From contig DATCBW010000220.1 of the NCBI GenBank assembly GCA_036511615.1, positions 1-57,990 on the forward strand: DNA of 57,990 nucleotides. The letters run 5' to 3'. The first letter of the stretch is position 1; the number at the start of each line of letters is the position of its first letter. The stretch comes from Verrucomicrobiia bacterium (GTDB taxonomy: Bacteria; Verrucomicrobiota; Verrucomicrobiia; Limisphaerales; UBA11358). The notes under the pieces are model-generated. The model searched no databases, was not told where the DNA came from, and was given only the letters and a program-made list of their open reading frames with translations. A program made the position numbers and the translations under genes. Shown here one piece after another: positions 1 through 57,990 of this stretch.

Positions 1-222
1 CGCGAGCTTGGCGAGATCCAGATACGGCCAGCCGAGCGTGGCGGCGAGCCGCTGGAGAAAAACGTCATCGGCCAGGCCGCGTTCGCGCGCGACGAACGTC
101 AGCAACGGTTCGGCGGAACCGGCGTCGGCGGCGGCGCGCCACGACTTGCGCCAGTCGTCGAACTGCGCCGGTGACGCTTCCGCGACCGTGGCAACGAGAT
201 GTTTTACCGAATTAAAGGCCAT
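1..222 (-). CDS. GspE/PilB-family secretion ATPase, N-terminal fragment (continues beyond window start)
   Basis: Own minus-strand translation from ATG at 222-220: MAFNSVKHLVATVAEASPAQFDDWRKSWRAAADAGSAEPLLTFVARERGLADDVFLQRLAATLGWPYLDLAKLA, open to the window edge. It resembles the T2SSE_N/MshEN N-domain (LG.PY.DL). Absent from the ORF track because no stop lies in the window. Confidence 0.4.
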   Translation of the reverse strand, partial: MAFNSVKHLVATVAEASPAQFDDWRKSWRAAADAGSAEPLLTFVARERGLADDVFLQRLAATLGWPYLDLAKLA

Positions 223-412
223 TCAGGTTCAAGTTCAACAATTCGAGGCGCGAAAAGTTGCGGAAAATCCCAAAATTCACCAATGGAGACGCTCACGGCG
301 CAAGTTGCTTCCCCGCTTTTGCCATTCTAAAAGCAAGGACGAGGCGGGCGATGCAGCCAACGGAAATTTGAACGGCGCACCCGGCGATGCCGACCTGCGA
401 CGCCGACGGCTG

Positions 413-1141
413 CTAGATTTGCAGTTTTGAGAACGCGTCGTTAAGCCCGTTCAACTGCGGCTCGCTGACGACAGGAGTTTTTTCTTTCCCCGACGCGGGC
501 GGTGCGGGCGGTTTTCCCGGTTTGATTTTTTCCGGCGCACTGCCGGGTTCATCAGCCCCGCCTTCAGCCGCGTGCGGGTTTTTGCCGCGTTTGTTGCGCG
601 GAAGCGGGCTGATCATCAGGTTGATGGCGCGGCCCACCAGCTTGGGCTGGAAATCGGGATGGCCATAGGACGCGATCAGCTCGATGAACTTGTTGATGAC
701 TTCAAAGCCGACTTCGGTGTGCGCCATCTCGCGGCCGCGAAATTTGAGCGCGACCTTCACCTTCATGTCTTCGCAAAGAAAATCAATGGCGTGCGTGACC
801 TTGATGCCGAGGTCGTGCGGATCAATGCGCGGACTCAACTGCACTTCCTTGACGGTCGAGGCGTGCTGGTGTTTCCGGGTCTCTTTTTCCTTTTTGGCGA
901 GTTCGTAGCGGAACTTGCCGAAGTCCACGAGCCGGCAGACGGGCGGAACGGCGTTGGGCGAAATTTCCACCAGGTCCACGCTGTGGTGCCGCGCGAGGTT
1001 GAGCGCCTCCGTCAGTTGAATGACCCCGAGCTGCTTGCCGTCGGGTCCAATGACGCGGACTTCACGGGCGCGAATCTTGCCGTTGACCCGGATGAACGAC
1101 GCGGGAGAGTGATTGCGTTGCGGAGTGAAAGGGCGACTCAA
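413..1141 (-). CDS. infC: Translation initiation factor IF-3 with P/G/K-rich C-terminal tail
   Basis: IF-3 N- and C-domain signatures (IRAREVRVIGPDGKQLGV; VDLVEISPNAVPPVCRLVDFGKFRYE; EVQLSPRIDPHDL). Non-ATG (TTG) start, as is usual for infC. Confidence 0.95.
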   Translation of the reverse strand: MSRPFTPQRNHSPASFIRVNGKIRAREVRVIGPDGKQLGVIQLTEALNLARHHSVDLVEISPNAVPPVCRLVDFGKFRYELAKKEKETRKHQHASTVKEVQLSPRIDPHDLGIKVTHAIDFLCEDMKVKVALKFRGREMAHTEVGFEVINKFIELIASYGHPDFQPKLVGRAINLMISPLPRNKRGKNPHAAEGGADEPGSAPEKIKPGKPPAPPASGKEKTPVVSEPQLNGLNDAFSKLQI

Positions 1142-1338
1142 GCGACCCTCTCCGGTTGTGGCTGAACGATGATATAGTGCATCAAAACTGTCGTCGGGCT
1201 AATTCTTACAATGGCTCCTAGTTAAGCTCCCGGCGTTACAAACGCAAGCAAATAATCGCAATAAATGCCTGGCGCTGGCGGAGCGCCGGCGCACCCGCTT
1301 TGCCTTCGTTGAAAATCTGCGGACGCAGGGAACATGGT

Positions 1339-1833
1339 TCAATGATGGTGATGCCGGAACAGCCAGTGCCGGTTTTTCAGAAGATACCAGACGATCAGCA
1401 CATTGAAGGCGAGCACGCCCATGACATACCAGCTTGGATGCCGCACCAGTTCATGCACCTCGATGGGGATGAAAAAAGCCGATTCGCCAATCGCCAGCCA
1501 GCCGGCCCACGGCACACGGAAAATCAGGCCGGTGCCTTCCACGAGTGAAAACAGGCTGTAGAGAAAAGTGCCCAGCGCGACCCAGCGCACATTGGCGGCG
1601 GTGATCTGGTCCAGCCGGTCGCTGATCTCCGAGAGAAAACGATTTTCCGGATCAAGGTGAACCCAGTTCAACAGTTCATTGAACAATTCGGGCAAATCCT
1701 TGTTCGCCAGTTTCAAAATGCCAAACGCCAGCGCCAGGGCCAGAATGCCCTTGATCAGTTTGGCGACGATGATGAAATACAGCGTCGGCGCGCGCCGTTT
1801 TGGAGGCGTCGGAATTTTTGCGTTCTCAGTCAT
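1339..1833 (-). CDS. DUF2127-like multi-pass membrane protein
   Basis: 164-aa ORF with about 4 hydrophobic helices, ending in HHHH. Family name is from memory of DUF2127 topology. Confidence 0.6.
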   Translation of the reverse strand: MTENAKIPTPPKRRAPTLYFIIVAKLIKGILALALAFGILKLANKDLPELFNELLNWVHLDPENRFLSEISDRLDQITAANVRWVALGTFLYSLFSLVEGTGLIFRVPWAGWLAIGESAFFIPIEVHELVRHPSWYVMGVLAFNVLIVWYLLKNRHWLFRHHHH

Positions 1834-3851
1834 CAGCGGATTTTAGACAGCAAAAAATCCAGAAGTTCAGAAATTTTCAAGCGCTCCTGCCTGCCGTCGT
1901 CGCGGTAACGGATCGTCACCGTGTCGAGCAATTCCGGTTTTTCGCCGAGCGTGTCGAAATCAATCGTCACGCAAAATGGCGTGCCAGCCTCGTCCTGGCG
2001 CGCGTAACGGCGGCCAATCGAACCGCCATCGTCGTAAAATACATTCATCCACGGACGGAGCAGATCGCGCACGGCTTGCGCTTTCTTCACCAGCTCCGGC
2101 TTGTTTTTCAAGAGTGGCATCACGCCGGCTTTGATCGGTGCCACGCGCGGATGAAATTTTATCGTCACAGTCGTCTCGCTTTTGCCCTTGTCGTCGGTTT
2201 TGGTGGCTTCGGAATAGGCATTGGCGATGAGCGCGAGGATCAAACGGTCCACGCCCGCGCTTGGCTCGATGACGTGCGGAATGTATTGGCCCTTCGTCAG
2301 ACCGTCCGCATCCGCCGTCGCCTGCTTTTGGATTTGCTCGGGCGTTTCATCCGGCTTTGCCGTCTTGGTCAGATAATTTTTCCGGTTGTCGTAGTAGCGC
2401 TTCCATAGTTCCTTCTGCTTCTCTTCGGGAAGTTTGCCCCACGCTGCGCGCAGTTCCTCGTCAAACACGCCCATCGGCTTGCCGGAAAAACGCTGGTGCT
2501 GGCTCAAATCAAAATCGCTGCGCGCGGCGATGCCTTCCAGTTCATCGCCGGCCACATTGCCCTGCTCGTCCTTTTTGCTGAACGGGAACTTGAACAAAAT
2601 ATCGGTGCAGGCGCGCGCGTAATGCGCGAGTTCTGCCGGCGTTTGATGATGAAAACCGAGCGTCTCTCGCGACAGTCCGATGCCCTCGTAAAATCGCACG
2701 CGTTCCTCGACCCAATATTGATGCCACGCCTGCCAGCCCCAGTTTGGTTGAGGAGTGGTAGGGACGCGCTGCGGCGCGTCCTGGCCGACCGGCAGGTCGG
2801 CCCTACCAGTTTCGGCTGCGCTCGCCACGCTGCCGTAAATCGCCTCGATGACTTCATCCGGCTTGATAAAAAATTCCAGTTCCATCTGCTCGAACTCGCG
2901 CGAGCGGAAGGTGAAATTGCGTGGCGTGACCTCGTTGCGGAACGCCTTGCCGACCTGCGCGATGCCGAACGGGACGCGTTGCCGCGACGTTTCCAAAACA
3001 TTTTTGAACTGCGCGAAAATCGCCTGCGCGGTTTCGGGGCGGAGATAAGCAATGCCCTCTTCGCTTTCAACCGGACCGACGTAAGTTTTGAACATCAAAT
3101 TGAAAGGACGCGGCTCAGTGAGTAATGCCCCATTTTCGGGATTGAAGCGAGTTGAGTTTTCTACCTTTTCTATTTGTTCAAGTTGAAGATGGGTCACTTC
3201 AACGCCGCGTTGAGCATAAAATTGCGAAGCAATTTTTCGCGCGCTTTCCGGCGGTTTGCCCGGAGCCACCAAAACGGAGAACGACTCCTCGCTTGCGGCG
3301 GATTTGTCTGCTCTAATCAGCCGAAGAACCTCAATGGCAATCGTTTTAGAGTTTTGATTTTCGTTCTGTTCGACATCTCGCTGCAGCCTTACAAATACGC
3401 GGTTTGCGTTGGCACGAATCGTTTCAATTTGATTATCAGGAGGGTTGTCGTTTGCCTTGTGAATCTTTTCCTCGACTTTGCCTAATTTCACCGCGCCGCC
3501 CCATGAATATACAATTCCAGATTGCGGTTCGATTTGATCCGCGCGAAATCTTTTTTTCGTCAGCAAGCAATCGCACATCGGATCGCTGAACGTGTCCACA
3601 TGACCGCTGGCTTTCCAGATTTGCGGCGACATGATGATGGTCGCTTCGAGGCCGGCGACATCGTCGCGCTGGCGGGTCATGGCGTGCCACCAGAGTTCCT
3701 TGACGTTGCGTTTGAGTTCCGCGCCGAGCGGGCCGTAATCCCAAAAGCCGTTGATGCCGCCGTAAATCTCCGACGACTGAAAAATGAACCCGCGCCGTTT
3801 GCACAGCGACACGATTTTTTCCATGAGCGGATTTTCTTTTGGCTCGGCCAT
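1833..3851 (-). CDS. glyQS: Glycine--tRNA ligase (alpha2 GlyQS type) with lineage-specific insertions
   Basis: FIFQSSEIYGGINGFWDYGPLG; class II core FRNEVTPRNFTFRSREFEQMELEFF; anticodon-binding end RYARQDEAGTPFCVTIDFDT. ATG at 3851 (MAEPKENPLMEKIV) preferred over the ORF-track start at 3893. Confidence 0.93.
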   Translation of the reverse strand: MAEPKENPLMEKIVSLCKRRGFIFQSSEIYGGINGFWDYGPLGAELKRNVKELWWHAMTRQRDDVAGLEATIIMSPQIWKASGHVDTFSDPMCDCLLTKKRFRADQIEPQSGIVYSWGGAVKLGKVEEKIHKANDNPPDNQIETIRANANRVFVRLQRDVEQNENQNSKTIAIEVLRLIRADKSAASEESFSVLVAPGKPPESARKIASQFYAQRGVEVTHLQLEQIEKVENSTRFNPENGALLTEPRPFNLMFKTYVGPVESEEGIAYLRPETAQAIFAQFKNVLETSRQRVPFGIAQVGKAFRNEVTPRNFTFRSREFEQMELEFFIKPDEVIEAIYGSVASAAETGRADLPVGQDAPQRVPTTPQPNWGWQAWHQYWVEERVRFYEGIGLSRETLGFHHQTPAELAHYARACTDILFKFPFSKKDEQGNVAGDELEGIAARSDFDLSQHQRFSGKPMGVFDEELRAAWGKLPEEKQKELWKRYYDNRKNYLTKTAKPDETPEQIQKQATADADGLTKGQYIPHVIEPSAGVDRLILALIANAYSEATKTDDKGKSETTVTIKFHPRVAPIKAGVMPLLKNKPELVKKAQAVRDLLRPWMNVFYDDGGSIGRRYARQDEAGTPFCVTIDFDTLGEKPELLDTVTIRYRDDGRQERLKISELLDFLLSKIR
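2757..2807. repeat. 51-bp double-hairpin element, in frame inside glyQS
   Basis: ggtagggacgcgctgcggcgcgtcctggccgaccggcaggtcggccctacc. Two 8-bp stem-loops closed by ggta/tacc. It is the reverse complement, with a few mismatches, of 4831-4881. Confidence 0.9.
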
Positions 3852-3947
3852 AATTGAGCCGGGCAGTGTTCGCCAATCGCGCTGAAAAATCAATCCCGAA
3901 CGGTTTCGACCGGGCAGCGGACGAGTGGCGGCAAACTGTTTTAAGAC

Positions 3948-4484
3948 TTAAATCCGCTTCTCATCCGCGTCAATGGAGTCCACGAAGCAGGTAATGTCGT
4001 CGCGGTGGGCGATGCCGGCCTCTTCCTTGCGCATCTTAAGCCGGGCGACGGCCTTGGTGTCGTCCGCCAGCGGACGGCTCAAGACATCCTGCCAGTGCGC
4101 GGCTTTTTCGGCGGGAGATTTTTTGACGTGCTGGCGCACCCAGTCGCACACTTCGCCGTCGGTGATGGAGTTTTTTACGACCTCGACAAACTGTTCATGC
4201 GTCAAGCCGGCGGCCTTGAGCCAGAAACCGTCAAAACCTTTGCCGAGATTGTCCGTGTAATCGGAGTGCAGTTGGCCCGCGAGGGACAGGCGGATTTTGT
4301 CAATGTAACGCGGCAGGTAATGCCAGCCGGCCATCGTTTCGCGCGGGCTGCGGGGATAAATGATTTCGCTCATGGGCAGATCATCCGGCAACGCGCGGAA
4401 AAATTCAAATTTCAAATTTGCATTTTCACCGGGCGCTTCCATCTTTTCCAACATGAAACGATTCGATTTCGACGTGGCGGTCAT
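3948..4484 (-). CDS. DUF5069-like protein
   Basis: PRSPRETMAGWHYLPRYIDKIRLSLAGQLHSDYTDNLGKGFDGFWL matches my memory of the DUF5069 core. True start may be an internal Met. Confidence 0.55.
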   Translation of the reverse strand: MTATSKSNRFMLEKMEAPGENANLKFEFFRALPDDLPMSEIIYPRSPRETMAGWHYLPRYIDKIRLSLAGQLHSDYTDNLGKGFDGFWLKAAGLTHEQFVEVVKNSITDGEVCDWVRQHVKKSPAEKAAHWQDVLSRPLADDTKAVARLKMRKEEAGIAHRDDITCFVDSIDADEKRI

Positions 4485-5886
4485 CGGCGGCGGCAGCGGC
4501 GGCTACGCGGCGGCGCGCACGGCGGCGGGCGCGGGGCTGAAAACCGTCGTCATTGAAGGCGGCCAGGAAGTCGGCGGACTGTGCATCCTGCGCGGCTGCA
4601 TGCCGACGAAGGCCTTGCTCTACGCGGCGGAAGTGAAACATCTGGCCGGACGCGCTGAAACGTGGGGCGTGCGCGCCGGAAAAGTTTCCTTCGACTTTGC
4701 CAGGGTCATGGCGCGGAAAAATGCGCAGATAAAAGATTTTGCCGGTTTCCGCGTGCGGCAGCTCAACGCCGGAAAATTTCAATTCATCCGCGCCAACGCC
4801 CGGTTTCTCGACGCGCACACGGTTGAAATCGGTAGGGCTGACCTGCCGGTCAGCCGGGACGCGCGGCAGCGCGTCCCTACCACCCTCACCGCCAGACATT
4901 TTGTCATCGCCACCGGCTCCAGCGTCGCGCCGGCTCCCCTGCCCGCGCTTGATAACGTCGGCTACATCACGAGCGACGATGCGGTGGCCCTGAAAAAACT
5001 GCCCAAGTCGCTCATCATCCTCGGCGGCGGTGCGATTGCGTGCGAGTTTGCGCAGTTCTTCGTGCGCTTCGGCGTCAAGGTCACGCTCATCCAGCGCAGC
5101 GAGCGCGTGCTGAAGGAGTTTGATGCGGATGCGGGCCAGACGATTGAAAAAGTTTTCCGGCGCGAAGGGGTGCGGGTTTTCACCGGCACGAAGCTGGTGG
5201 GGGCAACGCGGCGGGGAAAATCAAAATCGGTTTCATTCGAGCAAGGCGGAAAATTGATTTCCGTTTCCGCCGGGGAAATTTTATTCGCCATGGGCCGCGT
5301 GCCGAACACGGCGTCGCTGGGTTTGGAACAAGCCGGCGTGAAGACCGAAGCGAATGGCCGCATCATCACGACCGGCGAAATGCGGACGAGCGCGCCGCAC
5401 ATTTTCGCGGCGGGCGACTGCACCGGGCCGCACGAGATTGTTCACCTCGCGATTCAGCAGGGCGAGACGGCGGTTCACAACATCGTGAAGCCAAAGCTGC
5501 CGCGCCGGATGGATTACCGGCTGCTGATCTCCGTGGTGTTCACCGAACCGCAGGTGGCGACGGCTGGCCTGACGGAAAAGGAAGCCTTGGGGCGCAAGAT
5601 TCCGTTCCTCACGGCAAGCTATCCGTTCAATGACCACGGCAAATCGCTCATCATGGAGGCGAAGGACGGTTTCGTGAAACTGCTGGCGAATCCCCGGACC
5701 GGTGAAATTCTTGGCGGCGCGTGCGTCGGGCCAAGCGGCGGCGAACTCATCCACGAAATCGTCACAGCGATGGCGAAGCGGATGACCGTCCACGAACTCG
5801 CGGCGACACCGCATTATCATCCCACGCTGGCGGAAATCTGGACCTACCCGGCGGAAGAACTGGCGGAGAAAATCATTGTCCGCTGA
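4453..5886 (+). CDS. Class I pyridine nucleotide-disulfide oxidoreductase (dihydrolipoyl dehydrogenase / mercuric reductase-like)
   Basis: FAD fold DVAVIGGGSGGYAAA, redox CxxxxC (GGLCILRGCMPTK), NAD fold ILGGGAIACEF, C-terminal HYHPTLAE. ATG at 4453 chosen. Confidence 0.85.
   Translation: MKRFDFDVAVIGGGSGGYAAARTAAGAGLKTVVIEGGQEVGGLCILRGCMPTKALLYAAEVKHLAGRAETWGVRAGKVSFDFARVMARKNAQIKDFAGFRVRQLNAGKFQFIRANARFLDAHTVEIGRADLPVSRDARQRVPTTLTARHFVIATGSSVAPAPLPALDNVGYITSDDAVALKKLPKSLIILGGGAIACEFAQFFVRFGVKVTLIQRSERVLKEFDADAGQTIEKVFRREGVRVFTGTKLVGATRRGKSKSVSFEQGGKLISVSAGEILFAMGRVPNTASLGLEQAGVKTEANGRIITTGEMRTSAPHIFAAGDCTGPHEIVHLAIQQGETAVHNIVKPKLPRRMDYRLLISVVFTEPQVATAGLTEKEALGRKIPFLTASYPFNDHGKSLIMEAKDGFVKLLANPRTGEILGGACVGPSGGELIHEIVTAMAKRMTVHELAATPHYHPTLAEIWTYPAEELAEKIIVR
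4831..4881. repeat. 51-bp double-hairpin element, in frame inside the oxidoreductase gene
   Basis: ggtagggctgacctgccggtcagccgggacgcgcggcagcgcgtccctacc. Stems 4836-4843/4848-4855 and 4856-4864/4869-4877. Partner copy at 2757-2807. Confidence 0.9.
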
Positions 5887-6035
5887 TTTGTTCTGGAGCG
5901 CTGTTTCGTTTGGAAATTTTTGTGCGCCCGGCCGCCGGGCCGGTTTAATGGCCTCCTGCTGGCCGGTCTTCGTCGAAGAGAATAACCTTCATTGATCCGC
6001 CACAAACAATTCAAACAGTTGCTGAAAGCAAACTG

Positions 6036-6620
6036 TCACTTCTGAAAAACGCTCACGCGCGCGGGCGGCAGGTTGAACCAGACGATTTTTGAGGCGCGCA
6101 GGCGGAAGGTGGATGACCCGCGCAAACGCCGCTTGTGGATGCGGTAGCTGTATTGCACCCAGTTGCCGTGCGGGTCCAGGACGGACCGGATCTTCTGTGC
6201 GAGTTTCTCGGCCTCCTCCAGTTTGAAATTCAGCAGCGGCAGGCTGGAGATGACGGCTCCGACGCTGGCGACCGGTTCGGGCAGGTCGCGAAGCAGGCGG
6301 TCCAGATGCCAGGCGTCGCCGGCAATGATTTGGGCGCGCGGAAAACGCTTGCGCAGCAGCCGGGCAAGATTGGCGTTGTGCTCGATGGCGATGAGCCGGT
6401 CTTCGCGCAGGCCGTATTTGAGCAGGGCGTCGGTGACGGCCCCGGTGCCGGGGCCGAGTTCCAGAACATAACTCTCCGCATCGCGCGGCAGCCAGCGCGC
6501 CATGGCGGCGCCAAGCTGGGGCGAACTCGGCGCGACGGCGCCCGTGCGCTGGGGATTGGCGATCCACTCGCGCAGAAACACCGTCGAATCGCTCAAGGCC
6601 GCAATGATTTTCCGAGCCAT
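6036..6620 (-). CDS. Class I SAM-dependent methyltransferase (phospholipid N-methyltransferase-like)
   Basis: SAM motif I VLELGPGTGAVT. The N-terminus FLREWIANPQRTGAVAPSS is typical of the COG3963-type family, from memory. Confidence 0.7.
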   Translation of the reverse strand: MARKIIAALSDSTVFLREWIANPQRTGAVAPSSPQLGAAMARWLPRDAESYVLELGPGTGAVTDALLKYGLREDRLIAIEHNANLARLLRKRFPRAQIIAGDAWHLDRLLRDLPEPVASVGAVISSLPLLNFKLEEAEKLAQKIRSVLDPHGNWVQYSYRIHKRRLRGSSTFRLRASKIVWFNLPPARVSVFQK

Positions 6621-6688
6621 GCAGTAATCTGAATTTGACGGCAGTCTAGTTCATCCGTTCATTATTGCACGAACGAAAATTGTTGCAT

Positions 6689-7462
6689 TCAGGGAACACG
6701 CTTGAATAAAAATTGAAATTCCGCCCGGGCCGCTGTGCGCCGGCTTTTCCAGTCGCTCCAGCTTTGCTCCCAGAATTCGCCCGTCAGCTTGGTCTGCGCC
6801 GACGGCCAGATGGCGTCGAGCTTCGCCAGGGTTTTTTCCGCATCGTCGCGCTGCCGCCACTTCAACTGTGACTCGGCCAGGTTCAACTGGTTTTCCGGAT
6901 AGTCCGGCGCGAGGGCCGCCGCCTGTTCCAAAAACTCGCGCGCCTTGCGTTTGCTGCCGATGCTGACGGGCCAGCCCGGCGCGTCGCGGTAAAGCAAACC
7001 CAGGTTCCGCGCCGGCCCGGCAAAATCAAACTCCGCGTCCAGCCGGGCGGCGATCTTGAACTCGCGCTCGATCTCCTTGATCAGCTTGTAGGCGGCAATG
7101 GACGGCTCCTCGGCCTCGGCAAGCTGGCCGTAATCCATCGCCAGATAATAATGCGCCGGCACGGACTCCGGTTCCCGTGCGATGAGCTGCTGGCAGGCGG
7201 CGATGCCAAGTCTGGCAATGTCTGCGCGCTGGGTTTTGTTGGTGGAAAAATCCGCGAAATCAAAACACGCCCGCCCAAGCTGCCAGCTGTTGGTTGGATT
7301 GCCTGAGTCCGATTGAAACAACGCCTGCGTCCGGCGGAATTCGTTTTCGGCCCGCGCGGCAAAAATTTTATTCGTCACCGTTTGGGCCGAGAGCTCTGCG
7401 GCCGCAAATATAAAGACCAACCAGATAGCAACTTTTCCAGCATTGGCGGGTTTCAAAGGCAT
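6689..7462 (-). CDS. Secreted TPR-like repeat protein
   Basis: Signal-like N-terminus (VAIWLVFIFAAAELSAQ) and helical repeat content (AHYYLAMDYGQLAE; LAPDYPENQLNLAESQLKW). Confidence 0.5.
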   Translation of the reverse strand: MPLKPANAGKVAIWLVFIFAAAELSAQTVTNKIFAARAENEFRRTQALFQSDSGNPTNSWQLGRACFDFADFSTNKTQRADIARLGIAACQQLIAREPESVPAHYYLAMDYGQLAEAEEPSIAAYKLIKEIEREFKIAARLDAEFDFAGPARNLGLLYRDAPGWPVSIGSKRKAREFLEQAAALAPDYPENQLNLAESQLKWRQRDDAEKTLAKLDAIWPSAQTKLTGEFWEQSWSDWKSRRTAARAEFQFLFKRVP

Positions 7463-7547
7463 GATCTGGTCAATTAGAAGTTGCCATCGTGGCGGAGTGA
7501 TTTATACTCGGCAAGTGAGATTAAGCTGGAATTTTTTGTGGCTGGCA

Positions 7548-7721
7548 ATGCTGGCGGCCGTCGCGCTCTTTGGTGCGGGCTGCGGCGGCATCAGCGCTTC
7601 GCGGACTTTTTCCCCGCTCGATTTAATCATGCCTGGACTGATAAAAAACGACGTTTCGCCGGCGACAAACGCGCCGGTCGCATTCATCCAACAATCCGAC
7701 GACCTCGCATCCGCCAAATAA
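7548..7721 (+). CDS. Small putative lipoprotein
   Basis: MLAAVALFGAGCGGISAS has a lipobox-like motif. Sits directly upstream of hpnH. Short, with no homology support. Confidence 0.3.
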   Translation: MLAAVALFGAGCGGISASRTFSPLDLIMPGLIKNDVSPATNAPVAFIQQSDDLASAK

Positions 7722-7724
7722 ACT

Positions 7725-9149
7725 ATGCGTTTCCCATTCGCGCTGACGAAGAAGATTGCCAGTCACATCATCAAGCACAAACTGCGCAAGACGCCGAAAT
7801 TTGCGATGGTCTTGCAGCTCGAACCGCTGCACACCTGCAACCTCACCTGCACCGGCTGCGGCCGCATCCGCGAATATTCCACGAGCCTCAAGGACATGGT
7901 GCCGCTGGAGCAATGTCTGCAAGCAGCGGTGGAATGTGATGCGCCGATGGTTTCCATTTGCGGCGGCGAACCGCTCATTTACCCGAAAATCGAAGAGCTG
8001 ATCAACGGGTTGCTCGAACAAGGCCGCGTGCTTTACATCTGCACGAACGGAATGTTCATGCGCAAAAAAATGCGCGATTACCTCGCGGCAGTTTATTCGC
8101 CAGCGCTGGAGCCGAAACTGAAAAAATTGCTGGACGGAAAATTGATTTCTGAAAAGGAAGCCGAAGTCATCCGTAAATCCGACGACGCGGCGAAGAAAAA
8201 AACCGTCATCCGTCCGACGAAATGGATGTATTGGAATGTCCACGTTGACGGTTTGGAATTCACGCACGATTTGATCGTGGAGCGCGAAGGCGTCTTCAAG
8301 GAATGCGTCGAGGCGATCAAGATGGCGAAAATCATCGGCTACCAAGTCGCGACCAACACGACGGTTTATCGCGAGACCGACGTGCAGGAAATCGAGGACA
8401 TGTTCAAGTATTTGAGTTCGCTCGAAGTGGACGGCCACACGATTTCGCCCGGCTACGATTACGACGCCGCGAAAAAAGACATGGTCAAACGCCTCGGCAA
8501 AGACCCGAAGCAATTTTTCCTCACGCGCGATATGACGCGCCAAAAATTTGCGAAGATTCTTGATTGGGGCAAAATGTTCACAATTTTTGGCACGCCTGGT
8601 TATTTGGAGTTTCTTGCCGGCAAACGTGAATTGCCGTGCAGTGCGTGGGCGATTCCCACTTACAATGTTCGCGGTTGGAAAGCACCATGTTATGTGATGA
8701 CCGACGGCCATTATCCGACTTACGCGGAAATGTCGGCCAAAGTGGATTGGAATAAATATGGCGTTGATGAAAATGGCTGCGGTCGCGATCCGCGCTGTGA
8801 AAGCTGCATGATGCATTCCGGCTTTGAACCCTCTGCGGCGCTGAATTCCGGGCTTGCGGACAGTTGGAAAAATTTCAAACACAACTTCGGCCCAAAACCG
8901 AAGCCGTATCCGGCATCGCCCGAACTGGCGAAGCGCGCTTACAACGGTGTGACCATCGGCAAAGGCCATCTGGCCGAGGCGAAGGCCGCAATCAATTCGC
9001 CTGCCGCCGGCGCGCGCGGCGCGTTCGCGAATGAAGTTCATCACGAAGCACACGTCGGCAGTTCCTGTGGCACGACCGATACATCTGAACGCGATGAGTT
9101 GCTGGCGAAGATTAAGGATGTGAAGAAAACTGACGCGCGCACGGAGTAA
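7725..9149 (+). CDS. hpnH: Radical-SAM adenosylhopane synthase-like protein
   Basis: CxxxCxxC (LHTCNLTCTGCGRI), DECGAP-like VECDAPMVSICGGEPL, Cys-rich SPASM-like end (CGRDPRCESCMMHSG). Matches my memory of HpnH, but has an extra internal segment and a long C-terminal tail. Confidence 0.8.
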   Translation: MRFPFALTKKIASHIIKHKLRKTPKFAMVLQLEPLHTCNLTCTGCGRIREYSTSLKDMVPLEQCLQAAVECDAPMVSICGGEPLIYPKIEELINGLLEQGRVLYICTNGMFMRKKMRDYLAAVYSPALEPKLKKLLDGKLISEKEAEVIRKSDDAAKKKTVIRPTKWMYWNVHVDGLEFTHDLIVEREGVFKECVEAIKMAKIIGYQVATNTTVYRETDVQEIEDMFKYLSSLEVDGHTISPGYDYDAAKKDMVKRLGKDPKQFFLTRDMTRQKFAKILDWGKMFTIFGTPGYLEFLAGKRELPCSAWAIPTYNVRGWKAPCYVMTDGHYPTYAEMSAKVDWNKYGVDENGCGRDPRCESCMMHSGFEPSAALNSGLADSWKNFKHNFGPKPKPYPASPELAKRAYNGVTIGKGHLAEAKAAINSPAAGARGAFANEVHHEAHVGSSCGTTDTSERDELLAKIKDVKKTDARTE

Positions 9150-9161
9150 GCCATCATCATT

Positions 9162-9584
9162 ATGTCCGTGGATTATCAACAGCTAGAAAAGGTAAAGCCA
9201 CTTTTTGATATTATTTCGTCAATAAGTGCTTTGGTTTTAGCGATTCTGACTGTTCGTGCAATTTATCTTACTAGAGAGGCCTTGAGTGAATCCGCGCGAC
9301 CAGCTATTCGAATTATTCCATTGCTTTCGTCAGACCAAAAACGTCTTAGGCTCAAATTATGTAATGATTCAGAGCATCATGCAAACCGACTAGAAATCAA
9401 AACCAAACCACAAAGCATTTTAGCTCATTTGCCCGCTTTAGGACCTAAAGAAGAACATACTGTCGATTTGGGAGAACTTTCAAAATATTCGTCAGAATCC
9501 CCTCTGGTATTGAAAATAAAATTTCGGAACACAAGGGGCGATAAATTTGTTGCAATTTATGAATCGTCCCTTCCAAACTTATAG
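9162..9584 (+). CDS. Hypothetical single-pass membrane protein (low-GC cassette gene 1)
   Basis: N-terminal TM helix LFDIISSISALVLAILTVRAIYL followed by a beta-rich region. ATG lies 13 nt after the hpnH stop. Sampled line at 32% G+C. Confidence 0.55.
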   Translation: MSVDYQQLEKVKPLFDIISSISALVLAILTVRAIYLTREALSESARPAIRIIPLLSSDQKRLRLKLCNDSEHHANRLEIKTKPQSILAHLPALGPKEEHTVDLGELSKYSSESPLVLKIKFRNTRGDKFVAIYESSLPNL

Positions 9585-9586
9585 TA

Positions 9587-11365
9587 ATGAGACTTTGCGA
9601 AGAATCCGAATTTAAGAACCAGCGCGTTGCACCAAACAGATGTTGGAACGAGTTGACGGGAGATTTTCTTACAGAAGCGATGGGCGACATTTACCACAAC
9701 CGCGAAAAACTACTTGCCTGTTATGCTGCGGCTCGTCAGCTTCAAGAAGACGAAGACGACTATCCAAAACAGATAATTCAACATGTATTGAGTTCTCAAA
9801 GACAATCAGCTGAACGAAAATTATTTATTATTTATGGACCACCAGGCATCGGAAAAACTACATATTTAGCAAATGTTTTTCGCCAGCGAGCGGAAGCGGA
9901 GGCAGCAAATCATGCAATTGTTCCGATTTTTTTCGATCTTCGTAATACGAGTGATTTTGATAAGCTGCCGGAGAGATTTGCTGAACACGTTTTTGAGGAG
10001 TTTATCGACGTGCATCCTTTATTTAAGGAAGATGCAGAAGAAAACACACGTTTGCGAGCTTATGCCGAAGTTTTTAAGGATCGGTTAAAGCAACAGGTCG
10101 TTGGTTTTGAGTGGAAACGCTTTTCGAGCTTTGTGAAACAGACAGGAAACCGAGATAAGCTCCAACGTGTAATTGAAGAACGATATCTTGCTAATCGTCC
10201 ATTCTCCGCACAACTGCTTTCTCGCTTTATCGCATCAAAGAATTCACTAATACCCGTATTTATTATCGACAATTTTGACCATCAGGAAGGTAATCTTGGA
10301 AATCACGCTCGCGTGTTCGCGTTTGTAAAACAAATCCTTTTTGACTACGGATTTCCTGTTTTCATGCCCATGCGGAATTATACATATGCCGATTCCTACG
10401 ATAGATATGGTTTTATTGAAGCTGATCGTGTGCGAACAAAGGCGCTATCTGTTCCCAAACTCGAAAAGGTTTTCCAACGTCGGAAGGAATATATTTTGGC
10501 CAACATCGGCAATAACATTGAAGTTAAAATGGCTGGAAAGCGTTTTGAAATTAGTCCTGATAGTATGCGCTCCACAGTTGAAGAGACTCTGGCTGGCGTT
10601 TTCAACACGCCAGAAAATATGCACTTTTTGCAGGGTATTTCTGGAGACAATTGTCGCGTGTTTCTGGACATGGTGGCGAATGTGATTTCATCTGGTCATA
10701 TTACTGTAAACCAGAACACAACCAAAGTGCCATTTAAGTCCTTTTTGCGGGCATCTATGTGTGCTAATCATCTTGTCTTTCGTCCGCAAGATCGTCGTGT
10801 TCCTGTCATCAATGTTTTTGATAACGAAGGGCCTGTTGGAAGTAAAAACACGTTGGTGCGAATACGCATCCTTCAATTATTGCGAGATATTTCTAGTTCG
10901 ATGACTGTGGCAGATATTTGCAATGAACTTTCCTTGCTTCAATACTCATCTGAAATTGTGAAGCTCGCTCTTCGCCGAATGTTGGAGCAGGGGCTTTTGA
11001 AAGAAACGCCTTACTACCAAGGGGCAAATAAAATGACCGCTCACACAGAACTCGAACTTGATCCAATAGGAATCTATTATTTAGAGGAATTGGCGGTCAA
11101 CCATGTATATTTTGAGATAATGACTGGTTCAATAAATTTACCGATAGTTATGAAGCGACACCTTGTAAATTTAGCACCCACAAATTCCGAAACAAAAGTT
11201 CAGCATGATAAGCGATTTAGTTCGTTACGGGCAGTCGTAGATTGGGTTCGCGAATTTGAGATTCAGGATGAAAAACAGTTTCCACAGCTTGATTATTCAA
11301 AAAGATTTTATCGCATTTCAGATTCCATAGAATCGCGTATTTCTGATACATATATCGAAGGTTAA
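9587..11365 (+). CDS. Orc1/Cdc6-like AAA+ ATPase with winged-helix-like C-region (low-GC cassette gene 2)
   Basis: Walker A GPPGIGKTT, Walker B-like VFIIDNFDH, lid motif GDNCRVFLDMV, wHTH-like TVADICNELSLLQYSSEIVKLALRRMLEQGLLKE. Start may instead be an internal Met (MGDIYHN). Confidence 0.7.
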   Translation: MRLCEESEFKNQRVAPNRCWNELTGDFLTEAMGDIYHNREKLLACYAAARQLQEDEDDYPKQIIQHVLSSQRQSAERKLFIIYGPPGIGKTTYLANVFRQRAEAEAANHAIVPIFFDLRNTSDFDKLPERFAEHVFEEFIDVHPLFKEDAEENTRLRAYAEVFKDRLKQQVVGFEWKRFSSFVKQTGNRDKLQRVIEERYLANRPFSAQLLSRFIASKNSLIPVFIIDNFDHQEGNLGNHARVFAFVKQILFDYGFPVFMPMRNYTYADSYDRYGFIEADRVRTKALSVPKLEKVFQRRKEYILANIGNNIEVKMAGKRFEISPDSMRSTVEETLAGVFNTPENMHFLQGISGDNCRVFLDMVANVISSGHITVNQNTTKVPFKSFLRASMCANHLVFRPQDRRVPVINVFDNEGPVGSKNTLVRIRILQLLRDISSSMTVADICNELSLLQYSSEIVKLALRRMLEQGLLKETPYYQGANKMTAHTELELDPIGIYYLEELAVNHVYFEIMTGSINLPIVMKRHLVNLAPTNSETKVQHDKRFSSLRAVVDWVREFEIQDEKQFPQLDYSKRFYRISDSIESRISDTYIEG

Positions 11366-11371
11366 AAAAAT

Positions 11372-12826
11372 ATGAGCAAAACACTTTATCTTTCACCTCC
11401 AAGTTTCGACGGTTTTGACGGCGGCGCGGGCGCGCGTTATCAGGCGCGGCGCGAAGTCACCAGCTATTGGTATCCGACATGGCTCGCGCAACCCGCCGCG
11501 CTCACGCCGAATTCCAAATTGCTCGACTGTCCGCCGCACGACATTGACTTGAAAAAGTGCCTCGCCATCGCGAAGGATTTCAATCACGTCATCATCAACA
11601 CCTCCACGCCGTCGCTGAAAAACGATTGCAAGGTCGCCGAGGCCATCAAGGCGCAGAAGCCGGACACGAAGATCGGTTTTGTCGGCGCGCACACGATGGT
11701 GTTGCCGACGGAAACTTTGAAGGCGTCGCCGGCGATTGATTGGGTTGGCCGCAAGGAATTTGATTTCACCTGCAAAGAAGTCGCCGAAGACCGCGAGCTT
11801 TCAACCATTGCCGGTTTGTCTTACAAAGACAAGGACGGAAAAATTAAACATAATTCCGAACGCGAAATGATCCAGGACATGGACACACTGCCGTGGGTGG
11901 CGGATGTCTATAAGCGCGATTTGCAGATTGAAAAATATTTCATCGGCTACCTGCTGCATCCTTACATTTCAATGTATACCGGACGCGGCTGTCCGGCGCA
12001 GTGCAGCTTCTGCCTCTGGCCGCAGACCATCGGCGGGCACAAATACCGCGTCCGTTCGCCGCAGAACGTCGCGGACGAGATGGCCTACATGAAGAAAATT
12101 TTTCCACAGGTGCGCGAATTTTTCTTTGACGACGACACGTTCACGGCAAATCTCCCGCGCGCCCGCGAAATCGCGAAGAAGCTTGGTCCGCTTGGCGTTC
12201 ACTGGAGCTGCAACAGCCGCGCGAACCTTGATTACGACACGATAAAATCTTTCAAGGACCACGGCCTGCGGCTGTTCCTGGTCGGCTACGAAAGCGGCAA
12301 CGACGACATTCTCACCCGCATTAAAAAAGGCGTGACAATGGACGAGATGCGCCGTTTCACCAAGGCCTGCCACCAGGCGGACGTGGTGATTCATGGCACA
12401 TTTATTCTCGGCCTGCCGGTCGAGACCAAGGAGACGATTGAGCGGACGATCAATTTTGCGAAGGAGCTGGACGTGTTCTCGCTGCAAGTTTCGCTCGCCG
12501 CGCCGTATCCGGGCACGGAGCTTTACGAGCAGGCCAAGCTCAACGGCTGGTTCGTGAAAAAGGACAAGACTGACCTCGTTGAGTCTGACGGCCTTCAGCA
12601 AAGCACGCTCGAATATCCCGGCGCGTCGAAGGAGGAAATTTTCGAGGCCGTGGACCGTTTCTACCGCACCTATTACCTGCGGCCAAAACCAATTCTGCGC
12701 ATCATCAAGACGATGCTCGAAGACAAGGACATTCTCGTTCGCCGCTGCCGGGAAGGCTATGAATTTTTCAAGAGCCTTAACCAGCGGAAACATGACTTGG
12801 CGGCGGCAAAGGCGGCGGCAGCGTAA
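11372..12826 (+). CDS. hpnJ: B12-binding radical-SAM protein, hopanoid biosynthesis HpnJ-like
   Basis: N-terminus LSPPSFDGFDGGAGARYQARREV..WYPTWLAQPAA and cluster GRGCPAQCSFC match my memory of the HpnJ family. Confidence 0.8.
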   Translation: MSKTLYLSPPSFDGFDGGAGARYQARREVTSYWYPTWLAQPAALTPNSKLLDCPPHDIDLKKCLAIAKDFNHVIINTSTPSLKNDCKVAEAIKAQKPDTKIGFVGAHTMVLPTETLKASPAIDWVGRKEFDFTCKEVAEDRELSTIAGLSYKDKDGKIKHNSEREMIQDMDTLPWVADVYKRDLQIEKYFIGYLLHPYISMYTGRGCPAQCSFCLWPQTIGGHKYRVRSPQNVADEMAYMKKIFPQVREFFFDDDTFTANLPRAREIAKKLGPLGVHWSCNSRANLDYDTIKSFKDHGLRLFLVGYESGNDDILTRIKKGVTMDEMRRFTKACHQADVVIHGTFILGLPVETKETIERTINFAKELDVFSLQVSLAAPYPGTELYEQAKLNGWFVKKDKTDLVESDGLQQSTLEYPGASKEEIFEAVDRFYRTYYLRPKPILRIIKTMLEDKDILVRRCREGYEFFKSLNQRKHDLAAAKAAAA

Positions 12827-13252
12827 GTCGTTTCAGAAAGTGAGAACCGTGTTTGGCAAATTAACATCCTGCAGACCCTGACGACACAGGCCTGCAATCT
12901 TAAACGCAGGCCGGACTTATGGCTTCCAAAAAACTGATGGCATGGCGGGTTAAAAGCCCGGCGGCAACGCCTGAACTCAAGGCGCGTCCGTCCGACCCAA
13001 AGCCAAAAGATCACCCCAGTGTTTCAACAGATTGACATCCGTTAAACCGGGCAGGACGCTAAAACAAAAACTCCTGCGCCGATCCCGCTTGCTGTTGCAA
13101 GGGAGGCAGTCGAATGGGACGGCTGCGTTTGAATTCCGCAACAACCGTGACGGCGGAACCGCCGCGACCACGGCGGCTGGCACGGCGAAACTTTTCGATC
13201 CGATGAGTGTTGCATTATGTAGCGCATGAGTGAACAGTAATGATACATTTTT

Positions 13253-14902
13253 ATGAAAAATTATTTTCATCGCAAAACCTGTCTCGGCGTCGCCGTCGCC
13301 ATTGCTGCCCTTGCCGGAACGGTCTGTCTGGCGCAAGACCAGCCCATGCCGCCGTCGGCGGATGACAGTGCGCTGCCGGTCAACATCACGCCCGGCAGTC
13401 CGCTGGCGGAAGTGGCCAAACTGGTCCAGGCGGGCGTGGATGCGGACACCATTAAAAGCTACATCGTCAATTGTTCAGGCGCGTTCAACCTGGACGCCGA
13501 CACGATCATTTTCCTGAAAGATGAAGGGCTTCCATCTGACCTGATCAACACCATGATGGAACACGACAAAGATTTTTCCGCTTCATCCCAGTCATCTGCA
13601 CCGCCGCCGGTCACCTCTGACGCAACGTCTGACGTCGCCGACACCGCGCCGCCGACCGCGCCGGTGACGGTGAATTATTTCTACGACACGCTGTCGCCTT
13701 ACGGTTCGTGGGTGGACATCGCCGGTTATGGCCGTTGCTGGCGGCCGACCGTGGTGATTTATGATTCGAGCTGGCAGCCCTATGGCGACCGCGGCCACTG
13801 GGTTTATACCGATTGCGGCTGGTATTGGGACTCGGATTATTCGTGGGGCGCCACTTTCCACTATGGACGCTGGTTCCGCGATTCGCGCTGGGGCTGGTGC
13901 TGGTGGCCGGACACGGTCTGGTCCGCGTCGTGGGTGACCTGGCGTTACAGCGACGACTACTGCGGCTGGGCGCCGCTGCCGCCGTTCACGGTCTTTCAGC
14001 CTGGCGTGGGATTCTATTATCGCGGTGCCGCCGTTGCGGCCGGATTTAACTTTGGGTTGGACGCGGATTTTTTCCTGTTTATCCCGGTCGGCCATTTTTG
14101 TGACCGTCGTCCGCGCAGCTACTGCGTGGCGCGCCCGCAGGCGGAGCAGATTTACCGGCGCGCAACCGTCATCAACAATTTTCACGACCAAAACCACCTC
14201 GTTGTCAACGGCGGCATTCCGGTGGAACGGATCAACAGCGTCACCCACCGCGACATCCGCCCGGTGGACGTCGGTGAAATTCGTGATGCCCGCCGCCAAG
14301 GCTGGCGCGGGGATGTCTCCAGCCCCGGAACGAGGAACGTGACCGACCGGCAGCCGGGCTTCAACCAGCCCTCACCCGTGCGCAACCGGGCTGGAAATGA
14401 CACCACGCCTTCACGCCCGCAAACTTTCACGCCGCCGGACAATCGTTCAGGCAACCGCAATTTCAACCAGTCCGATACGGCACGTCAAAACATGAATCCG
14501 CCGGCCAACAACAATAACCCTGCTGTCGGCTCGCCCTTCAACCGTGGCCGGCAAAACGACCAGTCACCGGGCAATGCCGGACGCAGCCAGTCGCCACCCG
14601 CAGTCAGTGAACCGTCGCGACGGGCCGAATCGCCTTTTACCACCACCCCGCGAACTCGTGCTGATGCGCCGGCAGCGCAGCAACCACAAATGACACAACC
14701 CGTCAGACCGCAGGCCGTGCCCGACCAGCCGCCGCGCAACTTCAACCGCCAAAACAACACCGATGTTGCTCCGAGATATTCAGTCCCGGCAAGTCCGCCG
14801 ACACCGCCGGCACAAACCCAGCCGTCGCAAAGCCAGCCACGCAACGCAGACCGTGGCGGAGACCAGAATGGCCGCAGTGGAGGCAGGCAGAATAATAACT
14901 GA
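13253..14902 (+). CDS. Secreted Trp-rich repeat protein (DUF6600-like) with long disordered P/Q/N/R tail
   Basis: Signal peptide (VAVAIAALAGTVCLAQD). W-rich core YGSWVDIAGYGRCWRP..YSWGATFHYGRWFRDSRWGWCWWP..CGWAPLPP. About 200 aa of low-complexity C-terminus. Confidence 0.6.
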   Translation: MKNYFHRKTCLGVAVAIAALAGTVCLAQDQPMPPSADDSALPVNITPGSPLAEVAKLVQAGVDADTIKSYIVNCSGAFNLDADTIIFLKDEGLPSDLINTMMEHDKDFSASSQSSAPPPVTSDATSDVADTAPPTAPVTVNYFYDTLSPYGSWVDIAGYGRCWRPTVVIYDSSWQPYGDRGHWVYTDCGWYWDSDYSWGATFHYGRWFRDSRWGWCWWPDTVWSASWVTWRYSDDYCGWAPLPPFTVFQPGVGFYYRGAAVAAGFNFGLDADFFLFIPVGHFCDRRPRSYCVARPQAEQIYRRATVINNFHDQNHLVVNGGIPVERINSVTHRDIRPVDVGEIRDARRQGWRGDVSSPGTRNVTDRQPGFNQPSPVRNRAGNDTTPSRPQTFTPPDNRSGNRNFNQSDTARQNMNPPANNNNPAVGSPFNRGRQNDQSPGNAGRSQSPPAVSEPSRRAESPFTTTPRTRADAPAAQQPQMTQPVRPQAVPDQPPRNFNRQNNTDVAPRYSVPASPPTPPAQTQPSQSQPRNADRGGDQNGRSGGRQNNN

Positions 14903-15088
14903 ACAGAGGTTGACAGCCTGACGCCGCAGGGACTCGGCCTGGCGTTTTTGCTTTTGCAACTTCGCCGCCGCTGGCAAAGTTTCCGCGTGGGCATTTCTCT
15001 CCGCCAGTTCGAGCAAATGAAAAACCGCGTCGCCGGTAAAACGTCGCGTGAATTTTTCCCACCGGTCGCGCGGCAGTCGCCACGCATT

Positions 15089-15589
15089 ATGCAAACAATT
15101 TTGGGCGTTGACCCGTCGCTGCGCGGCACCGGCTACGGCGTCATCCGCACCGGCAAGCCAAATCCGGTGGCGCTTGCGCAAGGAACGATTTCCTGCCCGA
15201 AGGACTGGGAACGCTCGCGCTGCCTCGCCAAAATTTCGCAGACGCTCCGCGACGTGCTGTTGGCATACAGCCCGGAAGTGTGCGTGATGGAAGGCCTGTT
15301 CTTTGCCCAAAATTTTAAAACGGCCATCGTCATGGGCGAGGCGCGCGGCGCGGCGATGGCAACCATTGCGGAGGCCGGACTCGATATTTATGAAATCGCC
15401 ACGCGCAAGGTGAAGCAGGCCATCGTCGGTCATGGCGCGGCGCAAAAACTCGCCGTTGCCAAAATGGTCCAGCGGATGCTGAACCTCGCCGAACTGCCCG
15501 CACCCGACGCGGCGGACGCCCTGGCACTCGCGCTCGCCCACGCGCAGGAAAATTCGCGAAACGGCCTGACACCGTTGAAGAAAATTTAG
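15089..15589 (+). CDS. ruvC: Holliday junction resolvase RuvC
   Basis: MQTILGVDPSLRGTGYGVI; C-terminal DAADALALALAH. ATG at 15089 preferred to the ORF-track start at 14948. Confidence 0.9.
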   Translation: MQTILGVDPSLRGTGYGVIRTGKPNPVALAQGTISCPKDWERSRCLAKISQTLRDVLLAYSPEVCVMEGLFFAQNFKTAIVMGEARGAAMATIAEAGLDIYEIATRKVKQAIVGHGAAQKLAVAKMVQRMLNLAELPAPDAADALALALAHAQENSRNGLTPLKKI

Positions 15590-15590
15590 G

Positions 15591-15704
15591 ATGATCATGG
15601 CAACGACTTTTATGATTCCTTGGTGGATGGTTATTGCGGCGGTTACAGCCGTGCTTTTGATTGTTGCTTTGATCATTTGGTTAATCCAGCAGTTCAAAGA
15701 TTAG
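15591..15704 (+). CDS. Possible 37-aa hydrophobic micro-protein between ruvC and ruvA
   Basis: Own translation: MIMATTFMIPWWMVIAAVTAVLLIVALIIWLIQQFKD. Starts 2 nt after the ruvC stop and ends 2 nt before the ruvA ATG. Below the ORF-track size cut-off. Confidence 0.3.
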   Translation: MIMATTFMIPWWMVIAAVTAVLLIVALIIWLIQQFKD

Positions 15705-15706
15705 AC

Positions 15707-16312
15707 ATGATCACCTTTCTCAACGGCAAACTCGTCGAGGCGCTGCCCACGCAGGTCATCGTGGACGTGAACGGCGTCGGCTACGAGGCGCTCATTCCGT
15801 TGTCGTCGTTTGACAAGTTGCCCGCGCCCGGCGGCGACGTGAAGCTGCTCACGCAGCTCATCATCCGCGAGGACGCACACACGCTTTACGGATTCATGTC
15901 GGCGGCGGAACGCGACTTGTTCCGCCTGCTCATCAACAGTGTCAGCGGCATCGGCCCGAAAACGGCGCTGAACATTTTGAGCGGCATGAACGTCGTGGTG
16001 TTTCGCGGCGCGGTGGCAAATGGCGACGTGAAATCGCTCTCGCAAATTTCCGGCGTCGGCAAAAAGACCGCCGAGCGCATCGTCGTGGAACTGCGCGACA
16101 AAATCGGCGCGGCCGGCGCGCTGGAGGCCGCGAGCGCAAAGCACGCGCTGTCGCCTGCCGACCAGAAAATGAACGACGCCATCCTTGCGCTCATGGCGCT
16201 GGGCTTCAAGCAAGTCGAGGCGCACGACGCCGTCCGCGCCGCCCAGACGATGCTCGGTGCGGCGGCGTCCGTCGAGCAACTGGTGCGCGCCTGCTTGAAA
16301 AAAGGAGCGTGA
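15707..16312 (+). CDS. ruvA: Holliday junction branch migration protein RuvA
   Basis: MITFLNGKLVE..VNGVGYEALIPLSS; HhH motifs VSGIGPKTALNIL and ISGVGKKTAERIV. Confidence 0.9.
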   Translation: MITFLNGKLVEALPTQVIVDVNGVGYEALIPLSSFDKLPAPGGDVKLLTQLIIREDAHTLYGFMSAAERDLFRLLINSVSGIGPKTALNILSGMNVVVFRGAVANGDVKSLSQISGVGKKTAERIVVELRDKIGAAGALEAASAKHALSPADQKMNDAILALMALGFKQVEAHDAVRAAQTMLGAAASVEQLVRACLKKGA

Positions 16313-17037
16313 TGTCCGCCGAAAATCCGCCAGCCCGGACGCCGGACGCCGGACACCAGACCCGCAAGTCCGGTGTGATAATCCCCCATTCTCCGAAGTG
16401 GCGTCAGCAGCTTGCGGCGTTCCTGATCTGCCTCGTGATGAACCTGATTGCGGCGACCGTTCGTTACCGCGTGAACGACCCGCATGGCTTTCTGGCACGC
16501 AAGGAAATTGGCCAGGCGATTTATTGCCTGTGGCACAACCGGCTGGCCTTGAGCGTGAAAATTTATTTCGCGTTCGGCCGCCGCCATCACGACGCGCCGG
16601 GCGTGGCCGGTCTCGTCAGTGCCAGCAAGGACGGCGCGCTGCTAGCCGCGATTTTTGAACGCTTCGGCGTGCTGCCCGTGCGCGGTTCCAGCAGCCGGCG
16701 CGGGCCGCAGGCGTTGCGCGAACTGACGACGTGGGCCGGACGCGGCTACGATCTCGCCATCACGCCCGACGGCCCGCGCGGGCCGCGTTACGTCGTGGCC
16801 GACGGCGCGGTGGCGCTTGCGCAAATCACCGGCCTGCCGATTGTGCCGTCGTCGTATCATCTGAACTGGAAAATCCAGTTGAAAAGCTGGGACGGTTTTC
16901 AAATTCCGCTGCCGTTCGCGCGCTGCGAAGTCACGGCGGGCCGGGTCTTCTTTGTCCCGCCGGAGGCCGGCGATGAAGAACGTGAAAAACTGCGGCAGGA
17001 ACTGGAAGCCGAACTGCGCGCCATCACGCGCGATTGA
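16309..17037 (+). CDS. DUF374 / lysophospholipid acyltransferase-family protein
   Basis: CLWHNRL..SASKDGALLAAIFERFGVLPVRGSSSRRG..AITPDGPRGP is typical of DUF374. ATGA overlap with the ruvA stop. Confidence 0.7.
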   Translation: MMSAENPPARTPDAGHQTRKSGVIIPHSPKWRQQLAAFLICLVMNLIAATVRYRVNDPHGFLARKEIGQAIYCLWHNRLALSVKIYFAFGRRHHDAPGVAGLVSASKDGALLAAIFERFGVLPVRGSSSRRGPQALRELTTWAGRGYDLAITPDGPRGPRYVVADGAVALAQITGLPIVPSSYHLNWKIQLKSWDGFQIPLPFARCEVTAGRVFFVPPEAGDEEREKLRQELEAELRAITRD

Positions 17038-17040
17038 AAA

Positions 17041-19401
17041 ATGATCGCCCGCGTCAGTCTTGAAATTGCCCTGCGCAAGGAATTTGATTATTCGATTCCT
17101 GCAAGCTTGGCCGGCCAAATTGACGTGGGCAGCCGCGTGCAGGTGCCGTTCGGCCCGCGCAAAGTTCTGGGCGTCGTCACCGCCGTCGCCGAGGAGTCGG
17201 CACACGCCCGGCTCAAACCGATTTTGAAAGTCATCGGCGCGCAAACTTTGGTGACGCCGAAGGTTTTGAAACTCGCGCGTTGGATTGCCGACTACTACTG
17301 CTGCGCGCCGGAGACCGCACTGAAATCCGTCCTGCCCGAAGCCGTCCGCAAGGAAGACGCCGGCTGGCGCGAACGATTGTTTGTCCGCGCCCTGCCGGCC
17401 GGCGGCGAACTTCCCAAGCTGCCCAAACGCCAGCGGGATGTCTGGAACATTGTCGAAGAGCGCCGGGAGATTTTATTGGCGGAACTCGTCGAACTGGCCG
17501 AAACGACCGCCGCCACTGTGCGCAAACTGGAAGATCGCGGCCTGATTGAAATCACCTCGGAAATTTCCGAGCGCGATCCTTATGCGCGTGAAACCATTTT
17601 GCCGTCGCAACCGCTGGTTTTGAATCCCGCGCAAGCCGTCGCGCTCGAAAAAATCAAAGTGGCGATGAATCGCGGTGAAGATGGCCGACACCTCACCCCG
17701 ACCCTCTCCCCATTGCTCGCAGACTCGCAACGCGGAGAGGGAGAAAAACCATCCTCCATCTTCCATCCTCAATCCTCGACTTTTCTCTTGCACGGCGTGA
17801 CCGGCTCCGGCAAAACGGAAATTTATTTGCAAGCGCTGGCGCACGCGCTGGAACAAGGCAAAGGCGCAATCGTCCTCGTGCCGGAAATTTCGCTGACACC
17901 GCAGACCGTCGAGCGGTTCAAGGCACGGTTCAGTTCGGGAAAATTGCAGACGCTCGTCGCGGTTTTGCATTCGCATTTGAGCGCAGGCGAACGGCACGAC
18001 GAATGGCACAAGATTCGCCAAGGCCGCGCGCGCATCGTCATCGGCGCGCGTTCGGCGATTTTTGCGCCGGTCGAACCGCTCGGCCTCATCATCGTGGACG
18101 AGGAACACGAGACGAGTTACAAGCAGGAGGAAGCGCCGCGCTATCATGCGCGCGACGTGGCCATCATGCGCGGGCAGATGGAAAATGCCGTCGTCGTGCT
18201 CGGCTCGGCCACGCCGTCGCTCGAAAGTTTTTACAATTGCAAACGCGGCAAGTTCACTTTGCTCGAATTGCCGGAGCGCGTGGACAATCAAAAAATGCCG
18301 CACGTCCGCGTCGTGGACATGCGGCAGGCGGCGCACAAGGAAAAGGGCGCGCCGCTGTTTTCGCCGCAGCTCAAGGAAGCGATTAACCAGCGACTTGATC
18401 GCGGCGAGCAGACGATTTTGTTTTTGAACCGGCGCGGCTACTCGACTTCGCTGCAATGCCCGAAGTGCGGTTACGTTTGCAATTGCCCGAATTGCAGCCT
18501 CGCGCTCACGTTTCACCGGCAGGAACAAAAACTCGCCTGCCATATCTGCGGCCACGTTGAAAAAGTTCCGTTGGTTTGTCCGAACGAAAAATGCAAAAAT
18601 CCCGCGATCCGTTTTTCCGGCACGGGCACGCAACGCGTCGAGGAGACGCTCGCCAAACTTTTTCCGAAGGCGCGTATCAAACGCATGGACGCCGACACGA
18701 TGAAGCGCAAGGATGATTACCGCAAAGTCCTCGGCGATTTTCGCGCGGGCAAAATTGACATTCTCGTCGGCACGCAGATGATCGCGAAGGGTCTGCATTT
18801 TCCGAACGTCACGCTCGTCGGCATCATCTATGCCGACCTCGCGCTGCATCAGCCGGATTTTCGCGCGGGCGAACGCACCTTTCAGTTGCTTACGCAAGTC
18901 GCCGGTCGCGCCGGGCGCGGCGACGTGGAGGGCGAGGTGTTTGTGCAGGCGTTCGCGCCGTTTCATCCGGCGATCCAATACGCGCGCCGCCACGACTTCA
19001 ACGGTTTTTACGAACAGGAAATCGAATTCCGCGAACAACTGAAATATCCGCCCGTCAGTCGCGTCGCGCTGCTGACACTCAAGGGCCGTAACGAAGAAAA
19101 GGTGAAATTCTCCGCCGAGCATTTAAGGAAAGTTCTTGAGTCCAAAGTCCAAAGTCCAAAGTCCAAAGTTGCTGCGGGCGAAACGACTTTAGACATTGGA
19201 CATTGGCCTTTGGACTTGATAATCGCCGGGCCGGCACCGGCGCCGTTGCTGCGCGCGGAAACTTTTTATCGCTACCAGATCATGCTGCGGACGCGGGCGA
19301 TGAGCGCGTTGAGCCGCGAACTGGCGCGCATCATTCAATCGCTGGCGCTGCCCGAAGACGTCACGCTGGCCGTGGACATTGACCCGGTGAATTTGGGGTA
19401 G
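17041..19401 (+). CDS. priA: Primosomal replication restart helicase PriA
   Basis: Walker [14 protein letters not shown] box (IIVDEEHE), Cys-rich zinc region CPKCGYVCNCPNCSLALTFHRQEQKLACHICGH, GRAGR. Confidence 0.95.
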   Translation: MIARVSLEIALRKEFDYSIPASLAGQIDVGSRVQVPFGPRKVLGVVTAVAEESAHARLKPILKVIGAQTLVTPKVLKLARWIADYYCCAPETALKSVLPEAVRKEDAGWRERLFVRALPAGGELPKLPKRQRDVWNIVEERREILLAELVELAETTAATVRKLEDRGLIEITSEISERDPYARETILPSQPLVLNPAQAVALEKIKVAMNRGEDGRHLTPTLSPLLADSQRGEGEKPSSIFHPQSSTFLLHGVTGSGKTEIYLQALAHALEQGKGAIVLVPEISLTPQTVERFKARFSSGKLQTLVAVLHSHLSAGERHDEWHKIRQGRARIVIGARSAIFAPVEPLGLIIVDEEHETSYKQEEAPRYHARDVAIMRGQMENAVVVLGSATPSLESFYNCKRGKFTLLELPERVDNQKMPHVRVVDMRQAAHKEKGAPLFSPQLKEAINQRLDRGEQTILFLNRRGYSTSLQCPKCGYVCNCPNCSLALTFHRQEQKLACHICGHVEKVPLVCPNEKCKNPAIRFSGTGTQRVEETLAKLFPKARIKRMDADTMKRKDDYRKVLGDFRAGKIDILVGTQMIAKGLHFPNVTLVGIIYADLALHQPDFRAGERTFQLLTQVAGRAGRGDVEGEVFVQAFAPFHPAIQYARRHDFNGFYEQEIEFREQLKYPPVSRVALLTLKGRNEEKVKFSAEHLRKVLESKVQSPKSKVAAGETTLDIGHWPLDLIIAGPAPAPLLRAETFYRYQIMLRTRAMSALSRELARIIQSLALPEDVTLAVDIDPVNLG
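17702..17741. repeat. Hairpin-containing low-complexity insert inside priA
   Basis: ccctctcc (17702-17709) pairs with ggagaggg (17734-17741). Encodes LTPTLSPLLADSQRGEGE just upstream of the Walker A motif. Followed by a catcct-type simple sequence up to about 17780. Confidence 0.7.
19141..19217. repeat. Heptamer-arm hairpin inside the priA coding sequence
   Basis: Left arm (tccaaag)x4, 16-nt loop, right arm (actttag)(acattgg)(acattgg)(cctttgg)actt. About 24 of 28 arm positions are complementary. Read in frame as SKVQSPKSKVAAGETTLDIGHWPLDL. Confidence 0.9.
19336..19399. repeat. priA 3-prime end, native copy of a triplicated segment
   Basis: caatcgctggcgctgcccgaagacgtcacgctggccgtggacattgacccggtgaatttggggt. 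Recurs at 20224-20282 and 25604-25656. Confidence 0.95.
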
Positions 19402-19436
19402 GAGAATGTAAAATCCGGTTGACAAATTCCTTAAAT

Positions 19437-19453
19437 GAATACAAATTGTATTC
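19437..19453. promoter_or_regulatory. Perfect 8-1-8 palindrome abutting the higB start (candidate HigA/HigBA operator)
   Basis: gaatacaa-a-ttgtattc ends 1 nt before the GTG at 19454. TTGACA at 19419-19424 lies upstream. Confidence 0.5.
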
Positions 19454-19762
19454 GTGCGCATCATCAAGGAAAAGTTTCTGGTGGAGATGGGAAGGAAATA
19501 TCCGAAAGCTGCCAGCCACTTGGAAGCGTGGCGCAAAATTGTCAGGTTGACGATGTGGCGAAATTTGGTGGAAGTGCGCCGGATTTATCCTGACACGGAT
19601 TCGGTGAAAGTCCGCAGCGGGCGGCAAGTGCTGGTGTTCAATATGCGGCGAAATGATTACCGGCTGATTGTCGCGGTGCATTTCAACCGCCAGATTGTTT
19701 ATACTTTGCGTTTTTTGACGCACGCGGAATACAGCAAAGATCGCTGGAAATCTGAATTGTAA
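19454..19762 (+). CDS. higB: Type II toxin HigB-family mRNA interferase
   Basis: 102-aa protein with KYPKAASHLEAWRKIV..YRLIVAVHFNRQIVYTLRFLTHAEYSK, the pattern of the HigB_toxin family. Followed by an HTH antitoxin gene. Confidence 0.8.
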   Translation: MRIIKEKFLVEMGRKYPKAASHLEAWRKIVRLTMWRNLVEVRRIYPDTDSVKVRSGRQVLVFNMRRNDYRLIVAVHFNRQIVYTLRFLTHAEYSKDRWKSEL

Positions 19763-19788
19763 ATTACTTCGCAACAAAACAAAAGATT

Positions 19789-20214
19789 ATGAAAACAGCA
19801 ACTCGACTCAACTTTGCAGCCCTGCCAAAAAACTACGCCGGACTGTGCCAGATTCTCACGCCGCGCCCGATCCACGACAAGGTGGATTATGAGAACGTGA
19901 CAGAGATTACTGACGCAATGGCCGGCCACAAATTGACGGCGGACCAAGATGATTACTTTGACCTGCTCTGCCAATTGATTGAGACCTACGAAAAAGAACA
20001 CGCGCAACTGGACGCGCCAAAAGTCACCGGGCTGGAAATGTTGCAGCATCTTTTGGACGCAAATGACATGAGCGCGGCGGATTTGGCGCGATTGCTGAAT
20101 GTTCACCGGACACTTGGTGCGATGATTTTGCGCGGTGAACGGCAACTCACTTTAGCTCACGTTCAAAAGCTGTCCAATCACTTCGGTGTGTCTGCGGATT
20201 TATTTCTGCCGTAG
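19789..20214 (+). CDS. higA: HigA-family HTH antitoxin
   Basis: C-terminal XRE-type HTH (LEMLQHLLDANDMSAADLARLLNVHRTLGAMILRGERQLTLAHVQKLSNHFGV). Located 27 nt after higB. Confidence 0.8.
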   Translation: MKTATRLNFAALPKNYAGLCQILTPRPIHDKVDYENVTEITDAMAGHKLTADQDDYFDLLCQLIETYEKEHAQLDAPKVTGLEMLQHLLDANDMSAADLARLLNVHRTLGAMILRGERQLTLAHVQKLSNHFGVSADLFLP

Positions 20215-20223
20215 AAAACTGGT

Positions 20224-20282
20224 TCGCTGGCTGCCCGAAGACGTCACGCTGGCCGTGGACATTGACCCGGTGAATTTGGGGT
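20224..20282. repeat. Second copy of the priA 3-prime end
   Basis: 52 consecutive nt identical to 19348-19399 (ctgcccgaag...gaatttggggt), plus tcgctgg upstream across a 2-nt gap. Confidence 0.95.
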
Positions 20283-20328
20283 GAAATTAGAAATTGAATT
20301 ATCCCGTTCTTTGAGGCACACTGGAAAT

Positions 20329-20508
20329 GTGAAAGCGACAATTAAGCAACCCGCTAAATCCGAGGCTGAATTGCTGGATCACGCCACGAATAATCTTTTG
20401 CGCGGACTCAAGCGCGATATGCAGAAGAAAGACGGTCGCGTGAACTACGACAAACTTCGCAAAGATGGTTACAGTGACCGTTTGCTGGCCAAGCTGGAAC
20501 AGGCTTGA
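20329..20508 (+). CDS. Conserved 59-aa protein, copy 1 (paralogue of 25703-25882)
   Basis: VKATIKQPAKSEAELLDHATNNLLRGLKRDMQKKDGRVNYDKLRKDGYSDRLLAKLEQA aligns without gaps to copy 2. GTG start inferred from that alignment. Confidence 0.5.
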   Translation: MKATIKQPAKSEAELLDHATNNLLRGLKRDMQKKDGRVNYDKLRKDGYSDRLLAKLEQA

Positions 20509-20511
20509 TTT

Positions 20512-20715
20512 CTACTCATTCTTGCGCAGTCGCATAAATTCCGAAACGGTGATGTCGAGCAATGGCGCGGCTTTGCGTGCCTGATTCATGGCATCCGAAT
20601 AGGCCAATCCTGTGGACATCTGACGCACAATCCGTTCCGTTGTCCAACCGCGCGCCTTGGCCATTTGAATGCTCGCTTTCAACTCAGTGTAACGCAAAAT
20701 GTTTTCTTCGCTCAT
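20512..20715 (-). CDS. Hypothetical 67-aa protein, last gene of the ParB operon
   Basis: MSEENILRYTELKASIQMAKARGWTTERIVRQMS... No motif recognised. ATG at 20715 chosen, 20 nt below the upstream stop. Confidence 0.4.
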   Translation of the reverse strand: MSEENILRYTELKASIQMAKARGWTTERIVRQMSTGLAYSDAMNQARKAAPLLDITVSEFMRLRKNE

Positions 20716-20734
20716 GGCTGTAGGTTTTGGCTCG

Positions 20735-21664
20735 TCAGATATAAATTTCCGCAAATCTTTTCAGTTGAGGTTTTATATCTGCTGGCACAAGTTGGAAAAG
20801 TTTCTCATTTTGCATAATCGGTCGAATAACATTAACCGCGAGTGAAATTTCATGCTTAATTTCTTTTAAGTCCTTTTCTGCATCTTTCAATTCAGCTTCG
20901 CGGAGTTCAACATCTTTAGAAAGCATCTCCATTTCTGATGCGCTAATTTTGGGACGAGAAACAGAAGCTCGTTTTTGTTTTTTTCTTTTTAACTTCATCG
21001 CAACTCTTTCCGGCTTGCAATAGAAGTCTGGATTTTGATCTGGGTGATATTTCTTGCGAATGTCTTGATGAAGTTTTCCGCCTGATAGTTTTTTGAAATC
21101 AGCTTTCTTGTCACGCCAGATGCGCTTCTGTCCTGTGTCCGTCATGCCATCGAACACGCGAGCAGAATGTTCAGTTATTTGACCGCTATCAACCGCCTTC
21201 TGGACTTCAGGAATAAGTTTGCCCACTACCAACCAATTATGGATGGTTGTCGCGTCAACACCGAGATATTCGCCAACTTCCTTATTGTTCATTTTGAAGT
21301 TTGCCATTAGCGTTTTTATCAAAGAAGCGCGTTGACTCGGGAATAAATCTTGCCGGTGTTCATCCAAAATGAAACGGATGCGATCACGATATTCTTCCGG
21401 TGGAACTCCTTTGGGCAAATCATCAATGACACACGGCACTTGGAGATGTTTCAAATATTTTGCAACCTCTAATCGTCGGAAGCCATCAATAAGCACAAAC
21501 TTTCCGTCATTTAATTTTGAAACAACCAAAGGTTGTTGAATTCCAGTCCGTTCAATCGAGTGTCGCAATTTGTCATCTTCGACAACATCGCCTGAACGCC
21601 GGTATTTATCCGGCACTTGTATTTGAGTGATTTTGATCGATTCTGCTTGGCTAACATTTTTCAT
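20735..21664 (-). CDS. ParB/Srx-fold + HTH protein (ParB-like 2)
   Basis: N-domain QPLVVSKLNDGKFVLIDGFRRLEVAKYL, then HTH MNNKEVGEYLGVDATTIHNWL, then a K/E-rich coiled tail. About 40% G+C. Confidence 0.75.
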   Translation of the reverse strand: MKNVSQAESIKITQIQVPDKYRRSGDVVEDDKLRHSIERTGIQQPLVVSKLNDGKFVLIDGFRRLEVAKYLKHLQVPCVIDDLPKGVPPEEYRDRIRFILDEHRQDLFPSQRASLIKTLMANFKMNNKEVGEYLGVDATTIHNWLVVGKLIPEVQKAVDSGQITEHSARVFDGMTDTGQKRIWRDKKADFKKLSGGKLHQDIRKKYHPDQNPDFYCKPERVAMKLKRKKQKRASVSRPKISASEMEMLSKDVELREAELKDAEKDLKEIKHEISLAVNVIRPIMQNEKLFQLVPADIKPQLKRFAEIYI

Positions 21665-22545
21665 CTTGCCTCCATTGTTTGAATTACTTGTGCGAATTCA
21701 GAGAAATCAACGCCTTCTTTTTTCAAAGCTAGTTTCATTTCAGGCATTACGAGCAATTGCTTAAGATTGCTCGGTCCCAACGCCCAATGAAGCCGTCTTA
21801 ATTTCAACAAAGTGCGCGCTTCGCTCAATGCTTTGTCGAGATCACGAAGTGAAGATCGAAGCGTATTCTTTGAAAGATTTCCTGTTTGCCTCAAATCCTT
21901 TGTCTTTTTTACGAGAGCTCTAATTTGGTCAGAACCTAAATTTTCCTCTTTCAATACTTCCACGACAATTTCTTGGTCTTTCGCGTCGAGAGATGCCAAT
22001 GCTTCGGCATCATTCATGGAAAGTTTCTGAATTTCTCCTTCTTTCATTAACTTTGAAGAGGCATGCCCTAAAGTCCGCAGATATTTATAAACGTGTCCCG
22101 TAGTGACGAAATATTTTTTCTTGATCTCTTCAACTCCGATACCGCGTTCGATGTCCTGTTTAACTAATTGAGCACGCTCAAACCAACTCAATCGTTTTCT
22201 CATCACGTTTTCTGCCAAAAACCGGCCAACAATTTCTTCCTCTGGAACATCAATTATCATTGCAGGGATTTTAGGCAGTTCAAGTTCACGAAATGCCTGT
22301 AGACGTCCCTGCCCGCATATTAATTCGTAATTGTAAAGCCCTCCATCATTTCGCCGGCGATCCGAATGAGACCACTTTGTAATGTCTCGGACCTGAATCG
22401 GCTGCTTCAAGCCGACAGCGCTGATGCTTTCTTTCAAGCGCGCGTATGCACCTTGGGCGCGACTGCGCCTGACAAAATATTTTATCTCATCAATCTTAAT
22501 TTCAACAACTTCAACTTTAGTTGATTCATTAGTGTTATGGTTCAT
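21661..22545 (-). CDS. ParB/Srx-fold + HTH protein (ParB-like 1)
   Basis: QPIQVRD..YELICGQGRLQAFRELELPKIPAMIID, ParB-like box RFLAENVMRKRLSWFERAQL, HTH-like VEEIKKKYFVTTGHVYKYLR. ATGA overlap with the next gene. Confidence 0.75.
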   Translation of the reverse strand: MNHNTNESTKVEVVEIKIDEIKYFVRRSRAQGAYARLKESISAVGLKQPIQVRDITKWSHSDRRRNDGGLYNYELICGQGRLQAFRELELPKIPAMIIDVPEEEIVGRFLAENVMRKRLSWFERAQLVKQDIERGIGVEEIKKKYFVTTGHVYKYLRTLGHASSKLMKEGEIQKLSMNDAEALASLDAKDQEIVVEVLKEENLGSDQIRALVKKTKDLRQTGNLSKNTLRSSLRDLDKALSEARTLLKLRRLHWALGPSNLKQLLVMPEMKLALKKEGVDFSEFAQVIQTMEAR

Positions 22546-22565
22546 ATTTGTCCTTTCGCTAAAAA

Positions 22566-23018
22566 CTATCCGTTTTCACGAAGCAAGTCAAGCGCCCTTT
22601 CAAACAACTGACTGACCCGCTGCTTGCTTACACCGTAACTTTTTGCAATTTGAGAAAATGACTCGCGTTCACCATCAAAACCCAAATGTCTGATTACAAC
22701 ATTTCTTTCCCGATTGGGAAGAATCGTTAAATCCTTTGCAAGTTTCCGAGACAATTCTTGATTGCATATGTCAGAAAATGGCGTTTGTTCATTTGTAAAA
22801 GCATCTTCGTTTTCGCGCACAACAAAATCACCGTTGGCTTTATACACAAATAGACTTTCAATAATCGCGCGCATAAATTTCCCATTGATCATGCGTTCGC
22901 AAAAACAATTACCTGCTTGAGACGAGGCCAAGTTTTCCGGTAAGTTCTGCATAATCTTTTTCGGGTCTTGTCGGCAAAGCCATAAGCGACCTTGGTTGCC
23001 AGTTCTTCCGATTGGCAC
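22566..23018 (-). CDS. Sigma-70 region-4-like HTH protein (C-terminal half of a possibly split sigma factor)
   Basis: LPNRERNVVIRHLGFDGERESFSQIAKSYGVSKQRVSQLFERALDLLR is a region 4.2-type HTH. The N-terminal about 40 aa of the ORF overlap 22889-23185 in another frame. Confidence 0.55.
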   Translation of the reverse strand: MPIGRTGNQGRLWLCRQDPKKIMQNLPENLASSQAGNCFCERMINGKFMRAIIESLFVYKANGDFVVRENEDAFTNEQTPFSDICNQELSRKLAKDLTILPNRERNVVIRHLGFDGERESFSQIAKSYGVSKQRVSQLFERALDLLRENG

Positions 23019-23185
23019 GCGCGCAATTTTTTGAGGAAGATTTTATCTTGAAACGCTTCCACGATTAAATCCTGCCGAATGTCATCAGTGCTTCTCTGGC
23101 AGACTGCACCAATCCTGCGATACGCTTGCACAGCAACCTTGTTCGCTATAGCGATTAGCAAACTTTCAGTCTCGTTGTTTGTCAT
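22889..23185 (-). CDS. Sigma-70 region-2-like protein (N-terminal half of a possibly split sigma factor)
   Basis: MTNNETESLLIAIANKVAVQAYRRIG...DDIRQDLIVEAFQ resembles ECF region 2.1/2.2. The frame ends at 22889 inside the other ORF. Confidence 0.45.
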   Translation of the reverse strand: MTNNETESLLIAIANKVAVQAYRRIGAVCQRSTDDIRQDLIVEAFQDKIFLKKLRACQSEELATKVAYGFADKTRKRLCRTYRKTWPRLKQVIVFANA

Positions 23186-23365
23186 ATATTTCTGTTTCCA
23201 TTTAATACAGCCCATTTAATCACATGCCGTCAAGAGGTTCATGATTCATTTATCATCACTCATTTGAGCTTACAAGGTTTTAAGTTTTGTTCAAATCTAT
23301 TTTGTCATGTTTCATTCGATTAAAAACTACCTGAAAATGAACGCTTTATGCCGTTCTTCTATTTT

Positions 23366-23614
23366 TCATTTGCCGATGGCGCGAACGCTGTGTTTTATTT
23401 TTTTAATTCCACGTTGCCACAAATCAAAATAATACAGCGCGACGACGACGAGGGAGTGGCCGGTTTTTTCGTCGGCGACGAGTTTCGGGATTTCCGCGAC
23501 GGGCACGAGGTGCGTGATCAAATCTTCGCCGCTGTCGAATTCCACGCCGTGTTGCAGGCGGCAGTTTTCAACCAGCACGGTGCAGGTGACGTTGCTCAAG
23601 ATCGCGGGATTGGA
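23366..23614 (-). pseudogene. 3-prime fragment of a NUDIX hydrolase gene (duplicate of 28101-28316)
   Basis: 23399-23614 aligns base for base with 28101-28316 at roughly 90% identity by eye. Encodes only ...VLVENCRLQHGVEFDSGEDLITHLVPVAEIPKLVADEKTGHSLVVVALYYFDLWQRGIKK. The NUDIX box is missing. Confidence 0.85.
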
Positions 23615-23652
23615 ATGGCCGCTTCAACGTTTTGACAATTCAGCTTTTCGAG

Positions 23653-25482
23653 TTACAGCGATTTGACTTTTTTCACAATTGCGGGGGCGTCAATGCCGAA
23701 CGCGGCCATCAGTTCCGCCGCGTGGCCGGAGCGCGGCAGGCCGTTGACGGCGAGCTTGTGGACTTTGATGCCTTCGCTGCTCAATTCGCCGGCAACCGCG
23801 TCACCGAGTCCGCCTTCAGTGTAATGATCTTCAACGGTGATGACGGTGTTGTTCGTCTTTTGCGCGGCAGCGAGAATTTCCTTTTTGCCGAGCGGTTTGA
23901 TGCTGTAGGCGTCAATGACCGTGATGTTGATGCCTTCGACCTTCAACGTGTCGGCTGCTTTCAAGGCTTCAAACAACGTGACGCCCGCCGCGACGACGGT
24001 GACTTTGTCGCCCGTGCGCAGAACTTTTGCGCCGCCGATGGGGAACTGTTCGTCGTTGCCGTAAATGACCGGCGTTTTCGGACGCGAGGTGCGCAGGAAG
24101 CAGAGGCCTTTGTGCTGCGCCATTTGTTCCAGCAATTTTTCGGTGGCCACGGCTTCGGCGGGATACAGCACCGTGCTGCCGACGATGGCGCGCATCAGCG
24201 CAATGTCTTCCAGCGCCATCTGCGACGGGCCGTCTTCGCCGATGCTGATGCCGACGTGCGAGCCGACGAGCTTGAGGTTCGACTGCGAAATGCCCGCGAC
24301 GCGAATCTGGTCGGCGGCGCGGGTGAAGAACGTCGCGAACGTCGAGGCGAACGGCACATGACCGCGCGTGGCAAAACCGACCGAGACGGCGACGAGATTT
24401 TGTTCCGCGATGAAACATTCAATGGAGCGTTCGGGAAATTTCTTGAAAAATTTTTCCGCGTAGGTGGAATTTTTCGTGTCGCCGTCCAGCGCATTGATGC
24501 GCGGATCGGCATCGCCAAGGCGGACGAGCGCTGTGCCGTAGGCTTCGCGGGTGGCGATCTGGTCGCCGAGCTTGTAGCTGATGGCTGCGTAGCCTGCGGG
24601 TGCGGTGAGATTTGGCGCAGGCAATGGCGTCGGTGCAGGAATCGCCACGCCGAGGCCGGACTTGGCGCTGGGCTGAAGTTCGGCGATGGCCTGCGCGGCT
24701 TCTTCCTTGTTCAACGGCTTGCCGTGCCAGCCGTCTTTGTCCTGCACAAAAGAAATGCCCGCGCCCTTGTAGGTCTTGGCGATGATGGCGAGCGGCTGGT
24801 CGTTCAGGCCGACGCCGCTCAACACTTCGACAATTTCCTCGATGTCATGGCCGTCAATTTCCTCGACGCGCCAGCCGAACGCCTTGAAACGGTCGCGATA
24901 GACATTGATGTCATGGCCGAACGCCGTGGCCTGGCTCTGGCCGAGGCGGTTCGCGTCCACAATGGCGATGAGATTGTTCAGCTTGTAAATGCCCGCGATG
25001 TTCGCGGCTTCCCAGACCGCGCCTTCGGCGATTTCGCCGTCGCCCATCAAAACGTAGGTGTTGAAATCCAGCTTGTCCTGGCGCGCGGCGAGCGCCATTC
25101 CGGCACCGATGCCGAGGCCCTGGCCGAGCGAACCGGTCGCCACATCGGCAAACGCCAGGCGCGGCGTGGGATGACCTTCCAGTTCGCTGGTGAACTGGCG
25201 GAGCGTCAGCAGTTCGGGAATCGGCACAAAACCATTTTCCGCCCACGCGGCGTAAAGCAGCGGTGCGGCGTGGCCTTTGGAGAGAATGAACCGGTCGTTG
25301 TTGTAAAAATGCGGATTCTTCGCGTCATATTTCATGTGGCCGAAGAACAGCGTCGCCACAATGTCCGCCGCCGAGCAGCACGAAGTCGGATGTCCGCTGC
25401 CCGCCGCCGTCGTCGCCTCGATGGAATGAATGCGCAACTGGTTGGCGATGCCTTTCAAAAGTTCAATGTCAGTATCAATCAT
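23653..25482 (-). CDS. tkt: Transketolase
   Basis: AAGSGHPTS, GDGEIAEG, GEDGPSQMALEDIA. Full three-domain length. ATG at 25482 (MIDTDIELLKG). Confidence 0.95.
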   Translation of the reverse strand: MIDTDIELLKGIANQLRIHSIEATTAAGSGHPTSCCSAADIVATLFFGHMKYDAKNPHFYNNDRFILSKGHAAPLLYAAWAENGFVPIPELLTLRQFTSELEGHPTPRLAFADVATGSLGQGLGIGAGMALAARQDKLDFNTYVLMGDGEIAEGAVWEAANIAGIYKLNNLIAIVDANRLGQSQATAFGHDINVYRDRFKAFGWRVEEIDGHDIEEIVEVLSGVGLNDQPLAIIAKTYKGAGISFVQDKDGWHGKPLNKEEAAQAIAELQPSAKSGLGVAIPAPTPLPAPNLTAPAGYAAISYKLGDQIATREAYGTALVRLGDADPRINALDGDTKNSTYAEKFFKKFPERSIECFIAEQNLVAVSVGFATRGHVPFASTFATFFTRAADQIRVAGISQSNLKLVGSHVGISIGEDGPSQMALEDIALMRAIVGSTVLYPAEAVATEKLLEQMAQHKGLCFLRTSRPKTPVIYGNDEQFPIGGAKVLRTGDKVTVVAAGVTLFEALKAADTLKVEGINITVIDAYSIKPLGKKEILAAAQKTNNTVITVEDHYTEGGLGDAVAGELSSEGIKVHKLAVNGLPRSGHAAELMAAFGIDAPAIVKKVKSL

Positions 25483-25603
25483 AAATTGTAAGAGCGGAAA
25501 GAGTAGCCGACGGACGACGAAAGCCAAGAATGAAAATTGGAAAATCGCGAATCCCGTCATCGCAGACGACGGATAAACCTTGTTCTGTCCGGCGCGAACG
25601 ACT

Positions 25604-25656
25604 CAATCGCTGGCGCTGCCCGAAGGCGTCACGCATTGATCCGGTGAATTTGGGGT
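25604..25656. repeat. Third, diverged copy of the priA 3-prime end
   Basis: caatcgctggcgctgcccgaaggcgtcacgc-attgatccggtgaatttggggt. First 22 nt are identical to 19336-19357. There is an 11-nt gap and 2 mismatches relative to the native copy. Confidence 0.9.
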
Positions 25657-25702
25657 GAGTTTTAGGATTGAATTCCGCACGATTTCATTTTATTGCAAAG
25701 AC

Positions 25703-25882
25703 ATGAAAATTGCCGCTGCAAAACGAGAAAAGAGCGAAGCCCAATTGCTGGATCAAGCGACTGACAATCTTTTGCACGCCGTCAAACGGGAAATGATCAA
25801 GAAACAAGGCCGCGTGGATTATGGCAAGCTGCGCAAAGATGGTTACAGCGACCGTATTCTTACAAAGTTGAAAGAAGCCTGA
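25703..25882 (+). CDS. Conserved 59-aa protein, copy 2
   Basis: MKIAAAKREKSEAQLLDQATDNLLHAVKREMIKKQGRVDYGKLRKDGYSDRILTKLKEA. Same length and register as 20329-20508. Confidence 0.5.
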   Translation: MKIAAAKREKSEAQLLDQATDNLLHAVKREMIKKQGRVDYGKLRKDGYSDRILTKLKEA

Positions 25883-25913
25883 AATTTAACGAGGTTGTTC
25901 TTGCAATTATGTT

Positions 25914-25928
25914 GACGATGTGTCACAA
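25914..25928. promoter_or_regulatory. 15-nt motif gacgatgtgtcacaa upstream of the methyltransferase gene (candidate C-box, or cassette boundary repeat)
   Basis: Identical 15-mer recurs at 28086-28100 upstream of the C gene. Contains the palindromic core tgtg-t-caca. Confidence 0.5.
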
Positions 25929-25940
25929 GTTATCCGGCAG

Positions 25941-27107
25941 ATGTTAAACGGAACAACAACTCAAAACGTGCTTCTGGAAGTGCCGGTTGCTTATCGCGCC
26001 CGTCAGAAACGACCAAAGCTCGGTCGTTACGAAAGCATCCGTAAAAAATTTGAGAATGACACTTCCGACGCGGCAAAAGTGTTTGTTGAGTTCAATGAAA
26101 AGGTTTCCATCCCGAACGGCTTTCAGTTTATTGATTTATTTTGCGGCGCGGGCGGAATGACTTGCGGCTTGACTCGCGCGGGCTACACGGCGCGAGCGGC
26201 GGTGGAGATTGTGGACGTTCCCTGCGATACGCATCACCGCAATTTTCCAAAATGCAAACTGCATCGCGGTTCAATTCAGGATTTCAATCTAAAATCCTTG
26301 TCGGATGAATTCGGGCAAATTCATTTGGTCGCTGGTGGGCCGCCGTGTCAGGGATTTTCCGTGGCAGGATTCCGAAATCCAGAAGACGAGCGTAACCAGT
26401 TGTTCCGCGAATTCATGCGCGTCGTCAAGACCGTCAAGCCGTGGTATGTCATCATGGAAAATGTGCCGGGCATTTTGACGTTGGCGGGCGGGGATTTTTA
26501 TCGTGCCATCATCGAAGCATTCGGCGAAGCAGGCTATCCGACAGTTTCAGTTGCTGTTTTGGAGTCGGCAAATTACGGCGTGCCGCAATTTCGTCCGCGA
26601 GCGATTTTCATCGCAAACCGTTTTGGCCGCAGCAATCCGTTTCCACTGCCGCAATTGACGTCGGGAAATTATCGCCCGATTGAAAGCGCGCTGCACGGTT
26701 TGTCTGCAAACGAGCCTTCGGCGGAAATTAATCACGAGTGGACGAAGCACTCAAAGGAAATGGAAAAACGTCTGGCCAAAGTTCCGCCCGGCGGCTCGCT
26801 TTACGAAACATTTTTTGACGCTTGGAAACGCCAGTATCCCGGATTGCCGAGCATGACGATCAAGGAAAATCACGGCGGCACGCACATTCATCCGCATTTG
26901 AACCGCGTTTTGTCCGCGCGTGAAATGGCGCGGCTGCAAACTTTTCCTGACGATTTCATTTTTTGCGGGACAATGAAAAAAGCCATGTGGCAGATTGGCA
27001 ACGCCGTTCCGCCAAGGTTGGCGGAAGTCATTGGAAAAACTTTGCTGCCTTCATTGCAAGCGTTGGCAGACAAACAGCCGGACCCGTTTGCGTCGCTTTC
27101 TAACTAG
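25941..27107 (+). CDS. DNA (cytosine-5)-methyltransferase
   Basis: Motif I FIDLFCGAGGMTCGL, IV GGPPCQGFS, VI IMENVPGIL, VIII QFRPRAIFIA, X GNAVPPRL. ATG at 25941 preferred to GTG at 25920. Confidence 0.92.
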   Translation: MLNGTTTQNVLLEVPVAYRARQKRPKLGRYESIRKKFENDTSDAAKVFVEFNEKVSIPNGFQFIDLFCGAGGMTCGLTRAGYTARAAVEIVDVPCDTHHRNFPKCKLHRGSIQDFNLKSLSDEFGQIHLVAGGPPCQGFSVAGFRNPEDERNQLFREFMRVVKTVKPWYVIMENVPGILTLAGGDFYRAIIEAFGEAGYPTVSVAVLESANYGVPQFRPRAIFIANRFGRSNPFPLPQLTSGNYRPIESALHGLSANEPSAEINHEWTKHSKEMEKRLAKVPPGGSLYETFFDAWKRQYPGLPSMTIKENHGGTHIHPHLNRVLSAREMARLQTFPDDFIFCGTMKKAMWQIGNAVPPRLAEVIGKTLLPSLQALADKQPDPFASLSN

Positions 27108-27803
27108 CGGTTTTTGGAACAGAAAGTTTGAGGTTCAACGCCTCGCGCCAATTTGCGAAGTCATACCAGCCGCAACCAACGCAGCCTTTTTCCGCTTCGA
27201 CTCCAATCGGCGGAATATTTTTCGGCCAGTCTTCCTTGCCGTGGTAGAAAAACTCAATTCCGAAAGGCATTCCGCGTTTGCCATTTTTGAAACAATTTTC
27301 ACACGCACAGCTTTTGAGCAGATTGTGGTTGCCGCCTGCGTCAAATTTGAGCAGTTGAAATTTTTGTTCGATTTCAGCTTCCGAAATCTCCGACGAATGT
27401 TTGGTTTCCGTCGTTCCCCAACGAATCATTGGAAAACGATGGTCAACAATCAATTCGTGCGATGGGTGCTCGCGTTGTTCAATGACGTTCGCGTATCCAA
27501 AATGGGCGAGAATTTTCTTTTTCAAAGCTGCTGAAATTCCCGCCGGGGCGTTTGAGATTTGAAATCTCCCGTCCACCTGTCCCATCGCGTCTTGCGTTTG
27601 CACTGTGCGCAATGATCCGTCTTCGATTCGATTTTCAGGCCGGAACGTGCGCTCGTGCCGCGCTGCAATCCTTGGATTCCGCCGCCACCGGCAAGCTGTC
27701 CGCTTGGAATTCGTTTGTATTCGTGCGAGCGGCAATGCCATTTGGTGTCCTGCAAGACGGCCAGAACTTTCGACTGCAAACTTCCCTTCTTTGGCTTGTT
27801 CAT
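27100..27803 (-). pseudogene. HNH-like restriction endonuclease candidate, reading frame interrupted
   Basis: N-part MNKPKKGSLQSKVLAVLQDTKWHCRSHEY...CAQCKRKTRWDRWTGDFKSQ (frame of 27522-27803). C-part ...ILAHFGYANVIEQREHPSHELIVDHRFPMIRWG..GNHNLLKSCACENC (frame of 27100-27885). Total span is 704 nt, so it is 1 nt short of being in frame. Confidence 0.55.
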
Positions 27804-28048
27804 CGGCTTTTCCCTTTCGCCTTTGCTTCCAAGCCGCGCAACAATTCTTCGGTCGTGATGCCAAACCCTTTTGCGACTTTGACAATCGCGGTCAGCGACG
27901 GATTGCGGACGCCACGTTCAAGCCCGGAAATGTAAGTCCGATCCAAGTCGGCGCGTTCCGCGAATTCTTCCTGTGAAATGCCAAGCGAATTGCGCCGTTC
28001 GGCAATAAGTTTGCCAAAACTTTCGAGAGTTAGTTTTCGCTCGGACAC
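27800..28048 (-). CDS. XRE-family HTH controller (C) protein of the R-M system
   Basis: RRNSLGISQEEFAERADLDRTYISGLERGVRNPSLTAIVKVAKGFGI. 82 aa. Its stop overlaps the endonuclease ATG by 4 nt, the classic C-R operon arrangement. Confidence 0.75.
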   Translation of the reverse strand: MSERKLTLESFGKLIAERRNSLGISQEEFAERADLDRTYISGLERGVRNPSLTAIVKVAKGFGITTEELLRGLEAKAKGKSR

Positions 28049-28072
28049 GCCACCAGTTAAAAGGCACGTTGC

Positions 28073-28100
28073 CGATGTGTCTATGGACGATGTGTCACAA
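28073..28100. promoter_or_regulatory. Motif pair cgatgtgtc / gacgatgtgtcacaa upstream of the C gene
   Basis: cgatgtgtc (28073-28081), a 4-nt spacer, then gacgatgtgtcacaa (28086-28100). The second element overlaps the NUDIX stop codon at 28095-28097. Confidence 0.5.
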
Positions 28101-28652
28101 CTTTTTAATTCCCCGCTGCCACAAATCGAAATGATACAGCGCGACGACGACGAGGGAGTGGCCGATTTTTTCGTCGGCGACGAGTTTCGGAATTTCCGCG
28201 ACGGGCACGAGGCGCGTGATCAAATCTTCGCCGCTGTCGAATTCCACGCCGTGTTGCAGGCGGCAGTTTTCAATCAGCACAGTGTAAGTGACGTTGCTCA
28301 GAATGGCGGGGTTGGACCAGATTTTTCCGAGCAGGCGCGCGTTTTCGCCTTCGTAGCCGGTTTCCTCGCGCAATTCGCGCACGGCGGTCGCCACTGGGTC
28401 AGTTTCATTCGCGTCCATCATGCCGCCGGGAATTTCCAGTTCCACCGTGCCGGAGCCGCAGCGGTATTGCTGAACCATCACCAGTTTCTGGTCGGGCGTG
28501 ACGGCGACGACGTTGACCCAGTTGACGCTGTCGAGGACGAAGAAATCGTGCTCCTTGCCGGTGCGCGGATTGACGCAGGTGTCGGAGCGGATTTTGAAGA
28601 TGCGAAAATCTCCGGCGGGTTTGGAACTGATTTTTTTCCAAGGTTTAATCAT
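28095..28652 (-). CDS. NUDIX hydrolase (ADP-ribose pyrophosphatase-like)
   Basis: NUDIX box GGMMDANETDPVATAVRELREETGY. 185 aa. Confidence 0.88.
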   Translation of the reverse strand: MIKPWKKISSKPAGDFRIFKIRSDTCVNPRTGKEHDFFVLDSVNWVNVVAVTPDQKLVMVQQYRCGSGTVELEIPGGMMDANETDPVATAVRELREETGYEGENARLLGKIWSNPAILSNVTYTVLIENCRLQHGVEFDSGEDLITRLVPVAEIPKLVADEKIGHSLVVVALYHFDLWQRGIKKL

Positions 28653-28656
28653 GTTT

Positions 28657-28719
28657 GATTTACGATATGCGTTTTACGAACTGCATGGATTGATGCGCGT
28701 CAATCGTAAATCGTAAATC
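28657..28719. repeat. Heptamer-arm hairpin (intergenic)
   Basis: gatttacgat (28657-28666) is complementary to atcgtaaatc (28710-28719, also 28703-28712). The right arm is (tcgtaaa)x2. Confidence 0.7.
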
Positions 28720-28725
28720 AAAAAT

Positions 28726-28920
28726 TCAAAACCCTTTTTCCCTGGCCGACCAGCCTTGTCGCATGAGCGTGATCAAATGCTGCAAAGCTTCGTCGTAAGA
28801 ACGACCTTTTTCGGCGGCGAGCTGACGGGCGCGCTTGTCGAGTTGTGCGGCCATTTCGGCGGATTTTTCCTCCGGACAGCCGAGGGCGACGAGGACTTGG
28901 GCGAGTTGGGAAATTTCCAC
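28726..28920 (-). CDS. Hypothetical 64-aa protein
   Basis: ORF with native G+C: MEISQLAQVLVALGCPEEKSAEMAAQLDKRARQLAAEKGRSYDEALQHLITLMRQGW. No motif recognised. Confidence 0.4.
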   Translation of the reverse strand: MEISQLAQVLVALGCPEEKSAEMAAQLDKRARQLAAEKGRSYDEALQHLITLMRQGWSAREKGF

Positions 28921-28945
28921 GGCGAAAATTTAATAAGGAAACCAG

Positions 28946-28990
28946 GAACGCAGGAAAGGGAACCAAACTTGTTCCTGATTTCCTGCGTTC
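28946..28990 (-). terminator. Rho-independent terminator-like hairpin downstream of the cytoplasmic cyclophilin gene
   Basis: gaacgcaggaaa/tttcctgcgttc (12 bp) plus inner ggaac/gttcc. The left arm is part of (ggaaacc)(aggaacg)(caggaaa)(gggaacc). A U-rich tract follows on the minus strand. Confidence 0.6.
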
Positions 28991-29006
28991 ATTATTCAAT
29001 TTTATT

Positions 29007-29507
29007 TCACTTCACCGAATCGGCCGGGACAATCTTGACGCTGGTGACGGTCATTTTGGTGACGGGCCGGTCGCCGGGATGCGTGGGCGTGGTGGCGATT
29101 TTTTCCAGCACGTCGTCGCCCCTGATTAATTTGCCGAAAGCGGTGTATTTACCGTCAAGATTATCGGCTGTGGCGTGGCAGATGAAAAATTGCGAGCCGG
29201 CGGAATTGGGGTTCTGCGAGCGGGCCATCGAAAGGACGCCGCGCGTGTGGGACTTGTCGTTGAACTCGGCCTTGATCTGGTAACCGGGGCCGCCGGTGCC
29301 CCATTGATTTTCCTTGCTCGCGTCCTTGGTCAGCGGATCGCCGCCCTGGATCATGAAACCCTTGATGACGCGGTGAAAACAGGTGCCGTCGTAAAAGCCC
29401 TGATTCGCGAGTTTCTTGAAATTCTCGACGTGGCCGGGCGCAACGTCCGGCCAGAATTCGAGGACCATTTCGCCGGCGCTGGTGGTAAGGATGGCAACTT
29501 CGCTCAT
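29007..29507 (-). CDS. ppiB: Peptidyl-prolyl cis-trans isomerase, cytoplasmic cyclophilin type
   Basis: FHRVIKGFMIQGGDP, SMARSQNPNSAGSQFFI. ATG at 29507 (MSEVAILTTSAG). Confidence 0.9.
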   Translation of the reverse strand: MSEVAILTTSAGEMVLEFWPDVAPGHVENFKKLANQGFYDGTCFHRVIKGFMIQGGDPLTKDASKENQWGTGGPGYQIKAEFNDKSHTRGVLSMARSQNPNSAGSQFFICHATADNLDGKYTAFGKLIRGDDVLEKIATTPTHPGDRPVTKMTVTSVKIVPADSVK

Positions 29508-29523
29508 AAAATCAGTGGGTAGA

Positions 29524-30222
29524 TTATTTCTTGATTTCTGTTTTATCGGTGCTTTTCGCCGTAACGATAGTCGCGGACTTGATGTAATCAAGGTTCGGAA
29601 AATCTTTTTTCAAATAGGCGTTGCCCTCCGTTGCCATAAGATCCGGATTCGGCCCTCTGCCGCCCTGTTGCGGCATATCACCATACTCGCCGTTGATTTT
29701 GTCCACCACGTCCATTCCCTCAATCACCTTGCCGAACGGCGGGAAACCCATGCTGTCGAGTCGCGAATTGTCACCAAAGTTGATGAACAACTGCGTCGTG
29801 CGCGTGTTTGGTCCACCCATCGCAAATGTGATCGTTCCGCGCGTGTTGCTGCCTTTCACCAGGTCATCGGGAATGTTCGCCTGACGCCATTTTGCCGTGA
29901 CTGCTGGATCGCCACTCATGCCGAACTGGCACATGAAACCGGGCACCACGCGGAAGAAGGCGATGTCCGTGAAGTAACCTGAACTCACCAGATTGTAAAA
30001 GCGGTCCGCGCCGTTGGGTGCCAGCGAGCGGGTGACTTCGATGGTGAATTTCCCTTTGGTCGTGTCGAACTGCGCCTTGAAGGTTTCGGGCGCTTTCGCC
30101 GTGAGTTTCGCGGGATCGGCAAAAGCCGGCGCCGGCTTGTCCACCGGCTTGGCATCTTGGGCGTGTGTTGCGGTAACGGCGGTGAAAAGGCCGAGCGTGT
30201 AAAGTAAATGAATTGCTTTCAT
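29524..30222 (-). CDS. ppiA: Peptidyl-prolyl cis-trans isomerase, secreted cyclophilin type
   Basis: Signal peptide MKAIHLLYTLGLFTAVTATHAQD. FFRVVPGFMCQFG, FAMGGPNTRTTQLFINF. Confidence 0.9.
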   Translation of the reverse strand: MKAIHLLYTLGLFTAVTATHAQDAKPVDKPAPAFADPAKLTAKAPETFKAQFDTTKGKFTIEVTRSLAPNGADRFYNLVSSGYFTDIAFFRVVPGFMCQFGMSGDPAVTAKWRQANIPDDLVKGSNTRGTITFAMGGPNTRTTQLFINFGDNSRLDSMGFPPFGKVIEGMDVVDKINGEYGDMPQQGGRGPNPDLMATEGNAYLKKDFPNLDYIKSATIVTAKSTDKTEIKK

Positions 30223-30272
30223 GGCCGGAAAATTTTCCAGAATGCGCGGCAAAAGTCACGCCCGGAATCAAA

Positions 30273-31544
30273 TCATTTGCGGTCCGGCGGGCGCGAACTG
30301 TCCTGCATCGAACGGCTGATGAGGCTGCCGCGCGGGGCGCGCTGGCCGCGCACCAGAAACAAGATCACCAGCACCAGCGCCACCACAAATAATCCGACCC
30401 CGACATAAATCAAAATCCGCGTGTCGTTGTCGGAAGGAGCGGACGAAGCTGCAACCGTCCCGTTTGTCTCTGTGCTGGCGCTGATTTTTGGCGCGGCAAC
30501 CACCGCTTCCTTCGCTGCCACCGGAACATTCGACGACGACACGGGCGGCGCGGGTTTGGAAATCAAATTGGTCGGCCGGATTTCGGCCAGCGGCAGGTTG
30601 GTTTTTGGCGCGGCAGCAATCACCGCCGTTTCTGCCGGCGGCGATGTCGCCACCACTGCCGGCGGCACCGGTTCAGAAATTGAATTTGTCTGCTGCGCTT
30701 CCACCTCAACCGGCGGCGGGTTGGTCGTTGACGGCGGCGCGACGGCCACGGGATTGTTAGTGGCCGCCGACATTTTCATCACTTCTTCCAGATTGGTGCC
30801 GACGTGCGTGCCGACAATGATGAGTGAAGGTTCTGTGACTGGCGGTTTCGTTTCAACCGGAACAACGGGTTTGGGCGGCAGGTTGCTCGGCATGGCCTTG
30901 GTTTCCTCCGGCAACGGGGGGAACGGCGGGACATTCAAGGGCGCCGGCGGAAAATTCACCGTGGCGCTGATGTATTTTCCAAGCTGCGTCCGTATCAGCA
31001 GCACATACGGCTGGCGCGACTTTTTCCGTTCGCCGCGCGTCTGGTTCAAGGTCTCGTTAATGCCGTCGTCGTAAGGCGTCCAGTGGATTTCATCGCCGCC
31101 GTCGCAAATAATCACCACGGTCAGCCGCTCGGAATCCGCGATGAGCTGGCCCAGCAGCGGTTGCAGCGCGGCAAAACTGGTGTTGCCGCTGAAACGCTGT
31201 TTGCGGAGGAACGCGATGAGGCTCGAAGTTGTCTGCACGGTGTTTTCCGGCGCCCAGGTTGTCAGCGGAAACTGGCCCGTGCGCAACTGCTGGTCGAACG
31301 TCCACACACCGACACTGTCGCCCGCACGCAGGTTCTGGCTGAAGCTGGTCGCGAACAGGCTCTTGATTTCCGTCTCGACCGCCGGCAGCCGGCTCTTCAT
31401 CGCCGACGAAGTGTTGAAGATAATCAGCCAGCGTTCCGCCTGCGCCGCCGACGCGGGCGCGCGCGAAAATAAAACCAGCAGCAGGACAACGGTGAAAATC
31501 CAGCGGGCCGGGGAGCGTTGGTTTGAACATTGAAAATTCATCAT
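30273..31544 (-). CDS. vWA-like domain protein with P/T/A-rich linker and C-terminal TM anchor
   Basis: Signal-like start MMNFQCSNQRSPARWIFTVVLLLVLF. WLIIFNTSSAM...VVIICDGGDE has a vWA-like layout. C-terminal helix ILIYVGVGLFVVALVLVILFLV. Confidence 0.5.
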   Translation of the reverse strand: MMNFQCSNQRSPARWIFTVVLLLVLFSRAPASAAQAERWLIIFNTSSAMKSRLPAVETEIKSLFATSFSQNLRAGDSVGVWTFDQQLRTGQFPLTTWAPENTVQTTSSLIAFLRKQRFSGNTSFAALQPLLGQLIADSERLTVVIICDGGDEIHWTPYDDGINETLNQTRGERKKSRQPYVLLIRTQLGKYISATVNFPPAPLNVPPFPPLPEETKAMPSNLPPKPVVPVETKPPVTEPSLIIVGTHVGTNLEEVMKMSAATNNPVAVAPPSTTNPPPVEVEAQQTNSISEPVPPAVVATSPPAETAVIAAAPKTNLPLAEIRPTNLISKPAPPVSSSNVPVAAKEAVVAAPKISASTETNGTVAASSAPSDNDTRILIYVGVGLFVVALVLVILFLVRGQRAPRGSLISRSMQDSSRPPDRK

Positions 31545-31548
31545 GCCT

Positions 31549-32019
31549 TCAGCGCGAACGGGAAAAACGGTTTCGTTCAGCACGGTTGTGATTGTTCAGG
31601 TTTTCCTCCAGGTTCGCCAGCGCATTCTGGATCATGCCGATGAAGTTGGCGCAACTTGCCACCGAACCGCCAAAGCCGCCCACCGTGTCGCGCTCCGCAA
31701 AATCATCCGTCACCACCAGCACTTCGCCGTAATCCTGAAAACGGTGCGCCGCCCGCTCGATCAAATCATCCGCCGTCTGGCCGCTGTTTGAAAAAAGAAC
31801 TTCCACGGAACCGCCCGATTCGTTTTTGGGTTTGCTGCGCCGCGAACCGCGTCCGTCAAAAAAGACCGTGACCGGCGTGCCGCTCGCGTCCTGATAATGC
31901 GTGAGCATTTCCACCAGCGCATCGCGCGCCGTCTCGGAATGGCGCGGCGCACCCGCCGCCAGCTCCGGCCATTTGTGCAGCAGGCTGTAGCCATCAACAA
32001 GAATTCGCACCAGCGCCAT
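31549..32019 (-). CDS. NYN-domain ribonuclease, YacP/Rae1-like
   Basis: ILVDGYSLLH...VTVFFDG...VLFSNSGQTADDLIER...VLVVTDD matches the YacP-type NYN pattern. Confidence 0.75.
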   Translation of the reverse strand: MALVRILVDGYSLLHKWPELAAGAPRHSETARDALVEMLTHYQDASGTPVTVFFDGRGSRRSKPKNESGGSVEVLFSNSGQTADDLIERAAHRFQDYGEVLVVTDDFAERDTVGGFGGSVASCANFIGMIQNALANLEENLNNHNRAERNRFSRSR

Positions 32020-32126
32020 GAGCGCAGACTAGCGGTTTTTCGGTCGGGGCCAAAAGAAATTCAACAGGCGGAAATCACATTGTTTTCCGGGCGAAATCTG
32101 GTTTAATCTGCACCCGTCATTTGCCA

Positions 32127-32657
32127 ATGTCCGCCGCCCAGACCATTTTCTCGAAGCCGAACCGCCGCATCGCCGCGCTCGCGGTTTTCATTCTCGCGCT
32201 CGACCAGTTCACCAAATGGCTCGTGCTGAAAACCATTCCTGAATACCAGGAAAGGGTCGTCATCCCCGGCTTCTTCGACCTCGTCCACCGCGACAACACC
32301 GGCGCGGCCTGGAGCCTGTTCACCGGCAACAACGCCGTCCTCGCCGCCGTCGCGCTCGTTGCGCTCGTCGCGCTGTATTTCTCGCGCCATCATTTCAGCG
32401 CCAACACGCTCACCGGCCAGATCGCGTTCGGCCTCATCTTCGGCGGCATCATCGGCAACCTCACCGACCGCCTGCTGCCCGGACGCCATGCCGTCGTGGA
32501 CTTCCTCTATTTTTTCCTGCAACGGCGCGGCGGCGATGATCTCGGCTTTCCCGCCTTCAACGTCGCCGACTCCGCCATCTGCACCGGCGTCGCGCTGATT
32601 TTCCTCATCAACTGGAAAAATGAAAATGCGCCCAAGGCAGTGACGAGTGACAAGTGA
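32127..32657 (+). CDS. lspA: Lipoprotein signal peptidase II
   Basis: LALDQFTKWLV..FDLVHRDNTGAAWS..GGIIGNLTDRL..FNVADSAICTG. ATG at 32127 (the ORF-track TTG is at 32121). Confidence 0.9.
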   Translation: MSAAQTIFSKPNRRIAALAVFILALDQFTKWLVLKTIPEYQERVVIPGFFDLVHRDNTGAAWSLFTGNNAVLAAVALVALVALYFSRHHFSANTLTGQIAFGLIFGGIIGNLTDRLLPGRHAVVDFLYFFLQRRGGDDLGFPAFNVADSAICTGVALIFLINWKNENAPKAVTSDK

Positions 32658-32728
32658 TCAGTGAAATGAAAAAAAACAAACTTCTTCCGCCAGCCTGCTG
32701 GTCACTCATCACTCATCACCCATCACTC
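32640..32728. repeat. Heptamer-arm hairpin overlapping the lspA stop
   Basis: Left arm (gtgacga)(gtgacaa)(gtgatca)(gtgaaat). Right arm ggtcactcatcactcatcacccatcactc. Shares the 16-mer agtgacgagtgacaag with the recG internal element at 54457-54472. Confidence 0.85.
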
Positions 32729-32731
32729 TGA

Positions 32732-33676
32732 ATGGCGACGCGCACGGAAAAATTTACCGTTGAACAATCGCTTCCCGGCGTGCGGCTCGACAAATTCCTG
32801 TGCGAAAAATTTCCCGCCGCCTCGCGCGGTGCCTTGCAACGGCTCATCGCGGAAGGACACATCCGCGTCAATGGCCAGCCCACCAAGCCCACGCACCAAC
32901 CGCGCGCCGGGGAACAGATTGAAGTCCATTGGCCGGAGGCGAAACCCGCCGAAGCGCAGCCGGAAAAAATCCCGCTCGACATTTTGTTCGAGGACGAATC
33001 GCTGCTCGTCGTCAACAAACCCGCCGGCCTCGTTGTCCATCCCGCTGCCGGACACGAGGAACACACGCTCGTCAACGCGCTGCTGCATCATTGCCGAGGC
33101 TCGTTGAGCGGCATCGGCGGCGTGGCGCGGCCGGGCATCGTCCACCGGCTCGACAAGGAAACCAGCGGCTGCCTCGTCGTCGCGAAAAATGACGAGACGC
33201 ACCTCGCGCTGTCGGAACAGTTTGCCTCGCGCGAAGTCAAAAAGATTTATCACGCGCTCGTTTGCGGCGAACCCGCGCGCGAATCCGGCGAAATCCATGC
33301 CGCCATCGCGCGGCATCCCACGCACCGCAAACGCATGGCCGTGCGCGACGACAGTTCCGACCGCGCCGCGCACACGAGCTACAAAATTCTCGAACGGCTT
33401 TACGCAGCGACCTTGATGGAGGCGCAGATTCACACCGGGCGCACGCATCAAGTCCGCGTGCATTTTCAATTCATCGGTCATCCGCTCGTGGGCGACGACA
33501 CCTACGGCGCGCGGCAAAACGCCCGCGTGAAAGAACTGACCAACTACGCCGCCCCGCGCGTGATGCTGCACGCGAAAAACCTTTCCTTCATCCATCCGCG
33601 CACACAAAAGCCGGTGAAGTTTGAAGCGCCGCTGCCGGACGATTTCAAACAGGCGTTGACATTGTTGCGCGCTTGA
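32732..33676 (+). CDS. rluD: 23S rRNA pseudouridine synthase, RluD/RluA family
   Basis: S4 domain (RLDKFLCEKF), catalytic HRLDKETSGCLVVAK, HQVRVHF. Confidence 0.9.
   Translation: MATRTEKFTVEQSLPGVRLDKFLCEKFPAASRGALQRLIAEGHIRVNGQPTKPTHQPRAGEQIEVHWPEAKPAEAQPEKIPLDILFEDESLLVVNKPAGLVVHPAAGHEEHTLVNALLHHCRGSLSGIGGVARPGIVHRLDKETSGCLVVAKNDETHLALSEQFASREVKKIYHALVCGEPARESGEIHAAIARHPTHRKRMAVRDDSSDRAAHTSYKILERLYAATLMEAQIHTGRTHQVRVHFQFIGHPLVGDDTYGARQNARVKELTNYAAPRVMLHAKNLSFIHPRTQKPVKFEAPLPDDFKQALTLLRA
33619..33671. repeat. rluD 3-prime end, native copy of a duplicated 53-nt segment
   Basis: gtttgaagcgccgctgccggacgatttcaaacaggcgttgacattgttgcgcg. Recurs at 34315-34367 with about 7 mismatches. Confidence 0.9.
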
Positions 33677-33706
33677 CCCGTCATCCCGTCGTGTTACAGT
33701 TCGTGT

Positions 33707-33937
33707 ATGACAGAGACGCTTACCATTCGTCTGCCCAAATCGTTGGCCCGGGATTTCCGCGCCAAAACGCGCGCGGCCAAGACCAATCCCACCGAGGTTT
33801 TGCGCCAGGCGGCGGTCAATTATCTCCGCCATGACCCGGCGGTGCGCAATGCCGTGGTTGAGCACATCCGCGCCCGCGCCGGAACCTGGGATGGCGACAT
33901 TTCCGGCGCGGAATTGCTGCGGAGGACGCGTCCGTGA
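33707..33937 (+). CDS. vapB: Ribbon-helix-helix (CopG-like) antitoxin
   Basis: MTETLTIRLPKSLARDFRAKTRA has an RHH beta-strand pattern. 4-nt overlap with the PIN gene. Confidence 0.65.
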   Translation: MTETLTIRLPKSLARDFRAKTRAAKTNPTEVLRQAAVNYLRHDPAVRNAVVEHIRARAGTWDGDISGAELLRRTRP

Positions 33938-34320
33938 TTCTGGTGGATACTTCGGTGATCGTGGCCTGGCTGGACAAAAATCATCCGCAACATTCCACCT
34001 GCGCTAAATCCATTGAAGACTGGGCGCAACGCCAGCGGCTCGCGGTCAGTTCCGTGACTTATGGCGAACTCGCGGCGGGCGGGCGCACGCGCGAGGCGGT
34101 GGAGGAAGATTTGCGCGACTTTGAAAAAATCCCGCTGGACACGGACGCCACCTGGCGTGCAGGCATGGCGTTCCGCCAATATCGCCGCAAGGATTCCGAC
34201 GACCCCGTGCTGCCGGATTTTTTCATCCGCGCGCAGGCGGCGGTGCTGAACCTTCCGCACCTGACGAACGACCGCCGCCGGACAAAAATTTTCCTCGACG
34301 TGGATTTTGAGTTTGTTTGA
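33934..34320 (+). CDS. vapC: PIN-domain toxin VapC-like
   Basis: ILVDTSVIVAWL (first acidic residue)..SSVTYGEL..DFFIRAQAAVLNLPHLTND. GTG start. The stop lies inside the duplicated rluD segment. Confidence 0.75.
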   Translation: MILVDTSVIVAWLDKNHPQHSTCAKSIEDWAQRQRLAVSSVTYGELAAGGRTREAVEEDLRDFEKIPLDTDATWRAGMAFRQYRRKDSDDPVLPDFFIRAQAAVLNLPHLTNDRRRTKIFLDVDFEFV

Positions 34321-34367
34321 AACGCCGCTGCCGGACGATTTCAAGCAGGCGTTGAAACTGCTGCGGG
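34315..34367. repeat. Second copy of the rluD 3-prime end
   Basis: gtttgaaacgccgctgccggacgatttcaagcaggcgttgaaactgctgcggg. Still reads FETPLPDDFKQALKLLR, compared with FEAPLPDDFKQALTLLR in rluD. Confidence 0.9.
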
Positions 34368-34649
34368 TGAAAAATAAAAGCCATTTGTTCGCCAACGCGT
34401 CGTTTCACTCAACTCCCATGAACATCAAAAGCGCGAATCCGTTGAAATGGCATTTGCGCGGAAGCCCGTCAGGGCTGCCATATTTGCAGAAACCGGAATT
34501 AAAAAATCCAAAGCTCCGCCGAAAATGTTTTGGGGAGCGCGCCCGTCCCGGTTGCAGTTTGACGCGTCTCGCGGCAAACACGAAGTCCGTTGAACGCGCG
34601 GATTGATTTTGTTCGTCCATCGCATTTGGGCATTTGCCGCGCGAAGATG

Positions 34650-34689
34650 TTCGGTGCGTCCCGCACCGAACGGCAGGCGGAACGCCTGC
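34650..34689. repeat. Intergenic double hairpin
   Basis: ttcggtgcg-tcc-cgcaccgaa (9-bp stem) followed by gcaggcg-gaa-cgcctgc (7-bp stem). Confidence 0.75.
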
Positions 34690-34705
34690 GCTCCCCATTT
34701 TCAAA

Positions 34706-34776
34706 TGGTGGCCGTTCGCAAGAACCTTGATTTGGTTTGGGTTTGGTTCTACAAAGAGGTCGCGCCGACGGCGCTG
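34706..34776. repeat. 71-bp direct repeat, copy 1
   Basis: tggtggccgttcgcaagaaccttgatttggtttgggtttggttctacaaagaggtcgcgccgacggcgctg. Identical except for 1 nt to 35365-35435. Confidence 0.95.
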
Positions 34777-34840
34777 TGCAACGGAGCGAATCCGGCGAAG
34801 TAATCCACCCGCCGCGTGGAGAATTTCCTGCCGGCGGGCA

Positions 34841-35092
34841 GCGCACCTGCGCCAAGTGACGTCCTTTTTGTCACAAGTGATGCGCCACCTGCCGCAGGTG
34901 TGACGCCACTTGCGGCAAATCGAACGCCACCTGACGCAAAAGGAACACCACTTGTGGCAAGTCGGACGCCACTTGCCGCAAAAACAACGCCACCTGTGGC
35001 AACTCGAACACCACCTGCGACAAGTGCGACGCCACCTGTCGTAAAAAGGACGCCACCTGACGCAAGTGCGACGTCACCTGCCGCTGGTGATA
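34841..35092. repeat. Tandem array with strict 21-bp period (10 clear units plus 2 degenerate)
   Basis: The core cgccac / caccac / cgtcac starts at 34883, 34904, 34925, 34946, 34967, 34988, 35009, 35030, 35051 and 35072. Consensus is acgccacctgNcgcaaNNNNg. Confidence 0.9.
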
Positions 35093-35204
35093 ACCCCTTT
35101 TTAGCAGAAAACCGGCCATTTATGCCAAAAACCATTGTTTTAACCATTTTGAGGTGCCATTTCACCATTTTAGGAAACCAGCCCGCGAAGATGGCCGACT
35201 GACA

Positions 35205-35340
35205 ATAGCCCAGCCATTTATGGCTGGGTAAATTCCAGCGCATTGCGAGTCGCGCAGGGACGGCAGACAATTTTCTTTCGTCCCTGACGGGACTTGCGAC
35301 GATTCCGAACCGTGAACCCAGCCATAAATGGCTGGGCTAT
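35205..35340. repeat. About 135-bp imperfect palindromic (MITE/REP-like) element
   Basis: Termini atagcccagccatttatggctgggt (35205-35229) and acccagccataaatggctgggctat (35316-35340) are inverted copies, and each is internally palindromic. The centre carries cagggacg...cgtccctg. Confidence 0.8.
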
Positions 35341-35364
35341 TTTCAAAGACAAATGCCGCTCCGC

Positions 35365-35435
35365 TGGTGGCCGTTCGCAAGAACCTTGATTTGGTTTGGG
35401 TTTGGTTCTACAAAGATGTCGCGCCGACGGCGCTG
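35365..35435. repeat. 71-bp direct repeat, copy 2
   Basis: See 34706-34776. Confidence 0.95.
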
Positions 35436-35480
35436 GAAATATGTTGCGCGGGCAATTATGTTCGGAACAGTCAAATCACA

Positions 35481-36287
35481 ATGCGCCTTTGCAAGCTCAA
35501 CACTCCAACGCTGGTTCTAGCAGTCGCTTATGCTTTCATCATCAGCGCCAGTGCCGTGGCGAACATTTGGATTAATCACGTCGCCAAAGGCTCGTGGGAT
35601 TTCTACCCGGTCGCAGAGATTCTTTGGGTATTGTGCAGTATCTTTATCTTGGCGATATGCGGCACCACAAGGGGGTTGGTTCTTGCCGTGATTGCACTGC
35701 TTTTTCTCGACTCGTTCGTGGATATATGCGCGATGGGTGATCCCTTTTGGTGGGGCACACCACCTCGACTAATTCAGTGGATATGGGAGACGAGACCCCA
35801 CGGAGAGCGTTTGGTTTCTGCATATTGGTTATGCCTTGGGGGATTACAAATTCCATTGCGTTGTTTTGCTATGGCATGGGTGGCTTCCGGTGGCTGGGGA
35901 AGAAAATTTGGCATCATAGCTTTGGGTCTCAACCTCATCTGGTTCACGAATGTCCAAGACGTTCTTTATTACTTTGTGTGGCTTGGACTTTACAATACCC
36001 ATATACATTATTTTTTCTATCTGCGGCCAGACGGCTTCTGGAATCTGTGGAACGTCCTACTTTTGCGAGTGCCTATCGGAGTTACTATTGGCGTTCTCTT
36101 GGTTCGGGCTGGAAAGTGTGAGAGCCGGAGTTTGTTGACCACGGTTTTAATTTGGTGTGCAGTTTTATGGATTGTTTTGAATACGTTGGCATTTGCAGTC
36201 GGAAGGCAATTTGAGATTTACCATAATGCTACGATGCGGCCTAATTTTGGAACGATAGTCTGCAAATCATTTCCTCGCACGTTTTGA
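35481..36287 (+). CDS. Hypothetical multi-pass membrane protein
   Basis: [23 protein letters not shown]... About 7 hydrophobic segments, W-rich, with lower G+C than the flanks. The ORF-track start at 35328 lies in repeat DNA, so ATG at 35481 was chosen. The 3-prime end overlaps uvrB by 21 nt. Confidence 0.5.
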
Positions 36288-38288
36288 TTTCCGATAACTC
36301 ACCGGCTTCGCCTCCGATTTCGTGCCGTCCAGCATGTGTTTGAGTTCCTTGATCTGGTCGCGGAGCAGCGCGGCTTTTTCAAATTTCAAATCCTCGGCGG
36401 CCTTGAGCATTTCGGTCTCGAGTTCCTGGATCGTCGAGGTGATGTCAATGTCCGTGCTGCCTTCGCGCAAAACCAAATCGGCCTCTTTGCGGTCGGATTC
36501 GTAAGTCGCGAGGCTTTCCTCGACGGCGCGGACGACGCTGCGCGGCGTGATGTTGTGCGCGACATTGTAGGCGATCTGTCTTTCGCGGCGATATTTGGTG
36601 ACGGCGAGAAATTTCTGGATGCTTTGCGTCATCACGTCGGCGTAAAGGATCACTTCGCCGTTCAGATGGCGCGCGGCGCGTCCGGCGGTCTGGATCAAGC
36701 TGGTTTCGCTGCGCAGAAAACCTTCCTTGTCCGCGTCGAGAATCGCGACGAGTGAAACTTCCGGCAAATCCAGGCCTTCGCGCAACAGATTGATGCCGAC
36801 GAGCACGTCGAATTCGCCTTTGCGGAGCGAACGCAAAATTTCCACGCGCTCGATCGCGTCAATTTCGCTGTGCAGATACTGGACGCGCACGCCGATGTCG
36901 CGCAGATAATCCGTGAGTTCCTCCGCCGTGCGTTTGGTCAACGTCGTGACGAGCGTGCGTTCTTTTTTCTCGGCGCGTTTGCGGACTTCCTCGAGCAGAT
37001 CGTCAATCTGGCCTTTGAGCGGCTTGAGCGTGATGGTCGGGTCAATGAGTCCGGTCGGGCGCACGACGAGTTCGGCGACGTGGCCCTGCGACCAGCCGAG
37101 TTCGCGCGGCGCGGGCGTGGCGCTGACGTAGATCGTCTGGTTTTGCATGGACTGAAATTCCAAAAAATTCAGCGGACGATTGTCGAGCGCGCTCGGCAAA
37201 CGAAATCCGTGCTCGACCAAAACGGTCTTGCGCGATTTGTCGCCTTCATACATGCCGCCGATCTGCGGAACGGTCGCGTGCGATTCGTCAATGACGAGCA
37301 GATAATCGTCCGGCAAAAAATCGAAGAGCGTGTTCGGCTGCGAGCCGGGCGGACGGCCGGAAATGTGCCGCGAATAATTTTCGATGCCGGAGCAAACGCC
37401 CATTTCCTCCATCATTTCCAGGTCGAATTCCGTGCGCTGTTTGATGCGCTGCGCCTCGAGCAATTTTCCGCTGCGTTCAAAAAGATTGATGCGGTCGCCG
37501 AGTTCTTCGCGGATCGTCAAAATCGCGTTGCGCATCTTGTTTTCCGTCGTGACGAATTGTTTCGCGGGAAAAACGACGACGCCGTCGAGCAATTCGATTT
37601 TATTTCCGGTCAACGGCTCGAAGCGCGTGATGCGTTCAATTTTATCGCCGAAAAATTCCACGCGCAATCCGTCTTCGCGTCCGGCGGGACGGACTTCGAT
37701 GGTGTCGCCGCGCACGCGAAAATTGCCGCGCTCGAACGTGATGTCGTTGCGCTCGTATTGCAGGCTGATGAGGCGCGATAAAAATTGTTCGCGCGAAATC
37801 GTGCTACCGACGCGCATCGGAATGATCATCTCCTCGTAATCTTCCTTGCTGCCGATGCCGTAAATGCACGAGACGCTTGCGACAACAATCACGTCGCGCC
37901 GCGAAAACAGCGAACTCATGGTCGAAAGGCGAAGGCGCTCAATCTCCTCGTTGCGGCTGGAATCCTTCTCGATGAATGTGTCGGTGCGCGGAATGTAGGC
38001 TTCGGGCTGGTAATAATCGAAGTAGCTGACGAAGTATTCGACGGCGTTGTGCGGGAAAAAGCTTTTGAACTCGGCATAAAGCTGCGCGGCGAGAGTTTTG
38101 TTGTGCGAAATGACGAGCGTCGGTTTGTTGACGTTTTTAATGACGTTCGCGACCGTGAACGTTTTTCCCGAACCCGTGACGCCGAGCAGCGTCTGATGTT
38201 TCGCGCCGGACAAGATGCCGGCGGTCAGCTTTTCAATCGCTTGCGGCTGGTCGCCGGCGGGTTGGTAATCGGAGACGAGTTGAAACAT
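36267..38288 (-). CDS. uvrB: Excinuclease ABC subunit B
   Basis: [36 protein letters not shown]-terminal UVR motif [18 protein letters not shown] at 38288. Confidence 0.95.
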
Positions 38289-38445
38289 GGCCGTCAAAAG
38301 TAAGGCGAAATTGTGAAGTGTCAATTGACGGCGGTGCGCGGAATTTTTATTGCCGAGTCCAGATGTGGCGATAAGATTCGTGCCGACACCACGATTAACG
38401 AACAAATCATCCGCTTATTATTAAAATCACCCGGAGGAAATTTCC

Positions 38446-39117
38446 ATGAAACTTAATGTCAGAATATTTTTGCCGTTGGTTGCGCTGGCGTTCGCCGCCG
38501 TCGGTTTGCGCGCCGATGAAATGAAGCCTGATGATTCCGTGCTGAAGCCCATCGGCGACGGATGGCTGCCACTTTTCAACGGCACGAACTTCGACGGCTG
38601 GGCGGCGGAGCCGGAGTATTGGAAGATGGACGCGGGCGGCGTCATGCACGGCCACACTCCCGGCACGGCGCGGCATCATTACGATTACACCACGAACAAT
38701 TTTGCCGACTTTGAACTGCACGCCGACTTGAAACTCATCGGCAATAATTCCGGCATCTGCATCCGCATCGCGCCGGAGAACTTTGACAGCGTGCCCGGTT
38801 ATCAAGTGGACATGGGCGACGGTTATTGGGGCTGCCTGTGGGAGGAACACGGTCGCGGCAAGGTCGTGAATTATCCCAAGGCCGAGGCGGACAAGATCGT
38901 CAGGAAAGAGGATTGGAATCATTATTACATCCGCGCCCAGGGTCATCACATCCAGGCGTGGCTGAACGGCGTGAAAACGATTGACATCGTGGATGAGAAG
39001 GGTTTGCTCACGGGTCCGATTGGTTTTCAACTCTGTCACGGCACGGGCAAGATGACGGACGCTTCGTTCAAGAACGTTGTTTATCGTCCATTCCAAGCTG
39101 CCAGCGATGGCAAATGA
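38446..39117 (+). CDS. DUF1080 (3-keto-disaccharide hydrolase-like) secreted protein
   Basis: Signal peptide. LFNGTNFDGW..WKMDAGGVMHG..NFADFELHADLKL..GFQLCHGTG is the typical DUF1080 pattern. Confidence 0.8.
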   Translation: MKLNVRIFLPLVALAFAAVGLRADEMKPDDSVLKPIGDGWLPLFNGTNFDGWAAEPEYWKMDAGGVMHGHTPGTARHHYDYTTNNFADFELHADLKLIGNNSGICIRIAPENFDSVPGYQVDMGDGYWGCLWEEHGRGKVVNYPKAEADKIVRKEDWNHYYIRAQGHHIQAWLNGVKTIDIVDEKGLLTGPIGFQLCHGTGKMTDASFKNVVYRPFQAASDGK

Positions 39118-40006
39118 CCATGCTGCGTCCATCTATGAAGATTTTTTTATAACGGCAATTTTATTTGCCTCGCTCATTTTATCCCGCGCGGAAATGCAAA
39201 CGCCCATCCCTCTCTGGCCCGACGCCGCTCCCGGCGCGCTCGGCACTTCGAGCAACGACATTCCCACGCTCACGCCGTATTTGTGCGAATCAAATGCCAC
39301 CGGCGCGGCGATTGTGATTTGTCCCGGCGGCGCTTACGTCGGGCTCGCACCGCATGAAGGCAATGACTATGCGCTCTGGCTCAATCAACATGGCGTGACC
39401 TGCTTTGTTTTGAAATACCGGCTCGGCTCGCATGGCTATCATTATCCGGTGGAATTTCAAGACGTGGAACGCGCGATCCGCTGGGTGCGGGCGCACGCGG
39501 ACGATTACAAAATTGATGCCAGACGCATCGGCATCATGGGTTCGTCGGCGGGCGGGCACCTGGCCTCGATGGCTTTGACCCATTTTGATTCTGGCGTGAC
39601 GAATTCCGCAGACTCGATTGAGCGGCAAAGTTCGCGCCCGGACATCGGCATCCTTTGTTATCCGGTCATCACGATGGGCGAGTTCACGCACCGGGGTTCG
39701 CGCCAGAGTTTGCTGGGCACCAACCAGACGCCTGAACTGGTGAAATATCTTTCCAGCGAATTGCAGGTGACGCCGAACACGCCGCCGTGTTTTCTCTGGA
39801 CCACCTTCGAGGACCGGACCGTGCCGATGGAAAACACCCTGATGTTCGCCGCAGCGCTGCGGAAAAACCATGTGCCGTTCGCGTTGCATGTTTATGAAAA
39901 GGGCGGTCACGGCATGGGGCTGAAAGACAAGCCGCCTTTCAATCATCCGCATCCGTGGGCAAATGACTGCCTGTTCTGGCTCAAAGGCAGAAATTTTGTG
40001 AACTAG
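39107..40006 (+). CDS. Alpha/beta hydrolase (esterase/lipase family)
   Basis: VICPGGAY, nucleophile elbow GSSAGGH, C-terminal GGHGMG. Start uncertain (39077, 39107 or later). Confidence 0.75.
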   Translation: MANDHAASIYEDFFITAILFASLILSRAEMQTPIPLWPDAAPGALGTSSNDIPTLTPYLCESNATGAAIVICPGGAYVGLAPHEGNDYALWLNQHGVTCFVLKYRLGSHGYHYPVEFQDVERAIRWVRAHADDYKIDARRIGIMGSSAGGHLASMALTHFDSGVTNSADSIERQSSRPDIGILCYPVITMGEFTHRGSRQSLLGTNQTPELVKYLSSELQVTPNTPPCFLWTTFEDRTVPMENTLMFAAALRKNHVPFALHVYEKGGHGMGLKDKPPFNHPHPWANDCLFWLKGRNFVN

Positions 40007-40928
40007 GGCATTTCAAATTGATGATGGGGCATGGGTCGGCAGGACGGTGGGCACCGAAAGCCTGCGTTTCGGACTTGCGGGAACGGTCGGTGAAGATCTC
40101 CGGGCTGATGACGCCCTCATAGACTTTCGTCACACTGCCGGTCATCAGGATGTCGAAGCCGTCGCGGATTTCGATTTTGATGACGCCGCCGGGGCAGTGG
40201 ACAGAAATGGCCTTGTCCACGAGGCCGAGCTTGTGCGCCACCGCCGCCGCCGCGCTGCTGCTGCTGCCGCTCGCCAGCGTGTAGCCTGCGCCGCGCTCCC
40301 AGATCTCGATCTGGATGTTCGCGCGGTCGAGCACTTTCAGGAACTGCACGTTGGTCTTGCGCGGAAAATTCGCGTGCGTCTCCAGCAGCGGGCCAAATTC
40401 GTGCGCCAGCTTCGCGCTGATTTCCGGCAGCGGCAGGACGCAGTGCGGATTCCCAATCGTCGCCGCGCAGAAGGTGAACTCGCGTCCGCCGGCGGAAATT
40501 TTTTCGTTGATGACTTCGCGCTTTTCGCCAGTGACGGGAATTTTTTCACTGTCGAAGCTGACCTTGCCCATTTCCACGCGCACCATCCCGCCGCCGTCAA
40601 AAACCGTCGCGCGCACGAGGCCGCCGTCGGTCTGGATGGCGAACTCGTCGTCGCCGACAAACTTCGTGTCCCAGAGATAACGCGAGAAGATGCGCAGGCC
40701 GTTGCCGCTTTTTTCGGCGATGCTGCCGTCGGGATTATAAATTTTCAGCGCACACTTCGCGTTTTGCGCCGGAAGCGGTCCGAGCAGAATGCCGTCCGAG
40801 CCGGCGCCGAAATTGCGGTGGCAGATGGTCCTGACCTGTTCAGCCGTGAGCGGCGCGGGCAGATTTTTCGGATCAATGACAATGTAATCGTTGCCGAGCG
40901 CGTGGTATTTCGTGAAAGCAAAATTCAT
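39981..40928 (-). CDS. dapF: Diaminopimelate epimerase-fold protein with Ser at both catalytic Cys positions
   Basis: HALGNDYIVID, NPDGSIAEKSGNGLR (canonical ..CGNG..), IGNPHCV, ERGAGYTLASGSS (canonical ..ACGTG..). About 35-aa C-terminal tail overlaps the convergent esterase gene. Confidence 0.75.
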   Translation of the reverse strand: MNFAFTKYHALGNDYIVIDPKNLPAPLTAEQVRTICHRNFGAGSDGILLGPLPAQNAKCALKIYNPDGSIAEKSGNGLRIFSRYLWDTKFVGDDEFAIQTDGGLVRATVFDGGGMVRVEMGKVSFDSEKIPVTGEKREVINEKISAGGREFTFCAATIGNPHCVLPLPEISAKLAHEFGPLLETHANFPRKTNVQFLKVLDRANIQIEIWERGAGYTLASGSSSSAAAAVAHKLGLVDKAISVHCPGGVIKIEIRDGFDILMTGSVTKVYEGVISPEIFTDRSRKSETQAFGAHRPADPCPIINLKCPSSQNFCL

Positions 40929-41027
40929 GGCCGGCAGAATAACGCGCCGCGCATGAACCGTAAAACAGATTCAAAAACAACGAGGTTCAAAGCGGGCGGC
41001 CCAAATCTCCGCTGACCATGCCGTGAC

Positions 41028-42551
41028 TCAACGCGGTGCCTTTGCCTCCGGCGGAGCCGCCGGCTGCGGCCAGACCCAGTCGCGACCACGCTGCCAGTTA
41101 AGACTCGCATTTCCACTGGCGGAATTGGTGGGATTGCCGCCGTCATCCACGCCATCTTCGCCGACGGAATAAAGCAGATACCTTCCATCAGCCTTGGGAT
41201 GATACCGTAAAGGTTTGCCATCATACGGATCAATCGGAACCTTCGCGAAAAATTCCGGCGACAATTCATCAAGTGATCCCGGCAATTTTCCGTGTTTCAA
41301 TTGAAACCGTTTCAGCGCAATGGCCGCAACCACGACGCGGCGGGCGGTTTCAATCTGAATCATTTTGTTCACGACGGGACCCAGTCCAACGCCGCCAAAA
41401 TAATCGCTGAAGTCCGGAATTTCCAACGCTCGAAAAAGCGCCGCACCGGAGTTGGTGATGCCGAGTGACGACAACCGCGTGTTCATCGCATCATAATCCA
41501 CCTTGTAAAACTGGCTCCGGTTCGTCTGCATCGCCCGCAATGTCTCCAGGATGACGGTCTCGCTTTTGAGCGTGTGCAGTTCGTCGGAGTAACTCCACGT
41601 AGAACGCCACATGGTTTCGCCAATAACATAACGCGGCCTTTCCGTCAGGGACTCCCACCAGCCGCTGCTAGCCGAACTGCCGAAACCCGACATGAAAGAA
41701 GTCCCGCCAAAAACTTTGGCAAATTCTCCAGGCGAAGCGCGGAGTTTTTCGATCTCATTTATCACCCAGGCGCGTTCCGTCACAAAGGCGTTTGTGGCAT
41801 CGCTCAAAAAATCCATCTGCTCCCAGCCTTTTTGCAGGGCGGCAAGCTGCGCGTCCGTGAGGTTGGTGGCTTGCAGCAGCTCCCAGGTTGGTGTGACCGC
41901 GATGGCGGTGATGGCGATCCGAACCAGATGCGAAATCAGCAGCCCTTCCGCCGCGTTTTTCTGCACCAGTCCCAGCATGGTGAGGATGTTCGTCTCCGCT
42001 GCGCCAGTGTCGCCGAAGTGCAAATCACAAACCGTGGCGGCATCCAATTTTTGCACCGCGCGCTTCATTTGCGCCAGATGCGGCAGCGGCAGTTCGGCGC
42101 CTTTTTTGTAATCCAGTTCAAAATCCAACACGGGTCGGTCCAGAACCTGGTGCAACAATTCGATCGCCGGCCGGTCAGCCGCGATTTCGGCGGCAAAGTT
42201 GTCCCATGAATTTGTGAAATCCGAACCGTTGTCATCACCACGCGCCTCCGGCTGCATCCAGCCAATCATTGCCTTGCCGGGCGCCACCATCTTCATTGCG
42301 TCAGGAATTTTTCCGCCGCCTGAACCGAACATCCGAAACGCCTCCTCCACCGCGTCCAAGCTGTTGCTCTCCGCTGGCACCGGCGGCGGCGACACCTCGC
42401 TGATTTCCAGTTTCTCGCCTTGTTCACGCAGGATTTTCTTGTAGGCCTCCACTTCGTTTGCCGGCTGGATGTGCATCGTCATAAAGGAGACGGCACAGGA
42501 CAGCGCCATAAAAATTCCCAGGGCAATCAAAATTTTCCAGCGGGTTTTCAT
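41028..42551 (-). CDS. N-terminally anchored hypothetical protein with GspG-like C-terminal motif
   Basis: TM start WKILIALGIFMALSCAVSFM. The C-terminus PIDPYDGKPLRYHPKADGRYLLYSVGEDGVDDGG resembles pseudopilin G C-domains. Confidence 0.5.
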   Translation of the reverse strand: MKTRWKILIALGIFMALSCAVSFMTMHIQPANEVEAYKKILREQGEKLEISEVSPPPVPAESNSLDAVEEAFRMFGSGGGKIPDAMKMVAPGKAMIGWMQPEARGDDNGSDFTNSWDNFAAEIAADRPAIELLHQVLDRPVLDFELDYKKGAELPLPHLAQMKRAVQKLDAATVCDLHFGDTGAAETNILTMLGLVQKNAAEGLLISHLVRIAITAIAVTPTWELLQATNLTDAQLAALQKGWEQMDFLSDATNAFVTERAWVINEIEKLRASPGEFAKVFGGTSFMSGFGSSASSGWWESLTERPRYVIGETMWRSTWSYSDELHTLKSETVILETLRAMQTNRSQFYKVDYDAMNTRLSSLGITNSGAALFRALEIPDFSDYFGGVGLGPVVNKMIQIETARRVVVAAIALKRFQLKHGKLPGSLDELSPEFFAKVPIDPYDGKPLRYHPKADGRYLLYSVGEDGVDDGGNPTNSASGNASLNWQRGRDWVWPQPAAPPEAKAPR

Positions 42552-42594
42552 TTTGATCTCCTTGCAGCTTGCGGGCGAAAGCGGCGGTCAACCG

Positions 42595-42658
42595 CCGCAG
42601 TCCAGACGCTTCGCGCCGTTCGAAGGCGTCCGGCAATCGCGAAGCGTCTGGACTGCGG
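42595..42658. repeat. Perfect 21-bp inverted repeat (REP-like hairpin)
   Basis: ccgcagtccagacgcttcgcg (42595-42615) is the exact reverse complement of cgcgaagcgtctggactgcgg (42638-42658). 22-nt loop. No T-run follows. Confidence 0.9.
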
Positions 42659-42723
42659 TTGCTTCAGCACCGCTTTCGCACCCGGCGGCGGCAGCCTTTC
42701 ACCCCGGATGTCCTCATTTATTT

Positions 42724-43584
42724 TCACGCCTTCAAAAAATAATTCCGCTGTTTCTCACTGACGGGCATGCCGAGTTTTTCCATCACGGCCAGCATGTCTT
42801 CCCAGACTTTGCGTTTCTCGCTCATGGCCTGGTTGCGCAGCAGATACGCCGGATGATACGTCGGCATGAGCGGCGTGTCGCGATACGTCTTCCACGTTCC
42901 GCGAAGTTTCGTGATGCCGATGGTCTTGCCGAGCAGGCCTTCCACCGCCGTTGCGCCGAGAGCGACGAGCACTTTCGGCTGGATCAAATCAATCTGCTCG
43001 TGCAGATACGGAATACACGTCTGCATTTCTTCCGGCGTCGGCTTGCGATTTCCGGCGGACTGGCCGGGTGTGTCGGGCCGGCATTTCAAAATGTTGGCGA
43101 TGTAGACGTCCGCGCGCGAAAGTCCGGTGGCCTGAATAATTTTTGTGAGCAGTTGTCCCGCCGCGCCGACGAATGGCTCGCCCTGCGCATCTTCATCCGC
43201 GCCCGGCGCTTCACCAACGAACATCAGTTGCGTGTCAATGTTGCCCACGCCGAACACGACGTTCTTGCGCGACGACGCGAGGTGCGGACATTTCATGCAG
43301 GCCAGCGCGCGTTCGCGCAGCGCGGCGAAGGCGGAAGTTTTATCGAGGATTGAAGGCCGGGGGGCAGGCACCGCAGCAGTTTCAAGTTTCAAGTTTTCAG
43401 TTTTCAGTTCTGGCGCGATTGACGGCTGAACACTTGAAACTGGAGACTGAAATCTCTTTGGCGGCGGTTGCGCGAGGGCGCGGAGTGTTTCCGGCGAAAC
43501 GGCGACATGGCGCACGCCGCGTGATTTCAAATTTTCCAGATGTTGAATGGTTGCATCCAGCAATTCGTTGTAGGCCGCTGACAT
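42724..43584 (-). CDS. Uracil-DNA glycosylase, family 4
   Basis: CMKCPHL, FVGEAPGADED, GAAGQLLTKII, TYHPAYLLRN. ATG at 43584 (MSAAYNELL). The N-terminal extension holds a hairpin insert. Confidence 0.82.
   Translation of the reverse strand: MSAAYNELLDATIQHLENLKSRGVRHVAVSPETLRALAQPPPKRFQSPVSSVQPSIAPELKTENLKLETAAVPAPRPSILDKTSAFAALRERALACMKCPHLASSRKNVVFGVGNIDTQLMFVGEAPGADEDAQGEPFVGAAGQLLTKIIQATGLSRADVYIANILKCRPDTPGQSAGNRKPTPEEMQTCIPYLHEQIDLIQPKVLVALGATAVEGLLGKTIGITKLRGTWKTYRDTPLMPTYHPAYLLRNQAMSEKRKVWEDMLAVMEKLGMPVSEKQRNYFLKA
43376..43450. repeat. Heptamer-arm hairpin inside the UDG coding sequence
   Basis: (agtttca)(agtttca)(agttttc)(agttttc) at 43378-43405. gcagtttcaagtttcaagttttcag pairs with ctgaacacttgaaactggagactga at about 21 of 25 positions. 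Read on the minus strand as ...VSSVQPSIAPELKTENLKLETAA. Confidence 0.85.
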
Positions 43585-43709
43585 GGTTTTATCGTAACCG
43601 CGCCCGCCGCCACCGCACGAACTTTTTTGCCGGAGACCTGCCTGCTCGTCAACAGTGGACAAACGGCGGCCATCGTTCAACAATGTCACGTCCGCCGTCC
43701 GTTTCCTGA

Positions 43710-44939
43710 ATGAATCCGGTCACGAACATCATTGTGGTTTTCGCGCTCACCTATCTGGGCATCGCAATGGGACGGGTGCCGGGTCTCAAGCTGAACCGCG
43801 CGGGCATCGCGCTGCTTGGCGCCATTGGCATGATGATTTTCGGCGGCGTGACAACGGCGCAGGCGGTTTCGTTTATGAACTGGCCGACGGTTTGTCTGCT
43901 GTTCGGATTTTTCGTCATCTCGGCGCAGCTCCGGTTGTCGGGCTTTTACAATCTGGTGGCGGACGGCATTTCCGCGCGGCTGGGTCATCCAGCGCGCTTT
44001 CTCCTCGTGCTGATGTTTGTCACTGGCGGTCTTTCCGCCGTGTTGAACCACGACATCGTCTGTTTTGTTTTCACGCCCATCGTTGCCGGCGCGCTGCTGC
44101 GCAAACGGCTCAATCCCGTTCCATTTCTGATTGCACTGGCGATTGCGAGCAACATCGGCGCGGCGGCCACGCTCATCGGCAATCCGCAGGACATGATGAT
44201 CGGGCAGGTGGCGGATCTGAACTTTGGCCGCTACCTGCTTTGGAGCAGCGTTCCGGTGCTGTTCGCGATGGGCTGTGCGTATGGAATCATCTGGATGCTG
44301 TCGAAAAAAAATCTACAACTGGCCAACACGCCGCCCGCCGAACTGGCCGGCCCGGCGTATTCGTTTGACCGGGCGCACACGATCAAGGGCGTGGTGATTC
44401 TGGTGGTGGTCGTGGGTTTGTTTTTTTCGCCGTTGCCCAAGGAAATCATCGCGCTGGCGGCGGCGGCGATTCATCTGGCCAGCCCCAAGTTTCGCACGGA
44501 ACAATTGCTCGGTCTGGTGGACTGGCCGATTCTGGTTTTGTTCATGGCGCTGTTCATCGTGACGGGCGCGTTTGAATCCACCGGCTGCGGCGAACAGGCG
44601 GTGCAATGGCTGGCGCACGCCGGTTTCAATCTCAACTCGCCGGTCAACCTGACCCTGACCACGGCGGCGTTGTCCAACCTGATCAGCAACTCGCCCACGG
44701 TGATGCTGCTGCTCAAAGTCGTCAACCTGGACCAGCCCGTCACCGCCTATATTCTCGCGCTGGCGAACAGTTTCGGCGGCAGCCTGATCATCATTGGCAG
44801 CGTGTCGAACATCATCGTCGTCCAGCAGGCACGAGAACTCGGCGTCAAGATTTCCTTCCGCGATTTCAGCCGGCTTGGACTGCCGGTCACGCTGACCGCG
44901 CTGGCCGGCCTGCTGGTTTGGGCGGTTTTGATTTTATGA
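43710..44939 (+). CDS. Anion permease, ArsB/NhaD (citrate transporter-like) superfamily
   Basis: 409 aa, about 10-12 TM segments. LIALAIASNIGAAATLIGNPQDMMI and LSNLISNSPTVMLL are typical of this permease fold. Confidence 0.75.
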   Translation: MNPVTNIIVVFALTYLGIAMGRVPGLKLNRAGIALLGAIGMMIFGGVTTAQAVSFMNWPTVCLLFGFFVISAQLRLSGFYNLVADGISARLGHPARFLLVLMFVTGGLSAVLNHDIVCFVFTPIVAGALLRKRLNPVPFLIALAIASNIGAAATLIGNPQDMMIGQVADLNFGRYLLWSSVPVLFAMGCAYGIIWMLSKKNLQLANTPPAELAGPAYSFDRAHTIKGVVILVVVVGLFFSPLPKEIIALAAAAIHLASPKFRTEQLLGLVDWPILVLFMALFIVTGAFESTGCGEQAVQWLAHAGFNLNSPVNLTLTTAALSNLISNSPTVMLLLKVVNLDQPVTAYILALANSFGGSLIIIGSVSNIIVVQQARELGVKISFRDFSRLGLPVTLTALAGLLVWAVLIL

Positions 44940-45021
44940 ACTGCGGCGGCGGCGCGTTTTCACTGTCACGTTCGATGGCATCGCAAGCGTGGGTGCAGCC
45001 AGAAGCCGCCGCAGTTGGGCG

Positions 45022-45690
45022 TCACTTCAAGGCGGCGGGCGCAACGAGCGAACCGAAGAAATCCCCGCTGCGCAGCGCAACCAGCAGGGCCACGCCGGTA
45101 AGGTCGGCGCGCATCTTCACGTTTTTGATGATCTGGTTTTCGATGTCAATTTTTTGTTCGCGGTTGTTTTTCTGGTTGTTCAAATCAATGAATTTTACCG
45201 TGCCGACGGACACGTTCAACACGTCAATGCCCTGGAAATCCAGGCCGGTTTGCTGCTTGAATTGCTCCAGTTCCTTGCCGCTGCTGGCGGATGTTTTTGA
45301 CGGAAGCGTGACGCCCAGCGAAAGGATGTTGGTCTGGCCCGCCGCGTTTTTTACAATGTCGAGTTCGCCGAGATTAAAACGCAGGAGGGTGATGTGAAGC
45401 TGTTTTTTGGCGAGCGCGGCGCGGTCGTATTCAACGTGGATTTCCGGAATGTCCAGAAACGGGGTGCCGCCAAAATCTGGCGGATTGTAAATCTTGAAAT
45501 TCTTGATTTCCACGACCGGCTCGGCAAGGCCAAGATGAAATTGCCCGATTTCGGCGTCCATGCCGGTCTGCGTGCGGATGTTGTGTTCAATCATCACGCG
45601 CAGAATCGAATCGAGCGAGAGCAGCAAGATCACGAGCAGCACGACGCCGAGCAGGAACAACCGCAGCAGCCATTTGAAAATGAATCTCAT
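45022..45690 (-). CDS. N-terminally anchored protein, AsmA/DUF748-like (weak)
   Basis: TM start FIFKWLLRLFLLGVVLLVILLLSL followed by a beta-rich region. Family call is tentative. Confidence 0.4.
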   Translation of the reverse strand: MRFIFKWLLRLFLLGVVLLVILLLSLDSILRVMIEHNIRTQTGMDAEIGQFHLGLAEPVVEIKNFKIYNPPDFGGTPFLDIPEIHVEYDRAALAKKQLHITLLRFNLGELDIVKNAAGQTNILSLGVTLPSKTSASSGKELEQFKQQTGLDFQGIDVLNVSVGTVKFIDLNNQKNNREQKIDIENQIIKNVKMRADLTGVALLVALRSGDFFGSLVAPAALK

Positions 45691-45706
45691 GTTCGTTGAT
45701 AGAAAA

Positions 45707-45762
45707 CATCCTCATCGTCATCCTCATGCTCGTAAAGACAATTTGAGGACGAGGATGAGATG
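45707..45762 (-). terminator. Rho-independent terminator-like hairpin with hexamer-repeat arm
   Basis: (catcct)(catcgt)(catcct)(catgct)cg pairs with gaggacgaggatgagatg. The minus strand continues UUUUCU. Lies downstream of the deaminase gene. Confidence 0.65.
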
Positions 45763-45833
45763 ATTAAAAATTGGATCATGCCTGGTCTTTCAGCAGGCTC
45801 TCACCCGGCAACTTGGAAAATTTTTGCCAATGA

Positions 45834-46271
45834 TTATACGCCGATGTCTTCGTTCCAAAGCTCCGGCCTGGCTTGAATGAAATCGCGCATGAGCTGGATG
45901 CACACCGGGTCTTGCAGCACTTTCACCTTCACGCCCTGTGAGCGGACGTATTCCTCCGGGCCTTGGAATGTCATATTTTCGCCGACGACGATGTGCGGAA
46001 TCTTGTAGAGCAATGCCGCGCCGCTGCACATCGGGCACGGCGAAAGCGTCGAATACAAAATGCAGCGCGAATACACTTTTGCGGTGAGCCGGCCGGCATT
46101 TTCCAGGCAGTTCATCTCCGCGTGATGAATCACGCTGCCGCGCTGCACGCGCTGATTGTGGCCGCGCCCAATGATTTTGCTATCATACACCAGCACCGAG
46201 CCGATGGGAATTCCGCCGGCGGCCAGTCCCTTTTTGGCCTCGTCAATTGCGGCTTGGAGGAAAATGTCCAC
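45834..46271 (-). CDS. CMP/dCMP-type zinc deaminase (nucleoside/cytosine deaminase family)
   Basis: HAEMNCLENAG and PCPMCSGA zinc ligand motifs. Confidence 0.85.
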   Translation of the reverse strand: MDIFLQAAIDEAKKGLAAGGIPIGSVLVYDSKIIGRGHNQRVQRGSVIHHAEMNCLENAGRLTAKVYSRCILYSTLSPCPMCSGAALLYKIPHIVVGENMTFQGPEEYVRSQGVKVKVLQDPVCIQLMRDFIQARPELWNEDIGV

Positions 46272-46274
46272 ACG

Positions 46275-46745
46275 CTAACGGTGAAACAAATCCTTGAGTT
46301 TTGAAAAGAAGGTCGGCGAACGCAAATGGTTCATCCGGTTTGCCCACGCCGCTTCCGTCCCGAATTTTCTCTCAACCCGCGCTTCCTCGCCGCGCATCAA
46401 CTCCAAAATCCGGTTGTCCTCGTCTTTATCCAGCCAGAAACCGTGTTCGGGACAGCAATCGAGTTGCAAGTCAAAGAACCGGTAATCGAACCGCTTGAGC
46501 GCGGCGGAACAAACCGGACATTTCAAATCCGTTTCCTGGCTCACAACATAAAGCGAACCTTTGTTGGCCTCATTGTCGAAAGCTTCATTTTCCAGTTGAT
46601 CCAGTTCGGCCGGGGTCAGCCACATTCCCTGACAATTCGGACAGGCTTCGACTTGAACTCCGCGATCATTTTGGGATCGCAGATCAACATTGCACTTTGG
46701 GCATTTCATTAACGCAATGCTATTTGAACTGCGGGCCGATGACAA
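46275..46745 (-). CDS. Double TFIIB-type zinc-ribbon protein
   Basis: CPKCNVDL..CPNCQGMWLTPAELDQLE and CPVCSAAL..CCPEHGFWLDKDE. Confidence 0.6.
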   Translation of the reverse strand: MSSARSSNSIALMKCPKCNVDLRSQNDRGVQVEACPNCQGMWLTPAELDQLENEAFDNEANKGSLYVVSQETDLKCPVCSAALKRFDYRFFDLQLDCCPEHGFWLDKDEDNRILELMRGEEARVERKFGTEAAWANRMNHLRSPTFFSKLKDLFHR

Positions 46746-46754
46746 CCCTGCGTG

Positions 46755-47732
46755 TCAGCGCGCGAAAATCTGCCGGATCACGTCTTCTATCGGCACTTCC
46801 TGGATGTCAATGTCCGTCACCGGCAGTTCGTCCAGCAACGCCTTGCAAGTTGGAATCACGCGGTCGCGTTTCACTTTCAACGTGATGGCGCTCGGAGTTT
46901 TTTCCACGACTTCGCCGTAGCGCGCCAGGTTTTCCGCCGGATATTTGTCCGCGTTTTCACACTGGATGGTGATGAATTTGAAATCGGCAAAGCGGTCCAC
47001 GATCTCGGAAAGCTTGCCGTCAAAAAAAAGTTTGCCGTGGTCAATGATGATGACGCGCTCGCACAATTCCTGAATGTCGGCCATGTAATGGCTGGTGAGC
47101 AGGATCGTGGTTTTCTTTTCCGCGTTGTGCCGGCGAATAAAATCGCGGACGGTTTTCTGCGAAGTCACGTCGAGACCAATGGTCGGCTCGTCGAGGAACA
47201 GCACTTTCGGCTGATGCAGCAGCGACGCGATGAGTTCCATCTTCATCCGTTCGCCGAGCGAAAGTTCGCGGACGCTGACGTTTAATTTTTCTTTGACGTT
47301 GAGCAGTTCCGTCATCTCGCCGACGGTGCGCTCGAAACGGTCTTTGGGGATGCCGTAAATTTTTGCGTTCAACTCCAGCGATTCGCGCGCGGGCAAATCC
47401 CACCAAAGCTGGTTTTTCTGGCCGAGCACGAGCGCAAACTGGCGGCGATAATCATCGTGGCGTTCCCACGGCGTGTGGCCGAGCACTTTCGCCGCGCCGC
47501 TCGTCGGATAAAGCAGGCCGGCAAGCATTTTCAAAGTCGTCGTTTTGCCCGCGCCATTTGGACCAAGAAATCCAACGAGTTCGCCCGGCTCAATTTTGAA
47601 GCTGACCTCGTTGACGGCCAGCGTCTGCTCGTATTGCCGGCGGAAAAGTCCCTTGACCGCGCCGGAAAACCCCGGCTGCTTTTTGTAGGTGCGAAAGGCT
47701 TTGGTGAGATTGCTGACTTCGATGGCGGGCAT
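46755..47732 (-). CDS. ABC transporter ATP-binding protein
   Basis: Walker A GPNGAGKTT, signature LSLGERMK, Walker B VLFLDEPT. Confidence 0.9.
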   Translation of the reverse strand: MPAIEVSNLTKAFRTYKKQPGFSGAVKGLFRRQYEQTLAVNEVSFKIEPGELVGFLGPNGAGKTTTLKMLAGLLYPTSGAAKVLGHTPWERHDDYRRQFALVLGQKNQLWWDLPARESLELNAKIYGIPKDRFERTVGEMTELLNVKEKLNVSVRELSLGERMKMELIASLLHQPKVLFLDEPTIGLDVTSQKTVRDFIRRHNAEKKTTILLTSHYMADIQELCERVIIIDHGKLFFDGKLSEIVDRFADFKFITIQCENADKYPAENLARYGEVVEKTPSAITLKVKRDRVIPTCKALLDELPVTDIDIQEVPIEDVIRQIFAR

Positions 47733-47744
47733 GAAACAAATTTC

Positions 47745-47827
47745 TAGTTTTTAATTTTGAATTTTTAGTTGAACCCAGCACCTCTGGAAAGTCTGAACTA
47801 AAAATTTAGAATTAAGAATTAAAAACT
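47745..47827 (-). terminator. Heptamer-arm hairpin immediately downstream of dnaA
   Basis: (tagtttt)(taatttt)(gaatttt)(tagttga) pairs with gtctgaactaaaaatttagaattaagaattaaaaact. There are two 11-bp perfect blocks (agtttttaatt and aatttttagtt). Confidence 0.6.
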
Positions 47828-47829
47828 TT

Positions 47830-49212
47830 TCACCGCATTAACTGCTTTTCGAGATAGTGGACGACCTGTCGGACGTTGGAGTCCACTTCCATGCGGTCTT
47901 TGACGAGACGGCAGGCGTGCAGCACCGTGCCGTGATCGCGTCCGCCGTAGGCTTCGCCAATGGTGTTGAGCGAGCTTTCGGTCATCTGGCGCGAAAGATA
48001 CATTGCAATCTGGCGCGGGAAGGCGATGTTTTCCGGGCGGCGTTTGCTGGTCATGTCGGCGAGCCGGATGTCGAAATGTTCGGCGACTTTTTTCTGGATG
48101 ACCTCAATGCTGATGGTCTGCCGGCCTTCTTCGTGAAGAGTTTCACGCAGCAAATTTTCGATGACTTCAATGGTCAGCTTGCGGTCGGTGAGTGACGCAT
48201 AAGCGATGACGCGAGTCAAAGCGCCTTCGAGGCGACGGATGTTCGTGCGGATGCGTGTCGCGAGAAATTGAATGACGTCTTCCGGCAGGTTGGCATTCAC
48301 CAACTGGATTTTTTTCTTAAGGATCGCCAGCCGCATTTCCACGTCCGGCGGTTGCAAGTCCGTGACCAATCCCCATTCAAAACGCGAGACGAGGCGATGT
48401 TCGAGTCCTTGAATTTCGCTGGCCGGACGGTCGCAGGTCAAAACGATTTGCTTGTGGCCTTCGTGCAACGCGTTGAACGTGTGGAAAAATTCCTCTTGGA
48501 TGCGTTCCTTGCCGGCGAGAAACTGGATGTCGTCAATCAACAGCACGTCGGTCTGCCGGTATTTTTTGCGGAACTTGGCGAGCTGGTTGTTCTGGATGCC
48601 GTCAATGTATTCGTTCGTGAATTTTTCGGACGAGACGTAGTGGACGCGCGCGCCCTTTTTGCTGGCGGAAACGTGCTGGCCGATGGCGTGTAGCAAATGG
48701 GTTTTGCCCAAGCCCACGCCGCCGTAAAGGAACAGCGGATTGTAGGATTTGCCCGGCGCCTCGGCCACGGCCTTGGCGGCGGCGTAGGAAAAATTGTTGT
48801 TCGCGCCGACGACGAACGTGTCGAAGGTGTTCTTGGGATTGAAATGCAGATCGCCGTTCGCCGATCCGGCCCGTTCGGGTGCGGCGGCCGAATTTTTTGC
48901 CTTGGCGGCCGCCGGCATTGGCGGCGTGATCGGCGCAACTGGCAAGGTTCCGCTAGTGGCCTTGAATTTGACCAGCAACTTCGCGCCGGCGGCCACGGCC
49001 ACGGCGTCCTGCATCAGGCTCAAATAATTGTCCTTGAGCCAGACTTCGCAAAACTCATTGGGCGCTTCAATCGTGAGGTGATGCTCGTCCACCGCGCTGG
49101 CACGCAAAGGCGCAAACCACATATTGAATGTGTCGCGGCTCAACTTGACGCGGAGATGCTCCTGCGCCGTGTTCCAAATTTTTTCTGCGGAAATCTGCAT
49201 AGTGTGCCGCAA
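47830..49212 (-). CDS. dnaA: Chromosomal replication initiator DnaA
   Basis: FNMWF N-domain, Walker A GGVGLGKTHLL, LLIDDIQF, C-terminal DNA-binding RPENIAFPRQIAMYLSRQMT..SLNTIGEAYGGRDHGTVLHA. Start is 49212 or 49200. Confidence 0.95.
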   Translation of the reverse strand: MRHTMQISAEKIWNTAQEHLRVKLSRDTFNMWFAPLRASAVDEHHLTIEAPNEFCEVWLKDNYLSLMQDAVAVAAGAKLLVKFKATSGTLPVAPITPPMPAAAKAKNSAAAPERAGSANGDLHFNPKNTFDTFVVGANNNFSYAAAKAVAEAPGKSYNPLFLYGGVGLGKTHLLHAIGQHVSASKKGARVHYVSSEKFTNEYIDGIQNNQLAKFRKKYRQTDVLLIDDIQFLAGKERIQEEFFHTFNALHEGHKQIVLTCDRPASEIQGLEHRLVSRFEWGLVTDLQPPDVEMRLAILKKKIQLVNANLPEDVIQFLATRIRTNIRRLEGALTRVIAYASLTDRKLTIEVIENLLRETLHEEGRQTISIEVIQKKVAEHFDIRLADMTSKRRPENIAFPRQIAMYLSRQMTESSLNTIGEAYGGRDHGTVLHACRLVKDRMEVDSNVRQVVHYLEKQLMR

Positions 49213-49757
49213 ATCCCAAATTTTACTGGTTTATTCACTTCGCCCGCCAACCGGCCTTTTCATCAGGGTCGCACGCAAGTCAAGCGTGCGACGAGCCATT
49301 ATTCAAGCGAAAATATTAAAAGTTTGACCATGACTGCTTGAACACCGCATTCGAATCGTCTTAAGTTTTTGGAAAAAAACGACTTAAATCAACTCAAGCC
49401 GCCGATTATCCTGCACCGGGCAAAAAATATTTCGTTCAAACAAATGACTCTTAACAGCGTCACAGTTTTTAAGGCATTGCCTCGAAAGTTTCGAGGACAA
49501 CATATTAACTCTTGTTCACGAGTTATTCACATCGGGCGAACCTGCGATAAAATGGACGTTTCGGCGCAGTTATGAATCGCTAAAATGGAGCAGCGGGAAA
49601 AATGTTCAAAGCAATTCCTGCAAACATCCGTGGGCGATGGGCGCGCAAATTGCACTTCAAACAAGCTGGGATTGGTTTAGGCAAATCGCCGGCAACGACC
49701 GGAACCTAATAGCCGACCAGTTTTTCAAATAGATGTGCTTATACTTTTAGATATGCG
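49213..49757. other. Candidate oriC / dnaA control region
   Basis: One perfect DnaA-box match TTATTCACA (49523-49531). Near matches ttattcact (49231-49239) and ttatcctgc (49406-49414). AT-rich from about 49700. dnaA and hemL diverge from this region. Confidence 0.3.
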
Positions 49758-49786
49758 TTGACAATAATAAGTGAGTATGATTTAAT
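49758..49786 (+). promoter_or_regulatory. Near-consensus sigma-70-type promoter
   Basis: TTGACA (49758-49763), 17-nt spacer, TTTAAT (49781-49786). Confidence 0.45.
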
Positions 49787-49792
49787 GATTGC

Positions 49793-49964
49793 AGTTGCAG
49801 GGGTTATTAACCTGAAACGGCAACTTGATCTTTGAATTTTACAATTTCGGCTCTGGCTTGAGTGCAGCCAGAGCACGAGTTCTCCGTAATCCTACGTTGT
49901 GCTCATTCTGAATTCCCCGGGTCTTTTGGCCACCCTCTGGCCGACTGACCCGGTTTTTTCTTTT
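49793..49964 (+). ncRNA. Candidate small RNA of about 170 nt (unclassified)
   Basis: Bounded by the promoter above and an intrinsic terminator (ccccgggtc...gacccgg then TTTTTTCTTTT, 49915-49964). Internal stems gctctggc/gccagagc and gagcac/gtgctc. Only an antisense junk ORF overlaps it. Confidence 0.35.
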
Positions 49965-50071
49965 CCGGACCAATGATTTTTGCGCGGTCCGGCATGACAC
50001 CAAAATGTCCGGAGCGCTGAAGATCAAAGGTTGGCTTTGTGTCCGGGCGGCTTCGTTGTTAGTTTTATTCC

Positions 50072-51355
50072 ATGAACCGGACCGAATCGGAAAAGCTGTT
50101 TGCCGAGGCCTTGAAATACATCCCCGGCGGCGTCAATTCGCCGGTGCGCGCGTTTCGCGCCGTGGGCGGCAATCCCTTCTTTGTCAACCAGGCCGCCGGC
50201 TCAAAAATCCGGGACGTGGACGGCAATGAGTTAATTGACTACGTCCTGACGTGGGGGCCTGCCATCCTCGGCCACGCGCACCCGAAAATCATTTCCGCCG
50301 TGAAGGCCGCCGCCGAACACGGCACCAGCTTCGGCATTCCCAATCCGCTTGAAGTGAAAATGGCGAAACTCATTTGTGACTTTGTGCCGGGCGTGCAGAA
50401 GGTCCGCATGACAAGCAGCGGCACGGAAGCCTGCATGAGCGCCATCCGGCTGGCGCGCGGGTTCACGCGGCGCGACAAAATCATCAAGTTCGACGGCTGT
50501 TATCATGGCCATGTGGATTCGCTTTTGGTGAAAGCCGGCAGCGGCGCGCTGACATTCGGCCATCCTGACAGTGCGGGAATCCCGGCGGCTTTCACACAGC
50601 ATACGATTGTTTTGCCTTACAACGATGTCGAGGCAGTGAAGGCAGCATTCGCGGCGAACAAAAACGCCATCGCGGGCATCATCATCGAACCGGTGCCGGG
50701 CAACGCCGGTTTGTATCTGCCCAAGCCGGGCTACTTGGAATTTCTTCGTGAAATTACGCAGGCAGACGGCTCGCTTCTGATTTTTGACGAAGTGATGACG
50801 GGTTTTCGTCTGGCCAAAGGCGGCGCACAGGAACGTTTCAAAATTTCTCCGGACCTGTCCACGTTCGGCAAGGTTATCGGCGGCGGGCTGCCGGTGGGCG
50901 CGTTTGGCGGGCGCGCCGAAATCATGGATTGTCTTGCGCCGCTTGGCCCGGTGTATCAGGCCGGCACATTGAGCGGCAATCCGGTGGCGATGGCGGCTGG
51001 CATTGCCAATCTCGAAGAACTGCGCGACGGCGTCGCTTACCGCAAACTGGAGGAATTGGGCGGACAGCTTGCTGCCGGAATGAAGGACGCCGCGAAGTCG
51101 GCGAACATTCCCGTCCAGTTCAACTCCTGCGGTTCGATGTTCTGCGGCTATTTCACCAGCGGGCCGGTCTGGAATCTTGCCGACGCGATGAAAAGCGACC
51201 GCGAACGGTTCAAAAAGTTTTTCCACGCGATGCTGGAGGAAGGAATTTACCTCGCGCCGTCGCAGTTTGAATCCGGGTTTATTTCCACGGCGCACACGGT
51301 GGACGACATTGAAAAAACCGTGCGCGCGGCGGCCAAAGCCTTCCGAACATTGTAA
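50072..51355 (+). CDS. hemL: Glutamate-1-semialdehyde 2,1-aminomutase
   Basis: [23 protein letters not shown]-lysine context [16 protein letters not shown]. Confidence 0.95.
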
Positions 51356-51686
51356 GTTTTTATGAATGACACCGTCTCGTCCGGCAATCCGGTGCCAACA
51401 TTGAAGTCCGTTCATTTTTGCTGAAACATTTCCGCTGCGTTGCACGTTTTAACATTGCAGTATGAAAAATAAAATTCTCCTCTGCACTCTGGCCCGCCGC
51501 AGGCGAGCCTGGCTGTCAGCAACGCCGACGCGCAGATCACGGCGCTGCTGACATCGGAACAGCAGGCGCGCCATGAACAGTTCAAGGAGTCGAACCTCTC
51601 CGTCCGGCGCGTGCTGCGGTCGGAACCGTGAGCTTCCATTTGTGCAATGGCGGGTGTGCTGGTTCAGCAGTTGGGCCAGCCTCAAA

Positions 51687-52274
51687 TCAGTCCGCCGCCG
51701 GTCGTTCCTTCAGCGTGCCGATCACTTCCAAAACATAACCCGCCAGCACCAGCAGGATGCCAAAACTGACGTATTTGATTGAGTCCGACAAAAGATAAAG
51801 CAGGAGAATCACTCCGCCGCCCAGCGCCGCCAGAATTATCTTTTTCTGCATTGACGAATTCAGGGTGGTGGCAAAAAACGGCAGCACGGCGGCAATCATC
51901 CCCAGCGCCAGAATCCACCAACCCAATCCGTGCGCCAGATCACCCGCATGGACTTGCACAGTTCCGGTTTGCAACGGAATATTCATTTGCGGCATGACGT
52001 TGCCTGGCATCATTTGGTTCATATTTTGCTGAAGTTGTGAAGCCGCTTCATTCATCATCGCGCCGGGATTGATGGCAAACCACGGCAGAAAAAAGCCGAC
52101 CACCAGCACGGCCGCGCCGATCAAAACCATTTTGCGTTGCGGATTGATTTCAGCGGCGGGTTTGGGCGGTGGCGGCGCGCTGTGGGCGAGCGCGTTCAAA
52201 AGCTCGGCGCTTTCCACGGCGGAAATTTTTCCGGCTTCGAGCAGTTGCAAAACTTTTTCCCGTTCGTTGGACAA
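51687..52274 (-). CDS. Membrane protein with SHOCT-like N-terminal helix
   Basis: MSNEREKVLQLLEAGKISAVESAELLNAL followed by about 4 TM helices. Confidence 0.5.
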   Translation of the reverse strand: MSNEREKVLQLLEAGKISAVESAELLNALAHSAPPPPKPAAEINPQRKMVLIGAAVLVVGFFLPWFAINPGAMMNEAASQLQQNMNQMMPGNVMPQMNIPLQTGTVQVHAGDLAHGLGWWILALGMIAAVLPFFATTLNSSMQKKIILAALGGGVILLLYLLSDSIKYVSFGILLVLAGYVLEVIGTLKERPAAD

Positions 52275-52779
52275 ATCTTCGGCGGGAACTGTCGGCGCGG
52301 GCTTGGCGGAGTCCGAAAGCCATGTTCAAAAGCGGATAGGCCAGCAACGCTCCAAACGTGAGCGCAAACATGGCGGGCATGGAAGTCCTGAAAACTAATG
52401 ACGCATCAATTGCAATGAGAACGGCGCAAATGACATTGCCAAAACCCAGCCAGGCGCGCACTCCGTCAATGCCTGGAAGTTTTTCCGCGTCGGTTAGATG
52501 ACCACCAATCCATTTCCGATAAAGCCGCACACCAAATGGAAGAACCAACAATGGAAATGGAACTAAAATAGATCCAGCGACGATAAAATCATTTGTGTGT
52601 CCTAGAAAAATCATCACACCAATGCATAGACCAATCGCCAGCAGCCAGAGCAAGGCCGATTGCCCGCGCGTCAGTCCGGTGTAACGGCGATAGATTGTGG
52701 TGCCGGCCAAAATTCCTACCACGACCAGCGAGGCGATGAGCAGGGCTGCTAAAAATGGAGTTTGCAGTTCATGGTTCAT
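52150..52779 (-). CDS. Hypothetical multi-pass membrane protein
   Basis: About 5 TM helices. The last about 40 aa are R-rich and overlap the next gene in another frame, so the true 3-prime end is uncertain. Confidence 0.45.
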   Translation of the reverse strand: MNHELQTPFLAALLIASLVVVGILAGTTIYRRYTGLTRGQSALLWLLAIGLCIGVMIFLGHTNDFIVAGSILVPFPLLVLPFGVRLYRKWIGGHLTDAEKLPGIDGVRAWLGFGNVICAVLIAIDASLVFRTSMPAMFALTFGALLAYPLLNMAFGLRQARADSSRRRFVQRTGKSFATARSRKNFRRGKRRAFERARPQRAATAQTRR

Positions 52780-53156
52780 AGTGATCTTCCTTTCAATAGT
52801 TGGGTTGCTTCCTGGACATTGATTTCACCGCGTTCGAGTTGTTCCAAAATCTGCGAGCGTTTCACCGGCGTGCTGGTGTTGCCGAGCAATTCGTTCACGA
52901 GATCGAGGCGCTTGCAGACCGTCGGGTAGGAAATGCCCAGCTCTTTTTCCACGTCGCGGATTTTTCCCTGGCACCGGAGAAACACCATGACGAATTCCTG
53001 CAAGTCCGGCGGCAGGCGGAAGAACAGTGGAATCTCCAGTTGCGAATCAATCTGCGTGCTACAGCCGTGGCACGAAAGCCGCGTGATGCCAAGCTGGTCG
53101 CCGCAAAACGGGCAGCGCGTGATGAGCTTTTTCGGATTGTTGCCAGGCTTGGCCAT
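52776..53156 (-). CDS. DUF2089 zinc-ribbon + HTH protein
   Basis: CPFCGDQLGITRLSCHGCST..FFRLPPDLQEFVMVFLRCQGKIRDVEKELGISYPTVCKRL. ATG at 53156. Confidence 0.75.
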   Translation of the reverse strand: MAKPGNNPKKLITRCPFCGDQLGITRLSCHGCSTQIDSQLEIPLFFRLPPDLQEFVMVFLRCQGKIRDVEKELGISYPTVCKRLDLVNELLGNTSTPVKRSQILEQLERGEINVQEATQLLKGRSL

Positions 53157-53293
53157 TGATTTGTTCAACTTGTATATTAAGTTATTCAACTTGTCAATTG
53201 AATTATTCAATTAAGGCCGCCCGCCCGTTTTCCACGAATTTCACCAGACGGTTCCGTTTGATTCCCGGTAGTGCGGCTAGTATCGTGCGGCAA

Positions 53294-55366
53294 ATGTCGT
53301 CGCCGGAAACCAAAATTTCTCCGCTCGCCGCGCCCGTCACTTCGGTCTGGGGCGTCGGCGACGAACGCGCGAAACTGCTCGCACGGCTGGACATTTTCAC
53401 CGTCGAAGATTTGTTGCTGCACAAGCCGCGTCGCTACGAAGACCGGAGAAAATTTCTGCCGATCCGCGAATTGAAGCCCAAGGAAGCCGCGACCGTGCGC
53501 GGACAAATCATCGCCGCCGGCGTCAAGCGTTTCAAAAAAGGCACGCGCGCGATGTTCGAGTGCGTGTTCGACGACGGCACGGCGCATTTGCATTGCCGCT
53601 GGTGGCAGGCGCAGCCGTGGATGGAGGACTGGTTCGCGGTTGGCCGCGAGTTTCTGGTGTTCGGCAAGCCGGAATCACTCAAGCCGCGCACCATTGACCA
53701 TCCCGAAACCGAACTGGTCGAGCCGGGCGAGGACGAATTCATCCACGTCAACCGCATTGTGCCGGTGCATCCGCTCACGGAAGGTTTGACAGCGCGCGTG
53801 ATGCGCACGCTCGTCTGGCGTGCGCTGGAGAAATTTGAAACGCAAATTGAGGAGCCGGACTGGAGCCGATTGCAAGTTGAAGGTAGCAAGTTGAAGGTTG
53901 AAAGCGGCGGGGCGTTTAACGCAAAAAAACCTTCAACCTTTAACCTTCAACCATCAACTCTTTTGCCCGCCCGCCCCAACGCCGTCCGCATGATTCATTT
54001 CCCGGAAGAACTGACCGACGTGGAAATCGCGCGGCAACGGCTGGCGCTGGATGAATTCGTGGCGCTGCAATTCCAAATCCAGTCGCGCCGGAAAAAATTT
54101 GAGACGGTTGCGAAGGCGCTGCCATGCGGCGGCGACAATCATTTGATGAAACCGTTTCTCTCGGAGCTTGGTTTCAAGCTCACCGCCGCGCAGACCAGCG
54201 TGCTGCGTGAAATCCGTGCGGACATGAGTGGCGCGCATCCGATGCGGCGATTGTTGCAAGGCGACGTCGGCTCCGGCAAAACAGCCGTGGCGGCTTGCAG
54301 CGCGCTGATGGCGCTGGAAAGCGGCTTCAATGTCGCGCTGATGGCGCCGACGGAAATTCTGGCGGAACAACATTTCCGCAACTTTGTAAAATGGTTTGAG
54401 CCGCTCGGCGTGAAGGTGAAATTGCAGACGGGCAGCCGGAAAAGTAACGAGTGGCGAGTGACGAGTGACAAGCAAACACAAGCCTCGTCACTCACGATTG
54501 GCACTCACGCCCTGCTCACGGGCGGCTTTGACCTGCCGAAGCTTGGCCTCGTCATCATTGACGAGCAGCACAAGTTCGGCGTGGCGCAGCGCGAGACGCT
54601 CGTGCGCAAAGGGAATTATCCGCATCTGCTCGTGATGACGGCCACGCCGATTCCGCGCACGCTCGGCCTGACGCTTTACGGCGACCTCGATGTTTCGGTG
54701 ATTGACGAAATGCCCGCCGGGCGCGGCAAAATCAAAACTTTTGTCCGCACGACGGAAAAATTGCCGAAGGTTTTTGAATTCATCCGCGAAAAAATTTCCG
54801 GCGGCCGGCAGGCTTACATCGTTTATCCGCGTGTCGAGGTCGCGGACACGGACAAGGACATCAAGGCCGTGACGAAGGAATTTGAAAACGTGCAACGCGT
54901 GCTGACGCCATTCAAGGTCGGTTTGCTGCACGGACGAATCAAGCCTGCGGACAAGGAAAAAGTGATGGCGGATTTTCGCGCGAACAAAATTCAGGCGCTC
55001 GTCGCCACGTCGCTGATTGAAGTCGGCGTGGACGTGCCGAACGCGAGCGTGATGCTCATCGAGAGCGCGGAACATTTCGGGATGGCGCAGTTGCATCAAT
55101 TGCGCGGGCGCATCGGACGCGGCGCGCACGAGAGTTTCTGTATTTTGATTTCGGATGCACAGAACAAGGACGCGCAGGCGCGGCTGAACATTTTGGAGGA
55201 AACCAGCGACGGCTTCAAAATCGCCGAGGCGGACTTGAAATTGCGCGGGCCGGGCGAACTGCTCGGCCAGCAGCAGAGCGGTTTGCCGAATTTGCGTTTT
55301 GGCAATCTGGCGGAGGATTTGAATTTGATCCGGCAGGCGCGCGATTTGGTGGCGAAAAGTTTTTAG
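53294..55366 (+). CDS. recG: ATP-dependent DNA helicase RecG
   Basis: Wedge domain, Walker A GDVGSGKT, IIDEQHKFG, QLHQLRGRIGRG. ATG at 53294 (MSSPETKI). Confidence 0.95.
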   Translation: MSSPETKISPLAAPVTSVWGVGDERAKLLARLDIFTVEDLLLHKPRRYEDRRKFLPIRELKPKEAATVRGQIIAAGVKRFKKGTRAMFECVFDDGTAHLHCRWWQAQPWMEDWFAVGREFLVFGKPESLKPRTIDHPETELVEPGEDEFIHVNRIVPVHPLTEGLTARVMRTLVWRALEKFETQIEEPDWSRLQVEGSKLKVESGGAFNAKKPSTFNLQPSTLLPARPNAVRMIHFPEELTDVEIARQRLALDEFVALQFQIQSRRKKFETVAKALPCGGDNHLMKPFLSELGFKLTAAQTSVLREIRADMSGAHPMRRLLQGDVGSGKTAVAACSALMALESGFNVALMAPTEILAEQHFRNFVKWFEPLGVKVKLQTGSRKSNEWRVTSDKQTQASSLTIGTHALLTGGFDLPKLGLVIIDEQHKFGVAQRETLVRKGNYPHLLVMTATPIPRTLGLTLYGDLDVSVIDEMPAGRGKIKTFVRTTEKLPKVFEFIREKISGGRQAYIVYPRVEVADTDKDIKAVTKEFENVQRVLTPFKVGLLHGRIKPADKEKVMADFRANKIQALVATSLIEVGVDVPNASVMLIESAEHFGMAQLHQLRGRIGRGAHESFCILISDAQNKDAQARLNILEETSDGFKIAEADLKLRGPGELLGQQQSGLPNLRFGNLAEDLNLIRQARDLVAKSF
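53873..53959. repeat. Heptamer-arm hairpin inside recG (site 1)
   Basis: (agttgaa)(ggtagca)(agttgaa)(ggttgaa) at 53875-53902 pairs with ccttcaacctttaaccttcaaccatcaact at 53930-59, about 23 of 30 positions. Read as RLQVEGSKLKVESGGAFNAKKPSTFNLQPSTL. Confidence 0.85.
54444..54510. repeat. Heptamer-arm hairpin inside recG (site 2)
   Basis: (gtaacga)(gtggcga)(gtgacga)(gtgacaa). Perfect 10-bp stem gagtgacgag (54456-65) with ctcgtcactc (54484-93). Read as SNEWRVTSDKQTQASSLTIGTH. Confidence 0.85.
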
Positions 55367-55367
55367 C
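55256..55367. repeat. recG 3-prime end, native copy of a duplicated ~112-nt segment
   Basis: gaactgctcggccagcagcagagcggtttgccgaatttgcg...ggcgaaaagtttttagc. Recurs at 56358-56469 with about 6 mismatches. Confidence 0.95.
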
Positions 55368-55401
55368 GCGACCAATAGTAAGTTTGCAGTCTATCACGAT
55401 G

Positions 55402-55752
55402 TTAGGAGACGACATGGTTCTGAATCTCATACTGCTTCTTCTGTCTGTAATATCTAAGCAAACGCTCAACAACAGCACCAACCCATAATGCTCCCCACAG
55501 CCAGTAGAACCAGCGGTGATAAACCAACGCTAAAATCACACAAGCAATGGCGCAAACACCCCAGCAACAAATGGCAATGATAGAAACCTGCGGCTTCGGC
55601 ATCTTATTGAGGCTCTTAACGCGCTCCGCTTCCGCCGCTAACTCTGCCTCCGTAAATCGAAACTCAGTCGGCAAGTCTGCTCCACAGTGACCGCACTTGG
55701 AATTATTTCGGGCGTAAACCAAACCGCCGCATTTTTGACATTGTAAGCTCAT
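55402..55752 (-). CDS. Zinc-ribbon protein with two C-terminal TM helices
   Basis: MSLQCQKCGGLVYARNNSKCGHCGADL, then IIAICCWGVCAIACVILALVY and WLWGALWVGAVV. Lower G+C than recG. Confidence 0.5.
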   Translation of the reverse strand: MSLQCQKCGGLVYARNNSKCGHCGADLPTEFRFTEAELAAEAERVKSLNKMPKPQVSIIAICCWGVCAIACVILALVYHRWFYWLWGALWVGAVVERLLRYYRQKKQYEIQNHVVS

Positions 55753-55961
55753 AACGCTCGGTGCCGCCAACAGATAATGGACATCTGGCTGATCAGCCTA
55801 TCCTGTTTCACGGTTTCGAGGTTGCGCCGGGCGTAAATAGTTATCAAGCCTATTTTTTGACGGAAATGATGACTGATTTGTTTCAAGCAAAGGCGGCAAC
55901 AAAGCGGCAAACGGACAACTTCAGTTTTGATTTTTCGGTGGCGTGGCGTAGGCTGGGGGGC

Positions 55962-56291
55962 ATGAAAATTTTCATTTCCATTTTTTGTTCATTTGTCGCA
56001 GTAATTTTTCTTTCGGGCTGCGGCGACCATTCCAGTTCGCAATCCCAGAGCACGAATCCGGCGGACGTGACGAACAATGTGCTGGTGAACGCAAAGCGCA
56101 CGGCGGACAAGACGATTGACGCGTCGGCGCTGAACCAGGCGATCCAGTTGTTCAACGTGCAGGAGGGGCGATACCCGAAGGATTTGTCGGAGCTGGTGCC
56201 GAAATACATCGCCTTGATTCCCGACGCGCCTCAGGGCTACAAGCTTTCCTACGATGTGACGAAGGGCGATGTCAGCGTGGTCCGGGAATGA
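55962..56291 (+). CDS. Small lipoprotein with GspG-like domain, copy 1
   Basis: MKIFISIFCSFVAVIFLSGCGD lipobox. LNQAIQLFNVQEGRYPKDLSELVPKYIALIPDAPQGYKLSYD. Confidence 0.6.
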   Translation: MKIFISIFCSFVAVIFLSGCGDHSSSQSQSTNPADVTNNVLVNAKRTADKTIDASALNQAIQLFNVQEGRYPKDLSELVPKYIALIPDAPQGYKLSYDVTKGDVSVVRE

Positions 56292-56357
56292 TTTCAGAGC
56301 GTCAGGAGTTTCAGTAATTGCACCGTCGGTTTGAGGACGAGTTTCAGGTATAGTTCT

Positions 56358-56469
56358 GAATTGCCCGGCCAGCAGCAGAGCGGTTTGCCGAATTTGCGTT
56401 TTGGCAATCTGGCGGAGGATTTGAATTTAATCCGGCAGGCGCGGGAGTTGGTGGCGAAAAGTTTTTAGC
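56358..56469. repeat. Second copy of the recG 3-prime end
   Basis: Still reads ...GQQQSGLPNLRFGNLAEDLNLIRQARELVAKSF-stop. See 55256-55367. Confidence 0.95.
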
Positions 56470-56525
56470 CGTCACAAACGCAAAAATTTATTTCCATTTT
56501 CAACGATCCGGCGTAGTCTGTTTGC

Positions 56526-56807
56526 ATGAAAGCACTCTCTTCTTTGTTCGTCGCCCTGGTTGCTGTCGCGTTGCTGGCCGGGTGCGGGAAAACTTCCACC
56601 GAGTCCGCTGTCAACGCTCCGAATTCGCCCGCCGCAAATGTGGCGACCCTGAAACAGGCGGTGCAGTCATTCAACACGGCGGAGGGGCATTATCCGAAAA
56701 CGCTGGATGAGCTGGTGCCGAAATACATTGCCAGCATTCCCGAAGCGCCGTCCGGCTACAAACTCATCTACGATTCCGCCACCGGCAACGTGACTGTGAG
56801 CCGATAA
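56526..56807 (+). CDS. Small lipoprotein with GspG-like domain, copy 2
   Basis: MKALSSLFVALVAVALLAGCGK lipobox. LKQAVQSFNTAEGHYPKTLDELVPKYIASIPEAPSGYKLIYD is a paralogue of 55962-56291. Confidence 0.6.
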   Translation: MKALSSLFVALVAVALLAGCGKTSTESAVNAPNSPAANVATLKQAVQSFNTAEGHYPKTLDELVPKYIASIPEAPSGYKLIYDSATGNVTVSR

Positions 56808-56812
56808 CCGGT

Positions 56813-57990
56813 TCAGAAGGTGACATATTTCAGCACCTGCACCGTCCGTTTGAAAATGAGTTCGATGGTGTTGTCCTTGAACTGCACGTCCACCGGGCAA
56901 CTGTCCCGCTCGTAATCCCACAGCACGCGCCCGTCCTTCGGGTTGATGCGCTTGATGCGCAGCAGAGCCGGGCTTTGCAGGGTCATGTCGCTCAACTGGT
57001 CCTCGTCCGTGGGGTTCGGGTCGAACGACTGGACGGTGTAGATGAATTTCCCCGACAGGTAGGAGATGAAGCCGCCGGGCTTGGCGCGCCACAAAATCTC
57101 CCCGTTTTTCGCGTTGATTTTCAGCAGCACGTCCTCGGTGTTTTTGTTGATGTCAATCTGCCGCGAGTATTTGATGTCGTCGGGATTGCCGGTGGTGGTG
57201 TTGACATACACGTCGCCTGCGTCGTTAAAAAAAAGGCCGACGACGCCGACGGACGGCACGCGCCAGCGGGCGTTGCCGGTGCTCAGGTCATAAGCGCTCA
57301 ACACCGCCTGGTCAATGACGTAAAGCGTGCCGCCGTGTTCGACCACGGGTCCGTCGCCGAACTGCGGCTGCTCACCTGGCAAATGTTCCCCGCCGCCGGA
57401 CACGTCGTAGGTCAGCGCGGCCTGCCAGAGTTTTTTGTTTGACTTGTCGAGCACGATGACCGTCTTGCCCGCCGCGACGATGTTCACGGTTTGCAAAACG
57501 AACAACTGCGGCGGTCCGGTGACTTCGCCCGTCCAGTCGGCGGTGCCCGGCGAATTGAGCAGATGCACGATGACTTGATAAGTGCTTTCGTCCTCCGTGA
57601 CCTTGTCGCCGCCGCGGTTGCGCTGCATTTCGTTGAGCATTTCATTGGCCACGTCGCCGGTCTGGCTGGCGTTGAGGTTGCCGTTGAGCGCGGATGTTTT
57701 CGGCGGCGCTTTCATCGCTTCGCGCGTGACAAAGTTTTCCTTGAGCAGCCGCGTGGTCAATCGGGCGAGGCCATTTTCGCCGGGAACCATCCGGACACTT
57801 TCGGCGCCGATGGGAGCTGTCTTTGCAACTTGCGGACGCGGGTGCTGTGGATTGTCATTCAGCGCGGCTTCGAGCTGTTGTTCGTATGAAGCGTTGCCGA
57901 GCAGCGCGGGCAGCGCGATGCGCGCGGGCAGTTTCAAATTTTGCACCTGTTCCGCAACCTTGTCGGGATCGAGCGGCTGGCCGGCGTCCG
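56813..57990 (-). CDS. PQQ/BamB-like beta-propeller protein (5-prime end probably beyond the window)
   Basis: Repeated beta-strand blades (LYVIDQAVLSAYDLSTGNARWRV; NGEILWRAKPGG; DGRVLWDYE). The frame stays open from the GTG at 57946 up to the window edge (own translation ...DAGQPLDPDKVAEQ). Confidence 0.55.
   Translation of the reverse strand, partial: DAGQPLDPDKVAEQVQNLKLPARIALPALLGNASYEQQLEAALNDNPQHPRPQVAKTAPIGAESVRMVPGENGLARLTTRLLKENFVTREAMKAPPKTSALNGNLNASQTGDVANEMLNEMQRNRGGDKVTEDESTYQVIVHLLNSPGTADWTGEVTGPPQLFVLQTVNIVAAGKTVIVLDKSNKKLWQAALTYDVSGGGEHLPGEQPQFGDGPVVEHGGTLYVIDQAVLSAYDLSTGNARWRVPSVGVVGLFFNDAGDVYVNTTTGNPDDIKYSRQIDINKNTEDVLLKINAKNGEILWRAKPGGFISYLSGKFIYTVQSFDPNPTDEDQLSDMTLQSPALLRIKRINPKDGRVLWDYERDSCPVDVQFKDNTIELIFKRTVQVLKYVTF

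Follow-up and report, generated by a model that had tools for sequence, protein, structure and literature searches.

What is a two-gene block of low G+C content doing between hpnH and hpnJ, two hopanoid genes of a Verrucomicrobiia genome, and what could its products do there? We addressed both questions in contig DATCBW010000220.1, over positions 1–57,990 (hereafter, the window). The gene order, the ORF coordinates and lengths, and the 12-, 2- and 6-nt spacers reported in an initial sequence-only reading all match the sequence, and the locus is laid out as follows:

7725–9149, + strand: hpnH (adenosyl-hopene transferase), native upstream gene; NCBIfam TIGR03470, 359.5 bits, cut-off 225
9150–9161, + strand: left junction spacer of 12 nt, GCCATCATCATT, from the hpnH stop to the ORF1 ATG, read from the sequence
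9162–9584, + strand: ORF1, 140 aa
9587–11365, + strand: ORF2, 592 aa; GenBank HEY5042736.1, hypothetical protein
11366–11371, + strand: right junction spacer of 6 nt, AAAAAT, from ORF2 to the hpnJ ATG, read from the sequence
11372–12826, + strand: hpnJ (B12-binding radical SAM), native downstream gene; NCBIfam TIGR03471, 745 bits, cut-off 578

The hpnH–hpnJ junction and its insert

Both flanking genes score above their curated NCBIfam cut-offs, in keeping with the identities first given to them, and ORF1 and ORF2 are separated by just 2 nt (TA, read from the sequence). The low-G+C character noted for the block was borne out: the cassette has a G+C fraction of 0.404 versus 0.556 ± 0.041 in equal-sized windows elsewhere (z = −3.7), or 40% compared with 55% for the whole window, and 300-nt windows give 38–43% within the block versus 50–66% in the flanks. 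Third codon positions follow suit, with GC3 at 0.29 in ORF1 and 0.36 in ORF2 versus 0.66 in hpnH and 0.72 in hpnJ. As reported, there is no recombinase gene inside the block and no flanking repeat above background around it; moreover, the pair is accompanied in the window by neither a transposase nor an integrase nor origin-like repeats, no replicon genes surround the cassette, and an Rfam search gave no match. The cassette is not the sole low-G+C island in the window, a second one lying at about 20.7–23.0 kb.

Just one good match to a sigma-70-like promoter was seen in this region, upstream of hpnH (7481–7508, 10/12 positions), and our scan found no promoter-like or terminator-like sites on the + strand within the cassette. 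Given the co-oriented genes, the 2–12 nt spacers and the lack of an internal promoter or terminator match, co-transcription of the cassette with hpnH and hpnJ, as had been proposed, is plausible.

The claim that the block is wedged between the two hopanoid genes found direct support in related genomes. Among 80 related hpnJ loci, about 43 of which have hpnH directly upstream, none contains ORF1 or ORF2. In the closest relatives (HpnJ 90–95% identical) the site is empty, with an hpnH–hpnJ gap of 14–38 nt, and the closest empty sites carry a different 14-nt spacer, attttgaaattcca, where the cassette host has the left junction. The first ~30 nt of hpnJ are conserved in these empty-site relatives, so that the AT-rich 5′ end of hpnJ is native and not part of the insert. 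The cassette is thus a foreign block inserted precisely between hpnH and hpnJ. A function linked to hopanoids, such as assisting side-chain processing or transport, has in its favour only that the genes sit in a hopanoid cluster, share one orientation and are tightly spaced; against it stand the 0/80 count, the foreign composition, the absence of hpn genes as neighbours of the pair in other genomes, and the unrelated cargo found at the same junction. We consider such a function extremely improbable, the distribution having effectively refuted it.

That other cargo is varied. The same junction is occupied by NTP_transf_2+HEPN pairs at two loci (L017 and L043), a ParE-like pair at L013 and an AAA_15/AAA_21 ATPase cassette at L081, and at L011 and L016 by a GT9 glycosyltransferase and/or a Kdo hydroxylase, which are not conflict-related. 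The hpnH/hpnJ junction of Limisphaerales-like Verrucomicrobia may be an operon-internal hotspot for co-oriented, promoter-less defence or toxin–antitoxin (TA) cassettes expressed by read-through.

ORF1 and ORF2

The features discussed for the two proteins, all on the + strand, are these:

9198–9266, +: ORF1 TM helix, PLFDIISSISALVLAILTVRAIY; hydropathy, best 19-residue window from residue 13
9297–9581, +: ORF1 C-terminal domain, beta-rich with about 7 strands; AF2 secondary structure
9587–9736, +: ORF2 N-terminal segment, residues 1–50; alignment
9836–9862, +: Walker A, GPPGIGKTT, residues 84–92; G89, K90 and T92 invariant in 23 sequences
9944–10246, +: all-helical insertion of ~100 aa, following strand 2 and preceding Walker B; AF2 helices 124–218, pLDDT 70–89
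10256–10282, +: Walker B, VFIIDNFDH (D-N-x-D), residues 224–232; D228, N229 and D231 invariant in 23 sequences
10355–10456, +: most conserved family block, PVFMPMRNYT..DSYDRYGF.EADR.RTK; alignment
10634–10675, +: lid with GD..R sensor-2 motif, GISGDNCRVFLDMV, residues 350–363; R357 invariant in 23 sequences
10838–11059, +: winged helix-turn-helix (wHTH), residues 418–491; AF2 three helices and beta-hairpin, pLDDT 81–91
11063–11362, +: C-terminal helical domain of ~100 aa; AF2 helices 493–591, pLDDT 69–88

ORF1 consists of a short N-terminus, one TM helix and a ~95-aa beta-rich domain predicted to be cytoplasmic; hydropathy and AF2 secondary structure both agree with the single N-terminal helix and beta-rich domain originally read from it. 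The AF2 model places a helix at residues 5–44 (block-mean pLDDT up to 94), while pLDDT below 50 makes the fold of the beta domain unreliable. Since K/R residues cluster on the C-terminal flank of the TM helix, the predicted topology is N-out, C-in; hydropathy and flank-charge counts are concordant in five intact homologues, and in the L001 homologue the helix is visible only from the true upstream start. Homologue alignments (16–28% identity) place the C-terminal domain in an orphan family, which conserves N-x-S and, at its C-terminus, K-[YF]-x-N; the invariant residues are R32 and P47 (both after the TM helix), N68, S70, K80, K82, N123 and P138. Searches of Pfam, NCBIfam, PADLOC (PADLOC-DB v2.0.0) and PDB found no relative of ORF1, nor any detectable sequence similarity to a PADLOC, Pfam or PDB entry. 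We propose ORF1 as a candidate effector or membrane anchor, although it may instead act as a sensor or antitoxin.

For ORF2, invariance in the motifs and the lid was called from a 23-sequence family alignment, and the AF2 model is of medium quality (mean pLDDT 67.7). The Walker A, Walker B-like and GD..R motifs pointed out earlier are all present with their key residues invariant. In Walker B, N229 replaces the usual second acidic residue; the NACHT Walker B pattern, D-G-x-D-E, is similar to this D-N-F-D, which lacks the usual catalytic Glu, and so ORF2 may bind rather than hydrolyse nucleotide. In the most conserved block, R263 is invariant and R283 at least 90% conserved; R263 and N264 are sensor-1 candidates and R283 a candidate arginine finger, in a stretch (residues 262–292) where AF2 pLDDT is below 50. 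The GD..R sensor-2 motif in the lid is typical of ORC/Cdc6 proteins. Within the wHTH, weak HTH_5 and Dimerisation2-like Pfam matches fall at residues 423–457, with R427, L429 and Q430 conserved, and the helical domain that follows is homologous across the superfamily, given that profile matches reach position ~595 in many relatives; it may have a sensing or oligomerization role. At the other end, the first ~40 residues (MRL..R..P..W...GDIY) set the ORF1-partnered clade apart, whereas the L..CY...R motif recurs in the nuclease-fused relatives. Invariant here, in a separate alignment, are M1, R2, L3, R13, P16, W20, G33, D34, I35 and Y36, and further on L42, C45, Y46 and R50, and this segment is a candidate docking site for ORF1. 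ORF2 itself is proposed as a candidate sensor and switch.

To which class does ORF2 belong? With Walker A, Walker B and a sensor-2 lid Arg followed by a winged helix, it qualifies as an AAA+/P-loop protein in the broad sense, and no curated family in Pfam or NCBIfam matches it above cut-off. Its Pfam matches, all sub-threshold and mostly STAND-type, are to AAA_22, NACHT, AAA_16, NB-ARC, nSTAND3 and NPHP3_N, the best being AAA_22 (26.0 bits, E 1.3e-5, gathering cut-off 27); none of the STAND families passed (bits/cut-off: NACHT PF05729, 23.7/26.7; AAA_16 PF13191, 23.7/32.6; NB-ARC PF00931, 16.1/23.5). PADLOC-DB gave nothing significant, its best match (MkoA, E 2.6e-4, 17 bits) covering the P-loop region only. 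Foldseek with the ORF2 model ranked ORC4 and archaeal Orc1/Cdc6 at the top (0.97, reaching 0.98), followed by Apaf-1 and CED-4, with probabilities of 0.77–0.98 over these matches but poor TM-scores (0.14–0.24). The description of ORF2 as Orc1/Cdc6-like thus stands as far as the first-ranked structures go, and falls short in that the TM-scores are poor and the sub-threshold Pfam matches are mostly STAND-type. The defensible label for ORF2 is an ORC/Cdc6–STAND-class AAA+ ATPase.

A further reading would make ORF2 an ATPase for transposition or target selection (like TniB, TnsC or IstB) or else a replication initiator of the Orc1/Cdc6 type, the cassette being what is left of a mobile element or integrated replicon. 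Such an origin would fit AAA_22, a family that includes TniB-like proteins, being one bit short of its cut-off, the weak VchTnsC match (E 0.1) in a PDB sequence search, the ORC/Cdc6 proteins that head the Foldseek ranking, and the IS elements at L001. Yet the AAA_22 match is below cut-off like all others to curated families, no transposase is conserved beside the pair in eight loci, TniQ is likewise missing, and the contexts are not transposons; the IS elements at L001 and L089 are unrelated insertions, one of them disrupting the NTPase, and what is conserved beside ORF2 is a small TM protein. As a replication initiator ORF2 fares no better, scoring 11.6 bits against TIGR02928 (cut-off 181.3) in the P-loop region only, and sitting in a chromosomal biosynthetic operon with no origin-like repeats or replicon genes near. 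We therefore judge a mobile-element or replicon remnant very improbable.

The pair in other genomes and its possible function

Five ORF2 homologues (33–38% identity) were indexed among 5.8 billion protein clusters. In all eight independent loci with upstream sequence, an ORF1-family protein (ORF1-type HMM E-values of 1e-15 to 3e-52) lies immediately upstream of the ORF2-clade NTPase, with a spacing of −14 to +15 nt across loci, and none was found away from such an NTPase in 1.07 Mb of searched DNA. ORF1 and ORF2 form a real, conserved and very rare module. The sequence-only reading had made its case depend on the pair not being conserved with hopanoid genes, on ORF2 not belonging to a TniB, IstB or replication family, and on the two genes co-occurring elsewhere; each of these is what we found.

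Hosts of the module differ widely, from the Verrucomicrobium to an Agr/LytTR-encoding genome of 44% G+C and a groundwater contig of 35% G+C, and at L001 and L002 the cassette is again lower in G+C than its host. Its neighbours include AbiU at L003 (E 4e-27), a HerA-like ATPase, an integrase fragment and IS elements at L001, a restriction–modification (RM) methyltransferase of the type IIG kind at L002, a complete Type III RM system at L088, and HigB with an HTH gene at L005. AbiU, Type III RM, HerA-like, RM methyltransferase or HigB genes thus adjoin the pair in five of ~6 informative contexts, a sample too small for statistics. At L089 the NTPase is interrupted after Walker A by an IS4-type transposase, and at L006 it is frameshifted, decay that is typical of costly accessory genes. 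No phage, plasmid or viral contig carrying the ORF1–ORF2 cassette was found.

This genomic context suggests a defence function for ORF1–ORF2, the defence-island neighbours in other genomes adding to the suspicion that the initial reading had voiced. We consider it probable that the cassette is a horizontally acquired, promoter-less conflict module, most likely an abortive-infection pair directed against phages or plasmids, which took the place of a ~14-nt spacer and owes its expression to read-through from the hpnH promoter. In such a pair, ORF2 would act as a cytoplasmic ATPase whose winged helix and C-terminal helices recognize an invader cue, be it nucleic acid or protein, and cue recognition would lead to nucleotide-dependent oligomerization. 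The clade-specific ~40 N-terminal residues of ORF2 would then engage the cytoplasmic beta-domain of ORF1, made in coupled stoichiometry, and the clustered ORF1 TM helices would compromise the membrane, or ORF1 would tether the complex there. The trigger, the ORF1–ORF2 contact and membrane damage as the output are all inferred elements of this scheme.

A selfish TA addiction module, with ORF1 a membrane toxin restrained by the ATPase or the reverse, would be kept because its loss is harmful, and an essential-lipid operon would give it stable expression. The tight coupling of the two genes, the classical TA pairs (HEPN/MNT, ParE-like) at the same junction in relatives, the HigB neighbour at L005 and the IS-disrupted and frameshifted copies all suit it, but ORF2, an AAA+ protein of 592 aa that includes a wHTH and a further domain, far exceeds the typical antitoxin size, and the nuclease-fused relatives are standalone genes on plasmids with no obvious antidote. 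We deem addiction in place of defence unlikely; it overlaps with the abortive-infection reading, since one module can have both a TA and a defence role. Similarly low is the probability that we assign to non-lethal DNA capture, in which the ORF2 wHTH would bind incoming DNA and ORF1 would tether it at an inner-membrane entry site without membrane damage, a separate host nuclease or exclusion alone providing the effect. In BREX and related systems, wHTH-bearing AAA+ proteins of the ORC/Cdc6 clade do act as scaffolds that bind DNA (PMC12839542), ORF1 joins one TM helix to a domain predicted to be cytoplasmic, and the fused relatives carry a DNA nuclease; the module itself, however, has no nuclease or other enzyme, and the present data fit the abortive-infection reading equally.

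The nuclease-fused proteins are among the more distant relatives from a profile search, which yielded 897 representatives at E ≤ 1e-3 and about 400 representative clusters at E ≤ 1e-10. Among the best 150 matches, 77 are proteins of 780–880 aa in which the ORF2-homologous region starts near residue 290 and is preceded by an N-terminal domain in which the PD-(D/E)xK signature, E..TR..ID / D-Y...E-A-K, is intact. In the ~810-aa relatives this domain precedes an FL.eCY motif, at the place where ORF2 has its short clade-specific peptide, and the genes stand alone, with IS and RM genes nearby, on plasmids and prophage-like contigs. In the rare ORF2 clade, a separate single-pass membrane protein docked via the ~40-residue N-terminal peptide may replace the fused nuclease. 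Taken jointly, these data could reflect a so far undescribed superfamily of immune ATPases, ORC/Cdc6–STAND-like in kind and with a swappable N-terminal effector, together with a cassette hotspot at hpnH/hpnJ, a combination that we put forward tentatively and with some doubt.

Should the pair prove to be a defence system, it would represent a new bacterial immune sensor family between ORC/Cdc6 and STAND ATPases, the branches from which eukaryotic replication licensing and NLR/apoptosome immunity, respectively, arose, and two outputs could be compared on one chassis, the nuclease fused in some relatives and the membrane protein encoded separately here. Its location at the ~14-nt spacer of a lipid-biosynthesis operon, where several relatives have other TA or ATPase cassettes, suggests that housekeeping operons, besides classical islands, can host defence genes, which island-based discovery methods would miss. 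Because it is minimal (2.2 kb, two genes, no other parts), the pair is easy to synthesize.

Likeness to known systems

In line with the initial reading, which could match the pair to no named system, searches of PADLOC, Pfam and NCBIfam returned no significant match, and the two-gene module, which pairs a small protein anchored in the membrane with an ATPase of the ORC/Cdc6–STAND type, is undescribed. CBASS effectors of the Cap15 type and similar ones combine TM helices with a small beta domain and disrupt the membrane on activation. ORF1 recalls this outline in its N-terminal TM segment, its predicted compact, all-beta cytoplasmic domain and its gene lying beside that of a sensing or signalling enzyme, but it has a single TM helix and a fold that is not reliably modelled, and the module has no cyclase or other second-messenger enzyme.

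ORF2 shares with the ORC/Cdc6 clade the order of AAA+ core, GD..R helical bundle and wHTH. ATPases of this clade have a helical insert after strand 2 (PMC12839542), to which the helical insertion of ORF2 may be comparable by position, and they include the defence components BrxC, BrxD and DUF499, with a documented part in BREX-type defence (PMC12839542). ORF2 differs from the clade in having a D-N-x-D rather than a D-E Walker B and a 140-aa TM protein as partner, and from BrxC in its size (592 versus about 1200 aa), in giving no PADLOC BrxC match and in being without PglZ or methyltransferase partners.

Compared with the STAND antiviral NTPases (Avs/AVAST and bNACHT, of the NB-ARC/NACHT class), ORF2 lacks a TPR, WD40 or LRR sensor array (no repeat-family matches), with only ~100 aa of helices after the wHTH, and has the ~100-aa helical insert between strand 2 and Walker B as well as the GD..R lid; also, its proposed effector is a separate small TM protein and not a fused domain. 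Nonetheless, ORF2 resembles these proteins in its succession of P-loop NTPase, helical lid, winged helix and extra C-terminal domain, in its sub-threshold Pfam matches, in the presence of Apaf-1 and CED-4 among its Foldseek matches and in its defence-island settings, and the N-terminal effector position of STAND NTPases is matched by the PD-(D/E)xK nuclease fused in ORF2 relatives.

The hpnH–hpnJ junction and its cargo

The block between the hopanoid genes hpnH and hpnJ encodes a small membrane protein (ORF1) and an NTPase (ORF2), neither of which has a public-database annotation more specific than hypothetical protein (VIK53_12110 and VIK53_12115).

7725-9149, co-oriented with ORF1, ORF2 and hpnJ: hpnH (TIGR03470, 359.5 bits, passing the NCBIfam curated cut-off)
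9162-9584, same strand as hpnH and hpnJ: ORF1, 140 aa
9587-11365, same strand as hpnH and hpnJ: ORF2, 592 aa
11372-12826, co-oriented with hpnH: hpnJ (TIGR03471, 745 bits, passing the NCBIfam curated cut-off)

ORF calls, base composition and NCBIfam matches all bore out the low-GC block described in the sequence-only reading, with spacers of 12, 2 and 6 nt (hpnH/ORF1, ORF1/ORF2 and ORF2/hpnJ respectively), a G+C content of 40.4% versus 55.6 ± 4.1% in equal-sized windows elsewhere (z = −3.7), and GC3 values of 0.29 (ORF1) and 0.36 (ORF2) versus 0.66 (hpnH) and 0.72 (hpnJ). Because the only promoter-like match of good quality (7481-7508) lies upstream of hpnH and our scan, with a promoter consensus that may not apply to Verrucomicrobia, revealed no plus-strand site within the block that resembles a promoter or a terminator, the simplest expectation is that the cassette would be expressed by read-through from the hpnH promoter. 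No known RNA element from Rfam was matched at the block.

Scanning one genome per GTDB species yielded 80 hpnJ loci, and relatives of ORF1 and ORF2 are missing from all of them. hpnH lies directly upstream of hpnJ in ~43 of them, nearly all Verrucomicrobial, and the sites in the closest relatives (HpnJ 90–95% identical; loci L007-L010 and L038) are empty, the two genes being 14–38 nt apart, as in gagTAA-attttgaaattcca-ATG from hpnH stop to hpnJ start. The cassette has therefore taken the place of the short spacer almost exactly. That a pair lying between two hopanoid genes serves the hopanoid pathway is effectively excluded, since this distribution contradicts it, and we rejected a hopanoid-linked function. 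As the sequence-only reading had it, there is no recombinase gene in the block (gene calls) and no flanking direct repeat above background; at the cassette edges we also found no target-site duplication, and no inverted repeats above background. A downstream integron attC site was also considered and rejected, as the 6 nt before hpnJ leave no room for one.

Some side observations concern the flanks and the survey. HpnH (474 aa) matches the 318-position TIGR03470 profile in two stretches, best at residues 157-373, and extends ~100 aa beyond the profile match at its C-terminus; alignments of Verrucomicrobial relatives reach residue 474. Since this long tail and the AT-rich hpnJ start are common to relatives, both are native, the tail as a clade feature. 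A second island as low in G+C as the cassette (20735-23018, minus strand; ~41%) carries genes for two ParB_N-domain proteins, of 309 and 294 aa, and for a third protein (150 aa) with a sigma-70 region-4 HTH; it is probably another foreign insert. Finally, HpnJ proteins 76–95% identical to that of the window occur under distant taxon labels in L007 and L040 (Methylomirabilota), L028 and L050 (Bifidobacteriaceae), L029 and L033 (Akkermansia muciniphila) and L064 (Binatia); wrong binning or labelling of these MAG contigs is the probable reason.

Other inserts, of roughly 450–3000 nt, occupy 8 of the ~43 related hpnH–hpnJ junctions, and wherever ORFs could be called all were on the operon strand.

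Inserts at related hpnH–hpnJ junctions (locus and coordinates, strand, content)
L017:5109-5949, operon strand: NTP_transf_2 and HEPN pair
L043:5079-5979, operon strand: NTP_transf_2 and HEPN pair
L013:5456-5988, operon strand: ParE-like toxin pair
L081:3109-5956, operon strand: AAA_15/AAA_21 ATPase and three further ORFs
L011:3220-5151 and L016:5104-5982, operon strand: GT9 glycosyltransferase and/or Kdo hydroxylase
L022 (5486-6001) and L024: two inserts of ~0.5 kb with no assigned content

The spacer, with a different insert from one relative to another, appears to be a recurrent operon-internal cargo hotspot, with toxin–antitoxin (TA)- or defence-type genes making up about half of the cargo. 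No ORF in the L022 insert is convincing; peptide strings of a similar kind (PRVARDE.PW) in ORFs of both its strands suggest an inverted-repeat element.

Class assignment of ORF2

None of the Pfam, NCBIfam and PADLOC models matched ORF1 at all, and those that matched ORF2 stayed below threshold, in keeping with the sequence-only reading, which could match the pair to no named system. The best Pfam matches for ORF2 (AAA_22, at 26 bits versus a cut-off of 27, NACHT, AAA_16, NPHP3_N, nSTAND3 and NB-ARC) were all sub-threshold, the Orc1/Cdc6 model TIGR02928 scored 11.6 bits versus a cut-off of 181, and PADLOC returned P-loop noise alone. PDB sequence searches with profiles of the ORF2-clade and ORF1-family alignments likewise gave only noise.

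An AF2 model of ORF2 (five-sequence alignment; mean pLDDT 67.7) places a P-loop core, a helical insert of ~100 aa that separates strand 2 from Walker B, and a lid ahead of a winged helix at residues 418-491 (pLDDT 81–91), which agrees with the winged-helix-like segment noted earlier, and a helical C-terminal domain. In Foldseek searches of the PDB with this model, ORC4 and archaeal Orc1/Cdc6 ranked top (E 2e-4, probability 0.97–0.98), followed by Apaf-1, CED-4 and RdrA; TM-scores were just 0.14–0.24, so that local domain order alone is matched. The motifs quoted in the sequence-only reading are present and conserved among homologues. We take the GD..R lid motif, with its invariant R357, to be Cdc6-like, and the Walker B (D-N-F-D, without the catalytic Glu) and the Arg after strand 4 (R263) to be STAND-like. 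Given these mixed traits, we describe ORF2 as an ORC/Cdc6–STAND-class AAA+ NTPase without assigning it to either family; the proposed Orc1/Cdc6 likeness is thus upheld by the Foldseek ranks and the lid, but not by the TIGR02928 score or the Walker B. A transposition ATPase or replication initiator is unsupported: the AAA_22 and TIGR02928 scores fall below threshold, and neither a transposase partner nor an origin accompanies the pair.

Conserved pairing and genomic contexts

An indexed search of 5.8 billion protein clusters yielded just five ORF2 homologues (33–38% identity), and a second one with a 23-sequence profile returned the same five; the ORF1 search retrieved ORF1 alone. On the fetched contigs of the ORF2 homologues, a small ORF abuts the NTPase gene in every case, and a metagenome scan with the ORF2-clade alignment added three more loci. 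The small upstream proteins align with ORF1 at 16–28% identity and have one common layout: the N-terminus is short and leads into a single TM helix, bordered on its C-terminal side by K/R residues; beyond the helix come an Arg and a Pro, both invariant, and then a beta-rich domain of ~90 aa (pLDDT < 50 in a single-sequence model of ORF1). Wherever an ORF2-clade NTPase has upstream sequence, an HMM of this family matched the adjacent upstream ORF, at eight distinct loci (the window, L001, L002, L003/L004, L005, L006, L087 and L089), with no further match in the 1.07 Mb of DNA fetched, so that the pairing first noticed in the window clearly recurs outside it. The gap between the paired genes, only −14 to +15 nt, suggests that they may be translationally coupled.

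The hosts differ strongly in G+C (Verrucomicrobial window, 55%; a contig with Agr/LytTR genes, 44%; a 2.8-Mb contig, 47%; a groundwater contig, 35%), whereas the cassette has 29–31% in the other genomes, which indicates horizontal transfer of the pair. Besides, an independent catalogue derived from reads includes a 218-aa fragment (P0012, SRR5665213) that starts with the same residues as the window ORF2 and falls into its cluster at ≥90% identity, so that either the cassette or this organism has turned up in more than one sampling.

Genes found beside the pair at comparison loci
L003: AbiU (PADLOC E 4e-27)
L088: complete Type III restriction-modification (RM) system (Mod E 5e-208, Res E 1.5e-144)
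L001: HerA-like ATPase, integrase fragment and IS elements
L002: large RM-type methyltransferase
L005: HigB toxin and HTH gene

Two copies are decayed: the NTPase of L089 (688-2067, minus strand) is interrupted by an IS4-type transposase just after Walker A, L088 ends in the same interrupted copy, and the NTPase of L006 (295-2087) is frameshifted. Such defence or mobile neighbours and decay, seen here in a small sample of about six informative contexts, are habits of accessory conflict genes.

Nuclease-fused relatives and a proposed function

When 1.84 billion representatives were searched exhaustively with a profile, 897 ORF2 relatives reached E ≤ 1e-3, 398 of them E ≤ 1e-10 and 29 E ≤ 1e-30. 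Beyond the close clade are ~600–640-aa proteins sharing the N-terminal pattern R..P..W...GEI..LL.CY (the intermediate clade, P0013-P0024), and 77 of the best 150 matches are 780–880-aa proteins in which the ORF2-homologous region begins near residue 290. The N-terminal domain of these fused relatives has sub-threshold HSDR_N matches, and their 60-sequence consensus retains an intact PD-(D/E)xK signature (nEA.TR..lID ... DY ... livEAK). The FL.eCY motif follows this nuclease domain in the fused relatives and precedes the P-loop in ORF2, which carries at the nuclease position a short, strongly conserved peptide with invariant M1, R2 and L3.

The fused relatives occur as lone genes, next to IS and RM genes on plasmids from Klebsiella, Shewanella and further genera or next to an endolysin on prophage-like contigs, and the HMM found no ORF1-type neighbour for them on the fetched contigs, among which the TM partner is confined to the ORF2 clade. 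This comparison covered the ORF2 clade and the fused relatives. Since the ORF2 peptide replaces the nuclease and, of the two groups compared, the ORF2 clade alone comes with the TM partner, we infer that ORF1, docked by the ORF2 N-terminus, could act as effector or, failing that, as a partner in the output. On two prophage-like contigs (L093:3817-4317 and L095:3715-4212), a conserved ~165-aa ORF with the motif YKKGPYSP/YKAGPYSP and no Pfam match lies directly upstream of an ~850-aa fused relative, with an Amidase_2 endolysin nearby in L095; it may be a partner or regulator, and a Panacea/SocA-type antitoxin was dropped because Pfam gave no match.

On balance we favour a conflict or defence module as the general function of the pair; a pure addiction (TA) module, which would fit the same data, overlaps with this reading. 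Against defence stands the absence of the pair from 50,697 phage and 72,556 plasmid records (tblastn) and from IMG/VR. Viral and plasmid searches for contexts of the intermediate ~600–640-aa clade returned only nuclease-fused relatives. The specific membrane-effector route is put forward tentatively, as a possibility we rate rather low: the winged helix and C-terminal domain of ORF2 would sense an invader cue, upon which ORF2 would bind nucleotide and oligomerise, its N-terminal peptide would recruit the cytoplasmic beta-domain of ORF1, and the clustered single TM helices would damage the membrane and cause abortive infection. The lack of the catalytic Glu and the low-confidence ORF1 beta domain weaken this route; alternatively, ORF1 may merely tether a DNA-capturing ATPase at the membrane.

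No description of the ORF1 and ORF2 families, their pairing or the fused superfamily was found in Pfam, NCBIfam, PADLOC v2 or the literature. The general kind, in which an AAA+/STAND-like NTPase has a nuclease or a membrane protein as effector, is already known, and within it the pair is a very rare, compact and testable candidate system at an unusual operon-internal site, its function being inferred throughout. BREX-type defence is established as including wHTH-bearing ATPases of this class (BrxC, BrxD and DUF499; PMC12839542); ORF2 itself was matched by no PADLOC BrxC model.

Follow-up and report, generated by a model that had tools for sequence, protein, structure and literature searches.

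Probable recombination at the priA–NUDIX interval

The interval between priA and a NUDIX hydrolase gene, both core genes, is best explained, with somewhat better than even probability, as a recombination hotspot in a Pedosphaeraceae-like group of Verrucomicrobia. The gap between the two genes probably took up DNA from related lineages repeatedly, each uptake leaving a displaced 3′-end scrap of a flanking gene, and the repeats that bracket the inserted genes are on balance better read as scars than as recognition sites. The hotspot is a clear case of known genome plasticity and not a new mobile element. The window, i.e., the whole stretch of DNA analysed, comprises 57,990 nt of the forward strand of contig DATCBW010000220.1 (assembly GCA_036511615.1) from a Verrucomicrobiia bacterium (Limisphaerales; UBA11358).

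Organization of the locus

The left anchor is priA (17041–19401, + strand; 786 aa, Pfam PriA domains), and the right anchor is the NUDIX hydrolase gene (28095–28652, − strand; 185 aa). The repeats of both gene ends that had been described in the first-pass annotation were all recovered by blastn, close to the positions reported there. The 3′ end of priA itself (A1, 19323–19401, +; stop codon TAG) is the repeated unit. Its final 53 nt (19347–19399) recur exactly at 20230–20282, inside a displaced remnant (A2, 20224–20284, +; 53/53 identical to A1) that keeps a TGA stop codon; weaker similarity extends from 20224 across a 2-nt indel (61 nt, 96.7%, E = 7e-21). A third, older remnant (A3, 25589–25658, +; aligned from 25589/25591 to 25656/25658) is 78% identical to A1 over 77 columns, with an 11-nt gap due to a deletion in A3 (E = 1e-11). 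The presence, divergence, and gap of this copy had been noted correctly; its start, placed at 25604, lies about 13 nt earlier. The NUDIX 3′ end (28087–28321) is repeated at 23385–23619 (N1, −) with 93% identity over 215 nt (E = 1e-87) and 91% over 230 nt. N1 has no start codon, spans the last ~74 NUDIX codons and 14 nt beyond the stop codon, and breaks after GGAATGG.

The genes between the anchors were identified with HMM support for PriA, the HigB toxin and HTH antitoxin, two ParB-N proteins, sigma-70 region 4, transketolase, C5 methylase, type II REase, C (control) protein, and NUDIX. A HigBA cassette (19454–20214; PD-Lambda-2 A/B-like according to PADLOC) sits immediately downstream of the priA stop codon and consists of a HigB-like toxin (19454–19762, +; Pfam HigB_toxin) and an HTH antitoxin (19789–20214, +; Pfam HTH_3). 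A2 follows and runs without a break into the ancestral leader of a 59-aa gene with a GTG start (59a, 20329–20508, +). Next come a 67-aa gene (20512–20715, −), which is convergent with the 59-aa gene and conserved as its partner, and cargo 1 (20735–23215, −). The latter has a low GC3 and encodes two ParB-N domain proteins (20735–21664 and 21661–22545, −; Pfam, and ParB-like in PHROGs) with distant matches of 27–34% to plasmid ParB/RepB, a sigma-70 region-4 HTH protein (22566–23018, −; Pfam), and a 98/108-aa ORF (22889–23215, −). N1, the transketolase gene tkt (23653–25482, −), and A3 separate this set from a second, homeologous 59-aa gene with an ATG start (59b, 25703–25882, +) and from cargo 2, a type II restriction-modification (RM) system on mixed strands (25920–28048; Pfam, PADLOC). 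Cargo 2 comprises a C5 methylase (25920/25941–27107, +), a restriction enzyme (27100–27741/27885, −), and a C control protein (27800–28048, −). GC3 was 0.36–0.39 in the ParB/sigma genes, 0.50–0.56 in the RM genes, 0.75 in tkt, and about 0.7 in core genes.

Mixed ancestry of the interval

The window does hold two homeologous copies of one hotspot. The 59a and 59b genes are 74% identical at the nucleotide level and 63% at the amino acid level, with dS of ~1.4; 59a is 88–90% identical to lineage X, its protein being 98% identical to P0004 of L092 and L093, whereas 59b is 82% identical to lineage Y (L097–L103), which together with P0082 provides its nearest relatives. As these identities show, the two copies come from diverged lineages.

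Both anchors are mosaic. Left of about position 17,750, priA is 65–85% identical to lineage X (L092, L096, L003, L002), and right of it 87–98%; in 100-nt bins the identity rises from ~76 to ~93% at about 17.75 kb, where the ranking of relatives also shifts. In the NUDIX gene, the 3′ ~200 nt (N2, 28087 to ~28300) are 96–97% identical to lineage X and the 5′ part only 83%; N1 is 95–96% identical to the same lineage. Over 10.6 kb, from ~17.75 to 28.3 kb, the nearest relatives differ from those of the flanks, and both breakpoints lie inside the anchor genes.

Comparison with related genomes

In seven loci of close relatives (L092, L093, L096, L097, L098, L101, and L102), a canonical order was observed: priA and the 59-aa gene on one strand, followed by genes for 66/67 aa and ~164 aa and the NUDIX gene on the other. 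The 59-aa gene had been regarded as part of a mobile bracket. Because close relatives carry it beside priA, it is a resident of the interval and not cargo; with the 66/67-aa gene, it is a normal neighbour of priA in this subclade. The accretion pattern itself proved real: priA and NUDIX are convergent in relatives, and the gap between them varies from 20 nt to 7.6 kb across 80 representative genomes. Empty sites were also found, since HigBA is lacking in L085, L092, L096, and L132. The RM module of cargo 2 occurs in L132 too, there after an intact priA and a 59-aa gene.

Extra partial priA ends were present in 11 contigs, representing about eight distinct loci (L041, L115, L117/L118, L121, L125, L127, L133/L135/L147, and L148), in addition to the window and its near-duplicate contig (L001/L082). 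The outer edge of these remnants is always at the stop codon, and the inner edge varies from model position 25 to 113 of 150. Likewise, all NUDIX remnants (in the window, L115, L132, L011, and L109) begin at the stop codon and end at positions 48–223. L133, L135, and L147 combine an intact priA end of the lineage Y type with a remnant of the X type; the two are about 70% identical. The order in these three loci is priA, 59, 66, remnant, p145, and in L117/L118 it is priA, p145, remnant, 59, 66; these reciprocal orders indicate that the residents of one side can serve as the cargo of the other.

The first-pass annotation had suggested tandem accretion at an att-like site. In such a scheme, the last ~40 nt of priA would be recognized by a recombinase encoded elsewhere, and integrase-less cassettes (HigBA, p145, and a 300-nt insert in L115) would be stacked there in an integron-like or IMEX-like manner. 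All inserts start at most 2 nt from the priA stop codon, the right-hand ~38 nt are kept in all remnants, the newest insert is always nearest priA, and the joints of HigBA are the same in the window, L127, and L115, which are three different contexts. The 100% identity of A1 and A2 over 53 nt is likewise compatible with a genuine target duplication or an att core. However, neither the intervals scanned nor the other scanned parts of the 58-kb window yielded a recombinase gene; the search for integrases and transposases was equally negative in the ~7.6-kb interval of L038, in the 6.5 kb on the left side of tkt in L115, and among the ORFs that follow the NUDIX remnants in L132 and L011. The locus has no tRNA and no Rfam match, and the priA-end repeat folds no better than shuffled sequence (z of 0 to +1). 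Moreover, the remnants vary in length from 38 to 125 nt, some differ from the intact end down to ~70% identity, being of different lineages and sharing runs of at most 14 nt, and the resident 59/66 genes act as cargo in other genomes. The same scars on the NUDIX side would need a second site, and among the 80 representative priA loci only L041 has repeats. Site-specific accretion is therefore a rather improbable account of the locus.

Soundness of the assembly

A plain assembly chimera is unlikely: most junctions recur in other assemblies, which excludes simple misassembly. Four other contigs, from JGI, ENA, and Logan samples, match the window at 100% across the junctions from tkt through A3 and 59b to the RM genes. 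L115, a 46.7-kb contig from a lineage about 9% diverged, has the same joints between NUDIX remnant, tkt, and priA remnant, the last without the 11-nt deletion, as well as three priA remnants. To the left of its NUDIX remnant lie housekeeping-like genes (GH57, DUF4912, and others), and priA is out of view; thus, only the window and L001 confirm the left half of the two-copy arrangement. The weakest link is that from cargo 1 through N1 to tkt, which was seen only in these same two contigs.

This link would be the seam of a partial chimera, in which two co-occurring strains, one with priA, HigBA, 59a, cargo 1, and NUDIX, and one L115-like with NUDIX remnant, tkt, A3, 59b, RM, and NUDIX, were joined through their near-identical NUDIX 3′ ends. 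A window-like strain and the L115 strain are both present in sample JGI 3300006638, several short contigs terminate inside N1 or N2, and unrelated sequence is entered 28 nt before the tip in L083 and 87 nt before it in L088. Nevertheless, the identical join occurs in two assemblies that differ at 16 sites (L001 against the window over 18223–28280, with all mismatches within priA), and the longest exact repeats within the contig, 53 and 60 nt, are shorter than both k = 141 and the read length. In addition, cargo 1 followed by an intact NUDIX gene was found in no contig, the tip of L083 is not NUDIX-like, and the remaining oddities are all reproduced in the diverged L115 contig. We consider such a chimera very unlikely.

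Proposed mechanism

The layout probably arose by successive recombinations anchored in priA or NUDIX homology with an illegitimate join at the far end, i.e., by homology-facilitated illegitimate recombination (HFIR) or 3′-end displacement; its molecular steps, the order of events, and the entry route of tkt are our inference, whereas the anatomy, its recurrence in relatives, the mixed lineages, and the lack of recombinase genes in the scanned stretches were observed. DNA of a related lineage would pair homologously inside priA or, in the mirror case, inside NUDIX. The donor's own 3′ gene end and its downstream content would be copied in, and the non-homologous far end would be joined illegitimately within the gene end of the recipient. 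The last 38–125 nt of the recipient's priA, or 48–223 nt of its NUDIX gene, would thereby be displaced outward as an orphan remnant that remains attached to the recipient's former downstream genes. At least three such events may be stacked in the window. An old pair of events would have produced the joint of N1, tkt, and A3, which holds the second islet copy (59b and RM) beside the first (59a, the 67-aa gene, and the ParB/sigma cargo). In a later event, HigBA would have been placed immediately behind the priA stop codon, and A2 would have arisen. The remnants would supply portable homology, so cassettes could then be shuffled or deleted by ordinary homologous recombination.

Among the three scenarios offered in the first-pass annotation, integration of homeologous DNA comes closest to this mechanism, but its Campbell-type form, with the crossover within the repeat, is disfavoured. 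A donor fragment with the priA end, 59a, the 67-aa gene, cargo 1, and the NUDIX 3′ end, ligated to a tkt fragment and closed into a circle, would have entered by a single crossover in a short shared segment, and HigBA by the same route as a ~0.9-kb circle. The cyclic order of priA end, cargo, NUDIX end, and tkt matches the observed topology, the two islet copies are homeologous, and the ParB-type genes of cargo 1 hint at an episomal past. Yet the crossover homology would be only 38–125 nt in many remnant cases, no replication gene was found, and no circular form or second site was seen. Since the repeats are short (38–77 nt) and donor-type sequence extends 1.7 kb into priA, outside the range of any such circle, one-ended, homology-anchored recombination is favoured over a Campbell crossover, which we regard as unlikely for both parts.

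The third scenario, a segmental tandem duplication of the islet from the priA end to the NUDIX end and capture of tkt where the copies meet, would require that the copies were later overwritten by alleles and cargo of other lineages through homologous recombination. The layout does equal 1.x tandem units plus one novel joint, the joint is old and common to L115, and the locus recombines heavily with other lineages. Still, this history needs 2 kb of filler at the joint and, given the 59a/59b divergence, complete later replacement of one copy, and it leaves the many single remnants in relatives without a duplicated islet unexplained. It appears quite improbable.

Some observations count against homology-anchored recombination with an illegitimate far end, among them the exact match of A1 and A2 mentioned above. 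The NUDIX gene switches lineage at about 28.3 kb, within ~50 nt of where the N1 break would fall in it, which the model treats as a coincidence. The model also gives no account of a complete, promoter-bearing tkt between the two oldest joints. The gene is intact, has a housekeeping composition, and encodes 609 aa rather than the 635 aa of the longer ORF. It is 91% identical to its counterpart in the second lineage, L115, and dN/dS of 0.11 (dS 0.28) between them indicates that it is under purifying selection. In its leader (25483–25588), ~53 nt are shared with native loci, and ~55 nt of unassigned sequence continue to the A3 joint. The N1–tkt joint (23620–23652) consists of ~11–23 nt of unassigned filler and the first ~10–30 nt downstream of tkt, and alignment with native tkt loci (L104 and L106) and L115 showed that the native terminator is absent there. 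None of the native neighbours (u213, DA1-like, and DUF179) occurs in the window, and tkt adjoins priA or NUDIX in no relative examined. The gene is an ectopic 1.97-kb piece, a single-gene insertion between two illegitimate joints. The puzzle of a stranded tkt is answered only in part, as an old and selected ectopic insertion common to L115.

Comparison with known systems

Integrase-borne islands at tRNA or protein-gene att sites, including tandem accretions, share with this locus a gene end duplicated as a direct repeat flanking the insert, a target gene that stays intact, and inserts that can stack at one site. Unlike them, the priA–NUDIX interval has no integrase, tRNA, or constant element, its repeats vary in length, and resident genes act as cargo.

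Insertions with long target duplications at their flanks and without mobility genes have been described by Furuta et al. (2010; PMC2853133) and, as cited there, by Nobusato et al. (2000). As far as that class is outlined by Furuta, Abe and Kobayashi, the direct repeats exceed 30 bp, overlap a gene 3′ end, and match one copy in a genome whose site is empty, which A1–HigBA–A2 fits, and the insert differs from the host in composition. However, the class was established on RM systems whose repeats are nearly identical, whereas the clean case here is a TA cassette. The other repeats are 70–93% identical and come from different lineages, so they are not duplications of a single target.

HFIR has been obtained experimentally in transformable bacteria (de Vries and Wackernagel, 2002; Prudhomme et al., 2002; Meier and Wackernagel, 2003; all as cited in PMC5361080) and in E. 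coli conjugation (PMC3240628). As summarized in these sources, foreign DNA is integrated beside one homologous anchor with one illegitimate end, as proposed here; those were laboratory events with mapped microhomologies, whereas the present case consists of end products in uncultured organisms.

HFIR was also the explanation proposed by Kirchberger et al. (2017; PMC5361080) for orphan 3′ ends stacked at T6SS and Rhs loci; they cite Jackson et al. (2009) for 3′-end (C-terminal) displacement at Rhs/T6SS effector-immunity loci. Those arrays resemble this locus in several ways: downstream of an intact gene, orphan 3′ fragments are stacked in the orientation of that gene, with the most recent module next to it; the fragments derive from other lineages; no integrase takes part; and completed arrays spread by ordinary homologous recombination. 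Unlike the polymorphic toxins of those arrays, the anchors here are housekeeping genes (priA and NUDIX); scars lie on both sides of a convergent gene pair, no immunity-gene logic favours retention, and the cargo includes ParB genes and the housekeeping gene tkt as well as a TA pair and an RM system.

Organization of the priA–NUDIX interval

The window has a G+C content of 55%. In the gene call, priA (17041–19401, + strand) precedes a HigB toxin gene and then an HTH antitoxin gene (19454–20214; PF09907, 2.7e-21, and PF01381, 6.7e-7, in Pfam), which is the composition of a type II toxin–antitoxin system with a HigB/RelE-fold toxin (HigBA). These are followed by a 59-aa gene (59a, 20329–20508), a 67-aa gene (20512–20715, − strand) and a first cargo block of two ParB-N proteins, a sigma-70 region-4 protein and a small ORF (20735–23215, −). 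The transketolase gene tkt (23653–25482, −) encodes 609 aa; a 635-aa ORF was rejected as an upstream extension. A second 59-aa gene (59b, 25703–25882) and a second cargo block (25920–28048) lie between tkt and the NUDIX hydrolase gene (28095–28652, −). The genes of this block, grouped together, are predicted to encode a C5 methylase (PF00145, 1e-61), a restriction enzyme (PADLOC REase_II, 2.8e-58) and an HTH control protein (PADLOC Control_protein, 2.2e-17), that is, a type II restriction–modification (RM) system with a C protein.

The first-pass annotation had described repeated gene ends around both blocks, and the alignments bore this out. The final 53 nt of priA (whose own 3′ end is A1) recurred exactly at 20230–20282, within the remnant A2 (20224–20284), and a third copy, A3 (25589–25658), had 78% identity with an 11-nt gap. 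The 3′ end of the intact NUDIX gene (N2, 28087–~28300) recurred at 23385–23619 (N1) with 91–93% identity, and the two 59-aa genes were homologous (74% identity in nucleotides, 63% in protein). The blastn E-values of these bracketing repeats ranged from 1e-11 to 1e-87.

The 59-aa and 67-aa proteins had no match in Pfam, PHROGs or PADLOC and no meaningful sequence match in PDB. Against phage and plasmid collections, the ParB cargo reached at best 27–34% identity to ParB/RepB proteins, and a syntenic element was absent. Promoter and terminator counts in a scan of 19.3–28.8 kb did not exceed the shuffled expectation.

Support for the assembly

An ENA MEGAHIT contig of 10,058 nt (L001) corresponds to window positions 18223–28280 and covered every internal junction; its 16 mismatches all fell in priA, at 18318–18451. 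The order tkt–A3–59b–methylase–restriction enzyme–C protein(–NUDIX) was 100% identical in four further contigs (two JGI samples, one ENA sample and one Logan run), and that from HigA through A2, 59a, the 67-aa gene and the two ParB genes to sigma was spanned by two other contigs. The longest exact repeats within the contig, of 53 and 60 nt, were shorter than both k=141 and the read length. The weak point is the link from the first cargo block through N1 to tkt, the exact form of which occurred only in the window and L001. An exact look-up of a spurious 95-aa ORF spanning the N1 joint, made in search of more contigs, matched only L082. In two short contigs, the sequence was unrelated over the last 28 nt (L083) and the last 87 nt (L088). 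We regard a chimera of strains at N1 as highly unlikely.

The interval in related genomes

A scan with PriA yielded 80 loci, nearly all from Verrucomicrobiota MAGs (Limisphaerales, Pedosphaera and “subdivision 3”). The upstream order DUF6600, RuvC, RuvA, DUF374, priA was conserved, as were the downstream genes NUDIX, cyclophilins, NYN, signal peptidase II and others. The convergent priA and NUDIX genes were separated by 20 nt (L037) to 7.6 kb (L038), the latter interval containing G6PD and RNase II genes. In the closest genomes, priA was followed by a 44-nt spacer, the 59-aa gene (+), a 66/67-aa gene (−), a gene of ~164 aa (−) and NUDIX (−). Since the 59-aa gene directly follows priA there, it is a resident of the interval. 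The repeats of the first-pass annotation stand, and its interpretation stands in part: with this gene order, the 59-aa gene does not belong to a mobile bracket.

The same annotation had called for empty sites among relatives, and these were found for HigBA. In L085, L092, L096 and L132, priA continued straight into the 59a leader, with sequence identical to that after A2 in the window; these HigBA-free priA–59a junctions therefore represent empty sites.

The 59-aa protein had 791 database relatives, all unnamed. Even at E<1, none of the 80 GTDB representative loci had a homologue behind priA; linkage of the two genes is confined to a subclade. A second scan, of metagenomes with the 59-aa alignment as query, gave 80 more loci. 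In at least 54 metagenome loci, neither priA nor a remnant of it immediately preceded the 59-aa gene of the 59/66 pair. Among L109–L188 the pair formed a convergent unit (e.g., L139, L150, L154, L168 and L177), and the neighbours of the priA-less pair differed in the five loci examined (PrpD, arabinofuranosidase, T2SS ATPase, aminotransferase). The 59-aa/66-aa pair may be a small module in its own right, either mobile or addiction-like.

Recurrent gene-end remnants

Searched with blastn-short, the 80 representative loci showed no priA-end repeat; a profile built for nhmmer from the final 150 nt of priA later gave one, L041. With the profile, further partial priA ends were detected in L115 (three copies), L117/L118, L121, L125, L127, L133/L135/L147 and L148. 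The right edge of the priA remnants was always the stop codon, and the left edge lay at model positions 25–113. The NUDIX remnants in the window, L115, L132, L011 and L109 likewise started at the stop codon and stopped at positions 48–223. The nhmmer maps of both gene ends, together with pairwise alignments, gave the arrangement of a displacement array: the anchor gene is intact, and behind it lie orphan 3′ fragments in the same orientation, each with the gene end as its outer edge.

The inserts between copies of the priA end measured 168–911 nt and contained HigBA, a CxxCxxCC-domain gene (p145), a 300-nt stretch or the 59/66 pair. The order was priA, p145, remnant, 59, 66 in L117/L118 and priA, 59, 66, remnant, p145 in L133/L135/L147, so that the cargo and resident roles of p145 and the 59/66 pair were reversed between them. 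In the latter three loci, the intact priA end was of the type of lineage Y (L097–L103) and the remnant of that of lineage X (L092/L093/L096/L003/L002/L094), with ~70% identity and a longest common run of 14 nt. Orphan and intact ends of different lineages were also found in the window, in A3 versus A1. HigBA had identical joints in the window, L127 and L115, beside different remnants, as would be expected if remnants act as homology for later exchange or deletion.

Several further observations concern these loci. A first impression that 59b and the methylase formed a module at a foreign site, based on the closest 59b relative (P0082; L107, L108), was dropped; these loci are better read as a p145-type insertion with a priA remnant ahead of the 59-aa gene. 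In L121 (1–112), an inverted partial copy of the priA-end remnant precedes the remnant, forming a snap-back palindrome with ~45-nt arms, a rearrangement of another type at this site. In L118 (5180–5600), a ~20-nt unit (CTGGCTAAAC.../CTGGCTATTC...) is repeated in tandem about 20 times at the start of the insert that separates priA from p145. The restriction enzyme gene was split into 2–3 tblastn pieces in L115 (11401–12178) and L132 (11391–12172), the methylase and C genes being intact despite the broken R gene; the R gene appears to be decaying in these relatives and is intact in the window.

Mosaic ancestry of the anchor genes

The identity of the window to lineage X was 75–82% up to about position 17,667, rose to 92–93% in priA (17,760–19,124) and reached 96–98% at the priA end. 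It was 88–90% over A2–59a–67-aa gene, 95–96% in N1 and 96–97% in the first ~200 nt of N2, and fell to 83% in the 5′ part of NUDIX and 77% downstream of it. The 59b gene had 82% identity to lineage Y. In the 5′ part of priA other lineages were nearer than X, which makes this a case of phylogenetic incongruence and not of uneven conservation. A donor-type tract thus reaches into the anchor genes: the identity switches at ~17.75 kb in priA, where the ranking of the relatives changes, and at ~28.3 kb in NUDIX. Therefore, the block of ~17.75–28.3 kb differs in history from its flanks, and both of its breakpoints fall inside the anchor genes.

Ectopic transketolase gene

A JGI contig of 46.7 kb (L115, Ga0075522_10000142) carries the genes GH57, DUF4912, two unknown genes, a NUDIX remnant (93 nt), tkt and a priA remnant, followed by HigBA, a priA remnant, 300 nt, a priA remnant, a 59b-like gene, M, R, C, the intact NUDIX gene and the conserved downstream genes. 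Its NUDIX-remnant–tkt and tkt–priA-remnant joints matched those of the window with ~91% identity, filler included, and it lacked the 11-nt deletion of A3. This joint of tkt is old. For tkt, comparison of the window with L115 gave a dN/dS of 0.11 at a dS of 0.28; therefore, the ectopic gene was kept functional.

A tkt leader of ~53 nt was conserved, the native terminator was missing, and the joints held 11–55 nt of unassigned filler. In relatives, tkt has u213 upstream and DA1-like/DUF179 genes downstream, and the homologue P0123 lies in an ordinary native context; u213, DA1-like, DUF179 and G6PD genes were absent from the window. Repeats at the ends of tkt, inverted or direct, would have suggested transposition, but the matches there did not rise above chance level. 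The first joint of NUDIX end, tkt and priA end could have arisen by two successive one-ended events, by filler capture or by tandem duplication with capture. The genes left of tkt in L115 had weak homologues downstream of priA in L032, in a different orientation. In one relative (L106, 1769–5143), a tyrosine integrase gene and a rolling-circle Rep gene (REP_ORF2-G2P) lie two genes upstream of the native tkt, which points to an integrated element beside the native site.

Mechanism and comparison with known systems

The first-pass annotation had proposed a search for a recombinase tied to the priA-end repeats. Pfam searches of all ORFs of 19.4–28.1 kb, of a selection of the ORFs that flank them in the window, and of the ORFs scanned in L038, L115, L132 and L011 detected no PF00589 integrase, resolvase or transposase domain. 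An integrase-borne island flanked by att sites would have a tyrosine or serine recombinase gene within it or next to it, which the scanned ORFs lacked. No tRNA, tmRNA or Rfam family was found at the locus. An integron was rejected: no intI or other integrase was found in the scanned ORFs, the priA-end repeat folded no better than shuffled sequence, and the repeats are copies of coding sequence.

The last ~40 nt of priA and, symmetrically, the NUDIX end might instead be a site dedicated to insertion, at which a host function or a recombinase with its gene elsewhere would act. Regarding a constant core, A1/A2 were identical at 53/53 positions, A1/A3 had 78% identity across the 11-nt gap, and pairs of the L133 type had ~70%; regarding constant ends, HigBA kept the same joints in its three loci and the other inserts did not. 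We consider a dedicated site improbable. If it existed, Pedosphaeraceae would carry integron-like stacks of small cassettes without an integrase (HigBA, p145, the 59/66 pair and the 300-nt insert), and the gene-end copies would be element-borne att arms, not scars.

We favour a one-ended, homology-anchored model because of the fixed outer edge and variable inner edge of the remnants, their mixed lineages, the reciprocal cargo and resident roles, the donor tract in the anchor and the lack of a detected recombinase. The steps, which we infer to be those of homology-facilitated illegitimate recombination (HFIR), would be as follows. Incoming related DNA would be anchored by homology within priA or NUDIX, and the donor gene end would be installed together with donor downstream DNA. 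The far end would then be joined illegitimately inside the recipient's gene end, which would persist as a remnant. A Campbell crossover of a circularised fragment would give the same topology as HFIR; however, the crossover would be limited to 38–125 nt, and the 1.7-kb donor tract would be left without explanation.

An HFIR model has been proposed for the orphan 3′ gene ends of Rhs and T6SS loci (PMC5361080), and it is the one fitted to this locus. The “insertion with long target duplication” (PMC2853133) overlaps with the one-ended homology-anchored model. Like the insertions of Furuta (2010), which have direct repeats of >30 bp versus one copy in the empty site, A1/A2 correspond to a single priA end in L085, L092, L096 and L132. 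Unlike those insertions, in which an insert of <20 kb without mobility genes holds R and M, the cleanly bracketed insert here is HigBA (0.81 kb); the RM module belongs to the older, homeologous copy and lies outside the clean A1/A2 bracket. Recombination scars of this class are known, and the locus is a well-documented case of them in nature; in searchable papers they had not been noted before in this phylum.

The record of non-homologous gene gain without a transposase or integrase still comes mostly from HFIR experiments in the laboratory and from a few toxin loci. The uncultured soil and peat Verrucomicrobia provide a natural series of empty sites, single scars and scars stacked on either side of two convergent genes, including reciprocal donor/recipient cases and a retained homeologous duplicate of a whole islet. 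Such events could fix cargo of the defence type (TA, RM) and even tkt, a housekeeping gene under selection, and the scars may later serve as portable homology for further shuffling. Repeats resembling att sites can thus arise without site-specific recombination, and the locus is a practical warning for island finding and MAG curation.

Other features of the window

A palindrome of ~75 nt, made of AAGTCC-like hexamer repeats, lies in frame within priA (19145–19219), its arms (19145–19169 and 19193–19217) being 88% complementary. This bin aligned poorly with L092 and L096, whose PriA is 15–16 aa shorter; the palindrome was present in L003 and L002, and a similar sequence was intergenic in L097 (14768–14839, both strands matching). 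It resembles a small element of the REP or MITE kind that is tolerated inside the priA coding region.

A low-GC3 island (0.29–0.36 against a backbone of ~0.7) at 9162–11365 encodes a 140-aa protein without matches and a 592-aa STAND/NACHT-like NTPase (weak AAA_22/NACHT matches) and may be a horizontally acquired defence gene pair. Direct repeats at 33619–33669/34315–34365 (51 nt, 90%) and 34706–34776/35365–35435 (71 nt, 98.6%), with a tandem-like repeat of ~84 nt at 34883–35084, surround ORFs at 34749–36287 without Pfam matches. These repeats (33619–35435) had no tRNA or Rfam match, and the element at ~34315–34395 was conserved in L003, L017, L097 and L115. Near the right end, a 112-nt direct repeat (55256–55367/56358–56469, 95.5%) and a 244-nt repeat (56130–56371/56649–56892, 68%) may represent a duplicated gene segment. 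Finally, a 65-nt inverted repeat (2749–2813/4825–4888, 89%) encloses ~2 kb and overlaps the ends of ORFs 1833–3893 (−) and 4360–5886 (+).

Follow-up and report, generated by a model that had tools for sequence, protein, structure and literature searches.

What kind of gene module has settled beside priA in a Verrucomicrobiia bacterium, and what it does there, is the question raised by a compact run of minus-strand open reading frames (ORFs) at positions 20512-23215 of the window, the whole stretch of 57,990 nucleotides analysed here. A preliminary description had read these ORFs as an operon of five genes, comprising two sigma-like halves, two ParB paralogues and a 67-aa protein, and had proposed that they form either a defence system or a module for the control of mobile genetic elements (MGEs). 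The ORFs were verified, and the whole arrangement, including the second copy of the hotspot discussed below, is repeated in an independent ENA assembly (L209; 99.8% over 10 kb). The low G+C content noted earlier was likewise confirmed, being 36-47% across 20.75-23.35 kb and 55-66% in priA and tkt. The operon was found to consist of four genes, sig2, sig4, ParB1 and ParB2. Its tight packing is real: 20 nt separate sig4 from ParB1, ParB1 and ParB2 overlap by ATGA at 21661-21664, and 19 nt lie between ParB2 and orf67. The fifth gene, orf67 (20512-20715, minus strand), belongs to the native priA locus of cargo-free relatives. It is convergent with its neighbor p75, its 67-aa product is kept beside p75 in locus L204, its DNA is 80% identical at the cargo-free sites L205-L208, and with the exception of L124 no homologue was found in the other cassette loci compared.

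The native locus has the order priA-p75-orf67-NUDIX and is carried by relatives without cargo; the gene order RuvC-RuvA-DUF374-PriA-p75 recurs in L204-L208. The p75 gene is a conserved Verrucomicrobial gene of 59-75 aa lying directly 3' of priA, with homologues in more than 634 clusters, and in the window its first copy (p75A, 20281-20508, plus strand) forms the left bracket of the insertion and is similar to a second copy at 25655-25882. Immediately upstream, 53 nt from the priA 3' end are repeated perfectly at 20230-20282 (plus strand; 100% identical to 19347-19399), and the genuine priA end and this repeat enclose an inserted higBA pair (19454-20214); a third copy of the priA 3' end occurs at 25591-25674. 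On the right, hotspot copy A is closed by a displaced NUDIX 3' fragment (23385-23614, minus strand) that is 91% identical to 28087-28316, the full-length NUDIX gene being located at 28095-28652. Copy B (25591-28652) comprises the priA 3' fragment, p75B, a C5 methyltransferase, a type II restriction enzyme, a C-protein and the full NUDIX gene, and the C-controlled restriction-modification (R-M) system reported earlier was confirmed and is of type II. The cargo thus differs from site to site, with none in L205-L208, a 173-aa gene in L204, the cassette in copy A and the R-M system in copy B, and the proposal of duplicated brackets around one genuine insertion hotspot with alternative cargo is upheld. 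Direct repeats of gene ends, 53-230 nt in length, surround inserted modules both in the window and in L006.

The region 5' of sig2 (23186-23343, minus strand), read directly from the sequence, contains a conserved promoter/operator region. A AACATGACAAAAT motif at 23299-23311 is followed by TTGAAC at 23289-23294, and then by a second CATGA box, a -35 element TTGACG (23228-23233), an 18-nt spacer and a -10 element TGTATT (23204-23209). The layout CATGAC-N8-11-TTGAC, approximately 60 nt, and CCCTTGACGA-N17-18-TGTAAT-like is found 5' of sig2 in 12 loci whose ParB1 proteins are only 60-87% identical. The window holds a single occurrence of the motif, as does each locus with an exact match. Nucleotide homology to L006, L124 and L133 stops at 23334-23343. 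To judge from these elements, the cassette promoter is a conserved one of the sigma-70 (housekeeping) type, and the conserved CATGAC boxes flanking it are probably autoregulatory. The start assigned earlier to the first ORF, at 23215, had to be moved to the ATG at 23185, as the longer ORF overruns the conserved -10 box. A scan for positionally conserved inverted repeats found no binding site of the operator or parS kind; the sole recurrent palindrome lies inside parB2, is clade-specific and is not kept across clades.

The two genes at the head of the operon had been described as the region-2 and region-4 halves of a sigma factor, a view of which only the second part is borne out. The sig4 gene (22566-22892, minus strand) encodes a protein of about 108 aa with a C-terminal sigma-70 region-4 helix-turn-helix (HTH) that exceeds the gathering score of Pfam Sigma70_r4 (E=2e-9) and matches positions 85-163 of TIGR02937 (E=6.5e-10, slightly under the curated cut-off). 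Sigma70_r4 is also detected in sig4 of L002 (8e-13) and L086 (3e-6), weak matches of the HTH to Pfam KORA have E values of about 0.02, and sig4 is present 5' of ParB1 in 17 non-redundant loci. The 98-aa product of sig2 (22889-23185, minus strand) occupies the region-2 slot by position only. It gave no match in Pfam, NCBIfam, PHROGs or a PDB profile search, no Sigma70_r2 match even at E<=10, no PDB profile match to any sigma factor and an hhalign probability below 1% against sigma factors; the positive control for the region-2 search, an ORF of L136, scored 1.5e-8. Its AF2 model is all-helical with a pLDDT of only 55. The family is a narrow orphan one, comprising only 15 representative clusters among 1.84 billion proteins, all of about 100 aa and none with long relatives, and its members lie 5' of sig4 in 11 non-redundant complete cassettes. 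Nor do the two halves arise from a frameshift: sig2 and sig4 are separate genes, translationally coupled through an ATGA overlap (22889-22892 in the window), in all loci. In L136, the same slot is filled by a single bona fide sigma ORF (Sigma70_r2 1.5e-8, r4 1e-7).

The description of two ParB paralogues has stood. ParB1 (a-type; 21661-22545, minus strand) has a ParB-CTPase N-domain (ParB_N, 3e-10), an HTH DNA-binding domain and a helical C-terminal domain, and at 60.9 bits it exceeds the TIGR00180 cut-off. A PDB profile search returned Spo0J (2e-14) together with Noc and ParB, and Foldseek placed the AF2 model (pLDDT 81) closest to Myxococcus ParB with CDP or CTPgammaS (7e-12), Noc and KorB (E=3e-9), at probability 1.0. 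Its CGQGR motif had been likened to the DGQQR and DGQHR motifs of DUF262 proteins (GmrSD, SspE) and DndB; it is actually ParB box II (GxxR, here GQGR), accompanied by box III (AENxxR), and across the family G78, G80, R81 and VGRFLAEN..R do not vary. By sequence and modelled fold, ParB1 is a canonical clamp-type ParB-CTPase. A DUF262- or DndB-type identity was rejected, there being no Pfam or PADLOC match to either and the closest folds being the CTP-clamp proteins ParB, Noc and KorB; no nuclease domain and no nearby dnd or ssp genes were found. ParB2 (b-type; 20735-21664, minus strand) contains ParB_N (4e-8), HTH_ParB (6e-11) and a charged coiled C-terminal region, also passes TIGR00180 (65.8 bits) and matches Noc in a phmmer search (1e-10). 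Its box II reads GFRR, but a conserved LDEHRQDL, with Glu changed to Leu and Asn to Asp, replaces box III in it and in 30 relatives, and hence the CTPase box motifs are full in ParB1 and only partial in ParB2. The nucleotide specificity of ParB-CTPases is not predictable from sequence or AF3 (PMC12704722). Of 39 loci, 35 have ParB2 next to ParB1, and the remaining four are truncated contigs.

Membership of TIGR00180 by both proteins is what would be expected of a partition or stability module for an excised circular element, acting independently of ParA or through the ParA of the host, with the chromosomal copies as leftovers. Distant relatives carry a RepB partition domain and occur on plasmids, and in L001, L002 and L130 the cassette lies immediately 5' of a rolling-circle Rep gene. 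However, no ParA gene accompanies the cassette at any homologous locus with annotated flanks, and the ParA-binding motif [LFI]G[KR]G[LFI] is absent from all family members searched (0/29 ParB1 and 0/30 ParB2). For these two reasons a plain plasmid-partition role is unlikely, as had been argued from the window, which lacks genes for ParA, Rep, conjugation and recombinases. Moreover, no RepB Pfam domain was detected in the proteins of the window itself, and for standalone copies, which are vertically inherited and under purifying selection, there is nothing to partition. The partition reading as a whole is consequently held to be improbable.

Conservation of the gene set as a unit was established by collecting homologous loci. 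The family comprises about 17 non-redundant loci of PVC bacteria, situated on chromosomes of Verrucomicrobia and Planctomycetes and also in small integrative replicons: 11 carry all four genes, and 6 carry sig4-ParB1-ParB2, 5 of the latter having another ORF of about 100 aa 5' of sig4. No further conserved gene was found beside the cassette across these loci, and most copies stand alone among housekeeping genes, with no flanking att-like or target-site repeats around standalone copies, that of the window included. TIR proteins are encoded nearby in L001 and L012, that of L012 being of the CAP12/Pycsar kind; a toxin-antitoxin-rich island adjoins the L004 copy, and that of the window has higBA and the R-M system as neighbors. 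The fullest context is provided by L001 and L002, where a replicon of approximately 6.5 kb, bounded by 21-22-nt direct repeats, has the cassette as its left-end module. There attL and the cassette are followed by p124, Rep, integrase and tRNA-Asn; the Rep is of the rolling-circle REP_ORF2-G2P type and the tyrosine integrase is located at tRNA-Asn. More distant ParB1-ParB2 pairs without sigma-like genes occur in the phage-like contigs L087-L089, and in L087 the pair lies on the lysogeny side beside a tyrosine integrase and is transcribed against the flanking blocks. Homology between the window and L006 (83.6% nucleotide identity) is confined to 20733-23334, and the G+C content of the cassette is low in every host. 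The cassette is foreign DNA of MGE origin, horizontally acquired.

On another reading, the cassette would be what is left of a partition or regulation system in decay, without current function: the window lacks the Rep, tyrosine integrase and tRNA att repeats of the L001/L002-type element, and the integrase of L001 is already broken. Against this, none of the four ORFs is broken at any locus, with dN/dS values of 0.09-0.28 (sig2, 0.17-0.20; sig4, 0.19-0.28), the comparison of L006 with L124 included, and the four genes are under purifying selection; both the promoter and the translational coupling are conserved. The L006 and L124 cassettes occupy one common chromosomal site, the divergence of the flanks in L086/L129 equals that of the cassette, and orthologous standalone copies persist across about 30% nucleotide divergence. 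Standalone copies are thus vertically inherited at fixed sites. Since most copies stand alone, are vertically transmitted, keep their promoter and are selected, the cassette is not decayed, and the remnant reading is very improbable and largely refuted. The preliminary description had foreseen a decayed cassette should homologues lie beside parA or replication genes; Rep does adjoin the cassette in three loci and distant pairs do occur in phage-like contigs, but neither parA nor decay was found. Being intact and yet linked to MGEs, the cassette is better described by the "MGE-control module" half of the earlier title than by "defence."

Defence against phages or other MGEs, or superinfection exclusion, would have the clamp load onto incoming related DNA and the sigma-like factor mis-regulate or silence it. 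This is rather unlikely, although it is the kind of function that a small, self-contained operon of patchy distribution, low G+C content and purifying selection might serve, and it would suit both the variable regions near the toxin-antitoxin, R-M and TIR genes listed above and the lysogeny-side, counter-transcribed pair of L087. However, such neighbors are expected for any hotspot cargo, no recognizable effector (nuclease, toxin or NADase) is encoded, and the cassette in its replicon is an integral end-module beside Rep. Membership of a known defence system was searched for with PADLOC (PADLOC-DB 2.0) and none was found, the four proteins giving only sub-threshold, HTH-level matches (E>0.006); the trio described below is also without a match.

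In 142 of 164 loci of distant relatives, a gene for a large serine recombinase overlaps a ParBa-ParBb pair. This widespread trio, found in Proteobacteria, Phycisphaerae and IMG/VR proviruses, is exemplified by ATU_RS24145-24135 of pAtC58; its RefSeq names are "recombinase family protein" and two of [quoted passage not shown] and a literature search found no paper describing it. Like the cassette, it has an a-type/b-type ParB pair in identical order with overlapping genes. It differs in that its 5' gene encodes a 520-aa serine recombinase in place of sig2 and sig4, and in that its ParBs carry the RepB Pfam domain. ParB1 matches ParBa (52-72 bits) and never ParBb, and the two share the motifs CGQGRL and ENxxR in full-length alignment; ParB1 is the orthologue of ParBa, and ParB2 matches ParBb at 19 bits only. 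On this basis, the ParBs of the cassette clade could assist site-specific recombination as accessory factors in DNA architecture, the recombinase itself acting in trans, and might contribute to hotspot rearrangements. The integrase adjoining the L087 pair and the gene-end repeats around inserted modules in the window and L006 are compatible with such a role, but no close-family locus contains a serine recombinase, sigma-like proteins (in L136 a full sigma factor) occupy its slot, and standalone cassettes are without flanking repeats. A recombination role is considered quite improbable.

Functional parallels are offered by orphan ParB-CTPases, which are enriched on MGEs, and by ParB-Sigma70 fusions (PMC12704722). 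On plasmid RK2, the ParB-family clamp KorB works with the small partners KorA (PMC11790492) and TrbA (PMC13584720); as in the cassette, an orphan-type ParB-CTPase with an HTH is joined on an MGE by a small HTH partner, in RK2 to regulate promoters. RK2, however, has one ParB and the ParA protein IncC, whereas the cassette has two paralogues, no ParA, no located operator, and as its small partner a sigma-70 region-4 HTH with a second orphan protein. BisD of ICEclc is a ParB-like CTP clamp on an integrative element that requires the GxxR arginine, a motif also present in ParB1, and as BisD-CTP it acts with BisC, a separate factor directed at RNA polymerase, to activate promoters of the element (PMC12409273). 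BisD differs in its fused activator domain, its FlhC-like partner and its ICE setting, the cassette having sigma-like partners and either a 6.5-kb rolling-circle replicon or no element. ParABS and Noc share with the cassette the ParB_N and HTH architecture and TIGR00180, and they supply its best PDB matches in both sequence and fold; they are set apart by the cassette's lack of ParA, ParA-binding motif and detected parS, its divergent paralogues and its sigma-like partner.

The cassette is tentatively read, with somewhat less than even confidence, as an MGE-derived module for gene control or maintenance, an NTP-gated ParB clamp with a sigma-like partner, orphaned in the hotspot. ParB1, with intact ENxxR and GxxR motifs, and the obligately co-encoded ParB2, with its variant nucleotide pocket, would load onto DNA as the clamp, possibly as a heteromer, and sig4 with its partner sig2 would link that clamp either to RNA polymerase or to promoter sites of the -35 type. 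In this way the module would switch or silence element genes, as KorA and TrbA do for KorB and BisC for BisD, while being transcribed from its own housekeeping-type promoter. In the window, the copy endures in the orf67/NUDIX hotspot without Rep or integrase, self-contained and under selection; its benefit there may be immunity or interference against related elements, or it may simply persist selfishly. It counts against gene control that no binding site was located, that sig2 shows no detectable sigma similarity, and that most chromosomal copies are without element genes to regulate, so that the module must act on its own; furthermore, the closest large relatives pair their ParBs with a serine recombinase and not a transcription factor, and the pair could thus serve recombination or DNA topology.

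In Bacillus subtilis, SigO-RsoA is a two-subunit sigma factor in which sigma function is split over two small proteins, and late transcription of phage T4 couples a split sigma, gp55 and gp33, to the DNA-tracking sliding clamp gp45. The likeness of the cassette to these systems is an idea only, no sequence relationship having been found, and sig2 has no detectable region 2. It is conceivable, if unlikely, that ParB1 and ParB2 form a heteromeric NTP-gated clamp with a bipartite sigma-like factor, a bacterial-MGE counterpart of the T4 clamp and split sigma, and that the twin-ParB core is a general "clamp adaptor." If so, this core, which hundreds of other elements couple to a serine recombinase, would deliver different DNA enzymes to their sites, and in orphaned chromosomal copies such as that of the window it could provide immunity to related elements or interfere with them.

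The contig of 57,990 bp derives from a Verrucomicrobiae MAG, and its G+C content falls to 36-47% at 20.7-23.35 kb compared to 55-66% in priA and tkt. Four genes, here termed the cassette, occupy this region on the minus strand. The start of the first, sig2, was placed at the ATG at 23185 by reading the DNA against its homologs, giving a product of 98 aa with its end at 22889; a longer version of 108 aa would cross a conserved -10 box and, as the independent gene calls of sister contigs also give 98 aa, the shorter form was adopted. The second gene, sig4, extends from an ATG at 22892, which overlaps the TGA stop codon of sig2, to a stop at 22566. A single frameshifted sigma gene was ruled out, the two ORFs being separate in all loci, usually with an ATGA overlap. 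Genes for two ParB proteins follow, ParB1 (21661-22545) and ParB2 (20735-21664), and these are likewise joined by an ATGA overlap. Upstream of sig2, loci that have diverged to 60% retain a common promoter layout: a CATGAC box is followed after 8-11 nt by TTGAC and then, approximately 60 nt further on, by CCCTTGACGA, a spacing of 17-18 nt and a TGTAAT-like element, constituting a sigma-70 promoter with its -35 and -10 boxes at 23228-23233 and 23204-23209 of the window, respectively. No further copies of the motif that might denote a regulon were found, with a single occurrence in the window and in each exact-match locus, and an Rfam search of 18.5-29.5 kb returned no RNA family.

ParB1 has approximately 80 relatives with identities of 40-100%, almost all of them from soil metagenomes and Verrucomicrobia or Planctomycetota MAGs. 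Conservation of the cassette as a unit was assessed by iterated searches over the ORFs of 42 close loci. In 35 loci ParB2 lies directly downstream of ParB1, and the remaining four contigs with ParB1 are truncated. Both sig2 and sig4 precede ParB1 in 11 non-redundant complete cassettes; six further loci, belonging to the clade of locus L004 and to a Planctomycete clade, have sig4, and the ORF preceding it in five of the six is a different one, about 100 aa long. The ParB pair and the sigma-like gene thus co-occur as a unit, and across the 42 close loci no further gene is conserved next to it. The ParBs have dN/dS values of 0.09-0.12 and the small genes values of 0.17-0.28, in a set that includes two loci sharing one chromosomal insertion site (L006 and L124). 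Between L086 and L129, the flanks are 71-75% identical and the cassette 70%, a similar degree of divergence that indicates long vertical inheritance of a standalone cassette. The cassette is not a pseudogene remnant.

The two ParBs are fixed paralogs, one with a canonical and the other with a variant nucleotide pocket, accompanied by a protein with sigma region 4 and by that protein's orphan partner. ParB1 has a ParB_N domain and ParB2 both ParB_N and HTH_ParB, and each exceeds the curated cut-off of TIGR00180. A profile of 20 ParB1 sequences matched Spo0J, Noc and ParB entries of the PDB over both N-domain and HTH domain, and the AF2 model of ParB1 (pLDDT 81) is closest to the CTP- or CDP-bound ParB of Myxococcus and Bacillus, followed by Noc and KorB. 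The CGQGR motif, previously likened to those of DUF262 and DndB proteins, is box II (GxxR) of ParB1; kinship with DUF262 or DndB was rejected, finding no support in Pfam, PADLOC or the comparison of the ParB1 fold. Box III of ParB1 is invariant (VGRFLAENxxR). In ParB2, box II reads GFRR and box III LDEHRQDL, with the catalytic Glu replaced by Leu and Asn by Asp; that the latter is kept in 30 of 30 relatives identifies it as a fixed feature rather than decay. The ParA-binding motif is absent from both families. Scans for parS, as inverted repeats and positionally conserved palindromes, yielded nothing robust. Searches of viral sequences returned one weak match in the GenBank collection of cultured phages and only generic viral ParB folds in BFVD.

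The protein encoded by sig4 scores above the Pfam threshold for Sigma70_r4; in the ECF sigma profile TIGR02937 it aligns to the C-terminal half, slightly under the cut-off. The preliminary description had regarded sig2 as the matching region-2-like half, a reading that found no profile or hhalign support. The sig2 protein has no Pfam match, whether with the cut-off relaxed to E<=10 or as a fusion with sig4, and none in NCBIfam, PHROGs, PADLOC or a PDB profile search; hhalign was negative against both RpoE and the genuine sigma factor of a sister locus (L136), and an exhaustive phmmer search of 1.84 billion representatives returned only 15 clusters, all of proteins of about 100 aa. With each of these searches negative, sig2 as a sigma region 2 was rejected. 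Its single-sequence AF2 model is helical but unreliable (pLDDT 55), too poor for structure searching. At L136, a single ORF of 203 aa carrying both Sigma70_r2 and Sigma70_r4 occupies the slot of sig2 and sig4, which supports a sigma-type function for the slot and says nothing directly about sig2.

The cassette is a conserved, selected and horizontally mobile four-gene operon of mobile-element origin that lacks ParA. In two loci (L001 and L002), it is followed in order by a 124-aa gene, a rolling-circle Rep (REP_ORF2-G2P), small ORFs, a tyrosine integrase and tRNA-Asn; the 124-aa gene and Rep also lie downstream of it in L130, a short contig, up to the contig end. Direct repeats of 21-22 nt, which in L001 correspond to the tRNA 3' end, lie about 6.5 kb apart, with the left repeat approximately 50 nt upstream of the cassette promoter. 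Together, the repeats, Rep and integrase at tRNA-Asn show that a small integrative element has the cassette as its left-end module; in L001 the integrase is broken. In L002, two attL-like copies (8180-8343 and 9189-9210, compared with 15580-15761), one including a tRNA-Asn 3' fragment, precede the 6.5-kb element, which suggests that a second small element or remnant (164-aa ORF, 8554-9048) has accreted in tandem at the same tRNA-Asn site. Relatives of ParB1 and ParB2 at 42-46% identity, without sigma-like genes, are found on three phage-like contigs of about 53 kb (L087-L089) that encode ERF, YqaJ, DnaB, VRR_NUC and HNH; in L087 the pair adjoins an integrase, and its transcription runs counter to that of the blocks on either side.

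Other copies stand alone. The interval from hemN to hemY holds those of L006, L124 and L133, with 83.6% nucleotide identity to the window confined to its positions 20733-23334. The copies of L086 and L129 adjoin an SDH_protease gene, with NusA/IF2 close by in L086; those of L008 and L132 are also standalone. In L140 the cassette lies between glycosyltransferase and tRNA synthetase genes, in L146 it adjoins a hydrolase gene, and in L004 it is at the edge of a toxin-antitoxin-rich island. In L012, on a Planctomycetaceae chromosome, it is followed about 270 nt past ParB2 by a 302-aa protein (12096-13004) with a TIR domain of the CAP12/Pycsar-effector type (E=5e-26). Neither target-site duplications nor att-like repeats were found around the standalone cassettes.

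The insertion site in the window is a hotspot, the native order of which is seen in L205-L208: RuvC, RuvA, DUF374, PriA, p75, the convergent orf67, an AT-rich spacer of about 190 nt, NUDIX, a 63-aa gene and two PPIases. In L204 the spacer is occupied by a 173-aa gene. The p75 family comprises more than 634 clusters. The cassette is placed exactly in the orf67-NUDIX spacer, and beyond it are a displaced 230-nt NUDIX 3' fragment, tkt and a second, diverged copy of the bracket consisting of a priA 3' fragment and p75B (51% amino-acid identity). The cargo of this copy is a C-controlled type II R-M system, and its NUDIX gene is intact. The earlier proposal that one hotspot is present twice, with alternative cargo, was therefore correct, and the whole arrangement was recovered in an independent assembly (L209). 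The 67-aa orf67 (20512-20715, minus strand), initially counted as the fifth gene of the operon, belongs with p75 to the locus and not to the cassette, a status complicated by L124, where both are beside the cassette at the hemN/hemY site. L006, 93% identical to L124 elsewhere, cleanly lacks this convergent pair (L124, 3259-3687; window, 20310-20715), which may itself be a small mobile unit. Between the hotspot copies, the transketolase gene tkt (23615-25656; G+C about 60%), flanked by the NUDIX and priA 3' fragments in both the window and L209, is apparently native.

A higB-higA toxin-antitoxin pair (19454-20214) is inserted directly after priA. Perfect 53-nt copies of the priA 3' end stand on both sides of it, the whole spanning 19347-20282, as Campbell-type insertion of a small circle carrying a gene end would leave. 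Similarly, in L006 (11838-12700) two genes resembling a toxin-antitoxin pair, together about 780 nt long, are inserted at the 5' end of hemY, and a 60-nt repeat of the start of hemY (92% identical) flanks them. Small modules between duplicated gene ends of 50-60 nt may represent a recurrent mode of insertion in these Verrucomicrobia. A second island of low G+C (42%) lies between two radical-SAM genes at 9162-11365; it encodes a 140-aa ORF and a 592-aa P-loop protein with weak matches to AAA_22, NACHT, AAA_16 and MkoA of PADLOC, and it is a candidate STAND-type defence insertion. The G+C content also dips at 49001-50000, to 0.47 compared to about 0.57 on each side.

Immunity to, or interference with, related elements might explain the kept orphan copies, and such a defence-like role is compatible with the hotspot, toxin-antitoxin, R-M and TIR neighborhoods of the cassettes; against it, PADLOC matches no defence-system component in the cassette.

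More distant relatives of ParB1 (27-37% identity) share its CGQGRL and ENxxR; their sources are Phycisphaerae, Rhodobacteraceae, Acetobacter, rhizobial and Pseudomonas plasmids, and IMG/VR proviruses. Of 164 such loci, 142 show a trio of overlapping genes that encode, in order, a large serine recombinase (Resolvase and Recombinase domains, about 520 aa), ParBa and ParBb. ParB1 is the ortholog of ParBa (52-72 bits) and never matched ParBb, while ParB2 matches ParBb weakly; the a/b duplication hence predates the two types of module, and sig2 and sig4 fill the slot of the recombinase in the PVC clade. Given the coupling of ParBs to a serine recombinase in the trio, the pair might alternatively have a role in recombination or DNA architecture. 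RefSeq names the trio products a "recombinase family protein" and two "RepB C-terminal domain-containing" proteins, PADLOC has no match to the trio, and our literature search found no description of it or of the cassette. The trio, in which both ParB paralogs have a RepB domain, is widespread and appears to be undescribed; it occurs (for example L212, from pAtC58, at 3430-6769; L213; L215) on plasmids, chromosomes and IMG/VR proviruses. A 126-aa HTH gene in divergent orientation precedes the trio in about 50 Rhodobacteraceae loci and, in 10-12 trio loci, TniQ-, TniB- and TniA-like genes, as judged by eye from the translations, lie downstream.

With regard to function, the ParBs may act as an NTP-gated DNA clamp, possibly as a heteromer, which the sigma-like proteins would tie to promoters or RNA polymerase, thereby controlling genes of the element and their own promoter. 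Analogs for such a clamp are KorB-KorA/TrbA and BisD-BisC (PMC11790492, PMC13584720, PMC12409273), and a survey of orphan ParB-CTPases includes ParB-Sigma70 fusions (PMC12704722). The observations first made on this region were largely right, and their interpretation as a candidate defence or mobile-element-control module was half right: the cassette falls within the known kind of orphan ParB-CTPase modules of mobile elements, distinguished by its obligate twin-ParB core and interchangeable partners.

ParB-CTPases are molecular switches with roles beyond chromosome segregation and, to our knowledge, a job is known for only a few of this kind, namely KorB, BisD, Noc and VirB. The loci described here document a well-defined hotspot, priA-p75-orf67/cargo/NUDIX, in soil Verrucomicrobia. 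They also present an obligate pair of divergent ParB paralogs whose nucleotide-pocket motifs differ from the canonical in complementary ways, a dedicated partner of sigma-like type that is divided between two genes, and a natural series in which one twin-ParB core is found either with transcription-factor-like proteins or with a large serine recombinase. Together, these features make it testable whether a ParB clamp serves as an adaptor for different DNA-acting partners.
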